64,000 bases of DNA from Candidatus Azambacteria bacterium (GTDB taxonomy: Bacteria > Patescibacteriota > Minisyncoccia > GWC2-36-17 > WO2-46-25), in assembly GCA_016234725.1 (NCBI GenBank), contig JACRAK010000007.1, positions 2,121 to 66,120 on the forward strand. Reading direction: 5' to 3'. The stretch's first letter is position 1; every line of letters begins with the position of its first letter. A program made the translations under genes and the position numbers. Positions 1-64,000 of this stretch are shown piece after piece. Below the pieces are notes generated by a model that was given only the letters and a program-made list of their open reading frames with translations, had not been told where the DNA came from and did not search any database.

Positions 1-197
1 TCCAACGTGCAATCAGCAAGGAGCTCTGTTCCAAGAAGGATGATGTCTTTTTTACTCCTTCTGTTTTTTTCGTCTTCCCTCCTTTCAGCATTAGTTCTCC
101 TTGCGATATATGCAGTGACCACGCGATCTTTTCCAAACCATTTAATGGTTGCATACGCGTAATCAGCCCGTCTTTTTGTGCCATCTGCATACGTCAT
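1..197 (-). CDS. hypothetical protein, 3' partial (runs off the window start); N-terminus MTYADGTKRRADYAYATIKWFGKD...
   Basis: ATG (minus) at 195-197 with a GGAGAGGGAGAAGAG SD-like stretch just upstream; open to the window edge; not in the ORF track because it is truncated. Confidence 0.3.
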   Translation of the reverse strand, partial: MTYADGTKRRADYAYATIKWFGKDRVVTAYIARRTNAERREDEKNRRSKKDIILLGTELLADCTL

Positions 198-385
198 CTC
201 TTCTCCCTCTCCATTCACATAATCGCCCTCCCACCGTAAACCAGCTGTAAGGACATACTCCCGTGACTCGGGGATAAGCAACTCCTTATTAAAGCCCGTG
301 TCAATGTGTACCTCTAACAGATCTGGACACCCGACAAACTGCAAACGCACACAGGGGAAAAGAAACTTATCTAAAAACCCCTCCA

Positions 386-685
386 TTATTTCCATGTTTC
401 TCCCTCCTCAAAAAGGATTTCATCGTCTGCCCCGATCTTATAACAAAAAATGGGGCGCTGATGAAAATGCAAAAATGCCTTTTGCCGCCCTTCGCGAGAA
501 TCTTCAGTGATCAGATATTCTCTCGTCTTAGTATCGATTGCTATAAGCTTGCCGTCATTTCCCGGACGAAGCGCGCGCCGAAGATATTTGTACACCGCTA
601 ATCCTTGCGTAACGATCCTGTCATATTTTTTCTTCTGAATATCCTTATTATCAATCACTCCATAACTCCATATGATGGTGATCAT
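386..685 (-). CDS. hypothetical small protein (99 aa)
   Basis: ORF-track entry; AGGAGGAGC SD about 6 nt upstream of the ATG; AT-rich codon usage unlike its neighbours. Confidence 0.45.
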   Translation of the reverse strand: MITIIWSYGVIDNKDIQKKKYDRIVTQGLAVYKYLRRALRPGNDGKLIAIDTKTREYLITEDSREGRQKAFLHFHQRPIFCYKIGADDEILFEEGETWK

Positions 686-898
686 ATTCGCTCCTCCTGT
701 TTATGTGTAATTGTTAAGTTACAACTCCTTTCTTGCTTATAAATTATGCTTCTCTTAGCGGCATGTCAACCACACACATCCTCTCCTTTTTCATAAGTAA
801 AAAGAAGAGGTGGCAATTGTGCGCCCCGTTCCAACACGGATCATTTCACTGGCAGGATATCACCGGAAATTATCAGTATGCTTTAAGAGAAATATATA

Positions 899-2479
899 CT
901 ATTCTGCTTTTATTGCCTCCGATACTCCGCCAAGGTGTTCCAGAAAATCAACAAGCAAGCGGACGCCGAAACCGGAGCCGCCTTTCGGCCGGTAATGATT
1001 TTTCTCTGAAAGGATCGCCGTGCCCGCGATATCAATATGCGCGTATCCTTTATGTTCTCCGACAAATTCTTTCAAGAATAATGAGGAAGTGATAACACCC
1101 GCCGTCTTTCCTCCTATGTTTTTCACATCAGCAACATCACTTTCGATCTGCTTTTTATAGCAATCATCGAACGGGAAAAGCCATACCTTTTCTCCGGTGC
1201 GCTCCGATGCCTCCGTGATCAGCCCCAATAATTCATCGTTATTCCCTAAAAGTCCCGCGTAATGATTCCCAAGCGCGAGTTCACATGCATAGGTAAGCGT
1301 CGCAAGATCGATTACATACGTCGGCTTAAGCTCCGCTGCCGCATAATGCAGCGCATCAGCAAGAATAATGCGTCCTTCCGCATCGGTATTAAGCACTTCG
1401 ATCGTTTTGCCTGAAGCGGACGTGATGATATCACCCGGCTTATATGCCGTAGGACTCGGCACATTCTCAACCGCCGGAATTACTGCGCTCACTTTCACCG
1501 GCAATTGAAGCCGTGCCGCCGTAACGATCGCGCCCATGACCGCTGCCGCTCCCGCCATATCCATTTTCATTTCCATCATGTTTTCAGCAGATTTCAACGA
1601 CAAACCACCGGAATCAAAGCACACCCCTTTCCCGACAAGCGCGACGGTCTTTTCCGATGCGGAAGCAGGAGAATACTCAAGTGTAATTAAAACAGGCTCT
1701 TTGTCCGATCCTCCTCCCACGGTAAGAATGCCGTTCATTCCGCGATCCTTCAGTTCGGTCTTTCTCATCACGCGCACTGAAATACCCGGGTATTGTTTTG
1801 CGAGCGCCTCCGCTGTTTCTGCTAGGAATTGCGGGGTCACCACGCTCGACGGTTGATTCACGATATTACGCGCAAAATACACCGCTTCCGCGATCGTCAC
1901 ATTCCGCTCGAGTTGCTTTTGCCATGCGCTCACCTCGTCTGCCTCGATGATCTCAGGAAGCAGAAATTCCACCTCGGTTATTTTTGCTCCGCTTTCTTTT
2001 TCCGCTCCTTTGCTTTTATACGCGTTGAATTTATACAGCGTAAGCACAGCACCCTCAAAAATATACCGCAACCGATCTTCTGCTCTCTGAAGCGGCGAGC
2101 CAAACAGCGTGAATGAAATTTTTGCCGCGTCTGTCGCTTCAGCCGCCGCGATCGCCTGCGAGGCGACCTGCCGGAGCTTTTCCGCATCGAGTTCTTCTTT
2201 CTTCCCGAGGCCGCACAGAATAACGCGTTTATACAGCACATTTTCCGGATATATCACCGCCACCTTCCCGAGCTTGCCCGAAAAATCCTTATGCGCGAAA
2301 TATCGTTTTATCTTTGAGAAAATAGGGAATAACAGCTCCGCTTCTTTCTCTGCGGTTTCTTTCTTAAACCCGAGCCCGCATGGTATCTCTTCGCCCTCAA
2401 ATACGCCAAATACCACCGCGTCTTTTTCGGTGAGCCAGCCCTGATTCAATGAGAATTTTGTCGTCAGCGTATTATCCAT
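899..2479 (-). CDS. pepA: leucyl aminopeptidase, M17 family
   Basis: 526 aa; M17 signature VLNTDAEGRIILADAL (NTDAEGRL motif); typical length. Confidence 0.9.
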   Translation of the reverse strand: MDNTLTTKFSLNQGWLTEKDAVVFGVFEGEEIPCGLGFKKETAEKEAELLFPIFSKIKRYFAHKDFSGKLGKVAVIYPENVLYKRVILCGLGKKEELDAEKLRQVASQAIAAAEATDAAKISFTLFGSPLQRAEDRLRYIFEGAVLTLYKFNAYKSKGAEKESGAKITEVEFLLPEIIEADEVSAWQKQLERNVTIAEAVYFARNIVNQPSSVVTPQFLAETAEALAKQYPGISVRVMRKTELKDRGMNGILTVGGGSDKEPVLITLEYSPASASEKTVALVGKGVCFDSGGLSLKSAENMMEMKMDMAGAAAVMGAIVTAARLQLPVKVSAVIPAVENVPSPTAYKPGDIITSASGKTIEVLNTDAEGRIILADALHYAAAELKPTYVIDLATLTYACELALGNHYAGLLGNNDELLGLITEASERTGEKVWLFPFDDCYKKQIESDVADVKNIGGKTAGVITSSLFLKEFVGEHKGYAHIDIAGTAILSEKNHYRPKGGSGFGVRLLVDFLEHLGGVSEAIKAE

Positions 2480-2511
2480 AATACAAGCGTTCTACCAGAT
2501 TCTCACCCTGT

Positions 2512-3261
2512 TTGTCAATCAACTTTACGAGGTCGCACCTCGTAAGATATAATGAAATAGTGAAACGCCCTACTTTTGCCAACGAACACATTTACCATGC
2601 ATACAACAGAGGCGTGGAAAAACGAAATGTCTTTCTCGACGAGGAGGATTATTTTCGCTTCATACACGACCTTTTTGAATTTAATGATGTAAACCCTGCC
2701 CTGCCAAGTTCTTACCAATCTTACGAGGTCGCACCTCGTAAGATTGGGGTTGGGAAAAACAAGCGAAAACCGAGGGAATTTCTCGTTCATATACTTGCTT
2801 TTACTCTTATGCCAAATCATTTTCATCTTCTTCTTATGCAAAAACGGGAGAATGGAATTTCGGAATTTCTCAGAAAATTAAGTGGTGGGTACACAATGTA
2901 TTTTAATCAGAAATATGAAAGATCGGGCGTTCTTTTTCAGGGAAGATTCAAGGCGGCACTCGTTGAGCGAGACGCCCACTTTATCCATCTCCCGTATTAT
3001 ATTCATGCGAACCCCCTCGATCTTGTCATGCCGGAATGGCGCGAGGGGAACTTGAAAAATCCGGAAGCCGCATTCACCTTTCTTACGTCCTATAAGTGGA
3101 GCAGTTTTTCTGATTATATTGGCAAGAGAAATTTTCCATCCGTCACACAAAGGGAGTTTCTACTCAATGGTGCGGGTAACGAAGAAAGATATAAATCCGA
3201 TTTTATTTCATGGTTGAAAAGCATACAACTCGACACCATCTCGGATATAATCATTGAATAA
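2512..3261 (+). CDS. REP-associated tyrosine transposase (RAYT, IS200/IS605-like Y1 HuH transposase); TTG start in the track, true start uncertain
   Basis: HuH motif LMPNHFHLLL; YHAYNRG(V)EKRNVF N-terminal motif; flanked by and containing its cognate REP palindromes. Confidence 0.75.
   Translation: MSINFTRSHLVRYNEIVKRPTFANEHIYHAYNRGVEKRNVFLDEEDYFRFIHDLFEFNDVNPALPSSYQSYEVAPRKIGVGKNKRKPREFLVHILAFTLMPNHFHLLLMQKRENGISEFLRKLSGGYTMYFNQKYERSGVLFQGRFKAALVERDAHFIHLPYYIHANPLDLVMPEWREGNLKNPEAAFTFLTSYKWSSFSDYIGKRNFPSVTQREFLLNGAGNEERYKSDFISWLKSIQLDTISDIIIE
2525..2545. repeat. REP palindrome copy 1 (ttacgaggt-cgc-acctcgtaa) at the 5' end of the RAYT gene
   Basis: perfect 9-bp-arm palindrome, identical core to copies 2 and 3. 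Confidence 0.85.
2715..2747. repeat. REP palindrome copy 2 (15-bp arms) inside the RAYT ORF, in-frame (encodes YQSYEVAPRKIGVG)
   Basis: ccaatcttacgaggt cgc acctcgtaagattgg. Confidence 0.85.
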
Positions 3262-3300
3262 ACCAATTCTTACGAGGTCGCACCTCGTAAGAATTGGTTT
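3260..3300. repeat. REP palindrome copy 3 (19-bp arms) overlapping the RAYT stop codon
   Basis: aaaccaattcttacgaggt cgc acctcgtaagaattggttt. Confidence 0.85.
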
Positions 3301-3313
3301 ATTGTAAATAAAA

Positions 3314-3339
3314 GGCCCCACGGCTTTCGCCGTGGGGCC
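3314..3339. terminator. bidirectional rho-independent terminator between RAYT (+) and the giant gene (-)
   Basis: ggccccacgg-ctttcg-ccgtggggcc with A/T runs on both sides. Confidence 0.7.
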
Positions 3340-3420
3340 CTCTCGTTGTGTGGAATATCTGTTCGCAAGCCCTGCTCCCTCCGTTCTCTTCGCTACTCCC
3401 TACTGGCTATCTTCTTGCCC

Positions 3421-6400
3421 TTAGAGCTGCTTCAAGAACCCGAAGATGTCCTGGAAGTTGGTGATGATAAGGTCGATCACGGTTTCGCCTTTCTTGGGCG
3501 TCAGGATGGTAAAGTCGGTCGAGCGTCCTTTGTTGTTGGACGGATCTGCCGACTCGACCTGGAAGCGGTACACCGCGCCCGGCTTGAAGCTCGTGATCAC
3601 CATCACATGGCTTGTCGTATACTCCTGGTCGAGCTTCGAGAATTCGACAAGGTCGCCTTTGCCCACGCCCTCTTTCCAGAATATCTGTGAAGTGGACGGC
3701 TCGTCCGTTTCCCAATAGATGAGCGTCTGCGTCCGTTCCGTTTTGCCCGGGAATATCGTGGACTCGGAGCGTACCTTGCTGATCACCGGCGCTTTCTCGT
3801 CCACCGTCGTGCGGATCGTGCCGATCACTTTGGAGGCGCGCGCATCGGTCACGTCCGCGCTCGATATCTCGATAAGGAAGTTGGTATTCGACGTAAGGTT
3901 CGCCACCGTCACTTCGTGGTCTTTCACGAATTCCGGCTTGCCCTGCGTCCTTGCTTCTTTGCTCAACAGCTCTCCGTCATCAAACGGCGTGTAGCGCACC
4001 TGCGAATTGGAAAGCGTGTTCGTCTTCCACACGACCGTGATGGAGTTTTCCGTGATGCGTTTGAATGAGTAATCAAGGATCTGCGGCAATTCCGGCTTGG
4101 TCTCAAACACAAAGTCGCGCGATTTGCCTTCCGGCCCCACTTTCGCCTGCGAACGGATCTGGAAATGATACGCCGTTGCGGGCTCAAGGTTCGGCACCGT
4201 CACGACGTGCGTCGTCACCTCTTCCCGCGGCTGGCCGACCTGCACGGTGTAGGGGTCCTTCGCATTCGGATCGTATTCGTCCTGCGGCACCAGCGCGATC
4301 AGCGAACCGGCCGGCTTGTTCGTGCGCCACGTCACCGTCGCTTTGTTCGAGTCGATATCCACCTGCGGCACGCCGCCGATGATCGCAGGCGGCACGACTT
4401 CCTGCGTGATCTCTGAAATGGTGTCGGTGATCTCGGTCGTCAACTCTTCAAGATCCGAAAGCGACACATCGGTGGACACGCTCTTGAGGATCGATTTGAA
4501 CCGCTGCACCGCGTCTCTGAGTGAATCCTGCGTCTTTGCCTTGCCGCGCAATTCTTCGAGTTCTTTTTTAAGCGATTCCAGATCTTCTTTCGCAAGCAAC
4601 GCTTCTTCTTCGACGGTAAGCGTCGTGAATGTCTGGTCGCCCGAGTACGCGCGATTCCCGCGCTGATCGGCGGACATCACTTTGAAATTGTATGCGGTCT
4701 TCGGATTAAGCCCCGACACCGTCACGGTATGATCGGTCGCCATTTCTTCCGAACCGGCGAGGCCCCCATAGTTCATCGTTACGCCGTATTTCACCAGCGA
4801 ATCGGCCGATTCGTCGGTCGTCCACGCGATCGTCGCCGCTGTCGCCTTGATGTCTTTGATCACGAGCGACGCGATGAGCGGCGGCGTCACATCGCCCACC
4901 TCTACGATGGTCCTGCCCACCGTTACCACGTCTTTTGCGATGGTGGCGCATGAAAGCGTCGCTGATACTTCGCCGCCGGAAGCGTTGAGTGACCGCACTT
5001 TCGCATAATAGGTCGTACTTTCGGTGAGGCCGGTGAACGTATTGGAGTGCGCGGTCACATAACCCGCCGCAGCGCGCGATGCGTTATCGATCGTCCCTGT
5101 CGGATACTGCGCAACCTGCGCGCCAGCTACGGTCGAGAAATAATTTGCACCGACATCAGCAGAAAGCAAGGAAAGTTCTGTCGTGGAGAACTGGTCGGTC
5201 GTCCACGTCACCGTTGCGGTGGAAGAGGTCGTGGAACATGCCGCCATCGTCGTTATTGCCGGCGGCGTTTGGGTGGTTGTTGTCAGAGAGCGGATCGTTG
5301 ATTCATCGTACTGCGTGTACGAATCGCTTGATGAGTTTTGGTCCGTAGAGCGCACTTTATAATAGTAGGTTGCCGAGTATGTCAGGTTCGGAATAACGAC
5401 CGTATGCACATACTGCCCGTTGCCGTCCGCCGAGGTTACCTGCGCGCTTGAACCGACTGATATCGGATTGACGAGCGCCGATGCGCTTGTCGTCGCGTAA
5501 AACACGATGGAGTCGGATGCCTTATCCGTTTTCCATGTAATAGAGGCAGAGTCAAACGCCGGCGTCGCCACGATGCTTCCGGAGACAATCGCGGGGCCAT
5601 TTTGCGTGGTGAATGTGTAGCCCGCATCCGACGCGCCTTCAAATGCGCAATTGCCCGTCGCATCGCACGACTCCGCGGCATACCGGTACTGCATGTTCTT
5701 GGTCAGATTTGAAAGCGCGATCGTATGCGTTGCGGGCGTGCTTGTCGCGACCGTGAGATAGCCGGGATTTCCCAACTTCGAGGTATATCGCTCGCGGCCA
5801 ACTTTTCCGCTATTCACGTTATTCGTGAAATCCTGCTGTGTCGCAAAATATACCGCGGCATTCGTCGCGCCCGACGCGCCATCCGTCGCGTTAAACGAGA
5901 CCGTCGCCGATGTCGCCTTCACCAGCGAACTCGCCACGTTCGTGACCACCGGCGCCGTAGCGTCATTGCCGCCGCCTCCTTCGCCGAGATTTACCGCCCC
6001 GTCCGGTTTCGCCGTCGTCGAGGCATTCGAACGAATGGACGTATTGCCGTTTGCCGCGGTCACGCCCAAGCGATACCGATAATACAGGTTCGTATTAAGA
6101 TTCTGATGCACATAGTAGTTGGTGGAAATGCTCGTGATCGGCGTCGTAGCGTTTATATAAGAAGAAAATGTCGTGTTGTTGGTCGATGTCGCGTATTCGA
6201 TCTTATATGAAGCGAAATCAGACGATGTCGCCGTTTCCCACCCGATGAATAAGCGCCAGTCGCTCGTGCCAACCTTGGAAACATCCTGCACCAAAAATGA
6301 GCTTGATGCCGCCGGCATGATCGTCGATGCGGTGGATGTTGCCGCGGTGTTCGCGTACGGGTCGCGTACCTGCACCTTCAATGTCTTTACTTCAAAATCG

Positions 6401-9400
6401 CTGTCAAATGTCCATGCTCTCGTGCCGGGTGTCGTAAATGTGGTCCACGGGGTCGAGCTTGCGGTCGAATGTGTTGCCGCATCATCAGCGATCATATACT
6501 GCGCCGTGCTTGTCGCATCGCCCGATGTCGACATGCTTACCGTTGCGCTTCCGGTCTCGCCCGCCACACCCGCATCGAATGTAAACCCGAATGTCGGCGC
6601 GACATTGTCAATAATGACGTTCGCGGATGAGTCGGTCGAGGAAACGCTCTGCGACGAAAGCTGATTTGCGAGATTATTATCATGCACAAGCACGCGCACC
6701 TTCGCGGTGTAATTTGAATAATTTGCAAGTTGCGATTCCGCCCGTTGATTCCATACAATTGATTTACCGGTTCCTTTCGTCACCGAACCGACATCGCCTG
6801 TTGTTCCGCTCGCCTTTATCCATACCGTGGTGCCGGAAGAATACGCTTTCGTGTGCCGCGTAGAAGCGCCCGGCCACGAAAGGTCGCTTGAACCGCGCGT
6901 CAATGTGCCAAGCGTCGTGCCGTTCACGATCGCGGCATATTTCACCACTTCAGTACCTATCTGCACATACCCTGACGACGGCATTTTTGATGTATCCGAT
7001 ACGGTCAGCGTCGTCGTGTTGTCACTGGTTAAAGTTACGCCCGCATCATAAAAAAGATATGCTTCGTAGGCATCGCTTGTTTCCGATGGATCATCGGCAA
7101 GATCATACGTCACCGTAACTTTCCCGGCATCAGCTACCGTGGCGCCATTGGTCGTCGCCGCCGTGGTCGCAACAACATTCGTCACGGTCGGTGCGGTATT
7201 CACCACATACGTCACGCTCGCGCTCGCAACATACGGCGCATTCAAATAATTAGAAGAAGGAATAAGCGTGATGCGATACTGATACCACTGGTCATTCGAG
7301 CCGTCGGCAAGCGCCGCGGGGATAGTTGAGAAAGTGTTCAGCCCCGTTCCTGTCGCGACCCAATATGTGTCAACGCCCGAAGGGCCGTACCATGATGCCG
7401 CAGAAAGTCCGCCCGATGCCGATGCGGTGCGCACCTGTATCTTTGCCGCGGTACCTGTTGGCAGTGTACTGACACTCATACGCACATCACCGATCACATT
7501 TGCAGCAGAACCGGAATCATACGGGGAAGAAATAAGCGTATAGCCGTTCGTGCTATCGAGCGGCTTTAGATAATTTACGGTTATGTCGTTTAATTGTGGC
7601 GTTGACCCACCATCGGTGGTCTGGAGTATGGCATCATATTGAAACCATCGGTCACCAGATCCGTCGGTCAACGCAGTGTTTGCAATAGCCCCCCTATTAT
7701 TCGCATCGACAAAATAATCGGTGCCGGAACAATTTGTCGGACCGCACCATGATGCCGTCGCAAGTCCCGAAAGCGAACTTGCGGTACGGATACGGAATTT
7801 CAAAACTGCACTACTTGACGTTACCCCACTCCAGCTGATCGAAGATATGCCGTTGCCGTCATTTTCGGTATCAAATGGCGAAGAAACAAGTGAATAATTA
7901 GTACCGGGAGCAGCAATAGGATATTGCTGATATGAAACGGTAATATCGCTCAATGATGGCGTTGTGTTGGCATATACAACGGTGCCTGTCGTAGATACGA
8001 ACGCCTTATATCGGAAATATCTGTTGCCGTTGATGATACTTGCAAGCGCGGATTGTATAATACATGTCACCGCATACGGATTCGAACCGGTCACTGTACA
8101 ATTTGTATTGTCTTTACTGAATTTTGAAGTACCAGACAGCGAACCGACCGCAGTTGTTGATCCATCGTAATTATAGTATGTCCACGGTCCGCTTGCGCTA
8201 TTTGAAGATGCAACCTGTATGTCTAGATCGGTGTTTGCCGGCTGGTTCAAATTAAACGCAAGTGAAGAAATGGTTGCTGCACCCCCAAGATCAATGACTC
8301 CTGATTCAAAATTTCCCGAAGTGGCGTAATTGTCCTTGGTGTTGAATCGTCCAGAATTAGTACCAAGCTCCGCTGCGACAAAAATATTGCCGTTGTCTAT
8401 AGAAACTATTGATGATTCACCGAATACTGAAACACCCCATGGATTCGGATACGTGGTCGACAAATTAGTCCATGCACCGCTTGCAATAGTATATTTCGCG
8501 AAATAGGGAGCAGAGTTATAGAAGGAATAAAGGGTGCCGACTCCATCAAAGACAATGTATCCGTAATTTAACATTGCGTTAGACGATGTCAGATCGGTCC
8601 ACGTATTTGAAACGATATTAAACTTGGCAAAATCTGTAGGAGCGCCTCCTACAAGCTGATGGGCAGAAATATAAATATCTCCATTCACGCTATCATGCGT
8701 CATGCTCGCGGCACCAACCGTCCACGGCAATGGTTTGGTAGCTGTTAGATTTGTCCACACGCCGGTCGCGGTATCATACTTCGCAAATTGTGCAGTTGGA
8801 GTGCTTCCTCCTGCACCAGCAAGATAAAGAGTACCGCTGCCATCGGAAACTAGAGCGCCATTGGATACAGAAAATGGTGGGGGATTCGTGCTGGTGAGAT
8901 TTGTCCAGGTGTTTGTTCCCGGATTATATTTGGCAAAATTAGTAGTCCCCAATCCCCCTATAACAAAAATATTTCCCGTGACGCTATCATACACAACTCC
9001 TCCTCCGCCCACGTTAAATGGTACCGGTTTCGTGCTTGTAAGATCCGTCCATGCATTTGACATTACGCTATATCGTGCAAACCCGTTAGTAGAATACCCT
9101 TTCACGCTATAAATTGTCGCATTGCCGTCATACGCTAATCCGCCAATGTAACTGTTATAAGGAACTGGAGCAACTTCAGTGAGATTAACCCACGCATTAG
9201 CTGATATCTCTTTATATAAATTAACGCTGCCCGCACCCGCTGATCCATTTACCTCGGTGCTTGAGTTGGTGCCATTATAAAAACCAAGTCCATTTACCGA
9301 TACGCCTGCCGCTCCGCTATTTGCGCCACTTCCGCCGGTCACTGTGGGAGCTGAACCCGATACACTCCCTCTCAAAATAACTCTTCCTCCACCTCCTCCG

Positions 9401-10695
9401 CCGCCGCTAGCCGAAGAACCGCTGCCGCCTGCGCCGCCGCTTGCGGAAATAACGCCGCTGTTTGAGATGCTTGCACTTGTTAATTCTATTCTTCCTCCTG
9501 CGCCGCCGCCGCCGCCAAATGTACATCCGGTACCGCCTGCGCCGCCGTTTTCGGTTACCGCACCAGTCACTGTAATGTTGCCGCTACTTATTATTTTAAG
9601 ATATCCGCCACCTGCGCCGCCGCCGCCACCTGGATTATATGTGCTATTTCCACTACCGCCGCCGCCACCTGCGCCGCCGAGTTCAAGATTATACGCGGAG
9701 CTACCCCTCCCGTAACTTGTACCGCCGCCATTGCCGCCTGCGCCCCCATATCCGCCGCCGCCGCCGCTACCATAAGTACTGTAACCTCCCATACCGCCAA
9801 CAGTACCAGCGCCACCGCCACGCCCTGAATTCCCATTTGTATAACTTCCGGATGTCCCAGATCCGCCACTACCGCCATTATACCCGCCCGCAACACCCGT
9901 TGCACCAGCACCCGTTGTTCTTCCCGATACTCCACAATTTGTCGCACTACCACCGTTCGCACCATTGAGATTAATGGTACCGCTGACAGTGACATTTCCT
10001 GTGGCATTGATAGTAATGGCCGTAGAACCGGTCGCGGTTAAGGTAACTCCAGAATCAATATTAAAAGAAGTATAATTATAAGTTCCCGCGGCAATTACAC
10101 AATTCGGCGCAGTGCCGCTGATACCGGTGCCACTGCATGAACTAGTGGTCAGATTGACCGCTCCATCAGTGCCCGTGCCTCCACTAAAAGTAATCGCCGC
10201 CGATCCAGTAGTGGTTAACGTGCCGTCATCCGTAACAGTACCGTTTACAACAGCAAGCCGTAAACCCCCTGGCGTAGTTGTATAATCAATATGTGCATCG
10301 GTGGTGCTTGCGCTTGTCCACCCGGTTTGGTTGCTGGTGTGATTTGCAGAAGTCGTTTGATTCACCGACGACCAAGTGGTCTGTGCGAAACTGCCCGTCG
10401 AGGTGGCGACGGTCAGATCGGTTCCCGTAGTAAGATACGACGAGCTGGTGGAATAAAAGCTCGTCACACCAGTTTGTGCCGCACCACCCGTGTGGCCTGC
10501 AGTCGCATTGGTATCGGCAGAGGCCGCCCAATCATTTTGCGTGAACGTGAAGCTCGCCGCGAGCGCGGGAGCAGAAGGTGTAAGCGTGACGCTCACCACG
10601 TTCACCGCGACAAACGCAGTGACAAATATTTTCCTCACAAGACCTTTAAACTTTGAAGCTTTTAAACTTCTGCTCCCCTTTCCACCTCGACTCAT
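3421..10695 (-). CDS. giant surface protein (2424 aa): N-terminal signal/TM anchor, long Gly-rich low-complexity tract, Kelch-like beta-propeller repeats (FAKY..W.NLT), multiple Fn3/Ig-like domains, C-terminal coiled coil
   Basis: single uninterrupted ORF; N-terminal hydrophobic segment VTAFVAVNVVSVTL...ALAASFTF; recurring ~50-aa FAKYN.GTNTWT.LTS repeats; Fn3-like blocks (ITWKTD...YYYKV). Confidence 0.8.
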   Translation of the reverse strand: MSRGGKGSRSLKASKFKGLVRKIFVTAFVAVNVVSVTLTPSAPALAASFTFTQNDWAASADTNATAGHTGGAAQTGVTSFYSTSSSYLTTGTDLTVATSTGSFAQTTWSSVNQTTSANHTSNQTGWTSASTTDAHIDYTTTPGGLRLAVVNGTVTDDGTLTTTGSAAITFSGGTGTDGAVNLTTSSCSGTGISGTAPNCVIAAGTYNYTSFNIDSGVTLTATGSTAITINATGNVTVSGTINLNGANGGSATNCGVSGRTTGAGATGVAGGYNGGSGGSGTSGSYTNGNSGRGGGAGTVGGMGGYSTYGSGGGGGYGGAGGNGGGTSYGRGSSAYNLELGGAGGGGGSGNSTYNPGGGGGAGGGYLKIISSGNITVTGAVTENGGAGGTGCTFGGGGGAGGRIELTSASISNSGVISASGGAGGSGSSASGGGGGGGRVILRGSVSGSAPTVTGGSGANSGAAGVSVNGLGFYNGTNSSTEVNGSAGAGSVNLYKEISANAWVNLTEVAPVPYNSYIGGLAYDGNATIYSVKGYSTNGFARYSVMSNAWTDLTSTKPVPFNVGGGGVVYDSVTGNIFVIGGLGTTNFAKYNPGTNTWTNLTSTNPPPFSVSNGALVSDGSGTLYLAGAGGSTPTAQFAKYDTATGVWTNLTATKPLPWTVGAASMTHDSVNGDIYISAHQLVGGAPTDFAKFNIVSNTWTDLTSSNAMLNYGYIVFDGVGTLYSFYNSAPYFAKYTIASGAWTNLSTTYPNPWGVSVFGESSIVSIDNGNIFVAAELGTNSGRFNTKDNYATSGNFESGVIDLGGAATISSLAFNLNQPANTDLDIQVASSNSASGPWTYYNYDGSTTAVGSLSGTSKFSKDNTNCTVTGSNPYAVTCIIQSALASIINGNRYFRYKAFVSTTGTVVYANTTPSLSDITVSYQQYPIAAPGTNYSLVSSPFDTENDGNGISSISWSGVTSSSAVLKFRIRTASSLSGLATASWCGPTNCSGTDYFVDANNRGAIANTALTDGSGDRWFQYDAILQTTDGGSTPQLNDITVNYLKPLDSTNGYTLISSPYDSGSAANVIGDVRMSVSTLPTGTAAKIQVRTASASGGLSAASWYGPSGVDTYWVATGTGLNTFSTIPAALADGSNDQWYQYRITLIPSSNYLNAPYVASASVTYVVNTAPTVTNVVATTAATTNGATVADAGKVTVTYDLADDPSETSDAYEAYLFYDAGVTLTSDNTTTLTVSDTSKMPSSGYVQIGTEVVKYAAIVNGTTLGTLTRGSSDLSWPGASTRHTKAYSSGTTVWIKASGTTGDVGSVTKGTGKSIVWNQRAESQLANYSNYTAKVRVLVHDNNLANQLSSQSVSSTDSSANVIIDNVAPTFGFTFDAGVAGETGSATVSMSTSGDATSTAQYMIADDAATHSTASSTPWTTFTTPGTRAWTFDSDFEVKTLKVQVRDPYANTAATSTASTIMPAASSSFLVQDVSKVGTSDWRLFIGWETATSSDFASYKIEYATSTNNTTFSSYINATTPITSISTNYYVHQNLNTNLYYRYRLGVTAANGNTSIRSNASTTAKPDGAVNLGEGGGGNDATAPVVTNVASSLVKATSATVSFNATDGASGATNAAVYFATQQDFTNNVNSGKVGRERYTSKLGNPGYLTVATSTPATHTIALSNLTKNMQYRYAAESCDATGNCAFEGASDAGYTFTTQNGPAIVSGSIVATPAFDSASITWKTDKASDSIVFYATTSASALVNPISVGSSAQVTSADGNGQYVHTVVIPNLTYSATYYYKVRSTDQNSSSDSYTQYDESTIRSLTTTTQTPPAITTMAACSTTSSTATVTWTTDQFSTTELSLLSADVGANYFSTVAGAQVAQYPTGTIDNASRAAAGYVTAHSNTFTGLTESTTYYAKVRSLNASGGEVSATLSCATIAKDVVTVGRTIVEVGDVTPPLIASLVIKDIKATAATIAWTTDESADSLVKYGVTMNYGGLAGSEEMATDHTVTVSGLNPKTAYNFKVMSADQRGNRAYSGDQTFTTLTVEEEALLAKEDLESLKKELEELRGKAKTQDSLRDAVQRFKSILKSVSTDVSLSDLEELTTEITDTISEITQEVVPPAIIGGVPQVDIDSNKATVTWRTNKPAGSLIALVPQDEYDPNAKDPYTVQVGQPREEVTTHVVTVPNLEPATAYHFQIRSQAKVGPEGKSRDFVFETKPELPQILDYSFKRITENSITVVWKTNTLSNSQVRYTPFDDGELLSKEARTQGKPEFVKDHEVTVANLTSNTNFLIEISSADVTDARASKVIGTIRTTVDEKAPVISKVRSESTIFPGKTERTQTLIYWETDEPSTSQIFWKEGVGKGDLVEFSKLDQEYTTSHVMVITSFKPGAVYRFQVESADPSNNKGRSTDFTILTPKKGETVIDLIITNFQDIFGFLKQL

Positions 10696-10726
10696 ATAAT
10701 GGTATTAATGATAACGACTACTCCAC

Positions 10727-10757
10727 AATTCCTACGAGGTGCGACCTCGTAGGAATT
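10727..10757. repeat. REP-like palindrome, variant copy 4 (aattcctacgaggt-gcg-acctcgtaggaatt)
   Basis: same acgaggt/acctcgt core as the RAYT REPs with a different loop; sits between the giant-gene start and the HEPN gene stop. Confidence 0.75.
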
Positions 10758-11184
10758 ATTTTATTTTTCCCAATACAAACTCCTTAATTTTCTTTGCCGC
10801 TTCATATGCCTTTCTTGCTTCTTGAAATGTAAACTCGGGGTAATCTCCTGTATATCGGGTCTCTACATAATATCTATTAAGGAGAACAAGATCGTCTTCA
10901 TAATTCTTGATCTCTTTTTCATAGTGCAATAATAGGTCTTCTAATTTTAACAAGTCATGTATTTTGGGAAATCTTTTATCATAAAACACAAGCATTCCTT
11001 TTAGGTATTTTTCCGCCATTTGTTGTGAAAGAAAGCATGCGGTGCTTGGCGCGCCGCGCTCATCTCTTAAAATTGCGCCGATAGAGAGCTCATCCTCTTG
11101 CGCTTTCTTAAACAATTCGTGATGTTTTGTTTCATTATTCATTGCCATATAAAACCTTCCCTTTTTCAAAAATATCTTCCACAA
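10756..11184 (-). CDS. HEPN domain protein (toxin-like partner of the upstream nucleotidyltransferase); true start probably an internal Met near 11148
   Basis: HEPN (PF05168-like) motifs QQMAEKYLKGML and LLNRYYVETRY; overlaps the MNT gene. Confidence 0.7.
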   Translation of the reverse strand: MWKIFLKKGRFYMAMNNETKHHELFKKAQEDELSIGAILRDERGAPSTACFLSQQMAEKYLKGMLVFYDKRFPKIHDLLKLEDLLLHYEKEIKNYEDDLVLLNRYYVETRYTGDYPEFTFQEARKAYEAAKKIKEFVLGKIK

Positions 11185-11452
11185 AAAAATCCTTCAATTC
11201 CATTCTTTTTTGCACTTGTGCCGGAGTATATACAATTAAATCCATTGCGAACTGCCTTGGAAAAACAAAGCGATCTATTTTTCGCGCCATATCCCTCGTG
11301 TTTTCAGTTTCCTTCACAATAAACAAATCTACATCGCTGTCTTCGGTAGGGTTTCCCCACGCGTAAGAGCCGAAAAGAATAATTTTTTCCGGATTATATT
11401 CCTTGCCAATCCTATCCGCTGTTTCCTGAATTTTTTCAAAAGCTATTTTCAT
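11135..11452 (-). CDS. minimal nucleotidyltransferase (MNT, Pol-beta superfamily) paired with HEPN
   Basis: GSYAWGNPTEDSDVDLFIV = GS..G..x(n)..D.D nucleotidyltransferase motif; 105 aa. Confidence 0.8.
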   Translation of the reverse strand: MKIAFEKIQETADRIGKEYNPEKIILFGSYAWGNPTEDSDVDLFIVKETENTRDMARKIDRFVFPRQFAMDLIVYTPAQVQKRMELKDFFVEDIFEKGKVLYGNE

Positions 11453-11457
11453 TTTTA

Positions 11458-11604
11458 TTATTTTCTCCTGGCATCCATGTACAAGCGCAACGCCTGGCGG
11501 ATGAATTCGCTCTTTGTCTTCTCCTCTTTTTTCACCAGCTGCGCCGCCTCTTTCTCAAGCTTAGGGGGCAACGATATCACCCACACTTTTCTCTGGATCG
11601 CCAT
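11458..11604 (-). CDS. ribbon-helix-helix (CopG/MetJ-like) small DNA-binding protein, 48 aa; not in the ORF track (<60 aa)
   Basis: manual translation MAIQRKVWVISLPPKLEKEAAQLVKKEEKTKSEFIRQALRLYMDARRK; stop 6 nt upstream of the MNT start. Confidence 0.55.
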   Translation of the reverse strand: MAIQRKVWVISLPPKLEKEAAQLVKKEEKTKSEFIRQALRLYMDARRK

Positions 11605-11739
11605 ACTGTATTACTTTGTATTACATACCCCTTCTCCCCCTTCTTTCTTTTTCTAGATTCTAAATCCTAGATTCTAACTTCTATGTGCTGTATTACTTTC
11701 ATTATACATACAACGAAAATAATAGGGAAATCCGCATAG

Positions 11740-11750
11740 TGTGGATAACT
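11740..11750 (-). promoter_or_regulatory. DnaA-box-like 11-mer AGTTATCCACA (reverse orientation)
   Basis: tgtggataact; one of four identical 11-mers in the window. Confidence 0.5.
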
Positions 11751-11865
11751 TCCTTATTCACATTTCTGACTTCCCTATCATTTCCTTATTCCTCATGAGG
11801 GAAGTCGGATTTCACTCACCAATAAAAAAGCTCCTCGTACATGAGGTGCTTATGCTCTGTCTATT

Positions 11866-11886
11866 CTCTACTCCCTACTCGCTAAT
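11866..11886. repeat. GTAG-repeat family copy (tctactccctactcgctaa) at the yraN 3' end
   Basis: nearly identical to cctactccctactcgctaat at 56786-56806. Confidence 0.6.
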
Positions 11887-12256
11887 GTATGTTGATATTC
11901 TCTATATGCCGTATCTCGGCTTCCCCGCTTACATCGTCAAACACTGCAGAAATGCTGTCCATCTGCCACTTTTGCTCAGGGGAGATCTTGCGCACGAACA
12001 AAAACATCTCGACTGTCCTGGCGAACTTTCTCAGTTTATGAAAGGTGATGTTTTCCTCCGGCGCGATGTAACTCCCCTTCTTTACGCTCTTTACCTCCAC
12101 AAAAACAATATCGCCGCCAGGACTTCTGGCGACGACATCTATCTCTCCGAACTTCGTATTAAAATTGCGCTCAATTATCGAATACCCTTCAGAAATAAGA
12201 TATTCTGCCGCTTTTTCTTCCCCCGTATTTCCCGTTGCGCGCCTTTGAGTGATCAT
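11882..12256 (-). CDS. yraN: YraN family (UPF0102) endonuclease; start moved to the Met at 12256 because the track's N-terminal extension is encoded by tRNA-derived repeats
   Basis: EKAAEYLISEGYSIIERNFNTKFGEIDVVA...VFVEVK matches UPF0102; upstream 144 nt of the track ORF are tRNA fragments. Confidence 0.75.
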   Translation of the reverse strand: MITQRRATGNTGEEKAAEYLISEGYSIIERNFNTKFGEIDVVARSPGGDIVFVEVKSVKKGSYIAPEENITFHKLRKFARTVEMFLFVRKISPEQKWQMDSISAVFDDVSGEAEIRHIENINIH

Positions 12257-12262
12257 CTTTTG

Positions 12263-12297
12263 TGGACTCACCGGGAATCGAACCCGGAACTCAGCAA
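12263..12297 (-). other. orphan 3' half of tRNA-Ala (anticodon-stem 3' strand to discriminator), preceded by GC-rich leader TTTAGGCGGGCAGG
   Basis: 35 nt identical to positions 38-73 of the adjacent complete tRNA-Ala. Confidence 0.8.
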
Positions 12298-12316
12298 CCT
12301 GCCCGCCTAAATTTTG

Positions 12317-12387
12317 TGGACTCACCGGGAATCGAACCCGGAACTCAGCAATGCGAATGCTGCGTAATACCATTTTACTACGAGCCC
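12317..12387 (-). tRNA. tRNA-Ala (anticodon CGC)
   Basis: hand-folded cloverleaf: acceptor GGGCTCG/TGAGTCC with G3:U70 Ala identity pair, D-stem GTAA/TTAC, anticodon stem CAGCA/TGCTG, loop TTCGCAT, T-arm CCGGG-TTCGATT-CCCGG. Confidence 0.8.
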
Positions 12388-12418
12388 TTTTAAAGTCCAC
12401 AAAACTTGGGCGGGTGAA

Positions 12419-12452
12419 CGAATGCTGCGTAATACCATTTTACTACGAGCCC
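12419..12452 (-). other. orphan 5' half of tRNA-Ala (positions 1-35, ends ...CAGCATTCG), followed by 31-nt element TTCACCCGCCCAAGTTTTGTGGACTTTAAAA (12388-12418)
   Basis: 34 nt identical to the 5' half of the complete tRNA-Ala. Confidence 0.8.
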
Positions 12453-12483
12453 TTTTAAAGTCCACAAAACTTGGGCGGGTGAA

Positions 12484-12519
12484 CGAATGCCGCGTACTAC
12501 GACTATACTATGAGCCCCC
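12484..12519 (-). other. orphan 5' half of a different tRNA (GGGGGCTCATAGTATAGTCGTAGTACGCGGCATTCG), followed by the same 31-nt element (12453-12483)
   Basis: tRNA-like acceptor, D-arm and anticodon-stem 5' strand ending at TTCG, then an identical junction sequence. Confidence 0.65.
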
Positions 12520-12613
12520 TCTTTTCTTTTAAAACGAAATCATTATAATGCATGCATTGCAATTTGACAACTTCATACTACCAAAATCGTTTTAACGAAA
12601 AAGGAGGTGTCTT

Positions 12614-12982
12614 ATGATGGACAAAAATGAAAGAGAGATACTTGTCAATGCTCTAAAGGTTATAAAGGGAACTCGTTTCATTCCTCACGTATATTCAAAC
12701 ATGGCCTACAATAGCCGAGAATATACTGATGCCGTCGACGCATTGGTGAAGCTTTCCGGGGACAATGAAATCAGGGAAAAAGCGCAGCACTACGCCTTAA
12801 AATGGGAAGAGCGATTGAAGGAAAGAGGGGAGAAGGATCTCAAAGAATCAACAAAAAACGGCACTGGAAAGACGTTAAAGATACTAGGGGGATGTCTTTT
12901 TGCGCTTGCCGCGATTGGCACAACCGCGGGGATTGTGCATCATAGGAGAAAAAAAAATGAACAAAAGAAAACAGGGGAATAA
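12614..12982 (+). CDS. hypothetical protein with C-terminal transmembrane segment
   Basis: strong SD AAGGAGGTG 7 nt upstream; 122 aa; C-terminal hydrophobic stretch ILGGCLFALAAIGTTAGIV. Confidence 0.55.
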   Translation: MMDKNEREILVNALKVIKGTRFIPHVYSNMAYNSREYTDAVDALVKLSGDNEIREKAQHYALKWEERLKERGEKDLKESTKNGTGKTLKILGGCLFALAAIGTTAGIVHHRRKKNEQKKTGE

Positions 12983-13055
12983 TCCCCTGTTTTCCATTTT
13001 TTGCGTTTCTTTAAACTTCCAGATTCTATTTTCTAGTTTCTAGATTCTGCCTTAA

Positions 13056-13095
13056 TGGTCGGAATGCCGGGAATCGAACCCGGATTACACGCACC
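13056..13095 (-). other. orphan tRNA 3' half with encoded CCA (GTGCGTG-TAAT-CCGGGTTCGATTCCCGG-CATTCCG-A-CCA), preceded by leader TTTAGGCGGGTGAGAGG
   Basis: T-arm identical to the tRNA-Ala T-arm; its acceptor strand has no partner in the adjacent complete tRNA. Confidence 0.65.
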
Positions 13096-13123
13096 TCTCA
13101 CCCGCCTAAATTTCGTCTTGTTG

Positions 13124-13194
13124 TCGGGGTACTCGGAATCGAACCGAGACCACACGCACCCGAAGCGTGCGTACTGCCACTATACTATACCCCG
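13124..13194 (-). tRNA. tRNA-Pro (anticodon CGG)
   Basis: hand-folded: acceptor CGGGGTA/TACCCCG, anticodon stem CACGC/GCGTG, loop TTCGGGT, T-arm CTCGG-TTCGATT-CCGAG. Confidence 0.75.
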
Positions 13195-13450
13195 AAACTT
13201 TGGCGGGCGGGGCGTGCGTAATGCTTCACCCTCCCACCTTTTACACATATTAACTCCTCTAGAAACCAATCACCAATTCTGCTGGACGCTATGCAACTGC
13301 GTGCAGATGTAAAAAGGCGGGAGGGCAAGCTATACCACATTCCGAAATCCCCTATTTTCACACACCCGAAACGTCTTATGCGGGCTTCTCCGATAATGCG
13401 CCTTTTCGGGATATGTTACCATTTCCCGAAAACCCGCGCTATACCTGCTG

Positions 13451-14989
13451 TTACACGCGAAACTTCCTCTGTTCTTCCTCCTCAAGCAACTTAACCTTCT
13501 CCTCGCCTTTCTTTATCATCTCCGAAAGCTCGCTGATAGAAAACTTATCCAACACAACCGCCCGCGCTTCCAGATAATCTTTATCGTTTTTTTGCGGGTC
13601 GTCAAGAACCTCTGAAAACAAGGCATTGAGAATGACCCCCACTTTCGGCCCCGGCGCAATGCCCAATATCCGCATCACCTCGTTTCCGTCAATTTTGAGC
13701 ATTTTAACGGAGATCGGGTCTTTTGACACCTTCTCGACCATATACCTGAAATGGCGCAATTTATAGGGCTCCGCCTTTGGCACGCCCGACCCTATCCTAT
13801 CGGCAAACCGAACATTGACGAGATCGTCCATATTTTCAAGCCCGACATTCCGTACCAGCCGCCGCACGGAAGACGCCGTCACCTCGTCTACATTATAGTA
13901 AAAGAGGTGATAGCGGATGAGTCGCGCGACATCCTCGATTTCCTTATTCGAGAACTTCAATCGGCTCATCGCCTGTGCGGCGATGCGCGCGCCGATCATG
14001 TCGTGGTTGTAAAACGTGGCATTCGGTCCCTCGCCCTGTTTTGCCTTCGGCTTCCCAACGTCATGGAGCAACGCCGCAAATCGCACCGTAAAACTAAACC
14101 CTTGCTCTGCGGCATAGCGGAGCGATTTTAAATTATGCTCATACACATCGAATATATGGTGTTTGTTTTGTGAAACGTGATACCCGTCAAGCAATTCCGG
14201 CAAAACGAAATGCAAGAGCCCGACCTGGCGCAATAGATCGATGCCGTCTGCCGCGTTTTTGCACATGACTATTTTTATGAGTTCGTCGCGGATGCGCTCG
14301 TGTGAAACAACGCGAATGAGAGCGGCGTGTTCCTTAACCGCGACGAGCGTTTGTTCTTCTATGGTAAACTCAAGCTGTGTCGCAAATCGCACCGCGCGCA
14401 CCAAGCGCAACGCGTCTTCATTGAACCGCTCACTTGCGTTTCCAACCGCACGCACTATTTTTTCTTTCAGGTCTTTTTGTCCACCGAATGGATCGATGAT
14501 CGTGAAACGTAAATCCTGAATCTTGGAGCTTGCATCTTGAATCATGGATCTTGAATCCTGGGTTTCGGGTTTCAAGTTTTGAGTTTCAAGATCGAGCGCC
14601 ATCGCGTTGATCGTAAAATCTCTCCGCGCAAGATCTTCTTGTAAATGCGTCGTATATTGCACGCTGTCCGGATGGCGTTTGTCGGAATATGCATTATCGA
14701 CGCGATATGTCGTGATCTGAATTTCCATGCCGTCAATGAACGCGGTCACTGTGCCGAATTTGTTTTCGTAAAAACTTTTGGGGAACACTGCCTGTACTTC
14801 CTCCGGCTTCGCGTTGGTCGCCACGTCCCAATCATTCGGTTCGCGCCCGAGCAACACGTCGCGCACGCAACCGCCGACGGCATACGCCGCAAATCCCGCG
14901 CGCGCCAGCTCGCTCCCGACGTACATCACTTCTTTCGGAATTACCTCATGCATGCGCATACTATAATACGCTAACGCGCTCCGGCGCAA
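13451..14989 (-). CDS. cca: CCA-adding tRNA nucleotidyltransferase (head domain + HD domain), carrying an in-frame ~25-aa repeat-derived insertion
   Basis: GGCVRD...DWD, RDFTINAMA...IIDPFGG and HD-domain HDVGK motifs; insertion LETQNLKPETQDSRSMIQDASSKIQDL between them. Confidence 0.85.
   Translation of the reverse strand: MRRSALAYYSMRMHEVIPKEVMYVGSELARAGFAAYAVGGCVRDVLLGREPNDWDVATNAKPEEVQAVFPKSFYENKFGTVTAFIDGMEIQITTYRVDNAYSDKRHPDSVQYTTHLQEDLARRDFTINAMALDLETQNLKPETQDSRSMIQDASSKIQDLRFTIIDPFGGQKDLKEKIVRAVGNASERFNEDALRLVRAVRFATQLEFTIEEQTLVAVKEHAALIRVVSHERIRDELIKIVMCKNAADGIDLLRQVGLLHFVLPELLDGYHVSQNKHHIFDVYEHNLKSLRYAAEQGFSFTVRFAALLHDVGKPKAKQGEGPNATFYNHDMIGARIAAQAMSRLKFSNKEIEDVARLIRYHLFYYNVDEVTASSVRRLVRNVGLENMDDLVNVRFADRIGSGVPKAEPYKLRHFRYMVEKVSKDPISVKMLKIDGNEVMRILGIAPGPKVGVILNALFSEVLDDPQKNDKDYLEARAVVLDKFSISELSEMIKKGEEKVKLLEEEEQRKFRV
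14511..14590. repeat. tandem ATCTTGAAT-type repeat block lying in-frame inside cca
   Basis: gaatcttggagcttgcatcttgaatcatggatcttgaatcctgggtttcgggtttcaagttttgagtttcaagatcg; related to blocks at 45784-45905 and 46341-46450. Confidence 0.7.
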
Positions 14990-15124
14990 TAATAATGACC
15001 GCGGTGATATGTATTACAGTGTATTACTCTATCTCGGTTCTTACTATGCCTGTTATTACTACGGGACGAAAGAGAGGAGAGGGGAGGGGAGAGAAAAAGA
15101 AGAAAGGAATTTGTAATACACTCG

Positions 15125-15156
15125 TCACAAACTCACGCGTATGCGTGAGTTTGTGA
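15125..15156. repeat. dispersed palindromic element copy 1 (tcacaaactcacgc-gtat-gcgtgagtttgtga), preceded by tgtaataca
   Basis: perfect 14-bp arms; near-identical copies at 15756-15789 and 24111-24142. Confidence 0.8.
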
Positions 15157-15169
15157 TTTTCCTGTTCTC

Positions 15170-15718
15170 TTATTCAATTCCGAATACGCGCTTTAATTTT
15201 TCTTCCCCTTCAAAGCGGGACACATACATGAGTATGATGTGATCCCGAACACCCCAAAATACGCCAAGCGCATCTATTTCCTTCTCGCATGGAAACGGAG
15301 ATAAAAACACGCTCTTTTGCAGCTGATAAAAATCGAGTTCTTTTAATTTCCGTCGCAGCGCATCGCGCGCCGTATTCTTATGGCTCGGGATATCAAACAT
15401 CACCAACCGCCATGTACCATCCCAGCGCTTCGGCCGTGCAAGCGTCATGGTTTCAAGATTATATTTCAACACCGCTTCTTTTCCGCCCGCCTTTAATCGC
15501 AAACGGATCGTCCCATCTGCGGCCTCATGTATATCGATCAATTCTCGTTTCTGCAGGCGCTTCAGATCCTGCATAAATTTGTTTTTTTCAAATTTTTTCG
15601 CGCGCATATACTCCCGTAGCAATTGGCGGGGGAGAAGAGGATTTGCGACGGAAAGCGCCGCAACACCGCCGGCAAGCGCCACGAAATGCAAAATCTTTTT
15701 TGTATGCGAATCTTTCAT
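15170..15718 (-). CDS. hypothetical protein: N-terminal hydrophobic segment, wHTH-like region, C-terminal Cas2/VapD-like (PaaX-C-like) fold suggested by WRLVMFDIPSHKNTARDALRRKLKELDFYQLQKSVF
   Basis: 182 aa ORF; the motif resembles the Cas2/VapD beta-alpha-beta core; weak, family not certain. Confidence 0.4.
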   Translation of the reverse strand: MKDSHTKKILHFVALAGGVAALSVANPLLPRQLLREYMRAKKFEKNKFMQDLKRLQKRELIDIHEAADGTIRLRLKAGGKEAVLKYNLETMTLARPKRWDGTWRLVMFDIPSHKNTARDALRRKLKELDFYQLQKSVFLSPFPCEKEIDALGVFWGVRDHIILMYVSRFEGEEKLKRVFGIE

Positions 15719-15755
15719 ATATATCTATATCCTATCTCCAGTATATCAGATATTT

Positions 15756-15789
15756 GTCACAAAATCACGCATACGCGTGATTTTGTGAC
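15756..15789. repeat. dispersed palindromic element copy 2 (gtcacaaaatcacgc-atac-gcgtgattttgtgac)
   Basis: variant of the 15125 and 24111 copies. Confidence 0.75.
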
Positions 15790-15904
15790 AAGCTTATGAA
15801 AAGATGTAGCGCACGGTGGGCGCGTACTATGCATTGTGCAACCATAAAAAAGGTGGTATAAAAGCCTGGTATCGTTATCGTATTTACTGCGCGCGCGCCT
15901 GTAG

Positions 15905-15979
15905 CTCAACGGATAGAGCGCATCCCTGCGAAGGATGAGACCGAGGTTCAATTCCCCGCAGGCGCACCAATAGCATTTC
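15905..15979 (+). tRNA. tRNA-Arg (anticodon GCG) with encoded CCA
   Basis: acceptor GCGCCTG/CAGGCGC, D-arm GCTC-AACGGATA-GAGC, anticodon stem CATCC/GGATG, loop CTGCGAA, T-loop TTCAATT, one A-C mismatch in the T-stem. Confidence 0.7.
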
Positions 15980-16121
15980 ATACATTGTTGGCTCTCAAAG
16001 AAACACTGTATGACACGCCCATAATTGAACCAGGGAAGGGGTCGGGAAACCTATGGGTTTCCCGTTGCGGAAATATTAAAACCGAAGGGTTTTAAAAAGT
16101 GAGCGAGGTGACGAGCGAGCG

Positions 16122-16144
16122 CGTTCAATTCCCCGCAGGCGCAC
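16122..16144 (+). repeat. 23-nt direct repeat of the tRNA-Arg 3' end (gttcaattccccgcaggcgcacc), att-like scar
   Basis: exact copy of 15956-15978, about 165 bp downstream. Confidence 0.75.
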
Positions 16145-16190
16145 CGAAGCAAAACCCTCTCGCACATACGCGCGAAGGGGTTTTGCACAT

Positions 16191-16610
16191 ATGCACATAG
16201 CGGGGAAGCGAGCTTCCGTATATAATGGAGGCATGGCGAAAAAGAGAAAGAGTATCCTTATCATAGAAGACGAGGCGGCGCAGATCCACGCGCTCGAAAA
16301 AACATTTCTCAAAGAGGGGTATGCCGTGCATGCCGCGGAAAACGGACAGGAAGGATTCGAGAAAGCAAAAGTGGAAACGCCCGATGTCATTCTGCTTGAT
16401 ATCATCATGCCGGTCATGGACGGCATCACCGCGCTTGAAAAAATAAACGGCGACGATGACACAAAACACATTCCCGTGATCGTGCTCACCAATTTCGCGC
16501 TGTATGAACAAGTGCGCCCGTTCATGGACCAGGGCAAAGACCATTTCCTTACCAAGATCAACACGTCGCTTAAAGACGTCGTTACAAAAGCAAACACCAT
16601 TCTCTCGTGA
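16191..16610 (+). CDS. standalone response-regulator receiver (CheY-like REC) protein; probable start at the Met at 16233
   Basis: ILIIEDE...DVILLDIIMPVMDG...KHIPVIVLT...K motifs; no output domain. Confidence 0.8.
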   Translation: MHIAGKRASVYNGGMAKKRKSILIIEDEAAQIHALEKTFLKEGYAVHAAENGQEGFEKAKVETPDVILLDIIMPVMDGITALEKINGDDDTKHIPVIVLTNFALYEQVRPFMDQGKDHFLTKINTSLKDVVTKANTILS

Positions 16611-18517
16611 AACTCTCCCTTACACAACAAGCATTGCTGTTGTGCGCCATCACCCTGCTTTCAAGCGGCATCGCGCTGATATGGTTTGGCACCGATGCGC
16701 GCGTTCTTGTCCTTGCGATCACCATATCCATCGCAATGGCCGCATTCGGCGTGCGCATTCTTTTTTCCACGATACGATCCCTCAGCGATCTGCGTTCCCG
16801 CGTCGACCAAGTGGCAAAAGGGAACTATGACGTCATCACGCCGGTGCGCGGCATCGGCGAGATCGAAAAACTCGTCGACGCGTTCAACGTCATGGCGTTC
16901 CGGCTGAAACATCATGAGCGGCATCTCGCGCACAAAGCATACCAAGCCGCAGTGCTCAAAGAGATCTCGGAGCGCATCACCGCGTCGCTCGACGAAAGCG
17001 AAGCGGTGGAGATCATCGCGGGATCGCTCGGCAAGGTCGTGCCCTACAGCATCGCTTCGTATCTCACGCTCAAAAACAACGGCGCCGCGCTCCTCAAGTG
17101 CCACATCGAAGAATCGGTCAACAAAGCATTCGCGGAGGAAGCAAAGCGCATCCTGTTTGGCGCGCTCGCTGCGCTTGGAAACAGCACGCTCTCAGAAGAA
17201 CAGATCGAAAAAACGATATGTTTTGGCGCATTCTTTGACGAGGAAGCAAAAGCCCCCGTGCGCTCGCACTTTACGCTTCCCATATATGTGAATAGCGCGC
17301 TCACCGGGATCATCACCGTCACCTCCGCAACGCCGAATCTGTATAAGGAAGAGGAGATAGGTATTTTATACACTGTCACGGAACAGGCGGGCGCGACGAT
17401 ATCGAAAACGAAAGCTCTCATCGCCGAGGAGTCGAACAAGACCCAGTCCATGCTTTCGTCCATCAACGAAGGACTCATTATGGTCACCACCGGACAGAAA
17501 ATATCGATCATCAATGAAAAAGCGAAAGAGATCATCGGCATCCCGCACCAGGACAACCCCACATTGCTCGATGTCATTCAGGCGCTCTACGGTACATTCG
17601 ATTTTCGCGGCGCCACCGACCGCGTGCTTGCGTCCAAACAAACGCAATCATTCCAAGAATTCACCGCGGGGGCCAGCGCATACAAGATCATCGCGAACCC
17701 CGTGAAAGAAAAAGATGGGGACATCGTCGGCGTCGTATTCATCTTTTCCGACATCACGAAAGAAAAAGAGATCGACCGGATGAAAACGGAATTCATTTCC
17801 ATCACCTCGCACCAACTGCGCACGCCGCTCTCATCCATGAAATGGTTCCTTGAAATGCTCATCAACAAAGATGCCGGCGAACTGCCGGAAAAAGCAAAAA
17901 CGATCGTTGAGGATGTATACAGATCGAACGAGCGCATCATCACGCTCGTGAACGACCTGCTTGATGTATCGCGCATCGAGGCGGGCAAGATGCAGAACGA
18001 ACCGACGCCGACCAACCTCATTGAATTCCTCAAAAGCATGCTTCCGGAAGCAGAGCAACAATTCAAGCAACGGTGTCAAACATTCGAATTCCGCCGGCCG
18101 GATACGCTTCCGCGCGCGATGGTGGACCCCAAGCTCGTATGGCAGGTGATCGGGAATCTTTTGAGCAATGCGTCCAAATACACGCCGGAAGGAGGGAAAA
18201 TATCGCTTGAGCTTTCTATTCACGATGATGCCGTTCTTTGTGCGATCACCGACAACGGCTACGGCATCCCTGAATTCCAACAGCATCGGATATTCGAGAA
18301 ATTCTTCCGCGCGGACAATACCGCGAAAATGGAAGGCACCGGGCTTGGCATGCACATCGCGCGGCAGATCACCAACGCGATGGGAGGAACACTATGGTTT
18401 GAATCCGCAGAAGGAAAAGGAACGGCGTTTTATCTTTCGCTGCCGATCACCGGCGCAAAAAAACAGGAAAAACCCGTGCGGTCACGCGCTAAAAATGATA
18501 CACTGCAACCCATATGA
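16607..18517 (+). CDS. membrane sensor histidine kinase (2 TM, HAMP, GAF/PAS-like, HisKA, HATPase_c)
   Basis: H-box EFISITSHQLRTPLSSMKWFLEML; G-boxes GTGLGMHIARQI; GTG start overlapping the REC stop. Confidence 0.85.
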   Translation: MKLSLTQQALLLCAITLLSSGIALIWFGTDARVLVLAITISIAMAAFGVRILFSTIRSLSDLRSRVDQVAKGNYDVITPVRGIGEIEKLVDAFNVMAFRLKHHERHLAHKAYQAAVLKEISERITASLDESEAVEIIAGSLGKVVPYSIASYLTLKNNGAALLKCHIEESVNKAFAEEAKRILFGALAALGNSTLSEEQIEKTICFGAFFDEEAKAPVRSHFTLPIYVNSALTGIITVTSATPNLYKEEEIGILYTVTEQAGATISKTKALIAEESNKTQSMLSSINEGLIMVTTGQKISIINEKAKEIIGIPHQDNPTLLDVIQALYGTFDFRGATDRVLASKQTQSFQEFTAGASAYKIIANPVKEKDGDIVGVVFIFSDITKEKEIDRMKTEFISITSHQLRTPLSSMKWFLEMLINKDAGELPEKAKTIVEDVYRSNERIITLVNDLLDVSRIEAGKMQNEPTPTNLIEFLKSMLPEAEQQFKQRCQTFEFRRPDTLPRAMVDPKLVWQVIGNLLSNASKYTPEGGKISLELSIHDDAVLCAITDNGYGIPEFQQHRIFEKFFRADNTAKMEGTGLGMHIARQITNAMGGTLWFESAEGKGTAFYLSLPITGAKKQEKPVRSRAKNDTLQPI

Positions 18518-19947
18518 CGTTTCAGATCAAGCTCACGCTCCTTTTCACCCTTCTCATCGCCGTTCTCATTGGCGGGCTTTTTTATGAGTTCGACACCACG
18601 GTAGAAAGCTATTTGAGAAACACGGCGATCAAAAATTTTCACGCCATCGTTGAAACAAGCGAAGGAGCGTATTTCGCGTTCGCCGATAAAATAAAAACGA
18701 GGACGCTTGACTGGAGCTCGGACGGCGCCATCCGCGCCGCGACAGGGAACATCCTCTCGCTCCCGGAAGGGGAAGAGCATGCGGCTGCCGTAAACAACCT
18801 TGCTCGCTACCTCCGCGAAGAAAAACTGAAACATGATCCCTCGATAAGCATCATCGATATTCTCGATAAAAACGGCATCGTCGTCGTTTCTTCGCGCGCC
18901 GACCGCATCGGCATCGATGAAAAAAAGGAAGAAGAAAAATTCCACGCGCACCGATTCAGCGAAGCGATCGCTTCGCCATTATTCCGCGAAGTGTTCGTCA
19001 CCAATGTCGTCTATGAGCCCGACGAAGGCATGGAGCCGATGATCCACGCCGTCACGCGCATCTTCTCTGCGGTGAAAGACGCGCAGGGCAACCTCGTGCC
19101 GATGGATGCGGTGATGCTCCTGCACTTCACCAATATCGATGAGCTCGGCAACATACTCTCGGGCCAACAGCAGATCGAGCAGGGCGCGCTCAGCGGACGC
19201 GTGCTGTTTGAATACCTCAAAACCGCCGACATCTACATGGTGAACAAAGACAATCTCATCATCACCCCTTCCCGTTTTGTCGGAGACGCGCTTCTGAAAC
19301 TCCGCGTCAACACGTATCCGGTGAAGGCGTGCCTTGAGGAAGGGCGTGAGATCGCGGGGGAATACACCAACTACCGGGGCATCAGGGTGTTTGGCGCGTC
19401 CATGTGCCTTGTGCGCGACCATACCGTGCTTATTGCGGAAGTGCAAGCAGACGAGATATTGGCGCCGATAAAAGCATTTCGCTCAAAACTCGCGCTTGCG
19501 AGCATTCTTATCGCGCTTGCGGGCGCGCTCGGTGTTTCGCTGTTAAGCCGTTTCTTTTTGAGAAATCTCAAGCCGATCGCACTCGCGGTAAACGAAGTTG
19601 CGCTTGGGAACGCTTCTGTCCGCGCGAAAATAAAAGGGCATGATGAGATCGCACAGGTGGGACTCGTGTTCAACCAGATGCTTGATGCCATTGAAAAAAC
19701 CGGCCGCGAGCTGCAAGACGCGCAAACCAAGCTCACGAGCATCAATACCGATCTTGAACAGCGCGTGAAAGAACGCACCGGGGAGTTGGAACAGCTGAAA
19801 GCGGGTCTTGAACAAACCGTCATGGAACGGACACAGGAAATGAAAGAAAAAATGGAAGAACTCGAAAAATTCAAAAAACTCACCGTCGGCAGAGAATTAA
19901 AAATGATAGAACTTAAAAAAGAGATCGAAATGTTAAAAAATAAGTAG
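18514..19947 (+). CDS. membrane sensor protein with periplasmic Cache-like region, HAMP domain and C-terminal coiled coil (no kinase or MCP signalling domain)
   Basis: N-terminal TM LTLLFTLLIAVLIGGLF; second TM then HAMP (LKPIALAVNEVALGNASVRAKIKGHDEIAQVGLVFNQMLDAI); heptad-rich C-terminus. Confidence 0.6.
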   Translation: MTFQIKLTLLFTLLIAVLIGGLFYEFDTTVESYLRNTAIKNFHAIVETSEGAYFAFADKIKTRTLDWSSDGAIRAATGNILSLPEGEEHAAAVNNLARYLREEKLKHDPSISIIDILDKNGIVVVSSRADRIGIDEKKEEEKFHAHRFSEAIASPLFREVFVTNVVYEPDEGMEPMIHAVTRIFSAVKDAQGNLVPMDAVMLLHFTNIDELGNILSGQQQIEQGALSGRVLFEYLKTADIYMVNKDNLIITPSRFVGDALLKLRVNTYPVKACLEEGREIAGEYTNYRGIRVFGASMCLVRDHTVLIAEVQADEILAPIKAFRSKLALASILIALAGALGVSLLSRFFLRNLKPIALAVNEVALGNASVRAKIKGHDEIAQVGLVFNQMLDAIEKTGRELQDAQTKLTSINTDLEQRVKERTGELEQLKAGLEQTVMERTQEMKEKMEELEKFKKLTVGRELKMIELKKEIEMLKNK

Positions 19948-19970
19948 CGATGCGAATATACGAATTATAC
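19944..19970. repeat. left inverted repeat of the GxxExxY cassette (gtagcgatgcgaatatacgaattatac)
   Basis: 25/27 nt perfect reverse complement of 20369-20404. Confidence 0.85.
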
Positions 19971-19972
19971 TA

Positions 19973-20374
19973 ATGATACAAATAGCTGAAAAGAAAAATA
20001 AAATTATATGTCCGGAGTTGTCCTATTTATTAACCGGTATTTGTTTTGATGTTCACAACACAAAAGGGAGGTTTTTAAGAGAAAAACAATATGGGGATGA
20101 AATTGAATTACGATTAAAAGAAGCGGGCTTGCCTTATATACGAGAAGCTTCAATCGAAAAAACAGGCAATATTATAGATTTTATTATTGATGAGAAAATT
20201 ATTTTAGAAATTAAAGCAAAACGGCTTTTAGAAAAAGGGGATTTTTACCAAACCCAACGCTATTTGCAAATAACAAATTTTAAACTTGGGCTTTTAGTAA
20301 ATTTTCGCAATCGTTATCTAAAACCAGTAAGGATTATTAAGATAGAAACAGACAATAGGCATAAATTTGTATAA
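19973..20374 (+). CDS. GxxExxY protein (PD-(D/E)XK nuclease superfamily; a family typically encoded in 23S rRNA intervening sequences)
   Basis: REKQYGDEIELRLKEAG...IIDFIIDEKIILEIKAKRLL...QTQRYLQITNFKLGLLVNF; AT-rich relative to neighbours. Confidence 0.75.
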   Translation: MIQIAEKKNKIICPELSYLLTGICFDVHNTKGRFLREKQYGDEIELRLKEAGLPYIREASIEKTGNIIDFIIDEKIILEIKAKRLLEKGDFYQTQRYLQITNFKLGLLVNFRNRYLKPVRIIKIETDNRHKFV

Positions 20375-20404
20375 TTCGCATAATTCGTATATTCGCATCG
20401 CTAC
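20369..20404. repeat. right inverted repeat of the GxxExxY cassette (with a 9-bp internal duplication)
   Basis: reverse complement gtagcgatgcgaatatacgaattat[gcgaattat]ac. Confidence 0.85.
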
Positions 20405-20418
20405 TCTTAATAAAATAT

Positions 20419-20919
20419 ATGGCCCAACAAAACGACGTATTGAAAAAAATAACCCCGCGAAATCCGGCCGACCTCGCGCTCGCGAACCTCATGCCGCGCC
20501 GCCCCACGATGGGCCCCGATGTACCGGTCGTATTGTGGCGGGTATTGCGCCTGGTAAGCTTGCACGACATACTCGGAGATGAAACGCCGGCCATCGCATA
20601 TCTTATGGGTAAGCGCCTCGGCGCCATGCTCGGCGCGAAAACCATCGAAGAACTGCACGAACAGCTCACCCGGATGAAGATCGGCAGGCTTGATCTTTCC
20701 GTGAACACGCCCGATGCCGTGCATCTTGCGATCGGCGAATGCCTCACGTGCGACGGCATCACGCCGCCTATCGGCAGGGCGATATGCCAGCTTGAAGCGG
20801 GCGTCATCGCGGGGGCGCTTGAGACCATCTATCCGGGGAGAAAGGCCGCGGGCGAAGAAACAAAATGCATCGGCGGGCTTGGCGATGACGTGTGTCTTAT
20901 TGAATGCCGCATTATTTAG
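20419..20919 (+). CDS. V4R (4-vinyl reductase-like) small-molecule-binding domain protein
   Basis: C-terminal IGECLTCDG...CQLEAGVIAGALE resembles the V4R ExxxCxxxG core; translationally coupled to the downstream kinase (15-nt overlap). Confidence 0.5.
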   Translation: MAQQNDVLKKITPRNPADLALANLMPRRPTMGPDVPVVLWRVLRLVSLHDILGDETPAIAYLMGKRLGAMLGAKTIEELHEQLTRMKIGRLDLSVNTPDAVHLAIGECLTCDGITPPIGRAICQLEAGVIAGALETIYPGRKAAGEETKCIGGLGDDVCLIECRII

Positions 20920-22280
20920 CCCTTATGAAAGAGCACCCTTCCGCGCCCCTCAGCGCGGCACAGCGCGAGATAGAGCGCGTCAAGATCGTCTATGAAGAAG
21001 ACGCTATGGCGCGCCGGGTACGCGCCCAAGCCGAGGAACGACTTCATGAAAAAAGGATCGAAGATCAATCGCTGCGGCTTAAAAGCAAAATGGAGGAATT
21101 GCGCGATGGCGAGATCGCCACGCTCAACATCCTCGAAGACACGCGCGAGCTGGAGCTCACGCTGGAATCAGAGCGCGACCGGCTTTCCCATATTATCGCA
21201 TCCATGAACGAAGGATTAGTGTTCATCGATAACGCATATCGCATCATTCTTGCCAACCCTGTCGCGGCTAACATGCTTGAGATCGCCGTGGAAAAAGCAC
21301 CCGGCATAAATCTGATCGACATCACCACCCTCTGGAAGGGAAACAAAAAACTTTCCACCGAAGAGCGGTTCAGCACGAAAGCACTGACGACCGGCAAGCC
21401 CGTTTTTGCCTCGCTCGCAGATGATATTTTTATAGAGACGCAGAGCGGAAGAAAATTCCCTGTCGCGTTCATGATCTCTCCGCTCACCGAGAAAAACGAC
21501 GCGACAGAAGCGGTGATAGTGTTTCGCGACATCACCGAAGAAAAAAATCTTGCTGAAGCGCAGAAGAGCTTCGCATCGGTCGCGTCGCATCAGCTCCGCA
21601 CGCCGCTCACCGCCGTCCAATGGAATCTTGAACTCCTGATGGGCAAAGAAGTGGGAACGCTCACCGACAAACAAAAACAATTCGCCCTCGATGCATATGA
21701 AGGAGCGGAAAAGCTCGTCGAAACGATCAACCTGCTTCTTTCGCTCACGCGGGTGGAAAGCGGATTTGTTCAAATAGATCCTTCGCCGATCGCGATCCCT
21801 GATTTCATGCGCGCCATTGCGGATGAGCTCGCGCCGCTTGCCGCCCAAAAAGAACTTACGCTCACCATGCGTGAGCCCCAAGATCCGATACCGCACATCA
21901 TGCTTGATGCGCCCATGCTCCGTGAAGTTGCCGTGAACATTCTTTCAAACGCGATCCGCTATTCCAACCCGGGAGGCGCGGTGGAGGTGGCATTCGAAAC
22001 AAGCGATAGCGCCGTCACGATATCGGTGAAAGACAACGGTATCGGGATCCCCGCGGCGCAGCATTCCCGCATCTTTGAAAAATTCTTCCGTGCGGACAAC
22101 GCCATCCGCAAAACCGCGGACGGCACGGGGCTCGGCCTCAACCTCGCCAAAGCGCTCGTCACGCTGTGGCACGGTACGCTATGGTTTGCATCAGAAGAAG
22201 GAAAGGGCACGACGTTCTATTTCACCATTCCCTACGAAGGCATAAAAGAAAAGCGCGAAGGAAAATCACTTGTCATGTGA
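20904..22280 (+). CDS. cytoplasmic PAS-domain sensor histidine kinase
   Basis: H-box FASVASHQLRTPLTAVQWNLELL; HATPase G-boxes DNGIGIP, GTGLGLNLAK; no TM segments. Confidence 0.85.
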   Translation: MPHYLALMKEHPSAPLSAAQREIERVKIVYEEDAMARRVRAQAEERLHEKRIEDQSLRLKSKMEELRDGEIATLNILEDTRELELTLESERDRLSHIIASMNEGLVFIDNAYRIILANPVAANMLEIAVEKAPGINLIDITTLWKGNKKLSTEERFSTKALTTGKPVFASLADDIFIETQSGRKFPVAFMISPLTEKNDATEAVIVFRDITEEKNLAEAQKSFASVASHQLRTPLTAVQWNLELLMGKEVGTLTDKQKQFALDAYEGAEKLVETINLLLSLTRVESGFVQIDPSPIAIPDFMRAIADELAPLAAQKELTLTMREPQDPIPHIMLDAPMLREVAVNILSNAIRYSNPGGAVEVAFETSDSAVTISVKDNGIGIPAAQHSRIFEKFFRADNAIRKTADGTGLGLNLAKALVTLWHGTLWFASEEGKGTTFYFTIPYEGIKEKREGKSLVM

Positions 22281-22305
22281 TCCCTATTGGAACTACTATT
22301 AATCT

Positions 22306-22557
22306 ATGACCGACACAAAAAATCTTATCGCCGCCTGCATCACCGCGCACATGCATGTGCTCGGGCCTGTCGCCGCACTCGCGCTCGCGCGAAAAATAGC
22401 ATCGCTGACCATAGCCGACAACGGCGACGTGCTTGCGATCGCTGACAACCCCGAAGCGGCGCTGGAAGAACTCAAAAACGCGTATCTCTCCTTTGCGCAA
22501 GAAGCATCACGGGCGATCCTGCGCGCCCTCGCGCAAAAACACCCGCCACTGCCTTAA
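22306..22557 (+). CDS. hypothetical small protein (83 aa)
   Basis: ORF directly after the kinase stop; Ala/Leu-rich, no recognised motif. Confidence 0.4.
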   Translation: MTDTKNLIAACITAHMHVLGPVAALALARKIASLTIADNGDVLAIADNPEAALEELKNAYLSFAQEASRAILRALAQKHPPLP

Positions 22558-22627
22558 CTGTTACCGATCTTCCGTCGTCCGACGACCGAATGCCCCGTTG
22601 TTCGAGATCGGACTCCAAATACTGAAA

Positions 22628-24085
22628 ATGACACGTCATAGAGCGCTGCAATTTCTCGCGTTTCTCGCATTGACGATACCAGCGCTCCCGCCGGCGCTTT
22701 TTCCCTTCTTTCAACCCTACACCTTCGGCAAAACAACGTTGTTTGAGATCATCGTCGAAGCGATGGCGTTGGTATGGCTTTCCACACGGCTCTTCCGCGC
22801 ATGGACGATCTTCACGAGACCGTATCTCGTGAAAATTGCCCTGCTGACTTTTGCGGTCGCCGCAACGCTTTCCACTCTTTTTGCGGATAATCCCGTGACA
22901 AGCTTCTGGGGATCAAGCGCGCGGATGGACGGCCTGTTCACGCTCTTTCATTTCGTTATATTCTTTTTCATGCTCGCCGCATCATTCGCTGAAAACGCAT
23001 GGCGCCGCCTTATGCAGGTTTCCGTAGGCGCGGGGACATTTGCGGCGCTGTATGGCATCGCGCAATGGTTTGGCGCGCCGTTTGTTGTAGCAAGCGGGGG
23101 GGAGATATTCGGGACGCTCGGCAACCCGTCATATCTCGCGCTGTATCTTTTGTTCACCGTCTTCCTTGCGCACCATCTCGCACAACAAGAAAGCAAACGA
23201 GAAACCGCTATCCTTTTGTATTGTGCGGCGGCGATACAGGTCATCGCGCTGCTGCTTACGCAGGTGCAGGCGGCAACGCTCGCGCTTGCGGCCGGCGCGC
23301 TTGTTGCGGCATATCCGCATATCCGCGCACGCATCACCCTCACGCGCAGCGCTGTCGCGCTCATAAGCATAGGCGCGCTTATCTTTTTATTTTCTTTCAG
23401 CGCGAATTTTGCGAAGCTCGCTTCGTTGTCGGAAGGAGGCGCGTCACTGTACAATAGAATTGCGGTGTGGCGCATCGCACTCTCAGGCATCGCGGAAAAA
23501 CCGCTTTTCGGCCACGGAGCAAATAATTTTGAGTCGTATTACCTTGCGCAAAAAAATATGGGGGGCGTCCCTCTTCCGGCAACAGGCGAAACATTCGACA
23601 AACCGCACAACGCATATCTTGAACTCGCGTTTTCCTACGGCATCGTCGGGCTTGCCGCATATCTTTTTTTTGTGGGGATGATCATACGCCGCGCGCGGGC
23701 GTTTCCCGCGCTTTGGGGCGCGCTTATGAGTTATCTCGCGTTTCTCTTTTTCTTTTTTGACACGTTCGCATCGCTTCTTGTGTTCTTTTTTGTCGCGGCA
23801 TTTCTGTTCTCTTCTTCTCCCGAAGAGAACAGTGATAGCGCTGTACAAAAAACCGTTTCTCCTTTTACTCTTGTCGCAGGCGGCATCGCGCTTGCGGCGA
23901 TCTTTTTCACATTTCATTTCAGGCCGCTCTATTCCGCATACTTTGCCCGTCAATTTCTCATGCAAACAGCAACAACGCAAACCTCCAATGAGACGCTCAA
24001 AGCAAAGGCACTTCGGCACCATGCCTTTAACGCTCCTTTTATCGAACGCGCCATCTTGCTTGCCGAGCGTGTGATTAAAAAATAA
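22628..24085 (+). CDS. O-antigen ligase / Wzy_C-family polytopic membrane protein (possibly a pilin O-oligosaccharyltransferase, PglL/PilO-type); start moved to the Met at 22628
   Basis: about 10 TM helices; Wzy_C core RIAVWRIALSGIAEKPLFGHGANNFESYY...HNAYLELAFSYGIVGL. Confidence 0.7.
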   Translation: MTRHRALQFLAFLALTIPALPPALFPFFQPYTFGKTTLFEIIVEAMALVWLSTRLFRAWTIFTRPYLVKIALLTFAVAATLSTLFADNPVTSFWGSSARMDGLFTLFHFVIFFFMLAASFAENAWRRLMQVSVGAGTFAALYGIAQWFGAPFVVASGGEIFGTLGNPSYLALYLLFTVFLAHHLAQQESKRETAILLYCAAAIQVIALLLTQVQAATLALAAGALVAAYPHIRARITLTRSAVALISIGALIFLFSFSANFAKLASLSEGGASLYNRIAVWRIALSGIAEKPLFGHGANNFESYYLAQKNMGGVPLPATGETFDKPHNAYLELAFSYGIVGLAAYLFFVGMIIRRARAFPALWGALMSYLAFLFFFFDTFASLLVFFFVAAFLFSSSPEENSDSAVQKTVSPFTLVAGGIALAAIFFTFHFRPLYSAYFARQFLMQTATTQTSNETLKAKALRHHAFNAPFIERAILLAERVIKK

Positions 24086-24110
24086 GCGGAAGGAATGTGT
24101 AATACAATTA

Positions 24111-24142
24111 TCACAAACTCACGCATACGCGTGAGTTTGTGA
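24111..24142. repeat. dispersed palindromic element copy 3 (tcacaaactcacgc-atac-gcgtgagtttgtga) followed by a T-run; likely also the terminator of the Wzy_C gene
   Basis: same arms as 15125-15156; followed by tttatcttgttctttt. Confidence 0.8.
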
Positions 24143-24225
24143 TTTATCTTGTTCTTTTGCAAAAATCAACGATACGCAATCCACAGAAAGAAAAAAGGTA
24201 ATGATTATGCTATACTGAAAACACC

Positions 24226-24615
24226 ATGGAGAAGAAGGACGCGAAAATACTGATCGTCGAAGATGACATCATGCTCAATAAAATATATCAAACCAAGCTT
24301 ACTCTGCTTGGGTATCAAGTGCTGGCCGCATACGACGGGGACGAAGGGCTTACGATGATGGGGGAGCACCAGCCGCATTTGGTGCTTCTTGACCTCATGC
24401 TCCCCAAAAAGAACGGGTTTGAAGTGCTTGAAGCGGCAAAGCAAGACGTGAAGATAAGCCGTATCCCCGTTATCATCCTTTCCAACCTCGGGCAGGGGGG
24501 GGACATCCAAAAAGGCATGGAGCTTGGCGCGGTCGATTTTCTCGTGAAAAGCAACGTAAAGCTGGAAGCGGTTGTGGATAAAATAGGAATTGTTTTGCAA
24601 AAGTACTATGGGTAG
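24226..24615 (+). CDS. standalone response-regulator receiver (REC) protein
   Basis: KILIVEDD...HLVLLDLMLPKKNGFEVLE...IPVIILSNLG...K. Confidence 0.8.
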   Translation: MEKKDAKILIVEDDIMLNKIYQTKLTLLGYQVLAAYDGDEGLTMMGEHQPHLVLLDLMLPKKNGFEVLEAAKQDVKISRIPVIILSNLGQGGDIQKGMELGAVDFLVKSNVKLEAVVDKIGIVLQKYYG

Positions 24616-24713
24616 GGTATACTATTAACTAACCCATTCGATAGACTCAGGGTTAGTCCTGAGTGCAGTCGAAGGACTAATAACTTTTAACTAACAATTA
24701 ATAACTCACACAC

Positions 24714-25415
24714 ATGGTCCAAACGAATAAAAAAGGATTCACGTTGCTTGAGCTTTTGATCGTCATCACCATTTTGTCGATCCTCACGCTCGTGATAGTC
24801 CTGTTCATTAACCCGGTCGAACTGCTTAAAAAATCACGCGATGTGCAAAGAATGTCCGACCTCGCTACGATGAAAACGGCGATTGCATTATATCTGCAGG
24901 ACAGGTCAACCAACAATTTGGGGGGAGCACCGTACTGCGGCACCGGAACGCTTTCTGACGCCACGCTCGCCGCGACATCTCCGCACATATCGATTGCCGA
25001 CTCCACTCCTGCAACCGGGGCAACTTTTACGACGGGAGGTGTTGCGTGCGCCACCAGCGGCGGATATAACGCAACCACCACTGCTGATCTCTACAAAAAT
25101 AACGGACAAGGATGGATCCCTTACATGGACTTCTCCACATTCACCGGCGGTGCGCCGATCGAAAAGCTTCCCGTTGACCCGACCAATACGGCTACTGCCG
25201 GCACATGTGGGGTAAACAGCTTGTACTATCGCTACGGTTGCAAGACAAACAACACATTCGAGCTTGATGCGACACTTGAAAGCGACACGTATAAATTAGG
25301 CGGAACCGATTCCAAAGTAGAAAAAGACGGTGGTAACAGCGAGATGCGCTTTGAAGTCGGTACTGACTTAAGCATTCTCCCGAGCTCTGCTCCTGTAGGA
25401 TTCTCCGCCCTCTAA
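24714..25415 (+). CDS. type IV pilin (prepilin-type N-terminal cleavage/methylation domain)
   Basis: leader MVQTNKKG then FTLLELLIVITILSIL (G/F cleavage site, E+5). Confidence 0.85.
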   Translation: MVQTNKKGFTLLELLIVITILSILTLVIVLFINPVELLKKSRDVQRMSDLATMKTAIALYLQDRSTNNLGGAPYCGTGTLSDATLAATSPHISIADSTPATGATFTTGGVACATSGGYNATTTADLYKNNGQGWIPYMDFSTFTGGAPIEKLPVDPTNTATAGTCGVNSLYYRYGCKTNNTFELDATLESDTYKLGGTDSKVEKDGGNSEMRFEVGTDLSILPSSAPVGFSAL

Positions 25416-25522
25416 CATTTCTCTGATCTCTCCAACCACCCCTCCCATGCTCGCATGCGAGGGGTTTTTGTTTTATTCATGCAAAAAATGGTATAATTGA
25501 AAACACTTAAACCTATACCATT

Positions 25523-26140
25523 ATGTTTTTTTCACTTCTTGATTCCGCGCTTAACTGGGTGCCGCTTGTTGCGGGTGTTGCGGCGATCGTATTTGTATAC
25601 ATCAGACATCGGAAAGGCACGTGCGAGATACGCATCATGAAAAAGGTGGTGCTTTCACTCGCGGGGTTCCTTGCATGCATTGTCGTTTTCAAGATCGCGG
25701 TGCATTATTTCATCCTTCGAAGCGACGCTTCGTTTGGCATTGGCCTTTTGCCGCCGCACACGCCGTTATGGGATTGGTTTGCACCCATGGCGATCGCGCG
25801 CTATGTCTTTCCTTTTGCAGTGGCACTTGCGGCCGCCGGAATTGCGTTTCTTGTCACGCCGCTCGTCAATAAACTATTCAAAGGAGAGCTTTTTGCCGAG
25901 GAAGACAAATACATCGTTGCGCTTGCCGCGCTTATCGTCGGGTGGCCGAACTTTGTGCTGTATTTGGGCGCGGCGGTCATGCTCACCGTGCTGCTTTCTA
26001 TCCGCGAAACGCTGCGGTACGGCATTGAGGCGCGCATCGTACTGACCGACGCACTTATTTTTTCCGTGCCGCTCGTGCTGTTATTCGGCGACATCGTCGC
26101 GCCGCATCTGTATCTGTACAAACTTACTATCTTCGCATAA
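25523..26140 (+). CDS. polytopic membrane protein, possible short prepilin peptidase (A24-like)
   Basis: about 6 TM helices; located between the pilin and pilB genes; GD in LLFGDIVAP resembles the second catalytic-Asp motif; weak. Confidence 0.4.
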   Translation: MFFSLLDSALNWVPLVAGVAAIVFVYIRHRKGTCEIRIMKKVVLSLAGFLACIVVFKIAVHYFILRSDASFGIGLLPPHTPLWDWFAPMAIARYVFPFAVALAAAGIAFLVTPLVNKLFKGELFAEEDKYIVALAALIVGWPNFVLYLGAAVMLTVLLSIRETLRYGIEARIVLTDALIFSVPLVLLFGDIVAPHLYLYKLTIFA

Positions 26141-26143
26141 CGC

Positions 26144-27856
26144 ATGCATATTTCTGAGGCGAACCTCAAAAAGATCGTCGTCGCATCGGGCATCATCTCT
26201 GATGCGCAATTTGAAGCGGCGCGGCAGGAAGCGCTGCGGTCAAACCGCACCATCGGCAACGTACTCATCGGCAAAGGAGATATCACGGAAAATTATTTCG
26301 CCGAGATCGTCGCGAACTATTTTGCCGTGCCCATCGTGAATTTCCAGGCCGCGCCGCCCGATGACGCCGCGCTTCACTTGCTCCCCGAACAATTCTCGAA
26401 AGCAAAACGCATCGCGCTGTTTGCCATCGATCATGAGAAAAAAACGGCAAAGCTCGCGATGGAAGACCCGGGCGACCTTAAAACCATCGACCTTGTTGCC
26501 GCAAAATTCGATATGCGCGTTGAGCCGCATCTCGCCACATCGTTATCGATGAAGGTCGCTTTTAAAGAATACAAGAAAGATATTTACAAAGAATTCAACA
26601 CGATCATCGAGGAGTCCATCAAGGAAGCGCTTGCGGCGGGCAACGTCAAAGACATCGGGAAAATGGCCGAGCATGTGCCCATCATCGCCATCACCGACGG
26701 ACTCATGGAGTACGCGGTCGCGCTCGGCGCATCCGATATTCATATCGAACGCCTGCCGGAAAAAGTGCTCGTGCGCTACCGCATCGACGGCATCCTGCGC
26801 GACATCGTGGAACTCCCCAAAGAGATCGACGACGCCATCATCGCCCGCATCAAAATACTTTCAAGCCTCCAGATCGATGTCCACTTCACGCCGCAAGACG
26901 GCCGGTTCAAGTTCAAACTTGAAGACCAATCCATCGACGTACGCGTATCCGTCATGCCCACGTTCTACGGCGAAAAAGTGGTCATGCGCCTCCTCCGCGG
27001 CTCGATCCGTCCTTTGAACCTTGCCGAACTCGGCATATCCGAACGGGACATCGCCACTATCAATGAAGCCATCAAACGGACGTTCGGCATGATCCTCATC
27101 ACCGGCCCGACCGGCTCAGGTAAGACCACCACGCTGTATGCGATACTCCACAAGCTCAATACGCCGACGGTCAACATCGCCACGATCGAAGACCCTATCG
27201 AGTACGACGTCGAGCGCATCAACCAAACACAGGTGAACCCCAAAGCCGGCATCACCTTCGCCAACGGCCTGCGCAGCTTGATGCGCCAGAACCCCGACAT
27301 CATCATGGTGGGGGAGATCCGCGACGAAGAAACCGTTTCTATTTCACTCAACGCCGCGATGACCGGCCACCTTGTGCTTTCCACACTCCACACCAACGAC
27401 GCGCCCACCGCGATCCCGCGGTTCATCGATATGGGCGGCGAGCCGTTCCTTGTGGCAAACACGCTCAATGTCATCATCGCCCAGCGGCTCGTACGCCGCA
27501 TCTGCACCGTCTGCGTTTCAAGCTATACGCCGACACCAGAAGCGAAAGAATCCATGAAAAAACAGCTTGCGCTCTACCATGCCGACCCCGCCCGCATCAA
27601 GATCCCTTCCCAGCTATACAAAGGAAAAGGGTGTCAGGCATGTTCAGGCACCGGCTATTCGGGACAGATCGGGATCTTTGAGGTGCTCAATGTAAGTCCG
27701 CGCATCAGAGAACTTATCAAACCGGGCGTTGCCATCGACCAATTGCGCGCGGTCGCCGAGGAAGAAGGGATGCGCCGCATGTTCGAGGACGGCCTCGCAA
27801 AAGCGGAGGCCGGCGCCACCACCATCGAAGAAGTGTTCAGGGTCATTATGGAGTAA
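26144..27856 (+). CDS. pilB: type IV pilus assembly ATPase PilB (GspE family)
   Basis: GSPII_E N-terminal domain; Walker A GPTGSGKTT; Asp-box MVGEIRD; CxxC...CxxC tetracysteine. Confidence 0.9.
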   Translation: MHISEANLKKIVVASGIISDAQFEAARQEALRSNRTIGNVLIGKGDITENYFAEIVANYFAVPIVNFQAAPPDDAALHLLPEQFSKAKRIALFAIDHEKKTAKLAMEDPGDLKTIDLVAAKFDMRVEPHLATSLSMKVAFKEYKKDIYKEFNTIIEESIKEALAAGNVKDIGKMAEHVPIIAITDGLMEYAVALGASDIHIERLPEKVLVRYRIDGILRDIVELPKEIDDAIIARIKILSSLQIDVHFTPQDGRFKFKLEDQSIDVRVSVMPTFYGEKVVMRLLRGSIRPLNLAELGISERDIATINEAIKRTFGMILITGPTGSGKTTTLYAILHKLNTPTVNIATIEDPIEYDVERINQTQVNPKAGITFANGLRSLMRQNPDIIMVGEIRDEETVSISLNAAMTGHLVLSTLHTNDAPTAIPRFIDMGGEPFLVANTLNVIIAQRLVRRICTVCVSSYTPTPEAKESMKKQLALYHADPARIKIPSQLYKGKGCQACSGTGYSGQIGIFEVLNVSPRIRELIKPGVAIDQLRAVAEEEGMRRMFEDGLAKAEAGATTIEEVFRVIME

Positions 27857-27867
27857 CTCCCAACTAA

Positions 27868-27885
27868 TAACTAACAACTTATAAC
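27868..27885. repeat. left inverted repeat of 4HB cassette 1 (taactaacaacttataac)
   Basis: 17/18 match to the reverse complement of 28292-28310. Confidence 0.7.
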
Positions 27886-27897
27886 AAATAACACACT

Positions 27898-28257
27898 GTG
27901 GAGGCTTTCCGATTCAAAAACTGGAGCGTTTATAAAGAAGCAAAGGCCTTATTCATGTCTGTCGTAAAAATAACACACGAGCTACCCAGTGAATACAGAT
28001 ACACAATAGGCGACCAAATGATCCGCTCGGGGCTATCAATCGTTTTAAACATTGCGGAAGGAAGCGGTAAAGAATCGGACAAGGAATTGAACAGATATTT
28101 CAACATCGCCATGGGTTCGACCAATGAAACGCTTGCGGTTATTGATGTCCTTAGCGATCTTCGTATAGCGGATGAAAAGAAAATGGAAGAAGCAGAAAAG
28201 TTATGCGTAAGCATTTCGAAACAGCTTGGCGGATTTAAAAAGAAGTTAAAAAAATAA
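27898..28257 (+). CDS. four-helix-bundle protein (23S rRNA intervening-sequence protein family, Avd-like)
   Basis: FKNWSVYKEAKAL...SGLSIVLNIAEGSGKESDKELNRYFNIAMGSTNET. Confidence 0.8.
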   Translation: MEAFRFKNWSVYKEAKALFMSVVKITHELPSEYRYTIGDQMIRSGLSIVLNIAEGSGKESDKELNRYFNIAMGSTNETLAVIDVLSDLRIADEKKMEEAEKLCVSISKQLGGFKKKLKK

Positions 28258-28291
28258 GTCCACGTAAGTTATCAGTTAATGGTTATAAGTT

Positions 28292-28310
28292 TTTAGTTAA
28301 CGGCCATGCC
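28292..28310. repeat. right inverted repeat of 4HB cassette 1 (gttataagtttttagttaa)
   Basis: reverse complement ttaactaaaaacttataac. Confidence 0.7.
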
Positions 28311-29517
28311 CTTATTCACATACGTCGCATCGAAAAAAGACGGCACGATTGTAGAAGAAGAGATCGAAACAAAAGACCAGGCGTCCGTCGTCGCCTATCT
28401 GGAAAAACACGACTACTTTCCGGTTTCTGTTAAGGAAAAAAAGGTGTATCGCTCTCTTTCTATCTCATTTTCAAGCAAAATAACCCTGCTTGAAAAAGTG
28501 ACATTCGCCCGCAATCTCGCGCTCATGATAAAGTCGGGCATCGGCATGTCGGAGGCGGTCGCCATTCTCCTTGAAGACGCCGAGCGGGCGCCTCTCCGAA
28601 AAGTTCTTTCAAAAATAAAAGCGGACCTCGAAAAAGGGCTTCAGCTTTCCGCTGCGCTTGAAACATTCCCTTCGCAATTTTCTACCGTGTTCATCAGCCT
28701 CCTGCGAGCGGGAGAGACATCGGGAAATCTTGAAATGTCACTGCTTCAAATAGCCACCCAGCTTAAAAAAGAGAACGATCTCAAAAAGAAAGTGCTGTCT
28801 GCCATGGCGTATCCCGCGATCCTTCTTTCACTTGCGTTCGGCGTCGTGGCACTGCTAGTCACCGTGGTGCTTCCGCGCGTCAGCAAAATATTCACGCAGG
28901 CGCATGTACAACTGCCGCTCCTCACCCGCATCTTGCTTGGCATTTCCGATTTTGTCGCGAGCCAATTTTTCGCAACGCTCGCGATCATTGCGGGCATCGT
29001 CGCGATCATCGCGCTTGCCCGCAGGTCATCTGCCGGCAAGCGCGCCTTGCAGGTCCTTTTCATCAAAACACCGCTTATCGCGCCGCTCATGAAAAAGATC
29101 GCGCTGGTCCGTTTCACCGGCACCCTCCATTCGCTTATGAAAGCAGGCGTGCCGCTCACCAAAGCGCTTGAAATCACCGCGCAGGCGATCGGCAACGCAT
29201 CATACCGGCAGGTACTTTTAGATATCGCAAAAAACGAGATATCTAAAGGCATTTCATTCGGCATGGCGCTCAAACAGCGACCGGAATATTTCCCGCGGCT
29301 CACGTCAAGCATGATCGTCATAGGGGAAAAATCGGGAAACCTTGAAAACGTACTTGAAAACTTGAGCTCCTTTTACGAGGAAGAGGTGGACGGCACGATC
29401 AAGTCGCTTATCACTATTTTAGAGCCGGCATTGTTGCTCTGCATCGGCCTCATCATCGGCGCGATCGCGCTCTCTATCGTCATGCCGATCTATCAGATGA
29501 TCAATGTGGTGCGGTAG
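28306..29517 (+). CDS. pilC: type IV pilus inner-membrane platform protein PilC (GspF family)
   Basis: two T2SS-F repeats and 3 TM segments; 403 aa. Confidence 0.85.
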   Translation: MPLFTYVASKKDGTIVEEEIETKDQASVVAYLEKHDYFPVSVKEKKVYRSLSISFSSKITLLEKVTFARNLALMIKSGIGMSEAVAILLEDAERAPLRKVLSKIKADLEKGLQLSAALETFPSQFSTVFISLLRAGETSGNLEMSLLQIATQLKKENDLKKKVLSAMAYPAILLSLAFGVVALLVTVVLPRVSKIFTQAHVQLPLLTRILLGISDFVASQFFATLAIIAGIVAIIALARRSSAGKRALQVLFIKTPLIAPLMKKIALVRFTGTLHSLMKAGVPLTKALEITAQAIGNASYRQVLLDIAKNEISKGISFGMALKQRPEYFPRLTSSMIVIGEKSGNLENVLENLSSFYEEEVDGTIKSLITILEPALLLCIGLIIGAIALSIVMPIYQMINVVR

Positions 29518-29527
29518 GGTTATAACA

Positions 29528-29556
29528 GCGAGTAGAATGTAGCGAGTAGGGAGTAG
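29528..29556. repeat. left inverted repeat of 4HB cassette 2, GTAG-repeat family (gcgagtagaatgtagcgagtagggagtag)
   Basis: 15-mer gcgagtagaatgtag is the exact reverse complement of part of 29971-29992. Confidence 0.8.
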
Positions 29557-29616
29557 AAGAAATGCAAAAGAGAAGCAAAAATCAGAACTTAGGGAGTAGG
29601 GAAAAGAGCGTGAGAA

Positions 29617-30465
29617 ATGAAAACGCAAACATATAAAGATCTGATAGTGTGGCAGAAATCCAAAAAACTTGTTTTGGAGATCTATGCTCTTGCCGAGCAA
29701 TTTCCTCCCAGCGAAAAATTCGGGATCACCTCCCAGCTTACGCGCGCGGCGATCTCCATCCCGTTAAACATCGCTGAAGGGTATAGACGAAGGGGGGATA
29801 AGGAAAGAGCGCAGTTTTTTTCTATTGCTTTTGGTTCGGCCGCAGAAGTCGAAGCATTGATCGATATCTGTAAAGATTTGCACCTTTTCAAAAATTGTAA
29901 TTTCACCGCCAGCGAGAATCTTTTAGACGAAGTATTGCGCATGCTAAATGTTTTCATAAAAAATTCTTCCCTACATTCTACTCGCTACTCGCCGCCTTCT
30001 CCACAAAAGGGTTTCACTATTCTCGAACTTATCGTTGTACTCGGTATTTTCGCCGTCATTGCCGGCGTTGCGGCGGTACAACTTGCCAACTTCCAGCGCG
30101 GCACCGTGCTTGAAAGCACATCAAAAGACGTCGTGAGCGCGTTGCGCTTGGCGCACGACAAAGCAATGCTCGGAGAGGACGGTGACAGCAACGGACAAGG
30201 TGATGCGTGGGGCATCCGTTTTGCCAACAGCACAACAGATACGTATGCTTCTTTTTATGGTGCAGCGTACAATGTAAACAATGTGAAAGAAACGGTTTAT
30301 CTTTCTCCGCCGCTCGCATTCAGCGCGCCCACTGAAGGAAACAATACCGATGTGATATTCACCAAGCTTTCAGGGACAACGACTTCGGCGAACATCACCA
30401 TCGGTGACAACGGCCAGATAAAGACGGTCACCGTGGACGCGTCGGGAAGGATCAGCTCAAATTAA
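29617..30465 (+). CDS. composite ORF: four-helix-bundle (IVS-family) protein (residues 1-~118) reading through, with no stop, into a pseudopilin (from ~PQKGFTILELIVVLGIF). The pilin part may start at the internal Met at 29941 (24-aa leader)
   Basis: N-terminal part DLIVWQKSKKLVLEIY...TSQLTRAAISIPLNIAEGYRRR...AFGSAAEVEAL = 4HB family; C-terminal part has a class III signal (G/FTILELIVV); the junction coincides with the right IR of the cassette. Confidence 0.65.
   Translation: MKTQTYKDLIVWQKSKKLVLEIYALAEQFPPSEKFGITSQLTRAAISIPLNIAEGYRRRGDKERAQFFSIAFGSAAEVEALIDICKDLHLFKNCNFTASENLLDEVLRMLNVFIKNSSLHSTRYSPPSPQKGFTILELIVVLGIFAVIAGVAAVQLANFQRGTVLESTSKDVVSALRLAHDKAMLGEDGDSNGQGDAWGIRFANSTTDTYASFYGAAYNVNNVKETVYLSPPLAFSAPTEGNNTDVIFTKLSGTTTSANITIGDNGQIKTVTVDASGRISSN
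29971..29992. repeat. right inverted repeat of 4HB cassette 2 (ctacattctactcgctactcgc), in-frame inside the composite ORF (encodes LHSTRYS)
   Basis: reverse complement gcgagtagcgagtagaatgtag. Confidence 0.8.
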
Positions 30466-30483
30466 ACATTTGACATTTAACAT

Positions 30484-31197
30484 ATGACATTTGACGATAA
30501 AAATTCAAATGTCAGATACCGGATGTTACATATGAAAAGTCAAAAGTCAAAAGTCAAACGTTGGGAGAAAGGTTTCTCCCTTTTTGAAGTCCTCATCGCC
30601 ATTTCCGTTTTTGCCGTTATCGGCGTCGTCGCGGCACAGTTGATCGGCATTTCTCTGCAATCCGACAAAACAAGCGGGCAAAAGACCGTCGCGCTCCAGC
30701 TTACGCAAGAAACCGCTGAAGCGCTCGATTCGCTTGCTGGAGAGTCGTGGCAGAACATCTACGGCCTTTCCAAGGGATCCGCGAACCATTATTACACCGT
30801 AGTCAGCGGCAGTAAGTGGGCGACTTCCACCGGCGACGAACTGCTCACGATAAACGCCGGTTCATACAAGCGGTATTTCTATATAGAAAATGTGTCCCGT
30901 AGCAGCGGAGGCGCCATCGTCGTTTCCGGAGGCAACAACGACCCCTCTACCCAAAAAGCTACGGTGGTCGCCTCATGGCAAAACGACGGGGGCGTGGATA
31001 TCGGCTTCGCCACAACGACAAAATATCTCATGCGCGCGCGCAACACCGCCGCCACGCAAACTTCATGGGCATATTCCGGACAAGGATCGAATCCTTCTTC
31101 CGGCGAAACAGCGGACTTCAACAGCGACTACGCATCGGATGCCGGCAACATCAGCACCTCCACCCCCTCGGGAAGCTTGACCCTTACACAACAATAA
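30484..31197 (+). CDS. pseudopilin / minor pilin (prepilin-type N-terminal domain); true start probably an internal Met (MLHMKSQ... or MKSQ...)
   Basis: KG/FSLFEVLIAISVFAVIGVV. Confidence 0.75.
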   Translation: MTFDDKNSNVRYRMLHMKSQKSKVKRWEKGFSLFEVLIAISVFAVIGVVAAQLIGISLQSDKTSGQKTVALQLTQETAEALDSLAGESWQNIYGLSKGSANHYYTVVSGSKWATSTGDELLTINAGSYKRYFYIENVSRSSGGAIVVSGGNNDPSTQKATVVASWQNDGGVDIGFATTTKYLMRARNTAATQTSWAYSGQGSNPSSGETADFNSDYASDAGNISTSTPSGSLTLTQQ

Positions 31198-31279
31198 CTT
31201 TATTCACAGCCCTCTTTTGGGTGTTTTGAGGAACTCTGTTATATAATCAAAAGCACCGTTATCAGTAATATAAAAAATT

Positions 31280-31570
31280 ATGGGGGAGATAGTTATCATG
31301 ATCGTTGATATTGCCTTGGTCGCGTGCGGAATCTTAGCCGCATATTACGCAAAACAGGTCGGCGGCAGTATAGGACACAAAAGCATCCAGCTTATGGCTT
31401 CCGGTTTTTTGCTTCTGGGGGTCGCTCATATTCTTGAAACCGCGCTCCTTACTTCCTTCCCTCAGCTCGATCTGGAAACAGTGGAAATAAGCCATCGCGT
31501 TTTGGTGCTTGTTGCGACGCTATTGATCTTGATCGGCTATGCGCGCTTGGCGCGGTTTGTCAGATCGTGA
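31280..31570 (+). CDS. small membrane protein (3 predicted TM helices)
   Basis: 96 aa ORF; hydrophobic segments; no recognised family. Confidence 0.45.
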   Translation: MGEIVIMIVDIALVACGILAAYYAKQVGGSIGHKSIQLMASGFLLLGVAHILETALLTSFPQLDLETVEISHRVLVLVATLLILIGYARLARFVRS

Positions 31571-32019
31571 GCTTATTACGTGTGGGGATAAACCCCCTTT
31601 CACACTCTATGAAAAAAGTCCTCATTATAGAAGATGATGCCATCATCGGAAAGATCATTCAGCTAAAGATCGAGTATGCCGCCGCGCAAAACAGCATTGC
31701 AGTAGAGGTCTCGAGAGTGTTTGACGGAGAAGAAGGTTTGCGCGCGGTCGCGGAGAAAAACCCCGACCTCATCGTGCTTGACCTCATGATGCCGAAAAAA
31801 TCAGGGTTTGAAGTGCTTGAGAGCATGAAGAATGCGGGAACGAAAGAGGGGGGCGCTCCTCACATCATGGTTTTGACCAATCTTTCGGGAGAAGGGCATA
31901 AAGATAAAGTGACGGAACTTGGCGCTTCCGCCTATTTCATCAAATCGGGCACGACCATTCAGCAAATAGCCGATTACGTCGTCACACAACTTGGCGCGAC
32001 GCCTGCACCCATTCAGTAG
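31567..32019 (+). CDS. standalone response-regulator receiver (REC) protein (likely start at MKKVLIIEDD, about 31609)
   Basis: KVLIIEDD...DLIVLDLMMPKKSGFEVLE...HIMVLTNLS...K. Confidence 0.8.
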   Translation: MSLLRVGINPLSHSMKKVLIIEDDAIIGKIIQLKIEYAAAQNSIAVEVSRVFDGEEGLRAVAEKNPDLIVLDLMMPKKSGFEVLESMKNAGTKEGGAPHIMVLTNLSGEGHKDKVTELGASAYFIKSGTTIQQIADYVVTQLGATPAPIQ

Positions 32020-32038
32020 CTTTTATTCTGAATCAAAC

Positions 32039-32064
32039 AAAACCCCCGCATTCGCGGGGGTTTT
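32039..32064. terminator. bidirectional rho-independent terminator
   Basis: aaaacccccgc-attc-gcgggggtttt between convergent genes. Confidence 0.8.
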
Positions 32065-32100
32065 GTGTCTTACGCCAACGCGTCGAGAAAGAGATCGTTG

Positions 32101-32775
32101 TTATAAGAGCGCCGCGGTTGGCGACAATACTTTTAAATTGTTCCCCACTTCATATCGGTCGTTTGCCATCGTGCCGCTCGGGCTTGTATTGCTGTTACCG
32201 CCATCAAGCGCGCCTTTATCCTCACACCCGGACACCGTACACCCCGGTTTATACTTCGCGCTTTCGAGTGCGGCATCGATCTCATACTGATATTTTGAGC
32301 CATTATAGTTGCACCCCCAGCGGTAATACAGGCCTGACGTGAGCGTATTGGTCGGGTCCATCGGCAAACTGGCAAGCGCGCTCCCCGAGGAAAGGCCGGT
32401 AAAGTTTGCCCGCACCCATCCGGTGCCATCAGCAAGCTGGCGAGTAGAGGTCGCAGTAACCACATAGGCGGTAGTCCGCGCCACATCCGGAAATGACACA
32501 TAGGTGTTTGCGTCCGGGTTAGTCGTCGTCTCCGGCGGGTTCGTTGAATAACATATGCCTGTTGCAGGAAGTGCGTTGCTCAACACCAGCTGTGTGGCGC
32601 CTTTGAGCGCGGCGAGGTCGGAAATACGCTGGGAATCCCGAGACTGCGCGAGAATTTCGGCCGGGTCGATAAGCACGACGACCACGACACCGAGAATGAC
32701 AAGGATCGTGATCACGATGAGAAGTTCAACCAATGTGAACCCTTTTTGCATTTTGCGTTTGGTATGATGCATCAC
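32101..32775 (-). CDS. type IV pilin (second major-pilin-like gene, convergent)
   Basis: leader ...MQKG then FTLVELLIVITILVILGVVVVV. Confidence 0.85.
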   Translation of the reverse strand: MMHHTKRKMQKGFTLVELLIVITILVILGVVVVVLIDPAEILAQSRDSQRISDLAALKGATQLVLSNALPATGICYSTNPPETTTNPDANTYVSFPDVARTTAYVVTATSTRQLADGTGWVRANFTGLSSGSALASLPMDPTNTLTSGLYYRWGCNYNGSKYQYEIDAALESAKYKPGCTVSGCEDKGALDGGNSNTSPSGTMANDRYEVGNNLKVLSPTAALL

Positions 32776-32866
32776 AAAAATTATAATTAATGATTATGTA
32801 AATAACAGCATTAGTATACCAGATACACCCATACAAGCAACTATAATTGTCCACCAAGGCAGGAGC

Positions 32867-33508
32867 ATGTATAATGAAGAACATATGCTGACCTCAAAGT
32901 CGCTTTTTCATTCTAATCTCGCGATCCTTTTCCCCGAGCAAGGGTTTGCGGCGCCCGACAACGGCGCATTCGCGGCGCTGTGCGGCGGCAAAGGCGCGGA
33001 AGGCGCCCGGTTTTTCGACGATCCGTTCGCGCGTACCAAAATGCTCACGCTTCCAGCGCTCGGACTAAAAGCGGTGCTGGAAGGAAGACGGCTCCGCGTA
33101 GAAGACGAATCGGCAAGCGAGCCGGATAAGAGCCGACTTACCGTGGAAGCGTCGCGCATCGCGCACGCGCTTTTCCCAAATACCGCACTCGAAGGGTTCG
33201 GGCTTAATATCGATGCGACCTGCCGCTTCAACAATGTCATCCGCATCCAGAATATGTTCGAGCATTTTTTTGGCGCAGAACCGCTTGGGCGAGCCGACCT
33301 GCGCGACTTCGGCTTTCAATTCACCATCGACCGCGGCGCAGGCAACACCGATATTTACTTCATCAAGATCACCGCGCCGCTTGAGATAGCGCTGCATGTA
33401 AACCGCCATTTCGCGGAGCGCACACTACCCGCGCCAGACCGTTTGCAACAGCTTTTTGAGGACTGTTATAATGAAATAGATACCATCATCGCTCATTTGA
33501 AAGCGTAA
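32867..33508 (+). CDS. hypothetical protein (213 aa)
   Basis: ORF-track entry; no recognised motif. Confidence 0.45.
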   Translation: MYNEEHMLTSKSLFHSNLAILFPEQGFAAPDNGAFAALCGGKGAEGARFFDDPFARTKMLTLPALGLKAVLEGRRLRVEDESASEPDKSRLTVEASRIAHALFPNTALEGFGLNIDATCRFNNVIRIQNMFEHFFGAEPLGRADLRDFGFQFTIDRGAGNTDIYFIKITAPLEIALHVNRHFAERTLPAPDRLQQLFEDCYNEIDTIIAHLKA

Positions 33509-36058
33509 TTGCGTATGTCATTTTCTTCCAACGGCGTACAACTGAATGTGTGGAAAAAAAAGAGCTGGCTCTTTTCGTTCGCGGTGCGCGCGGCGGAGCT
33601 CGTGCTTTCCGTCATGTTCATCATCGCGCTCGGAGGCGTTGCGCTTATGCCTCACGACAGCAAGGCGGCGCTCGGTGTTTCCAATATTCTTTCGTATCAG
33701 GGGCGACTCACCGACGCAAGCGGCAATCCGCTCGGCGGCTCGGGCACAAATTACTGCGCCGCCTTTTCCATCTGGGACGCTTCAAGCGGTGGCACAAAAT
33801 TATGGCCGACCGCAACGTCAAGCACCACTATTTTGGTAACAAATGGCGTCTTTAACACGGGCATCGGTTTAGCGGACGATTTGAGCACATACAATTTTTA
33901 TGACAACAACACTACCTATCTGGAGGTTGATGTTGCCTCACAAGTTGGTGGAACGTGCACGGGGGTCAGCTGGGAAGCTCTCGCCCCGCGCCCCCGCATG
34001 GATGCCGCGGCGTATGCGCGTGTCGCGCGCGATGTCTACGGCGACCTTTTGCGCACCGACAATGCGAACGGCAGAGTGCAGGTCGGCACGGCGGGAACAA
34101 ATCCAACCCTACTTCTTCTTGGCACAAAAAATCTTGCCGACAGCACGCTTTCCTATGTCGGTCAGACCTGCACAACGAACGGTACGATGTGGTATAACTC
34201 CGCGACCACTCACTCGCTCCTGTGCGAGAATGGCTTCGTAAAAGCGCTCGCAAACGCCACCACCACTATTGACGCGCTCTTGCCCGCGGGAAACCTTGAT
34301 GTGGCGGCAACGGCGATAACAAACGGCACCATTACGCTTGCAGGGGGCAACAATATCACCTTAAGCCAGAACGGAAACGCGCTAACGATCCGCGCGGGAG
34401 CGGGTATTCCCGGCATTGCGGGTTCCGGCGCATCCACTGTTACCAACGGCACCCTGCAATTTGCCAATGCCAACAACATCAGCTTCGGCTTGAACGGTTC
34501 AACGATGACGGCTTCCTTCAGCCAATCGGCACAAACGCAAAACCTCCACAACATGACGCTTTCGGGGAACACCGCCGGCGTGATGGCGCAGGTATCAAGC
34601 GGCACCATGACGCTCGCGGGTGGGAATAATATCACTTTAAGCCAAAACGGGAATGCAATCACGATATCAGGTGGCGCAGGCGGGGGAGGAGCGGGAATAT
34701 CCGCGGGAACGCAGAGCGTCGCTACAGGCACCGTTATCTTTTCAAATGCCAATAATGTGAGCTTCGGCATGGCGGGAAGCCAGACCATTACAGCAAGCAT
34801 CCCGAGCATTCACAATGTCACTATGGGCGGAAACTCCACCAGCGCGGGCGCGGGATACATTCAGATTTCCTCCGGAACGATGTTGCTCGCGGGGGGTAAT
34901 AACATCACGCTGTCGCAAAATGGGGCATCAATAACGATCTCGGCATTTAATCAGACGGTGCAAACACAAAACCTCCACAACATGACGCTCGCAGGCAACA
35001 CCGCCGGCGTAATGGCGCAGATTTCTTCAGGCACGCTCACGCTCGCAGGAGGCAACAATATCACCTTAAGCCAGAACGGGAATGCAATCACGATATCAGG
35101 CGGCGCAGGCGGGGGAGGAGCGGCAATTTCTGCGGCAGGCAATTCAGTAAGTAACGGCACGGTAATATTTTCCAATGCAAACGGCGTGTCGTTCGGCATG
35201 GCCGGCTCCACGATCACCGCGACCGTCACTCCGGGAGCCGCCGCGGGCATCGCTGCTCTTGGCGCAAATACGCAAACAGCGACCAGCGGCACGATACTAT
35301 TTTCAAACGCAAATGGCGTGAGCTTCGGACTCAACAATCAAACGATCACGGCAAGCGTTGGCGGCGGCGCGGCACCCGTGCTCAACTATTATGACAACAT
35401 GCCATCGGGCGCCACCAACTCCGGCGGTGCGGGCTCTCTTGCTTTCACCGGCTCGCACCGCTCGCTCTTCGTTATGCCGTTTAACGGCTTTTATCATCCG
35501 TTCCCGGGCGACATCACCGCAAACACGGCGCATCTTAACCTCTCCATATCCGGCTCAACCGCCACAATGAGCGCCGTGTTTACCAGCAATTTTTATCTCG
35601 GTATTTATACCCTCAACACAGCTCAAAGTTCGTTAAGCTTGCTCAACTCCGCAAATATTTCTTTCGCGCAAAACCCCGCCGCCACCAACAACTCCACTGC
35701 GTTCGTCGGCCAGCGCTTTCTTTCTATCCACTCCTCGGTATGGTCCTCCCAGCCGGTATTTAAATACGGCAGTCAGTATTGGCTCGGGTATTTCTGGTCA
35801 TCCGCGGGGGCGTTAAACCAAACCGGCGGCCTCCTCGGCTTCTATCGTTATTCCACGGCACAACGATGGGGAACGATCACGCCGGCGGCAAGCAACACCG
35901 CGACCTCCATGGGCTGGGCGCCGTTTTACGGCATTTATACTGCGACAACCGCCGCACTTCCTACTGCTATAAACCGCACAGAACTAAACAAAGTAAACGC
36001 AAATGCCGGCTTTACCCCGCATGTCATTTTCAACGCCTCCGCGCAATCGGCGTTCTAA
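33509..36058 (+). CDS. large secreted/anchored repeat protein (849 aa) with ~4 tandem ~145-aa repeats (GTMTLAGGNNITLSQNGNAITISGGAGGGGAGIS...VIFSNANNVSFGMAGS), adhesin-like, probably parallel beta-helix
   Basis: N-terminal TM VLSVMFIIALGGVALMP; near-identical internal repeats visible in the translation. Confidence 0.7.
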   Translation: MRMSFSSNGVQLNVWKKKSWLFSFAVRAAELVLSVMFIIALGGVALMPHDSKAALGVSNILSYQGRLTDASGNPLGGSGTNYCAAFSIWDASSGGTKLWPTATSSTTILVTNGVFNTGIGLADDLSTYNFYDNNTTYLEVDVASQVGGTCTGVSWEALAPRPRMDAAAYARVARDVYGDLLRTDNANGRVQVGTAGTNPTLLLLGTKNLADSTLSYVGQTCTTNGTMWYNSATTHSLLCENGFVKALANATTTIDALLPAGNLDVAATAITNGTITLAGGNNITLSQNGNALTIRAGAGIPGIAGSGASTVTNGTLQFANANNISFGLNGSTMTASFSQSAQTQNLHNMTLSGNTAGVMAQVSSGTMTLAGGNNITLSQNGNAITISGGAGGGGAGISAGTQSVATGTVIFSNANNVSFGMAGSQTITASIPSIHNVTMGGNSTSAGAGYIQISSGTMLLAGGNNITLSQNGASITISAFNQTVQTQNLHNMTLAGNTAGVMAQISSGTLTLAGGNNITLSQNGNAITISGGAGGGGAAISAAGNSVSNGTVIFSNANGVSFGMAGSTITATVTPGAAAGIAALGANTQTATSGTILFSNANGVSFGLNNQTITASVGGGAAPVLNYYDNMPSGATNSGGAGSLAFTGSHRSLFVMPFNGFYHPFPGDITANTAHLNLSISGSTATMSAVFTSNFYLGIYTLNTAQSSLSLLNSANISFAQNPAATNNSTAFVGQRFLSIHSSVWSSQPVFKYGSQYWLGYFWSSAGALNQTGGLLGFYRYSTAQRWGTITPAASNTATSMGWAPFYGIYTATTAALPTAINRTELNKVNANAGFTPHVIFNASAQSAF

Positions 36059-36070
36059 ACACTCCCGCAT

Positions 36071-36577
36071 ATGTCAAAAAAAACAATACTGATCATCGCT
36101 TCTTTATGCCTCCTTGCCGTTGCGGCAGGTTCGCTATATTATTTTTTCTTGTATCGCCCGAACTGGGAGGTGCAAAAGATCGTGCGGGAAGGAGAATTAG
36201 CGGGGCAAACGGTACAGACCGTCACCGCCGAGCGCAGTTACCGCGACTTCACCTTTTCACCGACAATGAACGGGCTCACCGCGCACATTGCCGACCTGCC
36301 GGCAAACGCCAACATCCTGTCGCTCCATATTCAGATGGAGGATGTTTTTTTCGGTGAGCATGACGCCGTTCCTAATATGCAGATACTGATCCAAAACGAC
36401 GACGGCACAGCATGCACCATAGACATCAACACATTTACGGATGAAATACAGCAACTTACATCAGGAAAAATTTGCGCCATGGACATGCAAAGCACGGTGT
36501 TTCTACGGGACGCTTCCGCTATGCCGGCACTCATTTCCGGATCAATGAAAGTGCTTTTGTCGTATATAGTTTTTTAG
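36071..36577 (+). CDS. hypothetical membrane-anchored protein
   Basis: N-terminal signal anchor KTILIIASLCLLAVAAGSLYYFFL. Confidence 0.5.
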   Translation: MSKKTILIIASLCLLAVAAGSLYYFFLYRPNWEVQKIVREGELAGQTVQTVTAERSYRDFTFSPTMNGLTAHIADLPANANILSLHIQMEDVFFGEHDAVPNMQILIQNDDGTACTIDINTFTDEIQQLTSGKICAMDMQSTVFLRDASAMPALISGSMKVLLSYIVF

Positions 36578-36582
36578 ATCTC

Positions 36583-37299
36583 ATGCAACCACAAATTGTC
36601 ATAGAAAATCTTGCAGGGATACACAATACGCACCCCCAAACGGCGGAGCGCCTTGCGCTCGGCAAAGCATACAAAGACCTTTCTACCATCTGCATCGTGC
36701 CGACGCGCGGGGTCGTCCCCGCGAAAGTAGTGCAATCATGGATGGGAATGATCTCGCCGATGAACCAAAAGTTCACGCGCATTTTCGCCATCGGCATGGA
36801 GGTTGGGGAAGCGTACAGTTCCACCATCGCACAAATTTTAAGCCACCCGGAGCTTTCCCAATGGAAATATATCTTGACGCTTGAAGAAGATAATATGCCG
36901 CCTCAGGACGGTCTTTTAAAGCTCTATGAGAACATCGACAAATACGCCGCGGTCGGCGCGCTATACTGGACCAAAGGCGAAGGTGGCCAGCCGATGATCT
37001 ACGGCGAAGGAAAAGACAACGATATCCATTTCCGCCCCCAGCAGCCGACGCAAGATATCCAGGAATGCGACGGGCTCGGCATGGGGTTAACGCTATTTCA
37101 ACTGGATGTATTCAAGGACCCCCGGCTCTCGTACCCGTGGTTCAAAACACTCAACGACCTCGTACCGGGGCAAGGCGTGCAGATGATGACGCAAGACCTC
37201 TATTTCTTCAAAAACATCCGAGAACTCGGCTACAAGATCGCCTGCGACACACGCGTGAAAGTCGGCCATTATGATGTAAACGCGGACATCGTGTGGTAA
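36583..37299 (+). CDS. hypothetical protein, possibly a GT-A-fold glycosyltransferase; start moved to the Met at 36583
   Basis: TICIVPTRG (resembles the GT2 N-terminal beta-strand) and an acidic LEEDNMPPQDG patch; weak. Confidence 0.35.
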   Translation: MQPQIVIENLAGIHNTHPQTAERLALGKAYKDLSTICIVPTRGVVPAKVVQSWMGMISPMNQKFTRIFAIGMEVGEAYSSTIAQILSHPELSQWKYILTLEEDNMPPQDGLLKLYENIDKYAAVGALYWTKGEGGQPMIYGEGKDNDIHFRPQQPTQDIQECDGLGMGLTLFQLDVFKDPRLSYPWFKTLNDLVPGQGVQMMTQDLYFFKNIRELGYKIACDTRVKVGHYDVNADIVW

Positions 37300-37311
37300 A
37301 ATAGCGCTCGT

Positions 37312-38277
37312 ATGACGATTCATGTGAATATCAAAAAATTGGTCGTGATGGCGTCCGTGCTCGCGCTGGGCGCTTTATTGGGCGTTGGCGCATCGCGCTT
37401 TTTCCTCGCGCCTCCTTCTTCTCCATCCGCCATTACCGCTCCTTCCCCGTATGATCTCATCAATCCGGCGGCAACGGCGGATATCGGCAAGCACTTCATC
37501 ATCAATTTCAGCCCGCTTAAAAAAGAATTCGTCGCTATTCAAAACAAATATACGCAAAAAACCTATGTGTATTTCGTGTATCTCAATAACGCCTCATGGA
37601 TAGGGCTTGGGGAAAAAGATGTTTTTTACGCCGCGAGCACGGTCAAAGTGCCGCTTGCAATGGCCATTTTAAAAGCGGTTGAGGACGGCAAACTACGGCT
37701 CACCGACCGATACACACTTGAAGAGCTTGACCTGAATAAGGACTTCGGCGACCTCTATAAAGCAGGCGCAAACAAAGAGTTTACTGTCGAAGAATTGCTT
37801 GCGATCATGCTCAAGGAATCCGACAATACTGCGGCGGTCGCGCTGACGAGCATCTTTGCGAAAATCGGCGTTGCCGACCCGTTTCGCGCCGTATATGGCG
37901 CCATGGGTTGGGAATTCGACAACATGGAAGGCGTAGCGGATTACCGCGATATTAATTTGAAAACGCTCGCCAACGTGTTCATCGTTTTGTACAACGCCCG
38001 CTATCTGACAGCCGAACATTCGCAATTGATCCTCAAACACCTGTCCGTCACTCCGTTTGATAATAAAATCGCTGCAAGCGCTCCTTCTGACATCACCGTT
38101 GCCCATAAAGTGGGGATAGCTGCCGGCGTAAACACATTCTCCGACTGCGGAATCATTTATGCGCCAAACCGACACTACCTGCTGTGTGCCGGCTCTCAGA
38201 ACGCGGACGAAGCGACCGCCAACACATTTATGTCCGAGATCTCCAAAGCGGCATACAGTTATGTGATCGAACACTAA
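37312..38277 (+). CDS. class A beta-lactamase-like serine hydrolase
   Basis: S-x-x-K (ASTVK), SDN (KESDNTAA), K[TS]G-like HKVGIAAG; N-terminal signal anchor. Confidence 0.7.
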   Translation: MTIHVNIKKLVVMASVLALGALLGVGASRFFLAPPSSPSAITAPSPYDLINPAATADIGKHFIINFSPLKKEFVAIQNKYTQKTYVYFVYLNNASWIGLGEKDVFYAASTVKVPLAMAILKAVEDGKLRLTDRYTLEELDLNKDFGDLYKAGANKEFTVEELLAIMLKESDNTAAVALTSIFAKIGVADPFRAVYGAMGWEFDNMEGVADYRDINLKTLANVFIVLYNARYLTAEHSQLILKHLSVTPFDNKIAASAPSDITVAHKVGIAAGVNTFSDCGIIYAPNRHYLLCAGSQNADEATANTFMSEISKAAYSYVIEH

Positions 38278-38296
38278 CTATCGAAGTCCGACTTCA

Positions 38297-38345
38297 ATAA
38301 TATTTTATGAAACTTGATCTAGGGTGCGGGCAGAATAAACAGCAG
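38297..38345 (+). pseudogene. duplicated, truncated 5' fragment of the downstream SAM methyltransferase gene (MKLDLGCGQNKQQNV*)
   Basis: about 30 nt near-identical to 38899-38930; ends in a stop after 15 codons. Confidence 0.6.
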
Positions 38346-38406
38346 AATGTTTGACAGCCGAACGGTGTTTGCTATAATACAGTCTGTAACATAAAATATT
38401 ACACTT

Positions 38407-38622
38407 ATGCGAACCGTCATCAATATCTCTTTGCCGAAAAAAATGACCGAAGAAGTAGAAAAGGCGGTAAAAAGCGGCGGGTATGCCTCCAAAAGCGAGT
38501 TTTTTCGGGATATGATCCGCAGGTGGAGAGAAGAGCAGCTCTTGGAGGAAATAATGGAAAGCGAAAAAGAATTCGCGGCAGGAAAAGGGAAGGTTCTTCA
38601 TTCCTTGAAAGATCTTCGTTAA
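38407..38622 (+). CDS. type II antitoxin, ParD/RelB-like (RHH)
   Basis: 71 aa; ...SKSEFFRDMIRRW...; immediately upstream of the RelE/ParE toxin. Confidence 0.7.
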   Translation: MRTVINISLPKKMTEEVEKAVKSGGYASKSEFFRDMIRRWREEQLLEEIMESEKEFAAGKGKVLHSLKDLR

Positions 38623-38625
38623 GAC

Positions 38626-38883
38626 ATGAGGATCGAATACTCGCCAAAATTTAGGCGTTGTTTTAAAAAATTTCCACCGAAAATAAAAACGAGGACGGAA
38701 GAAATGATAGCCGTGTTTCTAGACAATCCTTTCGACTCAAAACTGAAAACTCATAAATTATCGGGTCCCCTGCGGAATTATTGGGCGTTTTGGATCGACC
38801 ATCGGCATCGAATTGTTTTTTCGTTTATGGGCGCCGCCACAGTTCGCTTTCATATTGTCGGCGATCATTCCATTTATCAGTAA
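38626..38883 (+). CDS. type II toxin, RelE/ParE/YafQ family
   Basis: 85 aa; KTHKLSGPLRNYWAFWIDHRHRIVFSF...FHIVGDHSIY. Confidence 0.75.
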   Translation: MRIEYSPKFRRCFKKFPPKIKTRTEEMIAVFLDNPFDSKLKTHKLSGPLRNYWAFWIDHRHRIVFSFMGAATVRFHIVGDHSIYQ

Positions 38884-38898
38884 CTTGGCACCGCTTAT

Positions 38899-39408
38899 AT
38901 GAAACTTGATCTTGCATGCGGACAAAATAAACGGGAAGGATTTAAAGGCGTGGACATCGCTTCGGGACCGGGCGTTGATTTTGTGGTGGATCTGGAAAAA
39001 TTCCCGTGGAAAGAATTCGAGGACGGTTCTATCGAAGAAATACACATAAGCCATTACGCGGAACACACGCCGGACCTGATGCAATTCATGAATGAAGTGT
39101 GGCGCATCTGCGAAGACAACGCGAAGATCACGATCATTTCTCCCTACTACACGTCCATCCGCGCATGGCAGGACCCGACGCATAAACGCACCATCTCGGA
39201 AGCGACATGGCTGTATTTCAACAAAGCGTGGCGCGAGGCGAACAAGCTCGCGCACTATCCCATCACCTGTAATTTTGATATCATACAGATGGTGGCGTTC
39301 TTCAATCCGCCATGGGATAAGAAATCGGAAGAAGCGCGCCAATTCGCGCAACAGCATTACTGGAATGCCGTGAGCGATATTCTCATAGAGCTCAAAGCGG
39401 TAAAATAA
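38899..39408 (+). CDS. class I SAM-dependent methyltransferase
   Basis: motif I LDLACGQN; 169 aa. Confidence 0.6.
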   Translation: MKLDLACGQNKREGFKGVDIASGPGVDFVVDLEKFPWKEFEDGSIEEIHISHYAEHTPDLMQFMNEVWRICEDNAKITIISPYYTSIRAWQDPTHKRTISEATWLYFNKAWREANKLAHYPITCNFDIIQMVAFFNPPWDKKSEEARQFAQQHYWNAVSDILIELKAVK

Positions 39409-39418
39409 TTATCCTCAC

Positions 39419-39961
39419 ATGAGGAAAAAACTAACACTTGTCATTGACGCCGTAGTCGTGCTTGCACTCATCGGCGCAGGCATATGGTGGTACGGCACAT
39501 CGCAAAAAACAGGGGGGAGGACGGTAAACATCGTTAAAACACCTACGACGCAGGAAACCGTGTCCGCAGAAAAAACGCCTGAACCGCTCAAAGAAGAATT
39601 CGTCGTGCCGGCAACTATCGCCGCCGCAACCTATGGCGATGAAAAAGTAACGACGGACGAACCGGCAAAGCTTCCCGAAGCAGTAAAATTCCAATCATTC
39701 TCCTATGACCCCGCGCAAGGCAAGGTCATCGCCATCTCGGGCGGGTGCACCGATGCCTATTACGCCGTACTCGTGTTTGACGCAAAGACCGACTATCGCA
39801 AAGACCCCGCCGCGGCGCGCGTAAATCGCGCATCCGAGTGCCCGGCAGACAAACTGTTCCGTACGCAGTTCGACTTTCGTGATTTTAACCTTCCTGCCGG
39901 CTCATACTATTTCTTTGTCGCCGATCAAGGCAACAAAGGAAGCTGGTATAATCCACGGTAA
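39419..39961 (+). CDS. hypothetical secreted/membrane-anchored protein
   Basis: N-terminal TM LTLVIDAVVVLALIGAGIWWY. Confidence 0.5.
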   Translation: MRKKLTLVIDAVVVLALIGAGIWWYGTSQKTGGRTVNIVKTPTTQETVSAEKTPEPLKEEFVVPATIAAATYGDEKVTTDEPAKLPEAVKFQSFSYDPAQGKVIAISGGCTDAYYAVLVFDAKTDYRKDPAAARVNRASECPADKLFRTQFDFRDFNLPAGSYYFFVADQGNKGSWYNPR

Positions 39962-39972
39962 CAACAAACAAC

Positions 39973-39998
39973 GTTTGACTTTTGACATTTAACTTTTC
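39973..39998 (+). promoter_or_regulatory. TTGACA-rich motif (gtttgacttttgacatttaacttttcc), recurs at 30467-30499
   Basis: shared 13-mer tttgacatttaac upstream of two genes. Confidence 0.35.
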
Positions 39999-40004
39999 CA
40001 CCCT

Positions 40005-40439
40005 ATGAACATACCGAAAAAAGCTCTCCTTATCACTTTTGTGATCGTCGCGGCGATCGTCGCTGTTGCGGCGGCGGCACCCAATACGAAACAGCGCGCA
40101 TGGCGCGACGCATTGCCCGCATGGTATGCGGTGCATCTCGCCAGCGGACAGACATATTACGGCCGCCTGCAGGCGATCACCGACACCACGCTCGCACTAA
40201 GCGACGCGCACTATTTTGAAGTATATGAAACAAAAACGGAGAATAAGACCGCAACAAGCACCAATTTTACGGTGACACAGGCACCGCAAACGATATATAA
40301 TCTCGTGCGCCAGGGGAGCGATCAAAACACGGCGACCGATCACACGATCTTTTTTAACCGCGCGGCGGTGCTTTTCTGGGAACGACTTGACCCCGCCGCG
40401 GGCGTGGTAAAAAACATCGTCGAAGCAGCAAAAAAATAA
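40005..40439 (+). CDS. membrane-anchored hypothetical protein; paralog of 61824-62294
   Basis: shared blocks LASGQTYYGRL / LSNGQVYFGAL, AHYFEV / AHYLQV, AVLFWERL / QILFWQNL. Confidence 0.55.
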   Translation: MNIPKKALLITFVIVAAIVAVAAAAPNTKQRAWRDALPAWYAVHLASGQTYYGRLQAITDTTLALSDAHYFEVYETKTENKTATSTNFTVTQAPQTIYNLVRQGSDQNTATDHTIFFNRAAVLFWERLDPAAGVVKNIVEAAKK

Positions 40440-40452
40440 CACGCATTTTTTC

Positions 40453-41679
40453 ATGCGATACACACGGGCGCTATCGCTCTCCATCATTTTTTTTATGCTG
40501 GTCGCCTCGTTTCTTGAAGCGGAGCTTTTTGTTCGTCCCGCGCGCGCGTTCGAATCGTCTTCGGCAGGTTTTGAAATGCACGCTGCCGATATCGGAACCA
40601 TCACCGGCTCGTCCAGCTCCGCGACCTTCGGCGTCCAGCATGCCGGGGGAAACACCGGCAGCGGCATCATCGCAAACGTAAAAAAGGTCTTTTCAAGCAT
40701 CATGCATTGGCTGTTTGATTGGTACGTGCCGCGCTACGACGAAATACACTATCGCTGGCGCAACGATGACGGCTCGGAAGTCGCGGCGACATTCTCCCCT
40801 TATGTGGAAGACGGCATTCTCACCGGACTCGCCAAAACCACCATCAAGCGCCTGCGATTTGAAATTTCAAACGAGGGATGGACACGCGGAAGCGGACCAA
40901 CATTCCAGCTTGAGGTCGCCCAAACCGCCACATGTTCTTCGGGGACCTACGCCGCAGTGCCTGCAACCGCCACCACCGAACATTGGGAAATGGCGGAGAC
41001 GGCCAATCTCACCGATGGCGCGGCGACCACCAATGTGGCGAGCGGACTCACCGATGCGAATGCGTCGTTTACCGCAGGAGAAACAAAGGACACCGGCAAT
41101 CAAACGACCGCGCTCACCGTCACTTCCGAACAATTTACCGAAATAGAATACAGTATCCGCGCTACCACCAATGCGGTTTCGGGCGCAACCTACTGCTTTC
41201 GCCTCACCAACGCCGGATCCACGACGAACTTCGTATACACGCGCTATGCGCGCGCCACCATCGCCGGCTATCCCGCCAATGGCACGCTCGAGTCATCTAC
41301 TTTTGACACCGGTATCACCGACGGCGCGGCATACAATTCGATCCTCTGGACCGGCTTCCTTAACGGAGGGAAAGTTGGATTACAGCTTGCAACCTCAAAT
41401 TGTTCCAACGGCGCAACAAACTATCCCACCTGCTCCACTGGCGTATGGGGAGCAACCGGAAGCGACTATCTGGGACCCGACTGTACCTCGGGAACATACT
41501 ATGAACAATCGCCTGGAGTTCCTGCTGAAATCAGTCTCGCATGTGCCACGCTTCAAAATAAACGATATTTCAGATACAAAGTACGGCTTTGCTCGACAAG
41601 CGACTGCTCGTCATCGGGAACCAACACACCAGAAATCAATGGCACTCAAGGCGGTATTATAATTAATTGGAGTCCATAA
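40453..41679 (+). CDS. secreted hypothetical protein (408 aa), Thr/Ser/Gly-rich
   Basis: signal peptide ALSLSIIFFMLVASFLEA. Confidence 0.55.
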   Translation: MRYTRALSLSIIFFMLVASFLEAELFVRPARAFESSSAGFEMHAADIGTITGSSSSATFGVQHAGGNTGSGIIANVKKVFSSIMHWLFDWYVPRYDEIHYRWRNDDGSEVAATFSPYVEDGILTGLAKTTIKRLRFEISNEGWTRGSGPTFQLEVAQTATCSSGTYAAVPATATTEHWEMAETANLTDGAATTNVASGLTDANASFTAGETKDTGNQTTALTVTSEQFTEIEYSIRATTNAVSGATYCFRLTNAGSTTNFVYTRYARATIAGYPANGTLESSTFDTGITDGAAYNSILWTGFLNGGKVGLQLATSNCSNGATNYPTCSTGVWGATGSDYLGPDCTSGTYYEQSPGVPAEISLACATLQNKRYFRYKVRLCSTSDCSSSGTNTPEINGTQGGIIINWSP

Positions 41680-41682
41680 AAC

Positions 41683-44600
41683 ATGTGTCCGACCCACAGC
41701 AATAAGATGTCAGTTGTAGCTTGGAGAATAATTTGCGTAGCGCTAATCGCGATAATTGTCTTTAATGGACAAAAAGCCAGCGCTGCTTTAATTCCTTTTA
41801 CTGCGGATACCAATATTGCGCAACATAAAATTATCTCTGCGGGAGGATCTCATTCCCTTGCCTTAAAATCAGATGGGACTGTGTGGGGGTGGGGATGGAA
41901 TGGGTTCGGGCAATTGGGAAACGGAACAACAATCAGCCAATCAATCCCTGTGCAGAGTAAGAAATATGACGGAACACATATAAATAACATTGTGGCAATT
42001 TCTGCTGGTTTAGCCCATTCTCTCGCCCTAAAATCAGACGGCACAGTGTGGGCGTGGGGACGCGGTAATTCCGGGCAACTAGGGAATGGAACCCTTATCT
42101 TTTACGATGGGCTAGCAAAACAAGTGCCTGGACTAAACAATATCGCGGCTATTGCCGCGGGTGGCAATTATTCTCTGGCCCTCAAATCAGATGGGACTGT
42201 GTGGGGGTGGGGAGCTAATTACTATGGACAACTAGGGGATGGAACCACTACTCAACAATTAACGCCAATTCAAGTTTATGGACTAACGGGAATCGTTGCC
42301 CTCGCCGCTGGAGACTACCATTCTCTGGCCCTCAAATCAGATGGGACTGTGTGGGGGTGGGGATATAATTTTGTTGGCCAACTTGGCGACGGAACAGCAG
42401 CTACCAGACTTATTCCTGTTCAAGTTAAAGGGCTTGGTGGCACAGGATTCCTGACTGACGTCATCGCTATTACAACTGGTCAAAATCATTCCCTTGCTCT
42501 TAAATCCGACAGAACATTGTGGGGGTGGGGGCGCAACGATTTTGGTCAATTAGGAGATGGGACAACAAATCACAGATACACGCCCATCCAGTCAACATTG
42601 ATAGGCATAACAGTTATATCAGCTAAAACCGACTACTCTTTTGCCCTCAAATCAGATGGGACTGTGTGGGGGTGGGGGCTTAACTTTGGATATTTAGGAA
42701 TTGGAACTAATTCTTATAGAGAAACCCTCCCTGTCCAGGTTATTGGTTTAACCGAAATCACAGCGCTAGCTACCGGATCAGGACATTCTCTGGCCCTCAA
42801 ATCAGATGGGACTGTGTGGGGGTGGGGAGAAAATTCATGGGGACAAATAGGTGACGGAACAGCGGCTACCAGACTTATTCCTGTTCAAGTTTTAATGGAA
42901 GCACCCTTAGATATTATTCCTCCTGATACGGTCATTATCTCAACCATTGATGGGGAAAATAATTCTATAGTAAACAATGGAACGACGACATCAGATTCCA
43001 TCACCCTCACATTCGGTGGTAGTGATAATGTTGGGATAGCTGGCTTTGAGTGCGGCTTTGATAATGGAACTTTTATTTCCTGTGTAAACCCCATTACGCT
43101 TACCAACCTTTCGCGTGACTTTCATATTTTTCAAGTACGCGCAAAAGATACAACTGGCAATATTGACCCGACGCCCCCAACATTTTTATGGAGAATTATG
43201 CTGCCCCAACAATTCTGGTCAGAAATCCAAAATGCCAATAAAGGATTGGGTTTGCGAACGACTCCGGGAACAATAAATAAACCGGCAAATGATATATTAA
43301 AAGTTGTTCCTAATAATTGGGCAATAAAAGTTATTGGCGCAGTTGATGCAAACGGCAATAATGTGGATGTTGACAATTACCGCTGGTATAAAGTTGAAGA
43401 TATGACCGATGGTACAATCGGTTGGATGGAGGTAAAAAATCTTTCGAGTGGAGCCGTGTATCTTGCGTATGATCCAAATTCGCAAGCCGATTTACAAAAT
43501 AAGGCGGCAGTTCAATTATCTACCGCGGAACAAAGAAAGTCGATTGTTCTGGATGCGGTTGATGTTTATTATACGAATCCCAATACAGTAGATTCACTCT
43601 ATGGCGGAGGCGGCGGCAAAGATGGATTAAATAATTTTCAAGGATTTATTAATGGTGCCGCCTTTCCTAAAGAGCTTATTTTATCCATCGCTGCACAGGA
43701 ATCCGGATTAAGCTCCAACAATGAAATATGCTCGGGTGCGAAGGACGGCGGAATAGGAATCATGCAAATCACCTCTCCTGATCTTAAAGGACTGGGAAGC
43801 GGATTAGATAACATTCAGAAAAAATACGATTGCGACGCAAAAACTGGCTGGATCGGTAATTTCAGCAAATATTATTCGAACGCCTTGCAGGGAATATACG
43901 CAAATATCAAAGATGGTTTCCGCGCTCTTCAGGGAAAGTATCGTCAAAAATGTCCGGGGGAAAACGCGATAATCAGCGGCTATACGTTTACCTGCCAGGA
44001 CATTGAGAAAATCCTCACCACGTGGGGATACAATGGATTTGCTAAAGATAAAGCTACGGGGCTTTATACGGGAAATTATCTTAAGTACATCGCCGATAAA
44101 TTGAGGAACCTAAACACATATTTTGCCGGAATTATTTATCCAAATACCGACAACCTCGTTGAAAAATTGGAAGTGGCAAATAACAATAAGCAAGTCATTC
44201 GGCTCTACAGCCCCGCGGTCTTACAGATTGTTGATACTGTGGGAAATATAACCGGGGTAACGGGCGATATCGTGCATGAGGATATTACCAACTCTTTATA
44301 TGAAAAAGATGCCGAGGGAGCAGTGATTTTTTTCCCACATAACAGGTATCGCTACCGCGTCATCGGCACCGCAACCGGAACATATGGTTTTACTGTAGAT
44401 TTTACAAAAAACGGAATACTTAAAACATTCAGAGCAACAGGCATCCCCATCACGACCGGTGAGATTCACGAATACTTAATCGACTGGGACGCGCTTGATC
44501 GCGGGGAACGGGGAGTAACAGTGAGCATAGATTATAACGGAGACGGGATTACTGATCAAATAATCATTTCTGATAGCGTGCTTACTGATATAGAACCTCC

Positions 44601-45264
44601 TTTCATATCCGCAATTCAATTAGATCAGGAGTATCTGTACGGCTCACCACTACAAATCTGGTTTAGCGCCACTGACAGCGTGTCAGGCATAGTAAGCGTT
44701 ACCGCAACCATAAACGGCATTGAAATAACTAACGATCAAATTCTGGTTTTTGATAAGCCGGGTACCAATGTTTTTCAAGTGATAGCCGTGGATAATGATG
44801 GAAATCAAACTACTCTTACACAAACATTTGAAGTAATTCTTGGCGCAACCCTACGCATTGAACCAAAAACGTTGAATCTCTCAAGTAAAGGAAAATATAT
44901 TGAAGTTGGGATTCGACTCCCTGAACCGTACGATATAGCGGATATCACTGTCGCAACAATACGATTGAATGGAGCGGTTCCCGCCATTAAATCAGAAATA
45001 GAGGTTGAAAATGAGCAGGGAGTCCTTACCAAGACCCTCAAGGTAAAGTTTGTGCGTACCGAGGCGCAAAAAACGGTCATTGTTGGCAAAAACATAGTGC
45101 TTGTTTCCGGAAACTTAAACGACGGCACCAGATTCAAAGGAACAGATATTCTTACTGTTATCAACCAACCCCATAAAAAGCTTTCTTCCTTCTTTGATTT
45201 TTTTCTAACACTGTTTAACAAATTTAGTCTAGCTAATATCCTGTCGTCTTTCAAAATAAAATGA
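41683..45264 (+). CDS. large exported protein: 7 RCC1-type beta-propeller repeats, central Ig/beta-sandwich-like region, lytic transglycosylase (SLT) catalytic domain, C-terminal domains
   Basis: 7x HSLALKSDGTVWGWG.N..GQLG.GT; SLT motifs LILSIAAQESGL and GGIGIMQITS; N-terminal TM. Confidence 0.75.
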   Translation: MCPTHSNKMSVVAWRIICVALIAIIVFNGQKASAALIPFTADTNIAQHKIISAGGSHSLALKSDGTVWGWGWNGFGQLGNGTTISQSIPVQSKKYDGTHINNIVAISAGLAHSLALKSDGTVWAWGRGNSGQLGNGTLIFYDGLAKQVPGLNNIAAIAAGGNYSLALKSDGTVWGWGANYYGQLGDGTTTQQLTPIQVYGLTGIVALAAGDYHSLALKSDGTVWGWGYNFVGQLGDGTAATRLIPVQVKGLGGTGFLTDVIAITTGQNHSLALKSDRTLWGWGRNDFGQLGDGTTNHRYTPIQSTLIGITVISAKTDYSFALKSDGTVWGWGLNFGYLGIGTNSYRETLPVQVIGLTEITALATGSGHSLALKSDGTVWGWGENSWGQIGDGTAATRLIPVQVLMEAPLDIIPPDTVIISTIDGENNSIVNNGTTTSDSITLTFGGSDNVGIAGFECGFDNGTFISCVNPITLTNLSRDFHIFQVRAKDTTGNIDPTPPTFLWRIMLPQQFWSEIQNANKGLGLRTTPGTINKPANDILKVVPNNWAIKVIGAVDANGNNVDVDNYRWYKVEDMTDGTIGWMEVKNLSSGAVYLAYDPNSQADLQNKAAVQLSTAEQRKSIVLDAVDVYYTNPNTVDSLYGGGGGKDGLNNFQGFINGAAFPKELILSIAAQESGLSSNNEICSGAKDGGIGIMQITSPDLKGLGSGLDNIQKKYDCDAKTGWIGNFSKYYSNALQGIYANIKDGFRALQGKYRQKCPGENAIISGYTFTCQDIEKILTTWGYNGFAKDKATGLYTGNYLKYIADKLRNLNTYFAGIIYPNTDNLVEKLEVANNNKQVIRLYSPAVLQIVDTVGNITGVTGDIVHEDITNSLYEKDAEGAVIFFPHNRYRYRVIGTATGTYGFTVDFTKNGILKTFRATGIPITTGEIHEYLIDWDALDRGERGVTVSIDYNGDGITDQIIISDSVLTDIEPPFISAIQLDQEYLYGSPLQIWFSATDSVSGIVSVTATINGIEITNDQILVFDKPGTNVFQVIAVDNDGNQTTLTQTFEVILGATLRIEPKTLNLSSKGKYIEVGIRLPEPYDIADITVATIRLNGAVPAIKSEIEVENEQGVLTKTLKVKFVRTEAQKTVIVGKNIVLVSGNLNDGTRFKGTDILTVINQPHKKLSSFFDFFLTLFNKFSLANILSSFKIK

Positions 45265-45782
45265 GCTTGTTTTCTTCTTCCCAAAAGGGTTTTTCCCTCG
45301 TTGAACTGCTGATCTACATCAGCATCTTTTCGGTCATTTCCGCTATTTTTATCGGCGTGCTGTCGCACGCGACGCTCGGGTGGACACGCTCGAAAGTAGA
45401 GTCGGAAGTACAGCAGAATCTGCGTTTTGCGATGGAAGATATCGCCCGCACCGCACAGAAAGCGACATCCATTTCTTCGCCGTCCGTCGGAAGCTCGGCA
45501 AGCGCGCTCACCGCGGTCGTCGGCGGACAAACCATACAATACTCGCTTTCGGGCACCGTACTGCAAAAACAAACTGGCGCAAACCCCGTAGAAAATATCA
45601 CTACCGATAAAGTAAAGGTGACCTATCTTTATTTCAAAACGCTCCAAAACACCGCACTATCAAACACCGGCGTACAGGCGACCTCGACCCGATTTGCCAT
45701 GACCGTGGAGTATAATTCCGACAACAATCAATTTTTCTACACCGAGCATGCCACATCGACCGCAACGCTTAAAAACAGGTGA
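45261..45782 (+). CDS. pseudopilin / minor pilin
   Basis: KG/FSLVELLIYISIFSVISAIFIGVL. Confidence 0.8.
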   Translation: MSLFSSSQKGFSLVELLIYISIFSVISAIFIGVLSHATLGWTRSKVESEVQQNLRFAMEDIARTAQKATSISSPSVGSSASALTAVVGGQTIQYSLSGTVLQKQTGANPVENITTDKVKVTYLYFKTLQNTALSNTGVQATSTRFAMTVEYNSDNNQFFYTEHATSTATLKNR

Positions 45783-45783
45783 T

Positions 45784-45905
45784 CATGAAACATAGATCGT
45801 GAAACTTGAAACATGAAACATCAGGGCTTGAAACATATAACATATAACTTGAAACTGAGCGATTCAGGATTCACGTTTCAGGATTCACGTTTCAGGATTC
45901 ATGAA
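45784..45905. repeat. intergenic repeat block (cttgaaacatgaaac ... 3x caggattcacgttt ... aggattcatga) upstream of and overlapping the PilX-like gene start
   Basis: shares start and end motifs with 46341-46450 and the in-frame block in cca. Confidence 0.7.
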
Positions 45906-46340
45906 CGGGGCGCCGCTCTGCTTGCAACCACGCTTGCCGTTATCATCATCCTGCTTGCGATGGGTCTTTCCATGACATCATCGGGCCTGTTTGAAGGGCT
46001 TATGTCGCAGGCGCAAAGCGACTCGCGCGAGGCGTTCGCGGCCGCGCAATCGGGCGTCAAAGACGCTTATTTGCGCATCGCGCGCAATAAGGGCTTTTCT
46101 TCCGCGGGATATTATATCCCGTCCGATCCCTCCAATTGCACGCTCAACAGCTCTTCTTTGTGCACAAAAGTGATCGTGGAAAAAGACACCGCCGCATCAT
46201 GTTCCCAGTCGATCAGCGCCGGACAGGACTGCCTTATCGTTGCCGGAACGCTCAAAAATACGACGCGAACGATAGAGGTCATTTTGAATGTCAATACAAC
46301 TAATGGTAAAATAAGCGAAGTGTTGTGGAAGGAAATATAG
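45813..46340 (+). CDS. PilX-like minor pilin (non-canonical prepilin N-terminus ERGAALLATTLAVIIILLAMGL); start codon uncertain
   Basis: hydrophobic N-terminal helix after an ERG motif; pilus-cluster context. Confidence 0.55.
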   Translation: MKHQGLKHITYNLKLSDSGFTFQDSRFRIHERGAALLATTLAVIIILLAMGLSMTSSGLFEGLMSQAQSDSREAFAAAQSGVKDAYLRIARNKGFSSAGYYIPSDPSNCTLNSSSLCTKVIVEKDTAASCSQSISAGQDCLIVAGTLKNTTRTIEVILNVNTTNGKISEVLWKEI

Positions 46341-46450
46341 GTCTTGAAACATGAAACGTAAAACTTATAACTCAAAACTTAAAGCTTCAAGACTCGAGTT
46401 CAAGGTTTATGACACATGTTTCAAGTTTCACGATTTAAGATTCAAGATTC
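46341..46450. repeat. intergenic repeat block (cttgaaacatgaaac ... ttcaagattcaagattcatgga) upstream of pilM
   Basis: related to 45784-45905. Confidence 0.7.
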
Positions 46451-47932
46451 ATGGATTTAGCACAACTTTTTAAGCCGGTTGAAAAGATCGTCGGCATGGA
46501 GATCGCGCACGGGCGCGTGTGCGCGGTGTTGCTTGAAAAAGACAAAAAGGGCGTTGTTACCGGCACGAAAAAGGAAGCGGTGATCCCCCATGATATCGTC
46601 GCGGAGGACGGCACGGTACTCGACAAGCAAAAGCTCGCCCTAGCGCTCAAAACGATCTGGCACGCGGGAAAGGATGTTCTCAGATCAAAATATGTCATCG
46701 TCGCGCTCCCTTCGGCGCCGGTGTTCACCGATATCGTCAGATTCCCCAAGGTCACCCAAGAACAACTGAAAGAGGCGATGGAGCTGCATATGGCGACGAA
46801 AACATCGTTTCCCATCGACACGAATGATATTTATTACGACTGGCAGCCGCTCACCGCGCATAATGTGTATCATGAGGATGTTCTTTTGAGCTTCGCAAAA
46901 CAGCCGTATATCCGCGACTTCGCGGAAGCGTGCGAAGCGGCGGGGCTTGAGCCGCTCGCGTTCGAAACGCCGCAACCCGCGACCCTGCGCGCGATCACCA
47001 ACTTTGAGAAAAAAACCGGTTTGCTTATCCGCGTCTCGCAGGAATGCGCGGAATTTTCCATTGCTGCCGGCGCCGACCTATTCTTCACTCGCACCATACC
47101 GCTTCCTCCTTCGTACGATCTTGAAACGCTCAAAAACGCTCTTGCGACCGAAGCGACGCATGCGCTCAACTATTACGCGACGGAAAACCCCGAAGAAGCG
47201 CCCGTGACGACCGCTGTTCTTCTTACGCATGTGCCGCAAAAACAAGAGCTTGCCGCCCATCTTCGCACAGCGCTCGGCATCGAAATTGCAGATGCGCGGT
47301 TCGCTCATGATACCGCCATAGGGGACTCGTGCGCGGCGGCGTTCGGCGCTGCGTTGCGCGGGCTTGTCCGCAGAGAGGAGGACACGCTCATCAGCCTTTT
47401 GCCGATCGGCACCGAAGAAGCATATCGCAAACGGCGCTTTCTCGCTTATGTATCGCTCTGGTCTGATATCATCAATGCAACCGCGCTCCTCCTTGTCGTT
47501 CTGTTTGGCGCGACATGGTTTTTCGTCAATATTGCCTACACGAATGCGGTCCGCCAGACGACCCAGCTGAAAGCGGCATCGGGCGCAAGCACAAAGAGCG
47601 ACGAACTGGAACAAAACGCGCAGCGCTTCAATGCGGCGGTCGGGCGCATCACAGCGGCAAATGATACCATCATGCCATGGTCTCTTTTCATAGAAAAAAC
47701 ACTTCCCTCATTCACCAAAAACGACATCACCATGGAAAGCGTTTCATTTCCCTCATTCCGTTCCGACGGATCGCTTCAGATCACGGCGAAAACGCGCGCC
47801 AGCGCGATCGCATTCCGTAAAGCGCTGGAAGAAGATCCTCTGTTTTCCGAAGTGCACATGCCCTTCCTCAGCGTGACGCAAAAAGAGAACATCCTCCTTA
47901 CCATTACTTTCCGCTTCGCACCACAACCATGA
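46451..47932 (+). CDS. pilM: type IV pilus assembly protein PilM (actin-like ATPase fold) fused to a PilN-like TM/periplasmic segment
   Basis: N-terminal 350 aa PilM-like; TM at LLLVVLFGATWFFVNIAY then a periplasmic tail. Confidence 0.7.
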   Translation: MDLAQLFKPVEKIVGMEIAHGRVCAVLLEKDKKGVVTGTKKEAVIPHDIVAEDGTVLDKQKLALALKTIWHAGKDVLRSKYVIVALPSAPVFTDIVRFPKVTQEQLKEAMELHMATKTSFPIDTNDIYYDWQPLTAHNVYHEDVLLSFAKQPYIRDFAEACEAAGLEPLAFETPQPATLRAITNFEKKTGLLIRVSQECAEFSIAAGADLFFTRTIPLPPSYDLETLKNALATEATHALNYYATENPEEAPVTTAVLLTHVPQKQELAAHLRTALGIEIADARFAHDTAIGDSCAAAFGAALRGLVRREEDTLISLLPIGTEEAYRKRRFLAYVSLWSDIINATALLLVVLFGATWFFVNIAYTNAVRQTTQLKAASGASTKSDELEQNAQRFNAAVGRITAANDTIMPWSLFIEKTLPSFTKNDITMESVSFPSFRSDGSLQITAKTRASAIAFRKALEEDPLFSEVHMPFLSVTQKENILLTITFRFAPQP

Positions 47933-48483
47933 TCGAATACAAACTTCATGTCGCCCGGCAAGCGCTCCGGCTTACCCTCAAATCATTCGCGATCGCCATC
48001 GTAAGCGTGACGGCGCTCATATTTCTCGCCGGGGCCATCGCCCGCACCACCGACAGCGCCGTGCGCGCGCGGAACGACTTCACGATGCTTACGAAGAAAT
48101 TCGGCGCCATTGACCAGCTTACCCGCGACAACGATTCGCTCGCGGGCGTAACAGAAAAGCTCGAGAGCGCCATTCCCACGATGGACGACCTCACCCGCGT
48201 CGAAGAGTATCTTACGGTGACCGCCGTACAAACGACAAATGATATTACGATGCAATTTTCAGGAGGCGTAGGGCCGAGCGTCGGCAATGCGCTTGCCGAA
48301 CTTCCGCTTACCATTCAGCTTTCCGGGACACAAAAAACGCTTTCGGATTTCCTGCGCACGCTTGAAAGCGCACCCTATCTTATTTCCGTAAAAAGTGTCT
48401 CGCTTTCTTTTTCTGACAGCGCGCCGGATGCGGTCACCGCACAGATCGCCGCAACATTATTCCTTGAAACAAATTCCCGATGA
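47929..48483 (+). CDS. PilO-like inner-membrane pilus assembly protein
   Basis: single TM (FAIAIVSVTALIFLAGAIA), periplasmic domain; overlaps the pilM stop. Confidence 0.5.
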   Translation: MIEYKLHVARQALRLTLKSFAIAIVSVTALIFLAGAIARTTDSAVRARNDFTMLTKKFGAIDQLTRDNDSLAGVTEKLESAIPTMDDLTRVEEYLTVTAVQTTNDITMQFSGGVGPSVGNALAELPLTIQLSGTQKTLSDFLRTLESAPYLISVKSVSLSFSDSAPDAVTAQIAATLFLETNSR

Positions 48484-48743
48484 TAAAGATCGACCTCAAA
48501 AAAATAAAAGAGCTCAATTGGATCCTTTTTTTTAAACAGAATAAGTACTCTTTTATTTCCTTGTTCATGCTCGCGCTTTATTTCTATGCCACATTTTTTG
48601 CGGTCGTATTTATCGTAAAAAATGCCCGCCACGCTTTCGACATCGACGAGCAAGCGGCGGAGCGCACCGTCGTCACTTTCGACACCGAAGGATACGCTTC
48701 CATCGCGCGGCGCTTCGGGCACAGTACGGAGCCGAAAAATTAA
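48480..48743 (+). CDS. small membrane protein (87 aa), hypothetical
   Basis: overlaps the upstream stop; one TM segment. Confidence 0.35.
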   Translation: MIKIDLKKIKELNWILFFKQNKYSFISLFMLALYFYATFFAVVFIVKNARHAFDIDEQAAERTVVTFDTEGYASIARRFGHSTEPKN

Positions 48744-49708
48744 TTCTTGTCTTTTTCGTCCCGCTTGGTGTCGTGAAATTTTTTGTGGATCTCCTTGAGC
48801 TTGCTGTCGGTGTAATGCGTGTAGATCTGCGTCGTCGTGATGCTTGCGTGGCCGAGCATCGCCTGCACCGAGCGGATGTCCGCCCCGCCTTGCAAGAGGT
48901 CGGTCGCGAAAAAATGCCGCAGCTGATGCGGCGTCACTTTTTTTACCACGCCCGCTTTCGCGGCGTATTTTTTTATCATCCGCTGGACGGAGCGGGGAGT
49001 GAGGCGCAGATCGGCCTTCGTGTTTTGCTTGATATCGTGGCGCACAAACAGCGCGTCATCGATATCTTCGCGCGCATCGTCATACGCTTTGAGCGCTTCT
49101 TTCGCGCGGTCAGACAAAAACACGACGCGCAGTTTTCCTCCTTTGCCGAGCACCGCGAACTCTCCGGTAGCGAGATTGATGTTTTTGCGGGAGAGCGAAC
49201 ACAGCTCGGACACGCGCAATCCGGTTGAAAATAACGTCTCGAGCATCGCGCGGTCGCGCAGCGCGGTGATGTCATTTCCTTCGGGCGCGCTCAACAGGCG
49301 CTCCATTTCGGCTTGCTCGAGAAAATCGAGCTCGCGTTCGCGCACTTTCCCAAGTTCTATTTTTTCGGGGGCCAATGTTTTTACGTCGCGCTTTTGCAAA
49401 AACTTCAAGAACGAGCGCAGGGCTATCATATAATACGCCTGCGTATTCGCTTTCAGCCGCGCACCGCTATGGTCTTCTTTGCGATGCAAATGAAGCCGAT
49501 AGTTTCGCACGAGTTCGGACGTAATTCCTGCCGGGTTGTTTATTTTTGCGAATGTAATGAAGTGCACAAGATACCGCCGATAATTTTCAAGCGTTTTCGG
49601 CGAGCGGTTTTTTTCTATTTCAAGATATTCAAGAAAATCGTCGATGTATTTTTGCATGCTTCTATTATACCCCTCTCCTCTGTTTATAAAAAACAATAAT
49701 GACTTCAT
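48740..49708 (-). CDS. xerD: tyrosine site-specific recombinase, XerC/XerD family
   Basis: catalytic region HQLRHFFATDLL...GGADIRSVQAMLGHASITTTQIYTHY; N-terminal SAM-like core-binding domain. Confidence 0.85.
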   Translation of the reverse strand: MKSLLFFINRGEGYNRSMQKYIDDFLEYLEIEKNRSPKTLENYRRYLVHFITFAKINNPAGITSELVRNYRLHLHRKEDHSGARLKANTQAYYMIALRSFLKFLQKRDVKTLAPEKIELGKVRERELDFLEQAEMERLLSAPEGNDITALRDRAMLETLFSTGLRVSELCSLSRKNINLATGEFAVLGKGGKLRVVFLSDRAKEALKAYDDAREDIDDALFVRHDIKQNTKADLRLTPRSVQRMIKKYAAKAGVVKKVTPHQLRHFFATDLLQGGADIRSVQAMLGHASITTTQIYTHYTDSKLKEIHKKFHDTKRDEKDKN

Positions 49709-49762
49709 TCGCTTATATCCCCCGCGATCACCTTAGTAAGGGCACGATCCACAAACCGTTGA

Positions 49763-49804
49763 TAAAAGCCCGTATATGCGTTTTTCAAGCTATCGCTTGA
49801 AAAA
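49763..49804. promoter_or_regulatory. perfect 19-bp-arm palindrome (gtatatgcgtttttcaagc-tatc-gcttgaaaaacgcatatac) between divergent xerD and rpsO
   Basis: read directly from sequence. Confidence 0.6.
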
Positions 49805-49894
49805 CGCATATACTCATAAAAACACCTCTGCCATACCACCTACCGCCCCGCCTTGCATTATTAAACGATGTGTGATATAGTGCATTTCATTGCT

Positions 49895-50161
49895 ATGATC
49901 CCTACAAAAGAAAAGCAAAAACTCATTAAAGACGTGCAGGTGCACGAAACCGATACTGGATCTCCCGAGGTCCAGATTTCATTGCTTTCCGAGGAGATCG
50001 GTCGGCTGACCGACCATCTCAAAACGCATCAAAAAGACAACCATTCACGGCGCGGGCTGTTGAAAATGGTGTCAAAACGGAAATCGCTCCTCGATTATCT
50101 GAACCATACCGACAAAAAGCGGTACAACGGGATCGTGAAAAAACTCGGATTGCGCAAATAA
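49895..50161 (+). CDS. rpsO: 30S ribosomal protein S15; start moved to MIPTKEK
   Basis: [25 protein letters not shown]. Confidence 0.9.
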
Positions 50162-50667
50162 TGCCGGTCATCAAACAAAAAAACCAGCGGGTGGGCATTT
50201 TTATCGATGTCCAGAACCTCTATCATTCGGCAAAGAACCTCTATCACGCGCGGGTGAATTTCCGTGAAGTGATCAAAAGCGCGCTCGCACAGCGCCAGCT
50301 CGTGCGGGCGATCGCCTATGTCATCAGCACCGAGTCGGGCGAAGAAAAAGGATTTTTTGAAGCGCTCGCGAAGCTCGGCATCGAAACGAGGGAAAAAGAA
50401 CTGCAGACATTCTACGGCGGCGCCAAAAAAGGCGACTGGGATGTCGGCATTACCGTCGATGCGCTGCGCATCGCACCGGCGGTGGACGCGGTCGTCATAT
50501 GTTCGGGGGACGGTGATTTTCTGCCGCTCATCGAACAGCTCAAAAGCATGGGCAAGCAGGCGGAAGTGGTGGCGTTCTCAAAGAGCGCGTCGTCGAAACT
50601 GCGAGAGGAAGCCGATGATTTCGTAGACCTGTGCGCCGATCAGCAAAAATATCTTTTCCGGAAATAA
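50161..50667 (+). CDS. NYN-domain (LabA-like, PIN-fold) protein
   Basis: VGIFIDVQNLYHSAKNL...DVGITVDAL...DAVVICSGDGDFLPLI. Confidence 0.8.
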   Translation: MPVIKQKNQRVGIFIDVQNLYHSAKNLYHARVNFREVIKSALAQRQLVRAIAYVISTESGEEKGFFEALAKLGIETREKELQTFYGGAKKGDWDVGITVDALRIAPAVDAVVICSGDGDFLPLIEQLKSMGKQAEVVAFSKSASSKLREEADDFVDLCADQQKYLFRK

Positions 50668-50948
50668 AGGCCGGCGTTTTGTGCGCTATCGGCTCATTCT
50701 CGCGCTTTTCTTTTATTTTTATCTTAACGGAAGTGCAGCCCTTCATTATTTTTTATATACAAGGGCGTGAATGGATTAAAATAAAAGAAAATCGCGAGGA
50801 TGAGCAGAAGAGTCTGTTTAAAAAAATAATTAAAAATAAGTAACGTCGCGGCGGGAGCAGAAGCCCAAATACAAAACCACAGCGTGAAGAGCGTTTTACC
50901 TTGTGGCTTTGGATTTCGGGATTCGATCTCTCTGCGAACACAAAATAC

Positions 50949-53066
50949 ATGGAAACGAAAGAATTTTCGCTCGCCCTTGGCAATAAGGCCATCGTCGTGC
51001 GCAAAAACTCGCTTGCGGGGCAGGCGAACGGGTCGGTGCTCGTCTCGTGCGGCGACACGGTGGTGCTCGCGACCGCGGTCATCAGCAAGAACGCAAAAGA
51101 AGGCATTGATTATTTTCCGCTCTCGGTTGAATACGAGGAGCGGTTTTACGCTGCGGGAAGGATCCCCGGCTCCCGGTTCATCAAACGGGAAACGCGGGCA
51201 TCACAGGAAGCAATCCTTACCGGCCGGCTTATCGACCGCACGCTTCGCCCGTTGTTTGATTCGGCGGTCCGCAATGAAGTACAGGTCATCGTGACCGTGC
51301 TTTCGATCGACCATGAAAACGACCCTGACGTGATCTCTATGGTCGCGGCATCTGCCGCGCTTGCCACCTCGAACATCCCATGGGCAGGCCCTATCGGCGC
51401 CGTGCGCATCGGGCGCGTGGACGGAACGCTTATTCTCAATCCGACATACGCGGAGCGGGAAAAGTCAGATATGGACATCGTGGTCGCGGGCATTCACGGC
51501 AGAGTAAATATGCTCGAGGGAGATGCCGCCCAGGTCGCGGAAGCAACGATCGTTGAGGCGATCACGCTTGCGCAAACGCATGTTGAAAAACTCATCGCGT
51601 TCCAAAACGATATCGTGAAAGCGATCGGCTCACAAAAGATCGCCGTTCCTGCAAAAGAAATCGATAAAGCATTCGTCGCATTCGTTGAATCGATCGTCCG
51701 CGCGGAGCTTGAAGAGATATTGTATCAACCGCACAAGCAAAAAAGATTGGACGCGCTCAATACGCTCAAAGATGCGCTCGCAGAAAAAGTCGCGCTCCAC
51801 TATCCTGATGACGCAAAGAAAGGAAAAGAAGCGATGAATTTGTTTGAAGAACTCATCAATGCGATCGTCCACGAAAACATTATTCATAAAGAGAAAAGGC
51901 CCGACGGAAGAAAGACCGACGAATTGCGGCATCTTTCAAGCTATGTTTCTTTTTTACCTCGTACGCACGGTTCCGGTATTTTCGTCCGGGGAGAAACACA
52001 GGTGCTTTCAGTGCTCACGCTTGGCGCTCCCGGCGACCAGCAGGTCATCGACACGATGGAAACAAAAGACGGCATGAAGCGCTTTATGCATCACTACAAT
52101 TTCCCGCCGTATTCGGTAGGAGAAGTAAAACCGTTACGAGGCCCGTCGCGGCGCGACGTTGGACACGGCGCACTTGCGGAACGCGCGCTTGCTCGTCTTA
52201 TCCCTCCGCAAATTGAATTTCCCTACACCATCCGCCTGGTCTCTGAAACACTGTCGTCCAACGGCTCATCGTCTATGGCATCGGTGTGCGCTTCGACGCT
52301 TGCACTTATGGACGGCGGGGTGCCGATCAAAGCGCTCGCGGCAGGCATCGCCATGGGCTTGATGTCCGATGACAAGGGAAACTATAAAGTGCTCACCGAT
52401 ATCCAGGGACCCGAAGATCATCATGGCGATATGGACCTGAAGGTCGCGGGGACAGAAAACGGCATCACCGCCTTACAGATGGATGTAAAAGTAGATGGGG
52501 TTACTATTGCGATCCTGGGCGAAACCTTCGCGCAAGCCAAAAAAGCCCGGCTTGAGATATTGTCGGTAATGAAAACCGCGCTTCCCGCGCCGCGCTCCGA
52601 GCTTTCCCAGCACGCGCCGCGCATTATTACGCTTCAGATCAACCCTGATAAGATCAGAGATGTTATCGGCCCCGGCGGCAAAGTGATCAACGAGATCATC
52701 AACTCGACCGGCGTATCCATCGACATTGAAGACGACGGTTCGGTATTCATCACCTCGGTCAACCAGGACTCGGCTCAAAAAGCGGTCGAATGGGTGAAAA
52801 ACCTCACCAGAGAGGCGAAAGTCGGCGAAGTATTCCAGGGCAAGGTGACGCGCATCATGGCGTTCGGTGCTTTTGTGGAGATCTTCCCAGGCACCGAAGG
52901 GCTCGTGCACGTATCGCAGCTCTCCGACAAATACGTAGGACATCCGGACGAAGTGGTGAAGATCGGCGACATCATCCCCGTCAAGCTCGTCGAGATCGAC
53001 TCGCAGGGGAGAATGAACCTCTCGCACAAAGTGCTGATACAAGCGGAGCAACGAAAGGAACAATAG
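50949..53066 (+). CDS. pnp: polynucleotide phosphorylase; start moved to METKEF
   Basis: two RNase PH domains, KH and S1; MDLKVAGTENGITALQMDVK. Confidence 0.9.
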   Translation: METKEFSLALGNKAIVVRKNSLAGQANGSVLVSCGDTVVLATAVISKNAKEGIDYFPLSVEYEERFYAAGRIPGSRFIKRETRASQEAILTGRLIDRTLRPLFDSAVRNEVQVIVTVLSIDHENDPDVISMVAASAALATSNIPWAGPIGAVRIGRVDGTLILNPTYAEREKSDMDIVVAGIHGRVNMLEGDAAQVAEATIVEAITLAQTHVEKLIAFQNDIVKAIGSQKIAVPAKEIDKAFVAFVESIVRAELEEILYQPHKQKRLDALNTLKDALAEKVALHYPDDAKKGKEAMNLFEELINAIVHENIIHKEKRPDGRKTDELRHLSSYVSFLPRTHGSGIFVRGETQVLSVLTLGAPGDQQVIDTMETKDGMKRFMHHYNFPPYSVGEVKPLRGPSRRDVGHGALAERALARLIPPQIEFPYTIRLVSETLSSNGSSSMASVCASTLALMDGGVPIKALAAGIAMGLMSDDKGNYKVLTDIQGPEDHHGDMDLKVAGTENGITALQMDVKVDGVTIAILGETFAQAKKARLEILSVMKTALPAPRSELSQHAPRIITLQINPDKIRDVIGPGGKVINEIINSTGVSIDIEDDGSVFITSVNQDSAQKAVEWVKNLTREAKVGEVFQGKVTRIMAFGAFVEIFPGTEGLVHVSQLSDKYVGHPDEVVKIGDIIPVKLVEIDSQGRMNLSHKVLIQAEQRKEQ

Positions 53067-53088
53067 GCATTGGCTTTGATGAGTGTGG

Positions 53089-53122
53089 AAAAGGCCGCGG
53101 GATGTTATCCGAGGCCTTTTTC
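53089..53122. terminator. rho-independent terminator after pnp (bidirectional)
   Basis: aaaaggcc-gcgggatgttatccga-ggccttttt. Confidence 0.7.
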
Positions 53123-53133
53123 TTTTTCCCTGC

Positions 53134-53211
53134 TTATTTTACGCAGAGAGGGCATGTGCCTGCGCCGGCGCAGGCAGTGCAACTGATACCACAACCATTC
53201 CCTTTCTTCAT
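53134..53211 (-). CDS. 25-aa Cys-rich mini-ORF MKKGNGCGISCTACAGAGTCPLCVK with a near-ideal SD; candidate small protein / RiPP-like precursor, or a chance ORF over a GC palindrome
   Basis: GGAGGTG 5 nt upstream of the ATG; Cys pattern C-x3-C-x2-C-x5-C-x2-C; the ORF spans the 18-bp palindrome gcctgcgccggcgcaggc; terminator just downstream. Confidence 0.35.
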   Translation of the reverse strand: MKKGNGCGISCTACAGAGTCPLCVK

Positions 53212-53343
53212 GCTCACCTCCGTTGGTGACAAATAAGCCTGTTGCCTCCATGACAACAAGCATTCGCCGTCAGAAAAGAGAACATAAATACATATATGTA
53301 TTATACGCGCTTTTTCCTGCAAAAGTATCTATATCCGCATAAA

Positions 53344-53354
53344 AGTTATCCACA
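53344..53354 (+). promoter_or_regulatory. DnaA-box 11-mer AGTTATCCACA about 12 bp upstream of a sigma70-like promoter (-35 TTGACG 53366-53371, -10 TATACT)
   Basis: exact TTATCCACA; promoter hexamers with 16-nt spacing. Confidence 0.5.
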
Positions 53355-53394
53355 ATTTACCTATTGACGCGCTTCATGGTTTTGCTATACTAAC

Positions 53395-53518
53395 AATATT
53401 GAAACATTAAGTTTCGATAAAAAAGCTTTGTAGCGGCTTAAAGCTACTAGAAATTCTTGGAGATCATAAGATCTCCATTCCAAATAAAAGTCCAAAGCTT
53501 CGGCTGAGGACTTTTTCA
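53395..53518 (+). ncRNA. candidate small RNA 1 (~120 nt): promoter, three hairpins, intrinsic terminator; no start codon
   Basis: hairpins gtagc-ggcttaaa-gctac, ggagatc-ataa-gatctcc; terminator aaagtcc-aaagcttcggctg-aggacttttt. Confidence 0.4.
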
Positions 53519-53540
53519 TTTATGCCGCCGCAGTAGTTAT

Positions 53541-53655
53541 TGACCCCGTTACAAGCTCGTCGATGGCTTTTTTCAGAAAGCGCTAAGGCGAAGCCGCCTT
53601 ACGGCTTATGCTCGTTGAGAGAAAATGCCTGATATAAGCTTGTAACGGGGTTGAC
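53541..53655 (+). repeat. structured repeated intergenic element copy 1 (tgaccccgttacaagctcgtcgat ... gctaaggcgaagccgccttacggct ... agcttgtaacggggttgac)
   Basis: 14-bp long-range inverted repeat plus an internal 7-bp-stem hairpin; partial copy at 63497-63564. Confidence 0.6.
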
Positions 53656-53686
53656 TTATTGCGTAAATAACCTTTATTATGCATGT

Positions 53687-53776
53687 ACCGTGGTGGCCAA
53701 AAGCCACCACCCAACTGAGGAGGGGACATAATCCCTTCACCTCAAAAGCTCCCTACCACAAGTCGGGAGCTTTTTA
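53687..53776 (+). ncRNA. candidate small RNA 2 (~90 nt): promoter (-35 TTGACT 53651, -10 TATTAT 53675), hairpin gtggtggc-caaaa-gccaccac, intrinsic terminator aaagctccc-taccacaagtc-gggagcttttt
   Basis: no ATG; read from sequence. Confidence 0.4.
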
Positions 53777-53794
53777 TTATCCCCCTGTCGGGAA

Positions 53795-53805
53795 AGTTAT
53801 CCACA
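53795..53805 (+). promoter_or_regulatory. DnaA-box 11-mer AGTTATCCACA about 10 bp upstream of the promoter -35 TTGACC (53816) / -10 TATAAT (53838)
   Basis: exact 11-mer; strong -10. Confidence 0.5.
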
Positions 53806-54072
53806 GGATATGCCTTTGACCGCCCTTCGCACGGTGGTATAATAAGTTCAACGAGAGATTGAGATCACTGTTATCAATATCGATCAAAAGTTTCTCGTAG
53901 TACCTTAAAAACAAGAACTGGCTCCTTTCTGAGCTAGAAAAAATAAATAGACCCTGAATTCTCTAAATTTTCAACGCATTATACACAGAGATCTCGGGGT
54001 CTTTTTTTATTATGTGAAAAACGGTATTATGAAGACAGGCCTACTGCCTGATAATTGCAGTAGATCCAACAT

Positions 54073-55308
54073 ATGAACCAAGACAACAAAATAGGACAGG
54101 GAGCTCCATCGACAAGCGGCGCGCCGGGCGAACTGCCGGTCGTCGGTGAAAAGAAATTTTTTACGCATACGATGCAAGAGGACGTTATGAGGGCAAAAAT
54201 GGACCCCGCGTCATTTGCAAAAGAAATAGCGGCAAAAAAGCCGTTTTCAGAATACATTCCTCCCGTGTCCGCTCCCAAAGAGCCGGAGATCGCCGATAGG
54301 TTCAGGGAACCGATCGAAGGCCTCCCTGACCGTGACCAGCCGTTCCCGCTTCCGGATACAAAAACTGAAAGGGAAGGCGACCAGCCGTTCCAAATACGCA
54401 TTCCTCAAAAACGCGGCGCGACCAGCGCGACCACGATCATGTTAGCGGTTGTGCTTTTGGTGCTTGTTGCGGGCGGCGGCGCGGCATATTGGTGGTTCTT
54501 CATGCGAACCCCCGCAGCGGAGGTTATCGTGCAAATACCTGAACAAAAAGCCGCTCCGCAGCCACAACCCGCACCGGTTATTCCCGTTCAGCCGGAACCC
54601 GAGCCTGAGCCGGAACCGCAACCAGAGCCCATCGCCACCACTACCGAGCCCATCGTGATGCCGGAGCCCGTTGCGACCACAACCCCGCCCGTGGTAACTC
54701 CGCCGCCCGCGCCGATACAAACCCCTGAACCGGCGCTTCCGGAGGCGGTCATTACGCTTGACCGCACTGCGATCATAGAGGTCGCAAAACTCGATAAGGC
54801 GCTTTTACTTGAAGCAATGGCCGCAGAGAATATAAAAATAACGGAAGGAAAAGCAACGATCCGTTACGCGGTAAAGCTTGTTACGGGATCGGAAAAAAGA
54901 TTTTTGACCGGCAATGAAACAGCACAGCTCCTGGAGCTTTCGGTGCCCGCCGATCTTTCGAAGCTCATGAACGCATCGGAGCTTATCGGGTATAAAAGCG
55001 GCGCGTCGTTCCGCTACGGCTTCGCGAGCGCGATCCAGGACAAAACAAACGTAAAAAATGCGGCGATTGCATGGGAACGCGCCATGCTTGATGATCTTGC
55101 CGCGTTGTACATCGAAAAAGCGTATCAAAAACCAGCAACCATCGCGTTCTCCACCAACACATACTTCGATTTCTACAAGCGCTTCATCAATATGCCGCAG
55201 CCGGACGTTTCATTTGACTGGGCGGTGTCTCCCCGCTATTTTGTCATCGCAACGTCAAAAGAAATGATCTACGCGGTACTCGACAAAGCGCGCCAGCCCG
55301 GCAAATAA
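54073..55308 (+). CDS. Pro-rich membrane-anchored hypothetical protein (central TM, P/E/Q-rich linker, C-terminal globular domain)
   Basis: TM IMLAVVLLVLVAGGGAAYWWFF; PEPEPEPEPQPEP tract. Confidence 0.6.
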   Translation: MNQDNKIGQGAPSTSGAPGELPVVGEKKFFTHTMQEDVMRAKMDPASFAKEIAAKKPFSEYIPPVSAPKEPEIADRFREPIEGLPDRDQPFPLPDTKTEREGDQPFQIRIPQKRGATSATTIMLAVVLLVLVAGGGAAYWWFFMRTPAAEVIVQIPEQKAAPQPQPAPVIPVQPEPEPEPEPQPEPIATTTEPIVMPEPVATTTPPVVTPPPAPIQTPEPALPEAVITLDRTAIIEVAKLDKALLLEAMAAENIKITEGKATIRYAVKLVTGSEKRFLTGNETAQLLELSVPADLSKLMNASELIGYKSGASFRYGFASAIQDKTNVKNAAIAWERAMLDDLAALYIEKAYQKPATIAFSTNTYFDFYKRFINMPQPDVSFDWAVSPRYFVIATSKEMIYAVLDKARQPGK

Positions 55309-55319
55309 CGCACCGCGGC

Positions 55320-56252
55320 ATGGGCGACACCCGTCATTCCATACTCTCACTCCTCGCGCTGGCACATGCGGAATCGCTGCCGGCGCTTTCGTTTACCGAC
55401 ATCTGCGCGCTTCTGCCCGTATCGAGCGCAAAGACCGCCGCACCCGAAGAAATAACATCTGTTCTTGCTCGCCTCGAAAAAGAGTGGGTTGTTGCCGCGC
55501 GCGACGGCTGGTATGCGCTCATGAAGCCGCCCGATACGGATGAAATACGGCGGCGTGCCGATATATCGCGCCAAAAGATCGCGCGCAACCGCTTTTTCTT
55601 TTTGCTTATGCAGGCGGTCCCGTTTGTGGAAGCTGCGGCGATCACCGGCTCGGTGTCGATGGAAAATGCGAATGAAAAAAGCGATATTGATATTCTCTGC
55701 ATCGTCAAAAAAGGGAGAATGTGGACCGCGCGGATACTGCTGCTATTTCTTGCGGAGCTGTTCGGCAAACGGCGCGACCACAAACGCTATTCAGACAAAG
55801 CATGCTTTAATTGTTTTGCCTCAAAAGACGCCTCGTTCCCTTTCCACAACATCGCCGCCGCGCACATGCTTGCGCGCGCGCTCCCTCTTTTTGGAAGCAA
55901 ACCGCTTGAAACATTTTTTACCACGAACGCATGGACACAAGAATACGTATCGCGCCCTACACGCACGCCGCTCATCCCCGCATCCCGCGCATTGCGCGCC
56001 GTTTCTGCGTCAACCGTATGGCTCCTTTCGGGAAGCGTTGGCAATGCGCTTGAGCGCGCGCTTGCGCGATGGCAAATAGATCGCCTGCGCCGCAAGGTGA
56101 AACAGGGAAGCGACGCTTCGGGCCTCGTGCTTCGCGATGATATCGTGACGCTCTATTACCCTGACATCAAAAACAAAGCGGTCATGGCGCTCTATACCGA
56201 TACAATAAATACTTTGGATTACGAAATGTCAGATTCGAGGCGCGCCGAGTAG
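55320..56252 (+). CDS. nucleotidyltransferase-domain protein (Pol-beta superfamily NTase with N-terminal wHTH-like region)
   Basis: GSVSMENANEKSDIDILCIV nucleotidyltransferase motif. Confidence 0.55.
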   Translation: MGDTRHSILSLLALAHAESLPALSFTDICALLPVSSAKTAAPEEITSVLARLEKEWVVAARDGWYALMKPPDTDEIRRRADISRQKIARNRFFFLLMQAVPFVEAAAITGSVSMENANEKSDIDILCIVKKGRMWTARILLLFLAELFGKRRDHKRYSDKACFNCFASKDASFPFHNIAAAHMLARALPLFGSKPLETFFTTNAWTQEYVSRPTRTPLIPASRALRAVSASTVWLLSGSVGNALERALARWQIDRLRRKVKQGSDASGLVLRDDIVTLYYPDIKNKAVMALYTDTINTLDYEMSDSRRAE

Positions 56253-56376
56253 AGAAGCCAAAGCTGTACTTATGTAGTACTGCGAGGCGAGACACGGAGG
56301 CGGAACGAAGAAAATGGCGTTTCGCAATGCAAAGTAAAAATTGATTTTTGAATAAAGCGGCAGTATACTATTTTAT

Positions 56377-56745
56377 ATGGAACGATCACGCATCACGCAC
56401 TTCAAAGAGCAATTGTTGAAAGAAAAAGAACAGCTTGAGGGCGACTTGAACGAATCCGCGACAAAAGACGACGGCCACTGGGAAACAAAGCGCCAGCCCT
56501 TCGACGAAGCGGGGCGATTTGATGAAGAAGAGCGCGCCGATGAAGTGGAGGAATACGAAAATGAAACTTCCATCGACCGCCAGCTTGAAACGCGCCTCGA
56601 GGACATCACTGGTGCGCTTCATAAAATAGACGCCGACACGTACGGCATCTGCGAACGATGCGGGAAGGCGATCGATGAAACGCGCCTTACCGCAAACCCC
56701 GCGGCGCACACGCATGTTCACTGCAACACAGCGAGTAGAACGTAG
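56377..56745 (+). CDS. DksA/TraR-family C4 zinc-finger protein
   Basis: C-terminal YGICERCGKAIDETRLTANPAAHTHVHC; acidic coiled-coil N-terminus. Confidence 0.7.
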   Translation: MERSRITHFKEQLLKEKEQLEGDLNESATKDDGHWETKRQPFDEAGRFDEEERADEVEEYENETSIDRQLETRLEDITGALHKIDADTYGICERCGKAIDETRLTANPAAHTHVHCNTASRT

Positions 56746-56800
56746 CGAGTGGCGAGTAAAAAACATCATGCGCGCCTACTTCCTACTCCCTACTCGCTAA
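56730..56800. repeat. GTAG-repeat palindromic element (gcgagtagaacgtagcgagtggcgagta ... cctacttcctactccctactcgct)
   Basis: left arm overlaps the last codons of the DksA-like ORF; right arm lies in the comM leader. Confidence 0.7.
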
Positions 56801-56820
56801 TTTCTAGCCTCTATCCTCCT

Positions 56821-58350
56821 ATGCCTGCAAAAGTTTTCTCTGCGACGCTCTGTGGGATCGACGCGAACATTATCACGGTGGAGACCGACATTTCGCACGG
56901 TCTCCATTGTTTTACCATTGTCGGCCTGCCGGACCAATCCGTCGGGGAGTCAAAGGACCGCGTCAACGCCGCGCTGAAGAATTCGGGATTTCAATACCCT
57001 AAAAAGACCAATCAAAAGATCGTCGTCAATCTCGCGCCTGCCGACGTTAAAAAAGAAGGATCGTCATACGACCTCCCTATTGCGCTCTCCTATCTTGCCG
57101 CATCCGACCAGCTTCGCTTTGACCCGAAAAAGAAACTTTTTGTAGGGGAGCTCGCGCTTGATGGAGGCGTGCGCCCCGTCCACGGCGCTCTTGCGATCGT
57201 CGCGCAGGCAAAGCGCGACGGATTTTCAGCTGTCGTTCTGCCGGCACAAAACGCAGAGGAAGCGCGCCTGATCTCGGGCATCACCATTATACCGGTCGCC
57301 ACTATTGCGGAGTGCGCCGACTATCTTTTGCACGGCACCGTCCCGGAACACGAAAGCACGCGTGAAGCCGACACGCTGCCCGCAAACGAAGCGCGCGATG
57401 CCGATGCGCTTGATTTCGCGCATATCAAAGGACAAAACCAAGCCAAGCGCGCCCTTGAGATCGCGGCGGCGGGCGGCCACAATGTGCTTTTATCCGGCCC
57501 GCCGGGAACGGGAAAAACAATGCTCGCAAAAGCGACCGTTTCCATCCTTCCTGAAATGGGAGAGGAAGAGATCATTGAAACAACAAAGATATACAGCATC
57601 GTCGGCCTGCTTGGCGCGCGCCATGCGATGACCGAACGCCCGTTCCGCTCGCCGCATCATTCCGCGTCCGACATCGCGCTCATCGGAGGAGGAAAGACCG
57701 CAAAGCTCGGCGAGATAACGCTTGCACACAACGGCGTGCTGTTTCTGGACGAATTCCCGGAGTTCCCGCGCGATGTCATTGAGGCATTGCGCCAACCGCT
57801 TGAAGATAAAACGATCACGGTGTCGCGCGCGCACGGCTCTTTTTCCTACCCCGCCAATTTCATTCTCATCGCCACCAAAAACCCGTGCCCCTGCGGGTAT
57901 TACCGTTCTGCCCAGCGCGAATGTTCCTGTTCGATGGCAACCATCATCAGATATCAGAAAAAGATCTCCGGCCCGATCGCCGACCGCATCGACATCCATG
58001 TTGAAGTGCCCTCAGTCACCTATGAAAAGCTCACCGAGGAATCCTCTGACCGCGAGAGCGCGCGCATACAAGCGCGCGTGTCGCGCGCGCGAGAGCTCCA
58101 GCGCGAACGGTTTGCAAAAACAGCGATCGCGCGCAACGCCGACATGTCCGCCGCGCACATAAAAAAGCACTGTTCGCTGGACAGCGCTTCGCTTGCGGTC
58201 CTTAAAAACGCGATGGAAAAATTAAATCTTTCTGCGCGCGCGTTCCACAAGATCATCAAACTTGCGCGCACGATCGCAGACCTTGAAGAAGCGCCGCACA
58301 TCCTCCCCACGCACATCGCGGAAGCCCTGCAATACCAACAAAGAACGTAG
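56821..58350 (+). CDS. comM: YifB/ComM-family Mg-chelatase-like AAA+ ATPase; start moved to MPAKVF
   Basis: ChlI-like N-terminal domain, Walker A GPPGTGKTM, C-terminal ComM domain. Confidence 0.85.
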   Translation: MPAKVFSATLCGIDANIITVETDISHGLHCFTIVGLPDQSVGESKDRVNAALKNSGFQYPKKTNQKIVVNLAPADVKKEGSSYDLPIALSYLAASDQLRFDPKKKLFVGELALDGGVRPVHGALAIVAQAKRDGFSAVVLPAQNAEEARLISGITIIPVATIAECADYLLHGTVPEHESTREADTLPANEARDADALDFAHIKGQNQAKRALEIAAAGGHNVLLSGPPGTGKTMLAKATVSILPEMGEEEIIETTKIYSIVGLLGARHAMTERPFRSPHHSASDIALIGGGKTAKLGEITLAHNGVLFLDEFPEFPRDVIEALRQPLEDKTITVSRAHGSFSYPANFILIATKNPCPCGYYRSAQRECSCSMATIIRYQKKISGPIADRIDIHVEVPSVTYEKLTEESSDRESARIQARVSRARELQRERFAKTAIARNADMSAAHIKKHCSLDSASLAVLKNAMEKLNLSARAFHKIIKLARTIADLEEAPHILPTHIAEALQYQQRT

Positions 58351-58452
58351 AACATAGCGAGTAGAACGTAGGACAAACACCAAAAAACAAAAACGGGGCT
58401 TCCACCCGTTTTTTTCTACTCGCTACCCCCTACTCCCTACGTTCTACATTCT
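58346..58452. repeat. GTAG-repeat palindromic element enclosing a bidirectional terminator (hairpin aaacggg-gcttcca-cccgttt at 58390-58417)
   Basis: arms gtagaacatagcgagtagaacgtagg / cctacgttctac...ctactcgctac. Confidence 0.75.
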
Positions 58453-58460
58453 GTGCGCCC

Positions 58461-59783
58461 CTAGCGCACCAAGTACGGATTCTTCGCGCCGCGCACCTCA
58501 AAGTGCAAGTGGCACCCCGTTGATCTGCCCGCGCCTTCCATGCGCACGCGCCTGCCGTCGATAACCTCGAAGCCGCCGCCCATCGTCGCGATCATGCTTC
58601 CTTGTTTCACTTCCTGCCCGTTGAACGCGAAGACATCTTTCAAATGCGCATAGAGCGTCACCACGCCGTTGGGGTGTTTGATTATGATATTATTGCCGTA
58701 ACCGGAATACACCGCCGCGCCGGTGCGCGCGCGGGATTCCGTGGTTCGTACCGCCGTCACCACGCCGTCTGCGGCCGCATAGATCGCCGTGCCGCACTGG
58801 TTACCGATGTCGGCGCCGTTATTCCCGTGGAGACCCTGCGTCTTCCTGCCGCTGGTCGGGAATATGAAATATTTATTGGAAACCGGCGATTGTTTTGCCG
58901 ACGCGACCGCGGTTGCCGGCTTCGGCGTGCGGATCGGCTGGGGCATTCTGCCGTCAGGAAGGATCACAACGTCGTCCACGCGGAGCGCACCGTCTGCGGG
59001 GAGATGATTATACGCAATGATGTCTTCTTCGTTCGCGCGGAACTGCTGCGCCAGTGACGCCACCGTATCGCCCTTCTTTACCGTATGCCTCACGCCATCC
59101 ACCGGCAAGATCTCGAGCCGCTGCCCTTCTTTTATGTAATCAGCGGACGACAGGTTATTCGCCCACAACAGGGTCGTGGGGGCAACGCCAAACATAGTGG
59201 CGATCTCTGAGATCGTGTCGCCCTCCTCTACCATATAATAGACGATCTGGTCGCGGGAGGTCTGGTTTTGGTCTATCGTCAGCGGCGCAAGGTCGGCGAC
59301 AAGTGCGTCATCGGCGGTCGTCGGATAGGCATATTCGTCTATTTGTTCTTCGTCGATACCTCCTCTCCCCTCGCCCATGCTATCATACACTGCCTCTTGA
59401 GAAATATGTCCCTGAGACGCCCTCACGGACACTTCGGTATAGCTATTCCCCGCGTTTTGCTGTATCGCCGCGAGCGTTATCGCCGAAAGCTTGCCGTTTG
59501 CGTCCGCAATATTGAAGAAAGACGCAAAAAACAGCATAATAACAAAAAACGCCGAGAAAACGTTGCTTTTTGCGAGGTCGAGTATATAAAAAAATCTATT
59601 CCCGGTAGGGAGTACAGGGAATTTCGTAGTAAGCGCATGGATCCCTCTCCGCAACGCAGAGAGGAAATTGGAGATCATGGTATGAATCGGTGTAAGATGA
59701 CTGTTCGTTCGCCCTTCTCGCCTCTTTTCTATGACCGCATACATAATACCACCGCGAGGGCCAAAGGTCAATCGTTCCAACAA
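58461..59783 (-). CDS. LysM + M23 (lysostaphin-like) peptidoglycan endopeptidase with N-terminal TM
   Basis: two LysM blocks (YYMVEEGDTISEIA, HTVKKGDTVASLA); M23 H.H motif HLHFEVR. Confidence 0.8.
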   Translation of the reverse strand: MLERLTFGPRGGIMYAVIEKRREGRTNSHLTPIHTMISNFLSALRRGIHALTTKFPVLPTGNRFFYILDLAKSNVFSAFFVIMLFFASFFNIADANGKLSAITLAAIQQNAGNSYTEVSVRASQGHISQEAVYDSMGEGRGGIDEEQIDEYAYPTTADDALVADLAPLTIDQNQTSRDQIVYYMVEEGDTISEIATMFGVAPTTLLWANNLSSADYIKEGQRLEILPVDGVRHTVKKGDTVASLAQQFRANEEDIIAYNHLPADGALRVDDVVILPDGRMPQPIRTPKPATAVASAKQSPVSNKYFIFPTSGRKTQGLHGNNGADIGNQCGTAIYAAADGVVTAVRTTESRARTGAAVYSGYGNNIIIKHPNGVVTLYAHLKDVFAFNGQEVKQGSMIATMGGGFEVIDGRRVRMEGAGRSTGCHLHFEVRGAKNPYLVR

Positions 59784-59794
59784 AGTTATCCACA
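59784..59794 (+). promoter_or_regulatory. DnaA-box 11-mer AGTTATCCACA in the divergent M23-peptidase / uvrD intergenic region
   Basis: exact 11-mer. Confidence 0.5.
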
Positions 59795-59817
59795 GTTAAA
59801 AAAGATACGGTAGCGCC

Positions 59818-61770
59818 TTGGTATTACTTAAAAACCCGCATACAATGGGAGATCTTTACGCCAATTTGAATGAGCGGCAGCGCGAGGCGGTCGCGACGGA
59901 AAACGGCCCGCTCTTGGTCATTGCGGGCGCAGGCTCGGGCAAAACAACGGTGCTGACCCGCCGCATCGCCTCTCTTATCGCCAAGGGGGTCGCCCGGCCC
60001 GATCAGGTGCTTGCCGTCACCTTCACCAATAAGGCGGCGGGGGAGATGAAAGAGCGGGTGCGCGCTCTCCTTGCGGGGGCTTCTGTCCACGCCGCACCCC
60101 TCATCGGCACGTTCCACTCCGTGTGCCTTACCATCCTCCGCGCCCACGCGGAGCTCCTCGGCTATGGCCGCGACTTCCTCATATTCGACAGCAAAGACCA
60201 GCAGGCGCTTCTGAAGTCCATATGCGAAGAATTGCGCATCGACACCGAGCGCTTCACGCCCGACTCGTTCGGGAACGCCATTTCCAAGCTCAAAAGCAGG
60301 CTCATCACCCCCGACGCGTTCACCGAAGACGCGCACGACCCATACCCGAAAATGGCGGCAACGGTATATGCGAAATATCAAGACGCGCTCAAGGAACATA
60401 ACGCCGTTGATTTTGACGACATGATCATGCTGTGCGTGCAGCTTTTTGAAGCGCGCAAAGATATTTTGGAGCGCTATCAGGAACAATTCCGGTATATCCT
60501 CATCGACGAATACCAAGACACCAACTTCGCCCAGCACCGTTTCGTGAACCTGCTTGCCGCTCGCTACCGGAACATCTGCGCGGTGGGCGACCTCGACCAG
60601 GCGATCTACGGGTGGCGGCAAGCGGATGTGGCGAACATCCTTAATTTTGAAACGCAGTATCCCGATGCGAAGGTCGTCGTGCTCGAAGAGAACTACCGCT
60701 CCACGCAAAACATCCTGTCGGCCGCAAACATGATCATCAGCAAGAACAAAATGCGGAAAGAAAAGAATCTCTTCACCAAAAACAAGGCGGGGGAGAAGAT
60801 CAGCGTGGTGGTCGCCGCGACCGAAACGGAAGAAGCGGAGTTCGTCGCGCGCACGGTCCGCGCGCTGGTGCGCGACAAGCGCTTTTCTTTGTCTGACATC
60901 GCGGTGCTGTACCGCACGAACGCGCAGTCCCGCGCGATCGAAGAAACGTTCGCACGGCGAAGCATCGCCTACAAGGTCATCGGGGGCTTGAAATTCTACG
61001 AACGCAAAGAGATCAAGGACGTCCTCGCGTATCTTCGCTGCATCGCAAACCCCCGCGACACCGTGAGTTTGAAGCGCGTCATCAATTTCCCGCCCCGCGG
61101 TATCGGCAAAGTGTCGCTGACGAATTTTTTCCAAAAAAAGGAGACCACGAAATCGATCGACGGATTTTTTGCGCTCATCGATGCGCTCAAAGAAGCGCGC
61201 GGCACACTTTCGCTTTCCGCATTCATGAAGCTCGTCATACACCGGTCGGGCATTGAAGCGCACCTCAAAGAACTCGGTGAAAAAGAAGAGACACGCTGGG
61301 AAAATGTGCGCGAACTGATATCGGCGGCGGCCGCCTATGATGCCGAAGCTCCGGAGCAGGCGCTCACATCATTTTTGGACAACGCCGCGCTTGCCTCGCA
61401 GGAAAGCAAAGAAGAGAACAAAGGCGCGGTGCACGTCATGACGATGCATTCGGCAAAAGGGCTTGAGTTCCGCGCAGTGTTTTGCATCGGCATGGAAGAT
61501 AACATCTTTCCCCATTCGCGGAGCAAGCAATCGCCCGCGGAAATGGAAGAGGAGCGGCGGCTCTGCTACGTTGCCGTCACGCGGGCGAAAGAACACGTCT
61601 GGCTCTTGTACGCCAGAGCACGGCGCACCTATGGCCAAACGCAAATGAACCCTCCCTCCCGTTTTCTGTTCGATATTCCCGAGCACCTTGTGTCATTTTC
61701 CGTATGCGGAGAAGAAGCGAGCATCAGCTATGATGACCTTGAGAGCGGCATCATCGGGTTTGAGACGTAG
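59818..61770 (+). CDS. uvrD: UvrD/PcrA/Rep-family ATP-dependent DNA helicase (TTG start in the track; likely start at the Met at 59845)
   Basis: Walker A AGAGSGKTTVL; helicase motifs through VTRAKE. Confidence 0.85.
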   Translation: MVLLKNPHTMGDLYANLNERQREAVATENGPLLVIAGAGSGKTTVLTRRIASLIAKGVARPDQVLAVTFTNKAAGEMKERVRALLAGASVHAAPLIGTFHSVCLTILRAHAELLGYGRDFLIFDSKDQQALLKSICEELRIDTERFTPDSFGNAISKLKSRLITPDAFTEDAHDPYPKMAATVYAKYQDALKEHNAVDFDDMIMLCVQLFEARKDILERYQEQFRYILIDEYQDTNFAQHRFVNLLAARYRNICAVGDLDQAIYGWRQADVANILNFETQYPDAKVVVLEENYRSTQNILSAANMIISKNKMRKEKNLFTKNKAGEKISVVVAATETEEAEFVARTVRALVRDKRFSLSDIAVLYRTNAQSRAIEETFARRSIAYKVIGGLKFYERKEIKDVLAYLRCIANPRDTVSLKRVINFPPRGIGKVSLTNFFQKKETTKSIDGFFALIDALKEARGTLSLSAFMKLVIHRSGIEAHLKELGEKEETRWENVRELISAAAAYDAEAPEQALTSFLDNAALASQESKEENKGAVHVMTMHSAKGLEFRAVFCIGMEDNIFPHSRSKQSPAEMEEERRLCYVAVTRAKEHVWLLYARARRTYGQTQMNPPSRFLFDIPEHLVSFSVCGEEASISYDDLESGIIGFET

Positions 61771-61823
61771 CATAAAAAGAAGAGCGCTGGTATAATTAAT
61801 TTTATTATCATTACTGTATATTC

Positions 61824-62294
61824 ATGGAAACTTCAGAAACTATGACGTGTCAAAAAAGGTGTTGCGTGAATGCCGCAAATCGCACCGTAAAAAAAGTGCT
61901 CTGCATCATCGTGGTCATCGCGGCGCTCGTGTGGGTCGATACGAATTTCAACATCATTGCGTCGTCACAAGCCAACAAACAAGCGCGCGCACACTTGCAA
62001 GCGGTGTTTTTATCCAACGGCCAGGTATATTTCGGCGCGCTGTCGCGCCACGGCATCGGCTTCTGGCGCCTCGACCGCGCGCACTATCTGCAAGTATCAA
62101 AAACTCCTTCGGCGCTTTCCCCCGAAACACCAGACGGCACCGCGCCCCAAGAAACGCGCACCACGCTCATGAAATTGAGCGACGACATGCACCGCCCGCA
62201 AAACACCTTATTCATTCCCGCATCGCAGATCCTTTTTTGGCAAAATCTGCAAAACGACTCTCCGGTCGCACAGGCGATCATATCAGGCCAATGA
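61824..62294 (+). CDS. membrane-anchored hypothetical protein, paralog of 40005-40439
   Basis: shared sequence blocks (see 40005). Confidence 0.5.
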   Translation: METSETMTCQKRCCVNAANRTVKKVLCIIVVIAALVWVDTNFNIIASSQANKQARAHLQAVFLSNGQVYFGALSRHGIGFWRLDRAHYLQVSKTPSALSPETPDGTAPQETRTTLMKLSDDMHRPQNTLFIPASQILFWQNLQNDSPVAQAIISGQ

Positions 62295-63208
62295 CCCCGC
62301 GGCCGAACAAGCGGCTCGGCCAAAATTTCCTCGTCAACCGCGGGATCATCGAGAAGATCATCGCCGCGGCCGCGCTTGAAAAAACAGATACCGTACTCGA
62401 GGTCGGCCCCGGGCACGGCGCGCTCACGCTTGAACTCGCTCAAAAAGCGGAGAGGGTCATCGCAATAGAAAAAGACAGGGGACTCGCAGAAATCCTGCGC
62501 GCAAAATTGGCTGAAAAAAAGATTGCGAACGTCGAAATTATCGAAGGCGACATCCTCGTGTTTCTTTCTACTCGCTACTCGCTACTGCCTACTCGCTACT
62601 GCGTCGTCGCCAATATCCCGTACTATCTCACCTCCGCGCTCATCCGCCAATTGCTTGAACTCGCGCATCCGCCGGAGCGCATCATTCTCACCATTCAAAA
62701 AGAAGTCGCCCAGCGCATCGCGGCGCACGGCGGTAAAGAAAGCATTCTTTCGCTCGCGGTGAAATTTTACGCGGACGCACAGATCCTTTTTTACGTTTCG
62801 CGCGGCTCGTTCTCGCCATCACCCAACGTGGACTCCGCGGTGATAGAAATAATCCCGCGAAAAGAAAAGCAGGCCGTCGCGCCCGAAGTGTTTTTTACCG
62901 TCGTAAAAGCGGGGTTCTCGGCGCCGCGCAAAAAACTACTCGGCAATCTTGCAAAAGGATTATCCATAGAAAAAGAGAAAATTGCGGCGATGTTCGCACG
63001 GCTCGGCGTGGATGCGGATGTCCGCTCCGAGCAGCTTTCGCTCGCCCAATGGCTCGCCCTTGCCCCCGCACTTATGTATGGGCGTGAGGGCTTGCCCCGT
63101 AGAAGCACTTCGGCTGCCGCAAAGCGGCAAAAAGACGTAGTCAGCCGAAGTCCTCTATCGGGGCTTGCGCGATCAAGTAAAAAAGATATACTGAAAGCAA
63201 ATAATTAA
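62291..63208 (+). CDS. rsmA: 16S rRNA (adenine1518/1519-N6)-dimethyltransferase RsmA/KsgA, with GTAG-repeat-derived codons in-frame and a ~25-aa C-terminal extension over a hairpin element
   Basis: RLGQNFLVN...VLEVGPGHGALT...VVANIPYY. Confidence 0.8.
   Translation: MTPRPNKRLGQNFLVNRGIIEKIIAAAALEKTDTVLEVGPGHGALTLELAQKAERVIAIEKDRGLAEILRAKLAEKKIANVEIIEGDILVFLSTRYSLLPTRYCVVANIPYYLTSALIRQLLELAHPPERIILTIQKEVAQRIAAHGGKESILSLAVKFYADAQILFYVSRGSFSPSPNVDSAVIEIIPRKEKQAVAPEVFFTVVKAGFSAPRKKLLGNLAKGLSIEKEKIAAMFARLGVDADVRSEQLSLAQWLALAPALMYGREGLPRRSTSAAAKRQKDVVSRSPLSGLARSSKKDILKANN
62563..62610. repeat. GTAG-repeat copy lying in-frame in rsmA (tctactcgctactcgctactgcctactcgctactgc, encoding STRYSLLPTRYC)
   Basis: same ctactcgctactcg motif as the intergenic copies. 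Confidence 0.7.
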
Positions 63209-63220
63209 TACGACACCATT

Positions 63221-63433
63221 ATGGGTAACAAAAATTTTGAATCATTTCCTGAAGCACCGGCGGAGGACGGAGAAAACAACAAGGAAGAAGCTGAAGCCGT
63301 CAGGGAGGGGGAAATAGGAACGGAAGAAAAGGTACTCCCGGAAACGCCGGATGAGCTACAAGAAATGGACCCGGAAGCATTAGAGTCATTCAAAGGAGTC
63401 CCGGAAGCTCCGCTGGAAGAGGACGAGGCGTAA
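63221..63433 (+). CDS. small acidic protein (70 aa; E/P-rich)
   Basis: ORF-track entry; low complexity. Confidence 0.35.
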   Translation: MGNKNFESFPEAPAEDGENNKEEAEAVREGEIGTEEKVLPETPDELQEMDPEALESFKGVPEAPLEEDEA

Positions 63434-63496
63434 CCGCTTTATTTATTCGCATAATTACCCAGAAAACACGCCTTCCTGGCGTGTTTTTGTTTGTTT

Positions 63497-63564
63497 TGAC
63501 CCCGCTACAACCTCATCGATACCCTCATTTCTGTTGGGAGCTAAGGCGAAGCCGCCTTACGGCT
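63497..63564 (+). repeat. structured repeated intergenic element copy 2 (tgaccccgctacaacctcatcgat ... gctaaggcgaagccgccttacggct)
   Basis: shares the 5' block and the exact 25-mer hairpin with 53541-53655; followed by a strong promoter (TTGACT-17-TATAAT). Confidence 0.6.
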
Positions 63565-63702
63565 CTTCCTGTTGCGTTAGTTTCTTGAAACCGCTAGGCC
63601 TCACATTGACTTTTTAGCTGTTTTTTTGTATAATAGCAATGCAAAAAATAAGGCTTCGATAAGCATTTCACCTTAAAAATTCAATAATAAAAGGGGGACG
63701 AA

Positions 63703-64000
63703 ATGAAAAAGGTAGTGATTTTCCTTGTTTTTCTTGTTTTAAGTGTCGTGGGGTGCGGCGCAATGGAACAAATCATCATAACAGACCCCTCTCATCTCCT
63801 CGTTCTTTTCGAGGCCTCGCCAAAAACATCATACGACCCGGGGGAATACGAATATGAGATTGAAGGAGCAATAAATGTTGAAATGAAGCCCGGGCAGAGC
63901 ATTGAAAGAAATATGGCGTGCGTGGGGGATTTCGAGATCAGGGTCCACGCCTACAAGGTCGTCGGAAGAACCGCTTCCGGAAAAGCCGCGAGGGAATACA
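63703..64000 (+). CDS. probable lipoprotein, 3' partial at the window edge
   Basis: MKKVVIFLVFLVLSVVGC lipobox-like signal; AGGGGGA SD. Confidence 0.5.
   Translation, partial: MKKVVIFLVFLVLSVVGCGAMEQIIITDPSHLLVLFEASPKTSYDPGEYEYEIEGAINVEMKPGQSIERNMACVGDFEIRVHAYKVVGRTASGKAAREY

Follow-up and report, generated by a model that had tools for sequence, protein, structure and literature searches.

The DNA analyzed here, called the window, is a stretch of 64,000 nt from Candidatus Azambacteria (CPR), corresponding to positions 2,121-66,120 of the forward strand of contig JACRAK010000007.1 (assembly GCA_016234725.1). Arrays of tandem 7-base units are found between, at the ends of, or within its genes, including those for a 2424-aa surface protein, YraN, a CCA-adding enzyme, pilus proteins, a DksA-like protein, ComM, an M23/LysM peptidase and RsmA (Table 1). 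The same sequence is carried by an independent Logan assembly (L001), and thus the repeats are not an assembly artefact. An Rfam scan of the window produced only three tRNAs and no rRNA, and Rfam has no family for the array elements.

Heptamer arrays in the window

A preliminary description of this DNA had reported a dispersed family of elements with palindromic GTAG cores. All copies that it listed are present where it placed them, and a multi-unit consensus of ~28 nt is common to the nine GTAG/CTAC arms, which supports a dispersed family. The motif count is also far from the chance level. The octamer CTACTCGC occurs 13 times in the 64-kb window versus 1.14 expected, a number reached in 0 of 100 shuffles, and a 14-mer with up to two mismatches allowed occurs 12 times versus 0.28 expected. 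The palindromic core is not borne out. Instead, the unit has seven bases, GTAG followed by three variable bases (NNN), and is repeated in tandem rather than forming a fixed palindrome.

Successive CTAC (or GTAG) tetramers are spaced almost exclusively by 7, 14, 21 or 28 bases, a pattern that control tetramers lack. A scan for tandem periods detected 13 period-7 arrays in the window versus 0.25 expected, and no comparable excess at periods 4-6 and 8-12. The arrays therefore have the over-represented tandem 7-base units that characterize heptanucleotide SSRs. A single octamer at 32440 and a two-mismatch match at 55269 are isolated, and are probably due to chance.

Arrays of the GTAG flavor occur either solo or as inverted pairs ordered 5'-GTAG arm...CTAC arm-3' on either strand. 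The window contains three such pairs, all GTAG-first, which agrees with the earlier observation that paired copies are inverted; location at gene boundaries and fixed orientation are also features of heptanucleotide SSRs. Between paired arms, the sequence is a short loop or holds either an intrinsic terminator or a gene for a four-helix-bundle (4HB) protein (PF05635, "23S rRNA IVS protein"). All three pairs fold far better than shuffled sequences (z = -6.0, -6.9 and -7.6), the first value being that of the pair between the DksA-like and comM genes (dG -31.1 kcal/mol). Pairing is imperfect in this genome, in that GTAG cores are paired and many of the 3-base spacers are not. For the solo arrays at 3393, 11861 and 62568, folding predicted no structure.

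Table 1. Heptamer arrays and associated features in the window
Positions	Strand	Feature	Unit family	Remarks
3393-3406	-	Solo two-unit array	GTAG/CTAC	GTAGGGA-GTAGCGA on the minus strand
11861-11884	-	Array	GTAG/CTAC	TTAGCGA-GTAGGGA-GTAGAGA-ATAG, read on the minus strand
14505-14590	-	Hairpin	Sister flavor	CTTGAAA... / ...TTCAAG arrays; in frame in CCA-adding enzyme gene
27855-28301	+	Second 4HB cassette	Sister flavor	Inserted between PilB and PilC
27855-27894	+	Left arm, second cassette	Sister flavor	AACTAAT-type
27898-28254	+	4HB gene, second cassette
28264-28301	+	Right arm, second cassette	Sister flavor	TAAGTTA/TCAGTTA/TTAGTTA
29528-29556	+	Left (GTAG) arm, outer arm of 4HB cassette	GTAG/CTAC	4 units; 11 nt after PilC stop codon
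29562-29636	+	Remnant of former pilin start		ATG CAA AAG AGA AGC..., MQKRSKNQN...; from comparison with relatives' leaders
29617-29970	+	4HB gene		PF05635 E = 1.7e-35; TIGR02436 E = 1.4e-33; PDB 2GSC E = 7.6e-18
29971-29992	+	Right (CTAC) arm, 4HB cassette	GTAG/CTAC	3 units; in-frame ...LHSTRYS... in pilin leader
45786-45903	+	Hairpin	Sister flavor	CATGAAA / GTTTCAG; start codon and long leader of PilX-like pseudopilin
46344-46453	+	Hairpin	Sister flavor	TGAAACN / GTTTCAN; between pseudopilin gene and PilM-like gene
56730-56759	+	Left arm	GTAG/CTAC	GTAGAAC-GTAGCGA-GTGGCGA-GTAA; 3' end of DksA-like protein gene
56775-56799	+	Right arm	GTAG/CTAC	CTACTTC-CTACTCC-CTACTCG; 24 nt upstream of comM start codon
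58347-58372	+	Left arm	GTAG/CTAC	GTAGAAC-ATAGCGA-GTAGAAC-GTAGG; first unit holds ComM TAG stop (58348-58350)
58389-58415	.	Intrinsic terminator		A-tract, GC stem, T-tract; between arms and between convergent comM and M23/LysM peptidase genes
58416-58450	+	Right arm	GTAG/CTAC	5 CTAC units; on the minus strand, GTAG array in 3' UTR of M23/LysM peptidase gene
62568-62602	+	Five-unit CTAC array	GTAG/CTAC	In RsmA coding sequence; no partner arm

Heptamer arrays of other flavors, absent from the preliminary description, are located at 13024-13048, 14505-14590, 27855-27894 with 28264-28301, 30466-30495, 45786-45903 and 46344-46453. The pseudopilin ORF that begins in the fifth of these extends from 45813 to 46340.

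Arrays at gene ends

For six of the nine GTAG-family arrays, GTAG is on the sense strand of a gene that ends at, or just before, the array. Each of the four 3'-end arrays has a stop codon on one side and a terminator-type hairpin on the other. The array at 3393 is 15 nt past the stop codon (3421-3423) of the 2424-aa ORF and ~50 nt ahead of a GC-rich hairpin (3314-3340) that has a T-tract. In YraN (UPF0102), the TAG stop codon comes from the first unit of the array itself, and a terminator-like hairpin and T-tract then follow. The hairpins downstream of these two genes were identified by eye; a simple terminator scan missed both.

Comparison with relatives indicates that the DksA-like gene has lost its usual stop codon and now ends six codons later, where the left arm encodes the final residues (..TASRT) and supplies a TAG stop (56743-56745). 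For ComM, the stop codon is the first-unit TAG in four of four species (the window and three relatives). A terminator lies between the arms at the junction of comM with the M23/LysM peptidase gene, whose stop codon (58461-58463) is beside the right arm, and this arrangement is alike in the window, L202, L204 and L206. The flanking A- and T-tracts suggest that the terminator is bidirectional.

Arrays are retained at the same junctions in species whose proteins share 61-90% identity, and the units at orthologous junctions can differ, being CTAGAAT in L202 and CATGAAA in L210.

Arrays in coding sequences

Copies were previously noted to overlap coding sequence, and they do so in the stop codons of the DksA-like protein, ComM and YraN, in the pilin leader, in RsmA and, with a sister-flavor hairpin, in the CCA-adding enzyme. 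In-frame arrays in the CTAC orientation encode S-T-R-Y-S-like peptides, as described before: STRYSLLPTRYC in RsmA and LHSTRYSPPS in the pilin leader.

The preliminary description also proposed in-frame colonization of genes, in the manner of Rickettsia palindromic elements (RPEs). Comparison of orthologs upholds this proposal for part of the class. The hairpin in the CCA-adding enzyme adds 17-23 residues relative to a close relative that has no hairpin, and is missing from L220 and from more distant homologs. Pilin leader peptides are likewise lengthened by hairpins, with an empty site in L211. In contrast, at the place where the window has its CTAC array, RsmA orthologs (61-84% identity) are neither longer nor shorter. 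Insertion into RsmA is ruled out, as protein length is the same in all orthologs. At the DNA level, the orthologs have a five-unit heptamer array at the same position, in two unit flavors.

Cassettes with four-helix-bundle genes at the pilin locus

The 4HB gene at 29617-29970 has no stop codon, and its frame continues through the CTAC arm into pilin (ORF 29617-30465), with the arm preceding KG/FTILEL of the pilin. The gene separates the remnant of the former pilin start from the pilin body; the leaders of L210, L207 and L208 read MKQKT.... An inner partial arm, TTAGGGA-GTAGGGA, is present at 29589-29602 within the former start. The arms of this cassette are paired in both MFE and centroid folds of positions 29515-30000.

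The second cassette has an ortholog in L208, and its site, the PilB/PilC junction, is empty in L207 and L211. Its arm polarity, like that of the L208 ortholog, is opposite to the usual order. The two 4HB paralogs of the window differ in arm flavor. MITEs combine terminal inverted repeats with a target-site duplication. Inverted arms are present here, and comparison of the PilB/PilC and PilC/pilin junctions with the empty sites of L207 and L211 shows no duplication, with the sequences too far diverged to be sure.

Association of arrays with four-helix-bundle genes beyond the window

Genes for 4HB proteins lie between arms twice in the window and also in L068, L116 and L208. We collected 80 metagenomic 4HB loci regardless of repeats, using a two-sequence alignment as the query; five diverse 4HB proteins gave no conserved stretch. 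The sample represents one 4HB subclade, whose members are 41-56% identical to the query. Period-7 arrays are found upstream of the 4HB gene in 41 of 76 loci, downstream in 41 of 75 and on both sides in 29 of 71. Per side, ~54% of these loci carry an array versus a background of ~2.5% (0.025 per 135 bp), an enrichment of ~20-fold, and about 35-45% of the 4HB genes have no array at the threshold used. The unit consensus is N-Y-A-G-K-K-N, both arms of a locus are matched in flavor, and the YAG arm comes first in 37 pairs and second in none. YAG-first order is not an invariable rule, being broken by one lineage, the PilB/PilC cassette of the window and L208. On plasmids of cultured cyanobacteria, Riemerella and Gemmatirosa, six to seven of eight annotated 4HB genes are flanked by arrays.

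A scan of genome contigs found GTAG arrays of at least five units in many phyla (at least 120 loci); CTAC units were required, and the scan therefore concerns arrays with this core. The GTAG arm comes first in each of the ~25 close pairs seen among the matches listed. A 4HB gene is present within 8 kb at 3-4 of 120 array-selected loci among these matches. A raw-ORF comparison of array orientation with gene ends in the listed loci (at least 120) is confounded, because any ORF that enters a GTAG array necessarily stops there and the counts of all classes are raised by spurious ORFs. Where arrays occur elsewhere in a locus with a cassette, they share the local cassette's flavor in 5 of 10 cases, compared with ~10% for unrelated loci.

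Relation to known elements

The GTAG repeats are one sequence flavor of a widespread class of hairpins built of tandem 7-base units. Their strongest relationship is not to the Rickettsia elements, as had been proposed, but to cassettes of the 4HB/23S-IVS type and to heptanucleotide repeats (TAACTGA, GGGAATC, STRR).

Intervening sequences (IVSs) of 23S rRNA that carry an S23p/4HB ORF, of the Coxiella, Leptospira, Brucella and Xanthomonas type, carry inverted repeats at their ends; these pair into a long stem, and the loop that it closes can contain a PF05635 ORF, as it does in both cassettes of the window. In the Coxiella IVS, the S23p ORF follows three to four GACAGAT heptamers, the two ends pair as a 28-bp stem, RNase III cleaves at the first heptamer repeat, and the number of heptamers varies among strains (PMC4990558). 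GACAGAT fits N-Y-A-G-N-N-N, and the 5' arm of the Coxiella element is a tandem heptamer array like those in the window. However, IVSs reside in helix 25 or 45 of 23S rRNA, whereas the elements of the window are between or inside protein-coding genes, many copies lack an ORF, and one cassette is fused in frame to the pilin gene.

Heptanucleotide SSRs include GGGAATC in Xanthomonas, GGGGAYT in Nostoc (Rehm et al. 2015), TAACTGA in Beggiatoaceae, Cyanobacteria and Bacteroidetes (MacGregor 2015), and STRR in Calothrix and Anabaena. Like the arrays of the window, they consist of tandem 7-base units, are mainly intergenic, have an orientation bias relative to genes and form convergent inverted pairs, of which Xanthomonas has 70-75 made of GGGAATC arrays (PMC4692102). 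One orientation provides stops in all three frames, as documented for TAACTGA repeats, which mostly adjoin gene starts (PMC4679880); the other is translatable, and occasional copies within ORFs are in the open orientation. The TCAGTTA-type unit that flanks 4HB genes is the reverse complement of TAACTGA. The window arrays differ in having a GTAG core and a CPR host, in being conserved at orthologous sites with turnover of flavor, and in occurring also in the coding sequences of housekeeping genes. The reports of Rehm et al. 2015 and MacGregor 2015 make no mention of 4HB or IVS genes, and propose G-quadruplexes or translational regulation. In the literature searched, which excluded most subscription journals, we found nothing that links heptamer repeats to 4HB genes generally, except the description of the Coxiella IVS.

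Proposed function

We consider it reasonably likely that the GTAG repeats are IVS-like heptamer-array hairpins, kin to heptanucleotide repeats described earlier, which function at the ends of transcripts and also stop translation in all three frames. The array architecture brackets 4HB/S23p genes across many phyla and matches that reported for the Coxiella 23S IVS, which suggests that the elements are IVS-like stem-loops that reside in intergenic or mRNA sequence rather than in rRNA. Each arm, whether solo or paired, is a tandem heptamer run, (N-TAG-NNN)n for the 5' arm and the complement of this for the 3' arm. The GTAG flavor forms a dispersed family in this Azambacteria genome, and what its loops contain ranges from a short spacer to an intrinsic terminator and a 4HB gene.

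Because 7 is not a multiple of 3, a GTAG arm closes all three reading frames. Arms located at or just past stop codons may therefore serve as a translational backstop ahead of the terminator. A 5'-arm stop codon is not universal, since the TCAGGGT and TCAGTTC flavors of other genomes have none; thus, three-frame stops cannot be the general reason for the repeats. In the CTAC orientation no frame is closed, which may be why copies survive in coding sequence.

When both arms are transcribed, they would form a long, interrupted double-stranded RNA stem. By analogy with 23S IVSs, this stem could serve at the 3' end or in processing, and might plausibly be cleaved by RNase III. Correia/NEMIS elements of Neisseria, which are inverted-repeat mini-elements that are co-transcribed, fold into hairpins, are cut by RNase III and alter mRNA stability, provide a working analogy. 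Correia elements have defined sequences of 100-150 bp, terminal inverted repeats and TA target duplications, whereas the elements of the window consist of heptamer arrays, and their loops vary. If the arms enclose a terminator, efficient termination would yield a transcript with the 5' arm only, and thus no long RNA stem.

Arrays may be copied or homogenized within a genome, giving genome-specific flavors at orthologous sites. Slippage together with gene conversion, or a mobilizing activity of another kind, are candidate processes. The RNA-level model leaves the conserved RsmA array, with its two alternative flavors, unexplained.

Alternative explanations

The arrays might instead be the cognate sites of a pentameric ring of 4HB (S23p/Avd-like) protein, with YAG triplets at 7-base spacing wrapping around the toroid much as (G/U)AG repeats do around TRAP. 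Array and 4HB protein would then work as one system, whether as a selfish mobile cassette or as a post-transcriptional regulator, and hairpins without an ORF would be non-autonomous or target copies. The heptamer-rich taxa Xanthomonas, Nostoc and Bacteroidetes are also rich in 4HB genes. The strong association of arrays with 4HB genes across phyla is consistent with such binding, as are the GTAG flavor common to the first 4HB cassette and the hairpins without an ORF in this genome, the different arm flavors of the two paralogs and the sharing of local flavor in half of the cases. A homolog, XCC0516 (PDB 2GSC), was crystallized with five chains and is described as a homopentameric toroid (PMC4990558). 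However, common descent alone can produce a shared flavor, the scarcity of 4HB genes near array-selected loci means that action would be in trans, and a sizeable fraction of 4HB genes has no array. We regard this explanation as unlikely.

We judge it more doubtful still that the repeats are selfish RPE-like elements that spread by in-frame insertion into genes, the reading to which the likeness to RPEs noted in the preliminary description points. The hairpin in the CCA-adding enzyme and the extended pilin leaders are insertions in frame that add peptide, as RPEs do, and all three frames of the CTAC orientation are open. However, RPEs have a consensus of ~100-150 bp, whereas copies in the window share only the ~28-nt array consensus and have mutually unrelated loops. 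They have no fixed long palindromic consensus, and related genomes carry different units at corresponding sites. Most copies occupy gene boundaries rather than interiors, the array in RsmA does not alter protein length, comparison with an empty site, available for two junctions, shows no target-site duplication, and the host phylum is unrelated.

A third possibility, which we consider very unlikely, is that the arrays are REP/REPIN-type elements and that the RAYT-like Y1 transposase gene at 2512-3261 provides for their mobility. GTAG is the hallmark conserved 5' tetranucleotide of REPs. Moreover, as with REP/BIME/REPIN elements, the copies are hairpin-forming inverted doublets in intergenic regions, favor convergent gene ends near terminators and form genome-specific sequence populations. 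The Y1_Tnp ORF (PF01797, E = 1.4e-8) has REP_Tyr_transpos as its best NCBIfam match. This match scores 38 bits versus a cut-off of 80. GTAG arrays do not flank the ORF; its flanks carry another hairpin repeat, TACGAGGTCGCACCTCGTA (four copies in the window), which also interrupts it in frame. On these grounds, we rejected the link to RAYT. Furthermore, the REP unit is an imperfect palindrome of 20-40 nt, whereas the window unit is a non-palindromic tandem 7-mer whose solo arrays are not predicted to fold, and the same architecture occurs with the non-GTAG cores TTAG, TCAG and CATGAAA.

Least probable of all is that the arrays are functionless, immobile by-products of neutral replication slippage. 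On this view heptamer SSRs arise easily; according to Mrazek et al. (2007, as cited in PMC4679880 and PMC4692102), many bacteria have them as their most over-represented class of long SSRs. The number of units varies among Coxiella strains (PMC4990558), and unit sequences turn over rapidly between relatives. Against slippage stand the strict arm polarity (37 versus 0 pairs, and GTAG-first in the ~25 close pairs among the matches listed), arms that are matched inverted pairs, multi-unit strings common to different loci, persistence at the same junctions across species, a conserved YAG core with variable spacer, and the enrichment beside 4HB genes.

Implications

The window and the follow-up samples connect two long-standing puzzles. 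Heptanucleotide repeats, the top over-represented long simple repeats in many bacteria, have no accepted explanation, and the very widespread PF05635 "23S IVS protein" family has no known function. In the window, ORF-less arrays in the flavor of the 4HB cassette are scattered at gene ends of the same genome. We tentatively raise a broader scenario, which is possible but rather improbable. Heptamer arms with a 4HB (S23p/Avd-like) gene would be an unrecognized, cross-phylum class of hairpin cassettes, and 23S IVSs would be the special case that resides in rRNA. ORF-less GTAG hairpins and the excess of heptanucleotides in bacteria would then represent non-autonomous copies or targets. The pentameric 4HB ring would be a candidate sequence-specific binder of period-7 YAG repeats, with flavor co-evolving with the resident 4HB paralog.

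For annotation of CPR genomes, the arrays provide stop codons, start codons, leader peptides and in-frame segments, and nearby gene ends and insertions should be interpreted accordingly.

Periodicity and family identity of the GTAG arrays

All GTAG copies listed in the preliminary description of this Candidatus Azambacteria (CPR/Patescibacteria) contig are present, and the sequence is also found in an independent Logan assembly. The excess of the motif over chance was confirmed within the window. Thirteen copies of CTACTCGC occur in 64 kb versus 1.14 expected, a count that none of the shuffles reached, and a 14-mer with at most two mismatches occurs 12 times versus 0.28 expected. From one CTAC (or GTAG) tetramer to the next, the distance is 7, 14, 21 or 28 bases and almost never any other; control tetramers in the window have no comparable 7-base spacing. 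Period-7 arrays number 13 versus 0.25 expected, and no comparable excess is seen in the window for periods 4-6 and 8-12, including the multiples of three tolerable in coding sequence. The 7-base period is the actual regularity of these repeats.

Nine arrays belong to the GTAG family, each with two to five units in which GTAG is followed by three variable bases. When all are set in the same orientation, a common consensus spanning several units emerges, approximately GTAGAAY-GTAGCGA-GTAGGGA-GTAGAA. The feature is real, and is a GTAG-cored member of a class of heptanucleotide-repeat hairpins that occurs in several "flavours" of unit sequence.

Heptamer arrays, hairpins and neighboring features (L numbers are other assembled loci; 4HB, four-helix bundle)
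Feature	Locus	Position	Description
Inverted pair	window	56730-56799	15-nt loop; dG -31.1 kcal/mol, z -6.0
Inverted pair	window	58347-58450	encloses intrinsic terminator; z -6.9 (plus strand), -7.6 (minus strand)
Inverted pair	window	29528-29992	encloses 4HB gene; arms pair in MFE and centroid folds
Solo array, TTCTAGN	window	13024-13048	just 3' of split tRNA-Pro fragment
Solo array, ACATTTG	window	30466-30495	starts at last base of pilin stop codon
4HB ORF	window	29617-29970	PF05635/TIGR02436
4HB-pilin ORF	window	29617-30465	in-frame fusion
Second 4HB copy	window	27898-28254	period-7 arrays: AACTAAT left, TAAGTTA/TCAGTTA/TTAGTTA right
RsmA array	window	62568-62602	STRYSLLPTRYC
CCA-adding enzyme hairpin	window	14505-14590	sister (non-GTAG) flavour, in frame
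Pseudopilin hairpins	window	45786-45903, 46344-46453	encode or border leaders
Fic-domain gene	L207; L208	5292-6344; 5299-6351	at PilC/pilin hairpin site
TTTAGGG/TCAGGGT 4HB cassettes	L184; L199; L161	1422-1476; 1424-1449; 93-146
Pyrinomonadaceae GTAGACA/TGTCTAC hairpins	L059; L067; L072	4976-5034; 4385-4458; 1883-1942	ORF-less
Y1 transposase ORF	window	2512-3261	RAYT/IS200-like; PF01797, E = 1.4e-8
TACGAGGTCGCACCTCGTA hairpins	window	2526-2544, 2722-2740, 3271-3289, 10733-10751	fourth copy in front of giant ORF
Apparently split tRNA-Pro(CGG)	window	13053-13095, about 13330-13346	minus strand; 3' half, 5' fragment
Intact tRNA-Pro(CGG)	window	13123-13194	minus strand; between these two pieces
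tRNA 5'-half copies	window	12388-12520	minus strand; upstream of tRNA-Ala

Gene ends, terminators and orthologous junctions

As described earlier, paired copies are inverted; all three pairs run 5'-GTAG arm to CTAC arm-3'. Flanking A- and T-tracts suggest that the terminator enclosed by one pair is bidirectional. Structure prediction on solo arrays gave no structure.

For six of the nine arrays, a gene ends at the array and GTAG is read on that gene's sense strand. The TAG stops of ComM and YraN are supplied by the first unit of their arrays and that of a DksA-like gene by a later unit, and arrays also lie 3' of the stops of PilC, an M23/LysM peptidase and a 2424-aa surface protein. As 7 is not divisible by 3, a run of three GTAG units places TAG in all three frames; the CTAC orientation has no stop in any frame. 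Each of the four 3'-end arrays in the window has a stop codon on one side and a terminator-type hairpin on the other; two of these hairpins were identified by eye and were missed by a simple terminator scan.

The arrays persist, with turnover of flavour, in syntenic contigs of related Azambacteria (61-90% protein identity). At the DksA/ComM and ComM/M23 junctions, arrays occur in every species compared, with the NTAG core kept and spacers differing; one genome (L202) has CTAGAAT units throughout. The ComM/M23 pair encloses a terminator in every species compared. The DksA-like gene of relatives ends in C-stop. The window gene has lost this stop, and its translation continues for six more codons, into the array, and ends at an array TAG. 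Judged from sequence, this halted read-on appears to show a backstop property in action.

Between PilB and PilC, L207 and L211 have no insert (stop, 1-2 nt, start), the window and L208 have a 4HB cassette (gene plus two arms), and L210 has an ORF-less hairpin whose arms are of the CATGAAA type. Between PilC and the pilin gene, L211 again has no insert, the window carries its GTAG-armed 4HB cassette, and L210 has an ORF-less hairpin supplying the pilin start codon and a longer leader. Because a Fic-domain gene lies in L207 and L208 where the window has this 4HB gene, the hairpin loop takes differing cargo.

Association with four-helix-bundle genes

The protein encoded within the GTAG-armed cassette, a "23S rRNA intervening-sequence protein" (S23p), matches PDB 2GSC (XCC0516; five chains) with E = 7.6e-18 and has a relative in Avd, a protein of diversity-generating retroelements. 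Its ORF lacks a stop codon; the frame stays open across the CTAC arm and joins that of a type IV pilin (…QKG|FTILELIVV), leaving the former pilin start (ATGCAAAAGAGAAGC..., at 29562) stranded upstream. Either the 4HB domain would be a 128-residue "leader" cut off by prepilin peptidase, or the pilin would start at an internal ATG (29941).

When one genome per species was scanned for five CTACNNN units in a row, at least 120 loci were obtained. The matches listed include Acidobacteriota, Bacteroidota, Cyanobacteria, Chloroflexota, Planctomycetota, Gemmatimonadota, Proteobacteria, Firmicutes and CPR; among them GTAG is constant within arrays, the spacer varies, and all close array pairs (~25) have the GTAG arm first. 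In the reverse direction, 80 metagenomic 4HB loci were chosen without regard to repeats and arrays were sought within 120 bp. Period-7 arrays were found upstream in 41/76, downstream in 41/75 and on both sides in 29/71, versus a background of 0.025 per 135 bp. The unit consensus is N-Y-A-G-K-K-N (GTAGTGA, TTAGGGG, TCAGGGT, TTAGTTT and others). At every locus both arms are of one flavour, and YAG comes first in 37 pairs and second in none. Other arrays in these loci match the cassette flavour in 5/10 cases, versus ~10% for unrelated loci. On plasmids of cultured organisms, including Anabaena sp. 90, Nostoc punctiforme, Geminocystis, Picosynechococcus and Riemerella, 6-7 of 8 genes annotated "four helix bundle / S23" are array-flanked.

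These findings might be taken to mean that the arrays are 4HB-binding sites or belong to a mobile 4HB cassette system, a reading that we consider unlikely. The association runs mainly in one direction: 4HB genes are usually found in array hairpins, whereas arrays mostly lack a 4HB neighbor (3-4 loci among the at least 120 array-selected matches listed).

Several of these plasmid-borne, array-flanked 4HB genes are located in CRISPR-cas operons, on plasmids of Picosynechococcus PCC 7003 (L212), Anabaena sp. 90 (L214) and Pseudanabaena galeata (L216), once between cas10/cmr2 and cmr3 and twice between cas6 and cas4; the L216 arrays (AAAGCTA x16, AAAGCCA x10) are direct, not inverted. Some cassettes carry TTTAGGG, the plant-type telomere repeat, or TCAGGGT, and such arrays could form G-quadruplexes. 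The Pyrinomonadaceae hairpins share a ~58-nt loop module (GGCTCCGC...CTGA...GAAGNTTTTT). Immediately after it come the CTAC arm, a ribosome-binding site and a start codon, and the module may be a leader element.

Arrays inside coding sequence

The preliminary description likened the repeats to Rickettsia palindromic elements that colonize ORFs in frame. In-frame colonization holds for the class, though not for the RsmA copy. The CCA-adding enzyme hairpin adds 17-23 residues between NAMAL and IIDPF, is absent from L220 (85% identical) and more distant homologues, and has a CATGAAA version in L221; units that would otherwise put TGA in the reading frame used are mutated. Pseudopilin leaders provide further cases. 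The RsmA copy is not an insertion, as the segment has equal length in 14 orthologues. Orthologue DNA carries a five-unit array at the same place in two unrelated flavours, CTACTCG-like and GTTTCAA-like (encoding VSSFKFHVLSY), and therefore the constraint or copying process acts on nucleic acid, not peptide. Gene conversion from a genomic array pool is a candidate explanation, and we have nothing better to offer. Overall, a selfish element of the Rickettsia type is quite improbable.

Other repeats in the window

REP/RAYT elements are a still poorer candidate: the window has a RAYT-like ORF, but it bears a different hairpin. That repeat, TACGAGGTCGCACCTCGTA, flanks the transposase ORF and also interrupts it in frame (8 strand-hits versus 0.01 expected); REP_Tyr_transpos scored below cut-off. 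Pure slippage is least probable of all, because the common multi-unit consensus marks the nine arrays as one family's copies rather than independent slippage products.

A tRNA-Pro gene is apparently split, and L220 has a single uninterrupted gene at that site. Upstream of tRNA-Ala, the 5' half of a tRNA is partially repeated in tandem, each copy stopping near the anticodon with TTCACCCGCCCAAGTTTTGTGGACTTTAAAA after it; in L220 a similar 5' half is followed by a long insert of unrelated sequence.

Possible roles and relation to known heptamer repeats

Upstream of terminators, the GTAG arm probably acts as a translational backstop in all three frames. If both arms are transcribed, their stem would serve as a processing or 3'-end structure like that of 23S rRNA intervening sequences (IVSs), and is a plausible RNase III substrate; arrays would presumably be homogenized or copied within genomes. 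This reading has several weak points: arm pairing is imperfect in the window genome, terminator-enclosing pairs may never form the long RNA stem, some flavours lack stop codons, one cassette lineage has reversed arm polarity, and the RsmA array is not accounted for.

The closest architecture is that of 4HB-bearing 23S IVSs, although the GTAG elements reside in a protein-coding context instead. The Coxiella IVS has 3-4 tandem GACAGAT heptamers upstream of the S23p ORF, varying in number between strains, a 28-bp terminal stem and an RNase III cut at the first repeat (PMC4990558). Xanthomonas has ~180 GGGAATC arrays, including 70-75 convergent pairs, and Nostoc has GGGGAYT arrays (PMC4692102). 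TAACTGA, the reverse complement of the TCAGTTA-type unit seen here, forms direct repeats in Beggiatoaceae, Cyanobacteria and Bacteroidetes, with stops in all three frames in one orientation and in-ORF copies only in the other (PMC4679880). As cited in PMC4679880 and PMC4692102, Mrazek 2007 reports heptamers as the most over-represented class of long SSRs, with no explanation in those accounts. A literature search of incomplete coverage found nothing linking heptamer arrays to 4HB genes in general. This general link, its strict polarity and the conserved arrays in housekeeping genes are most worth pursuing.
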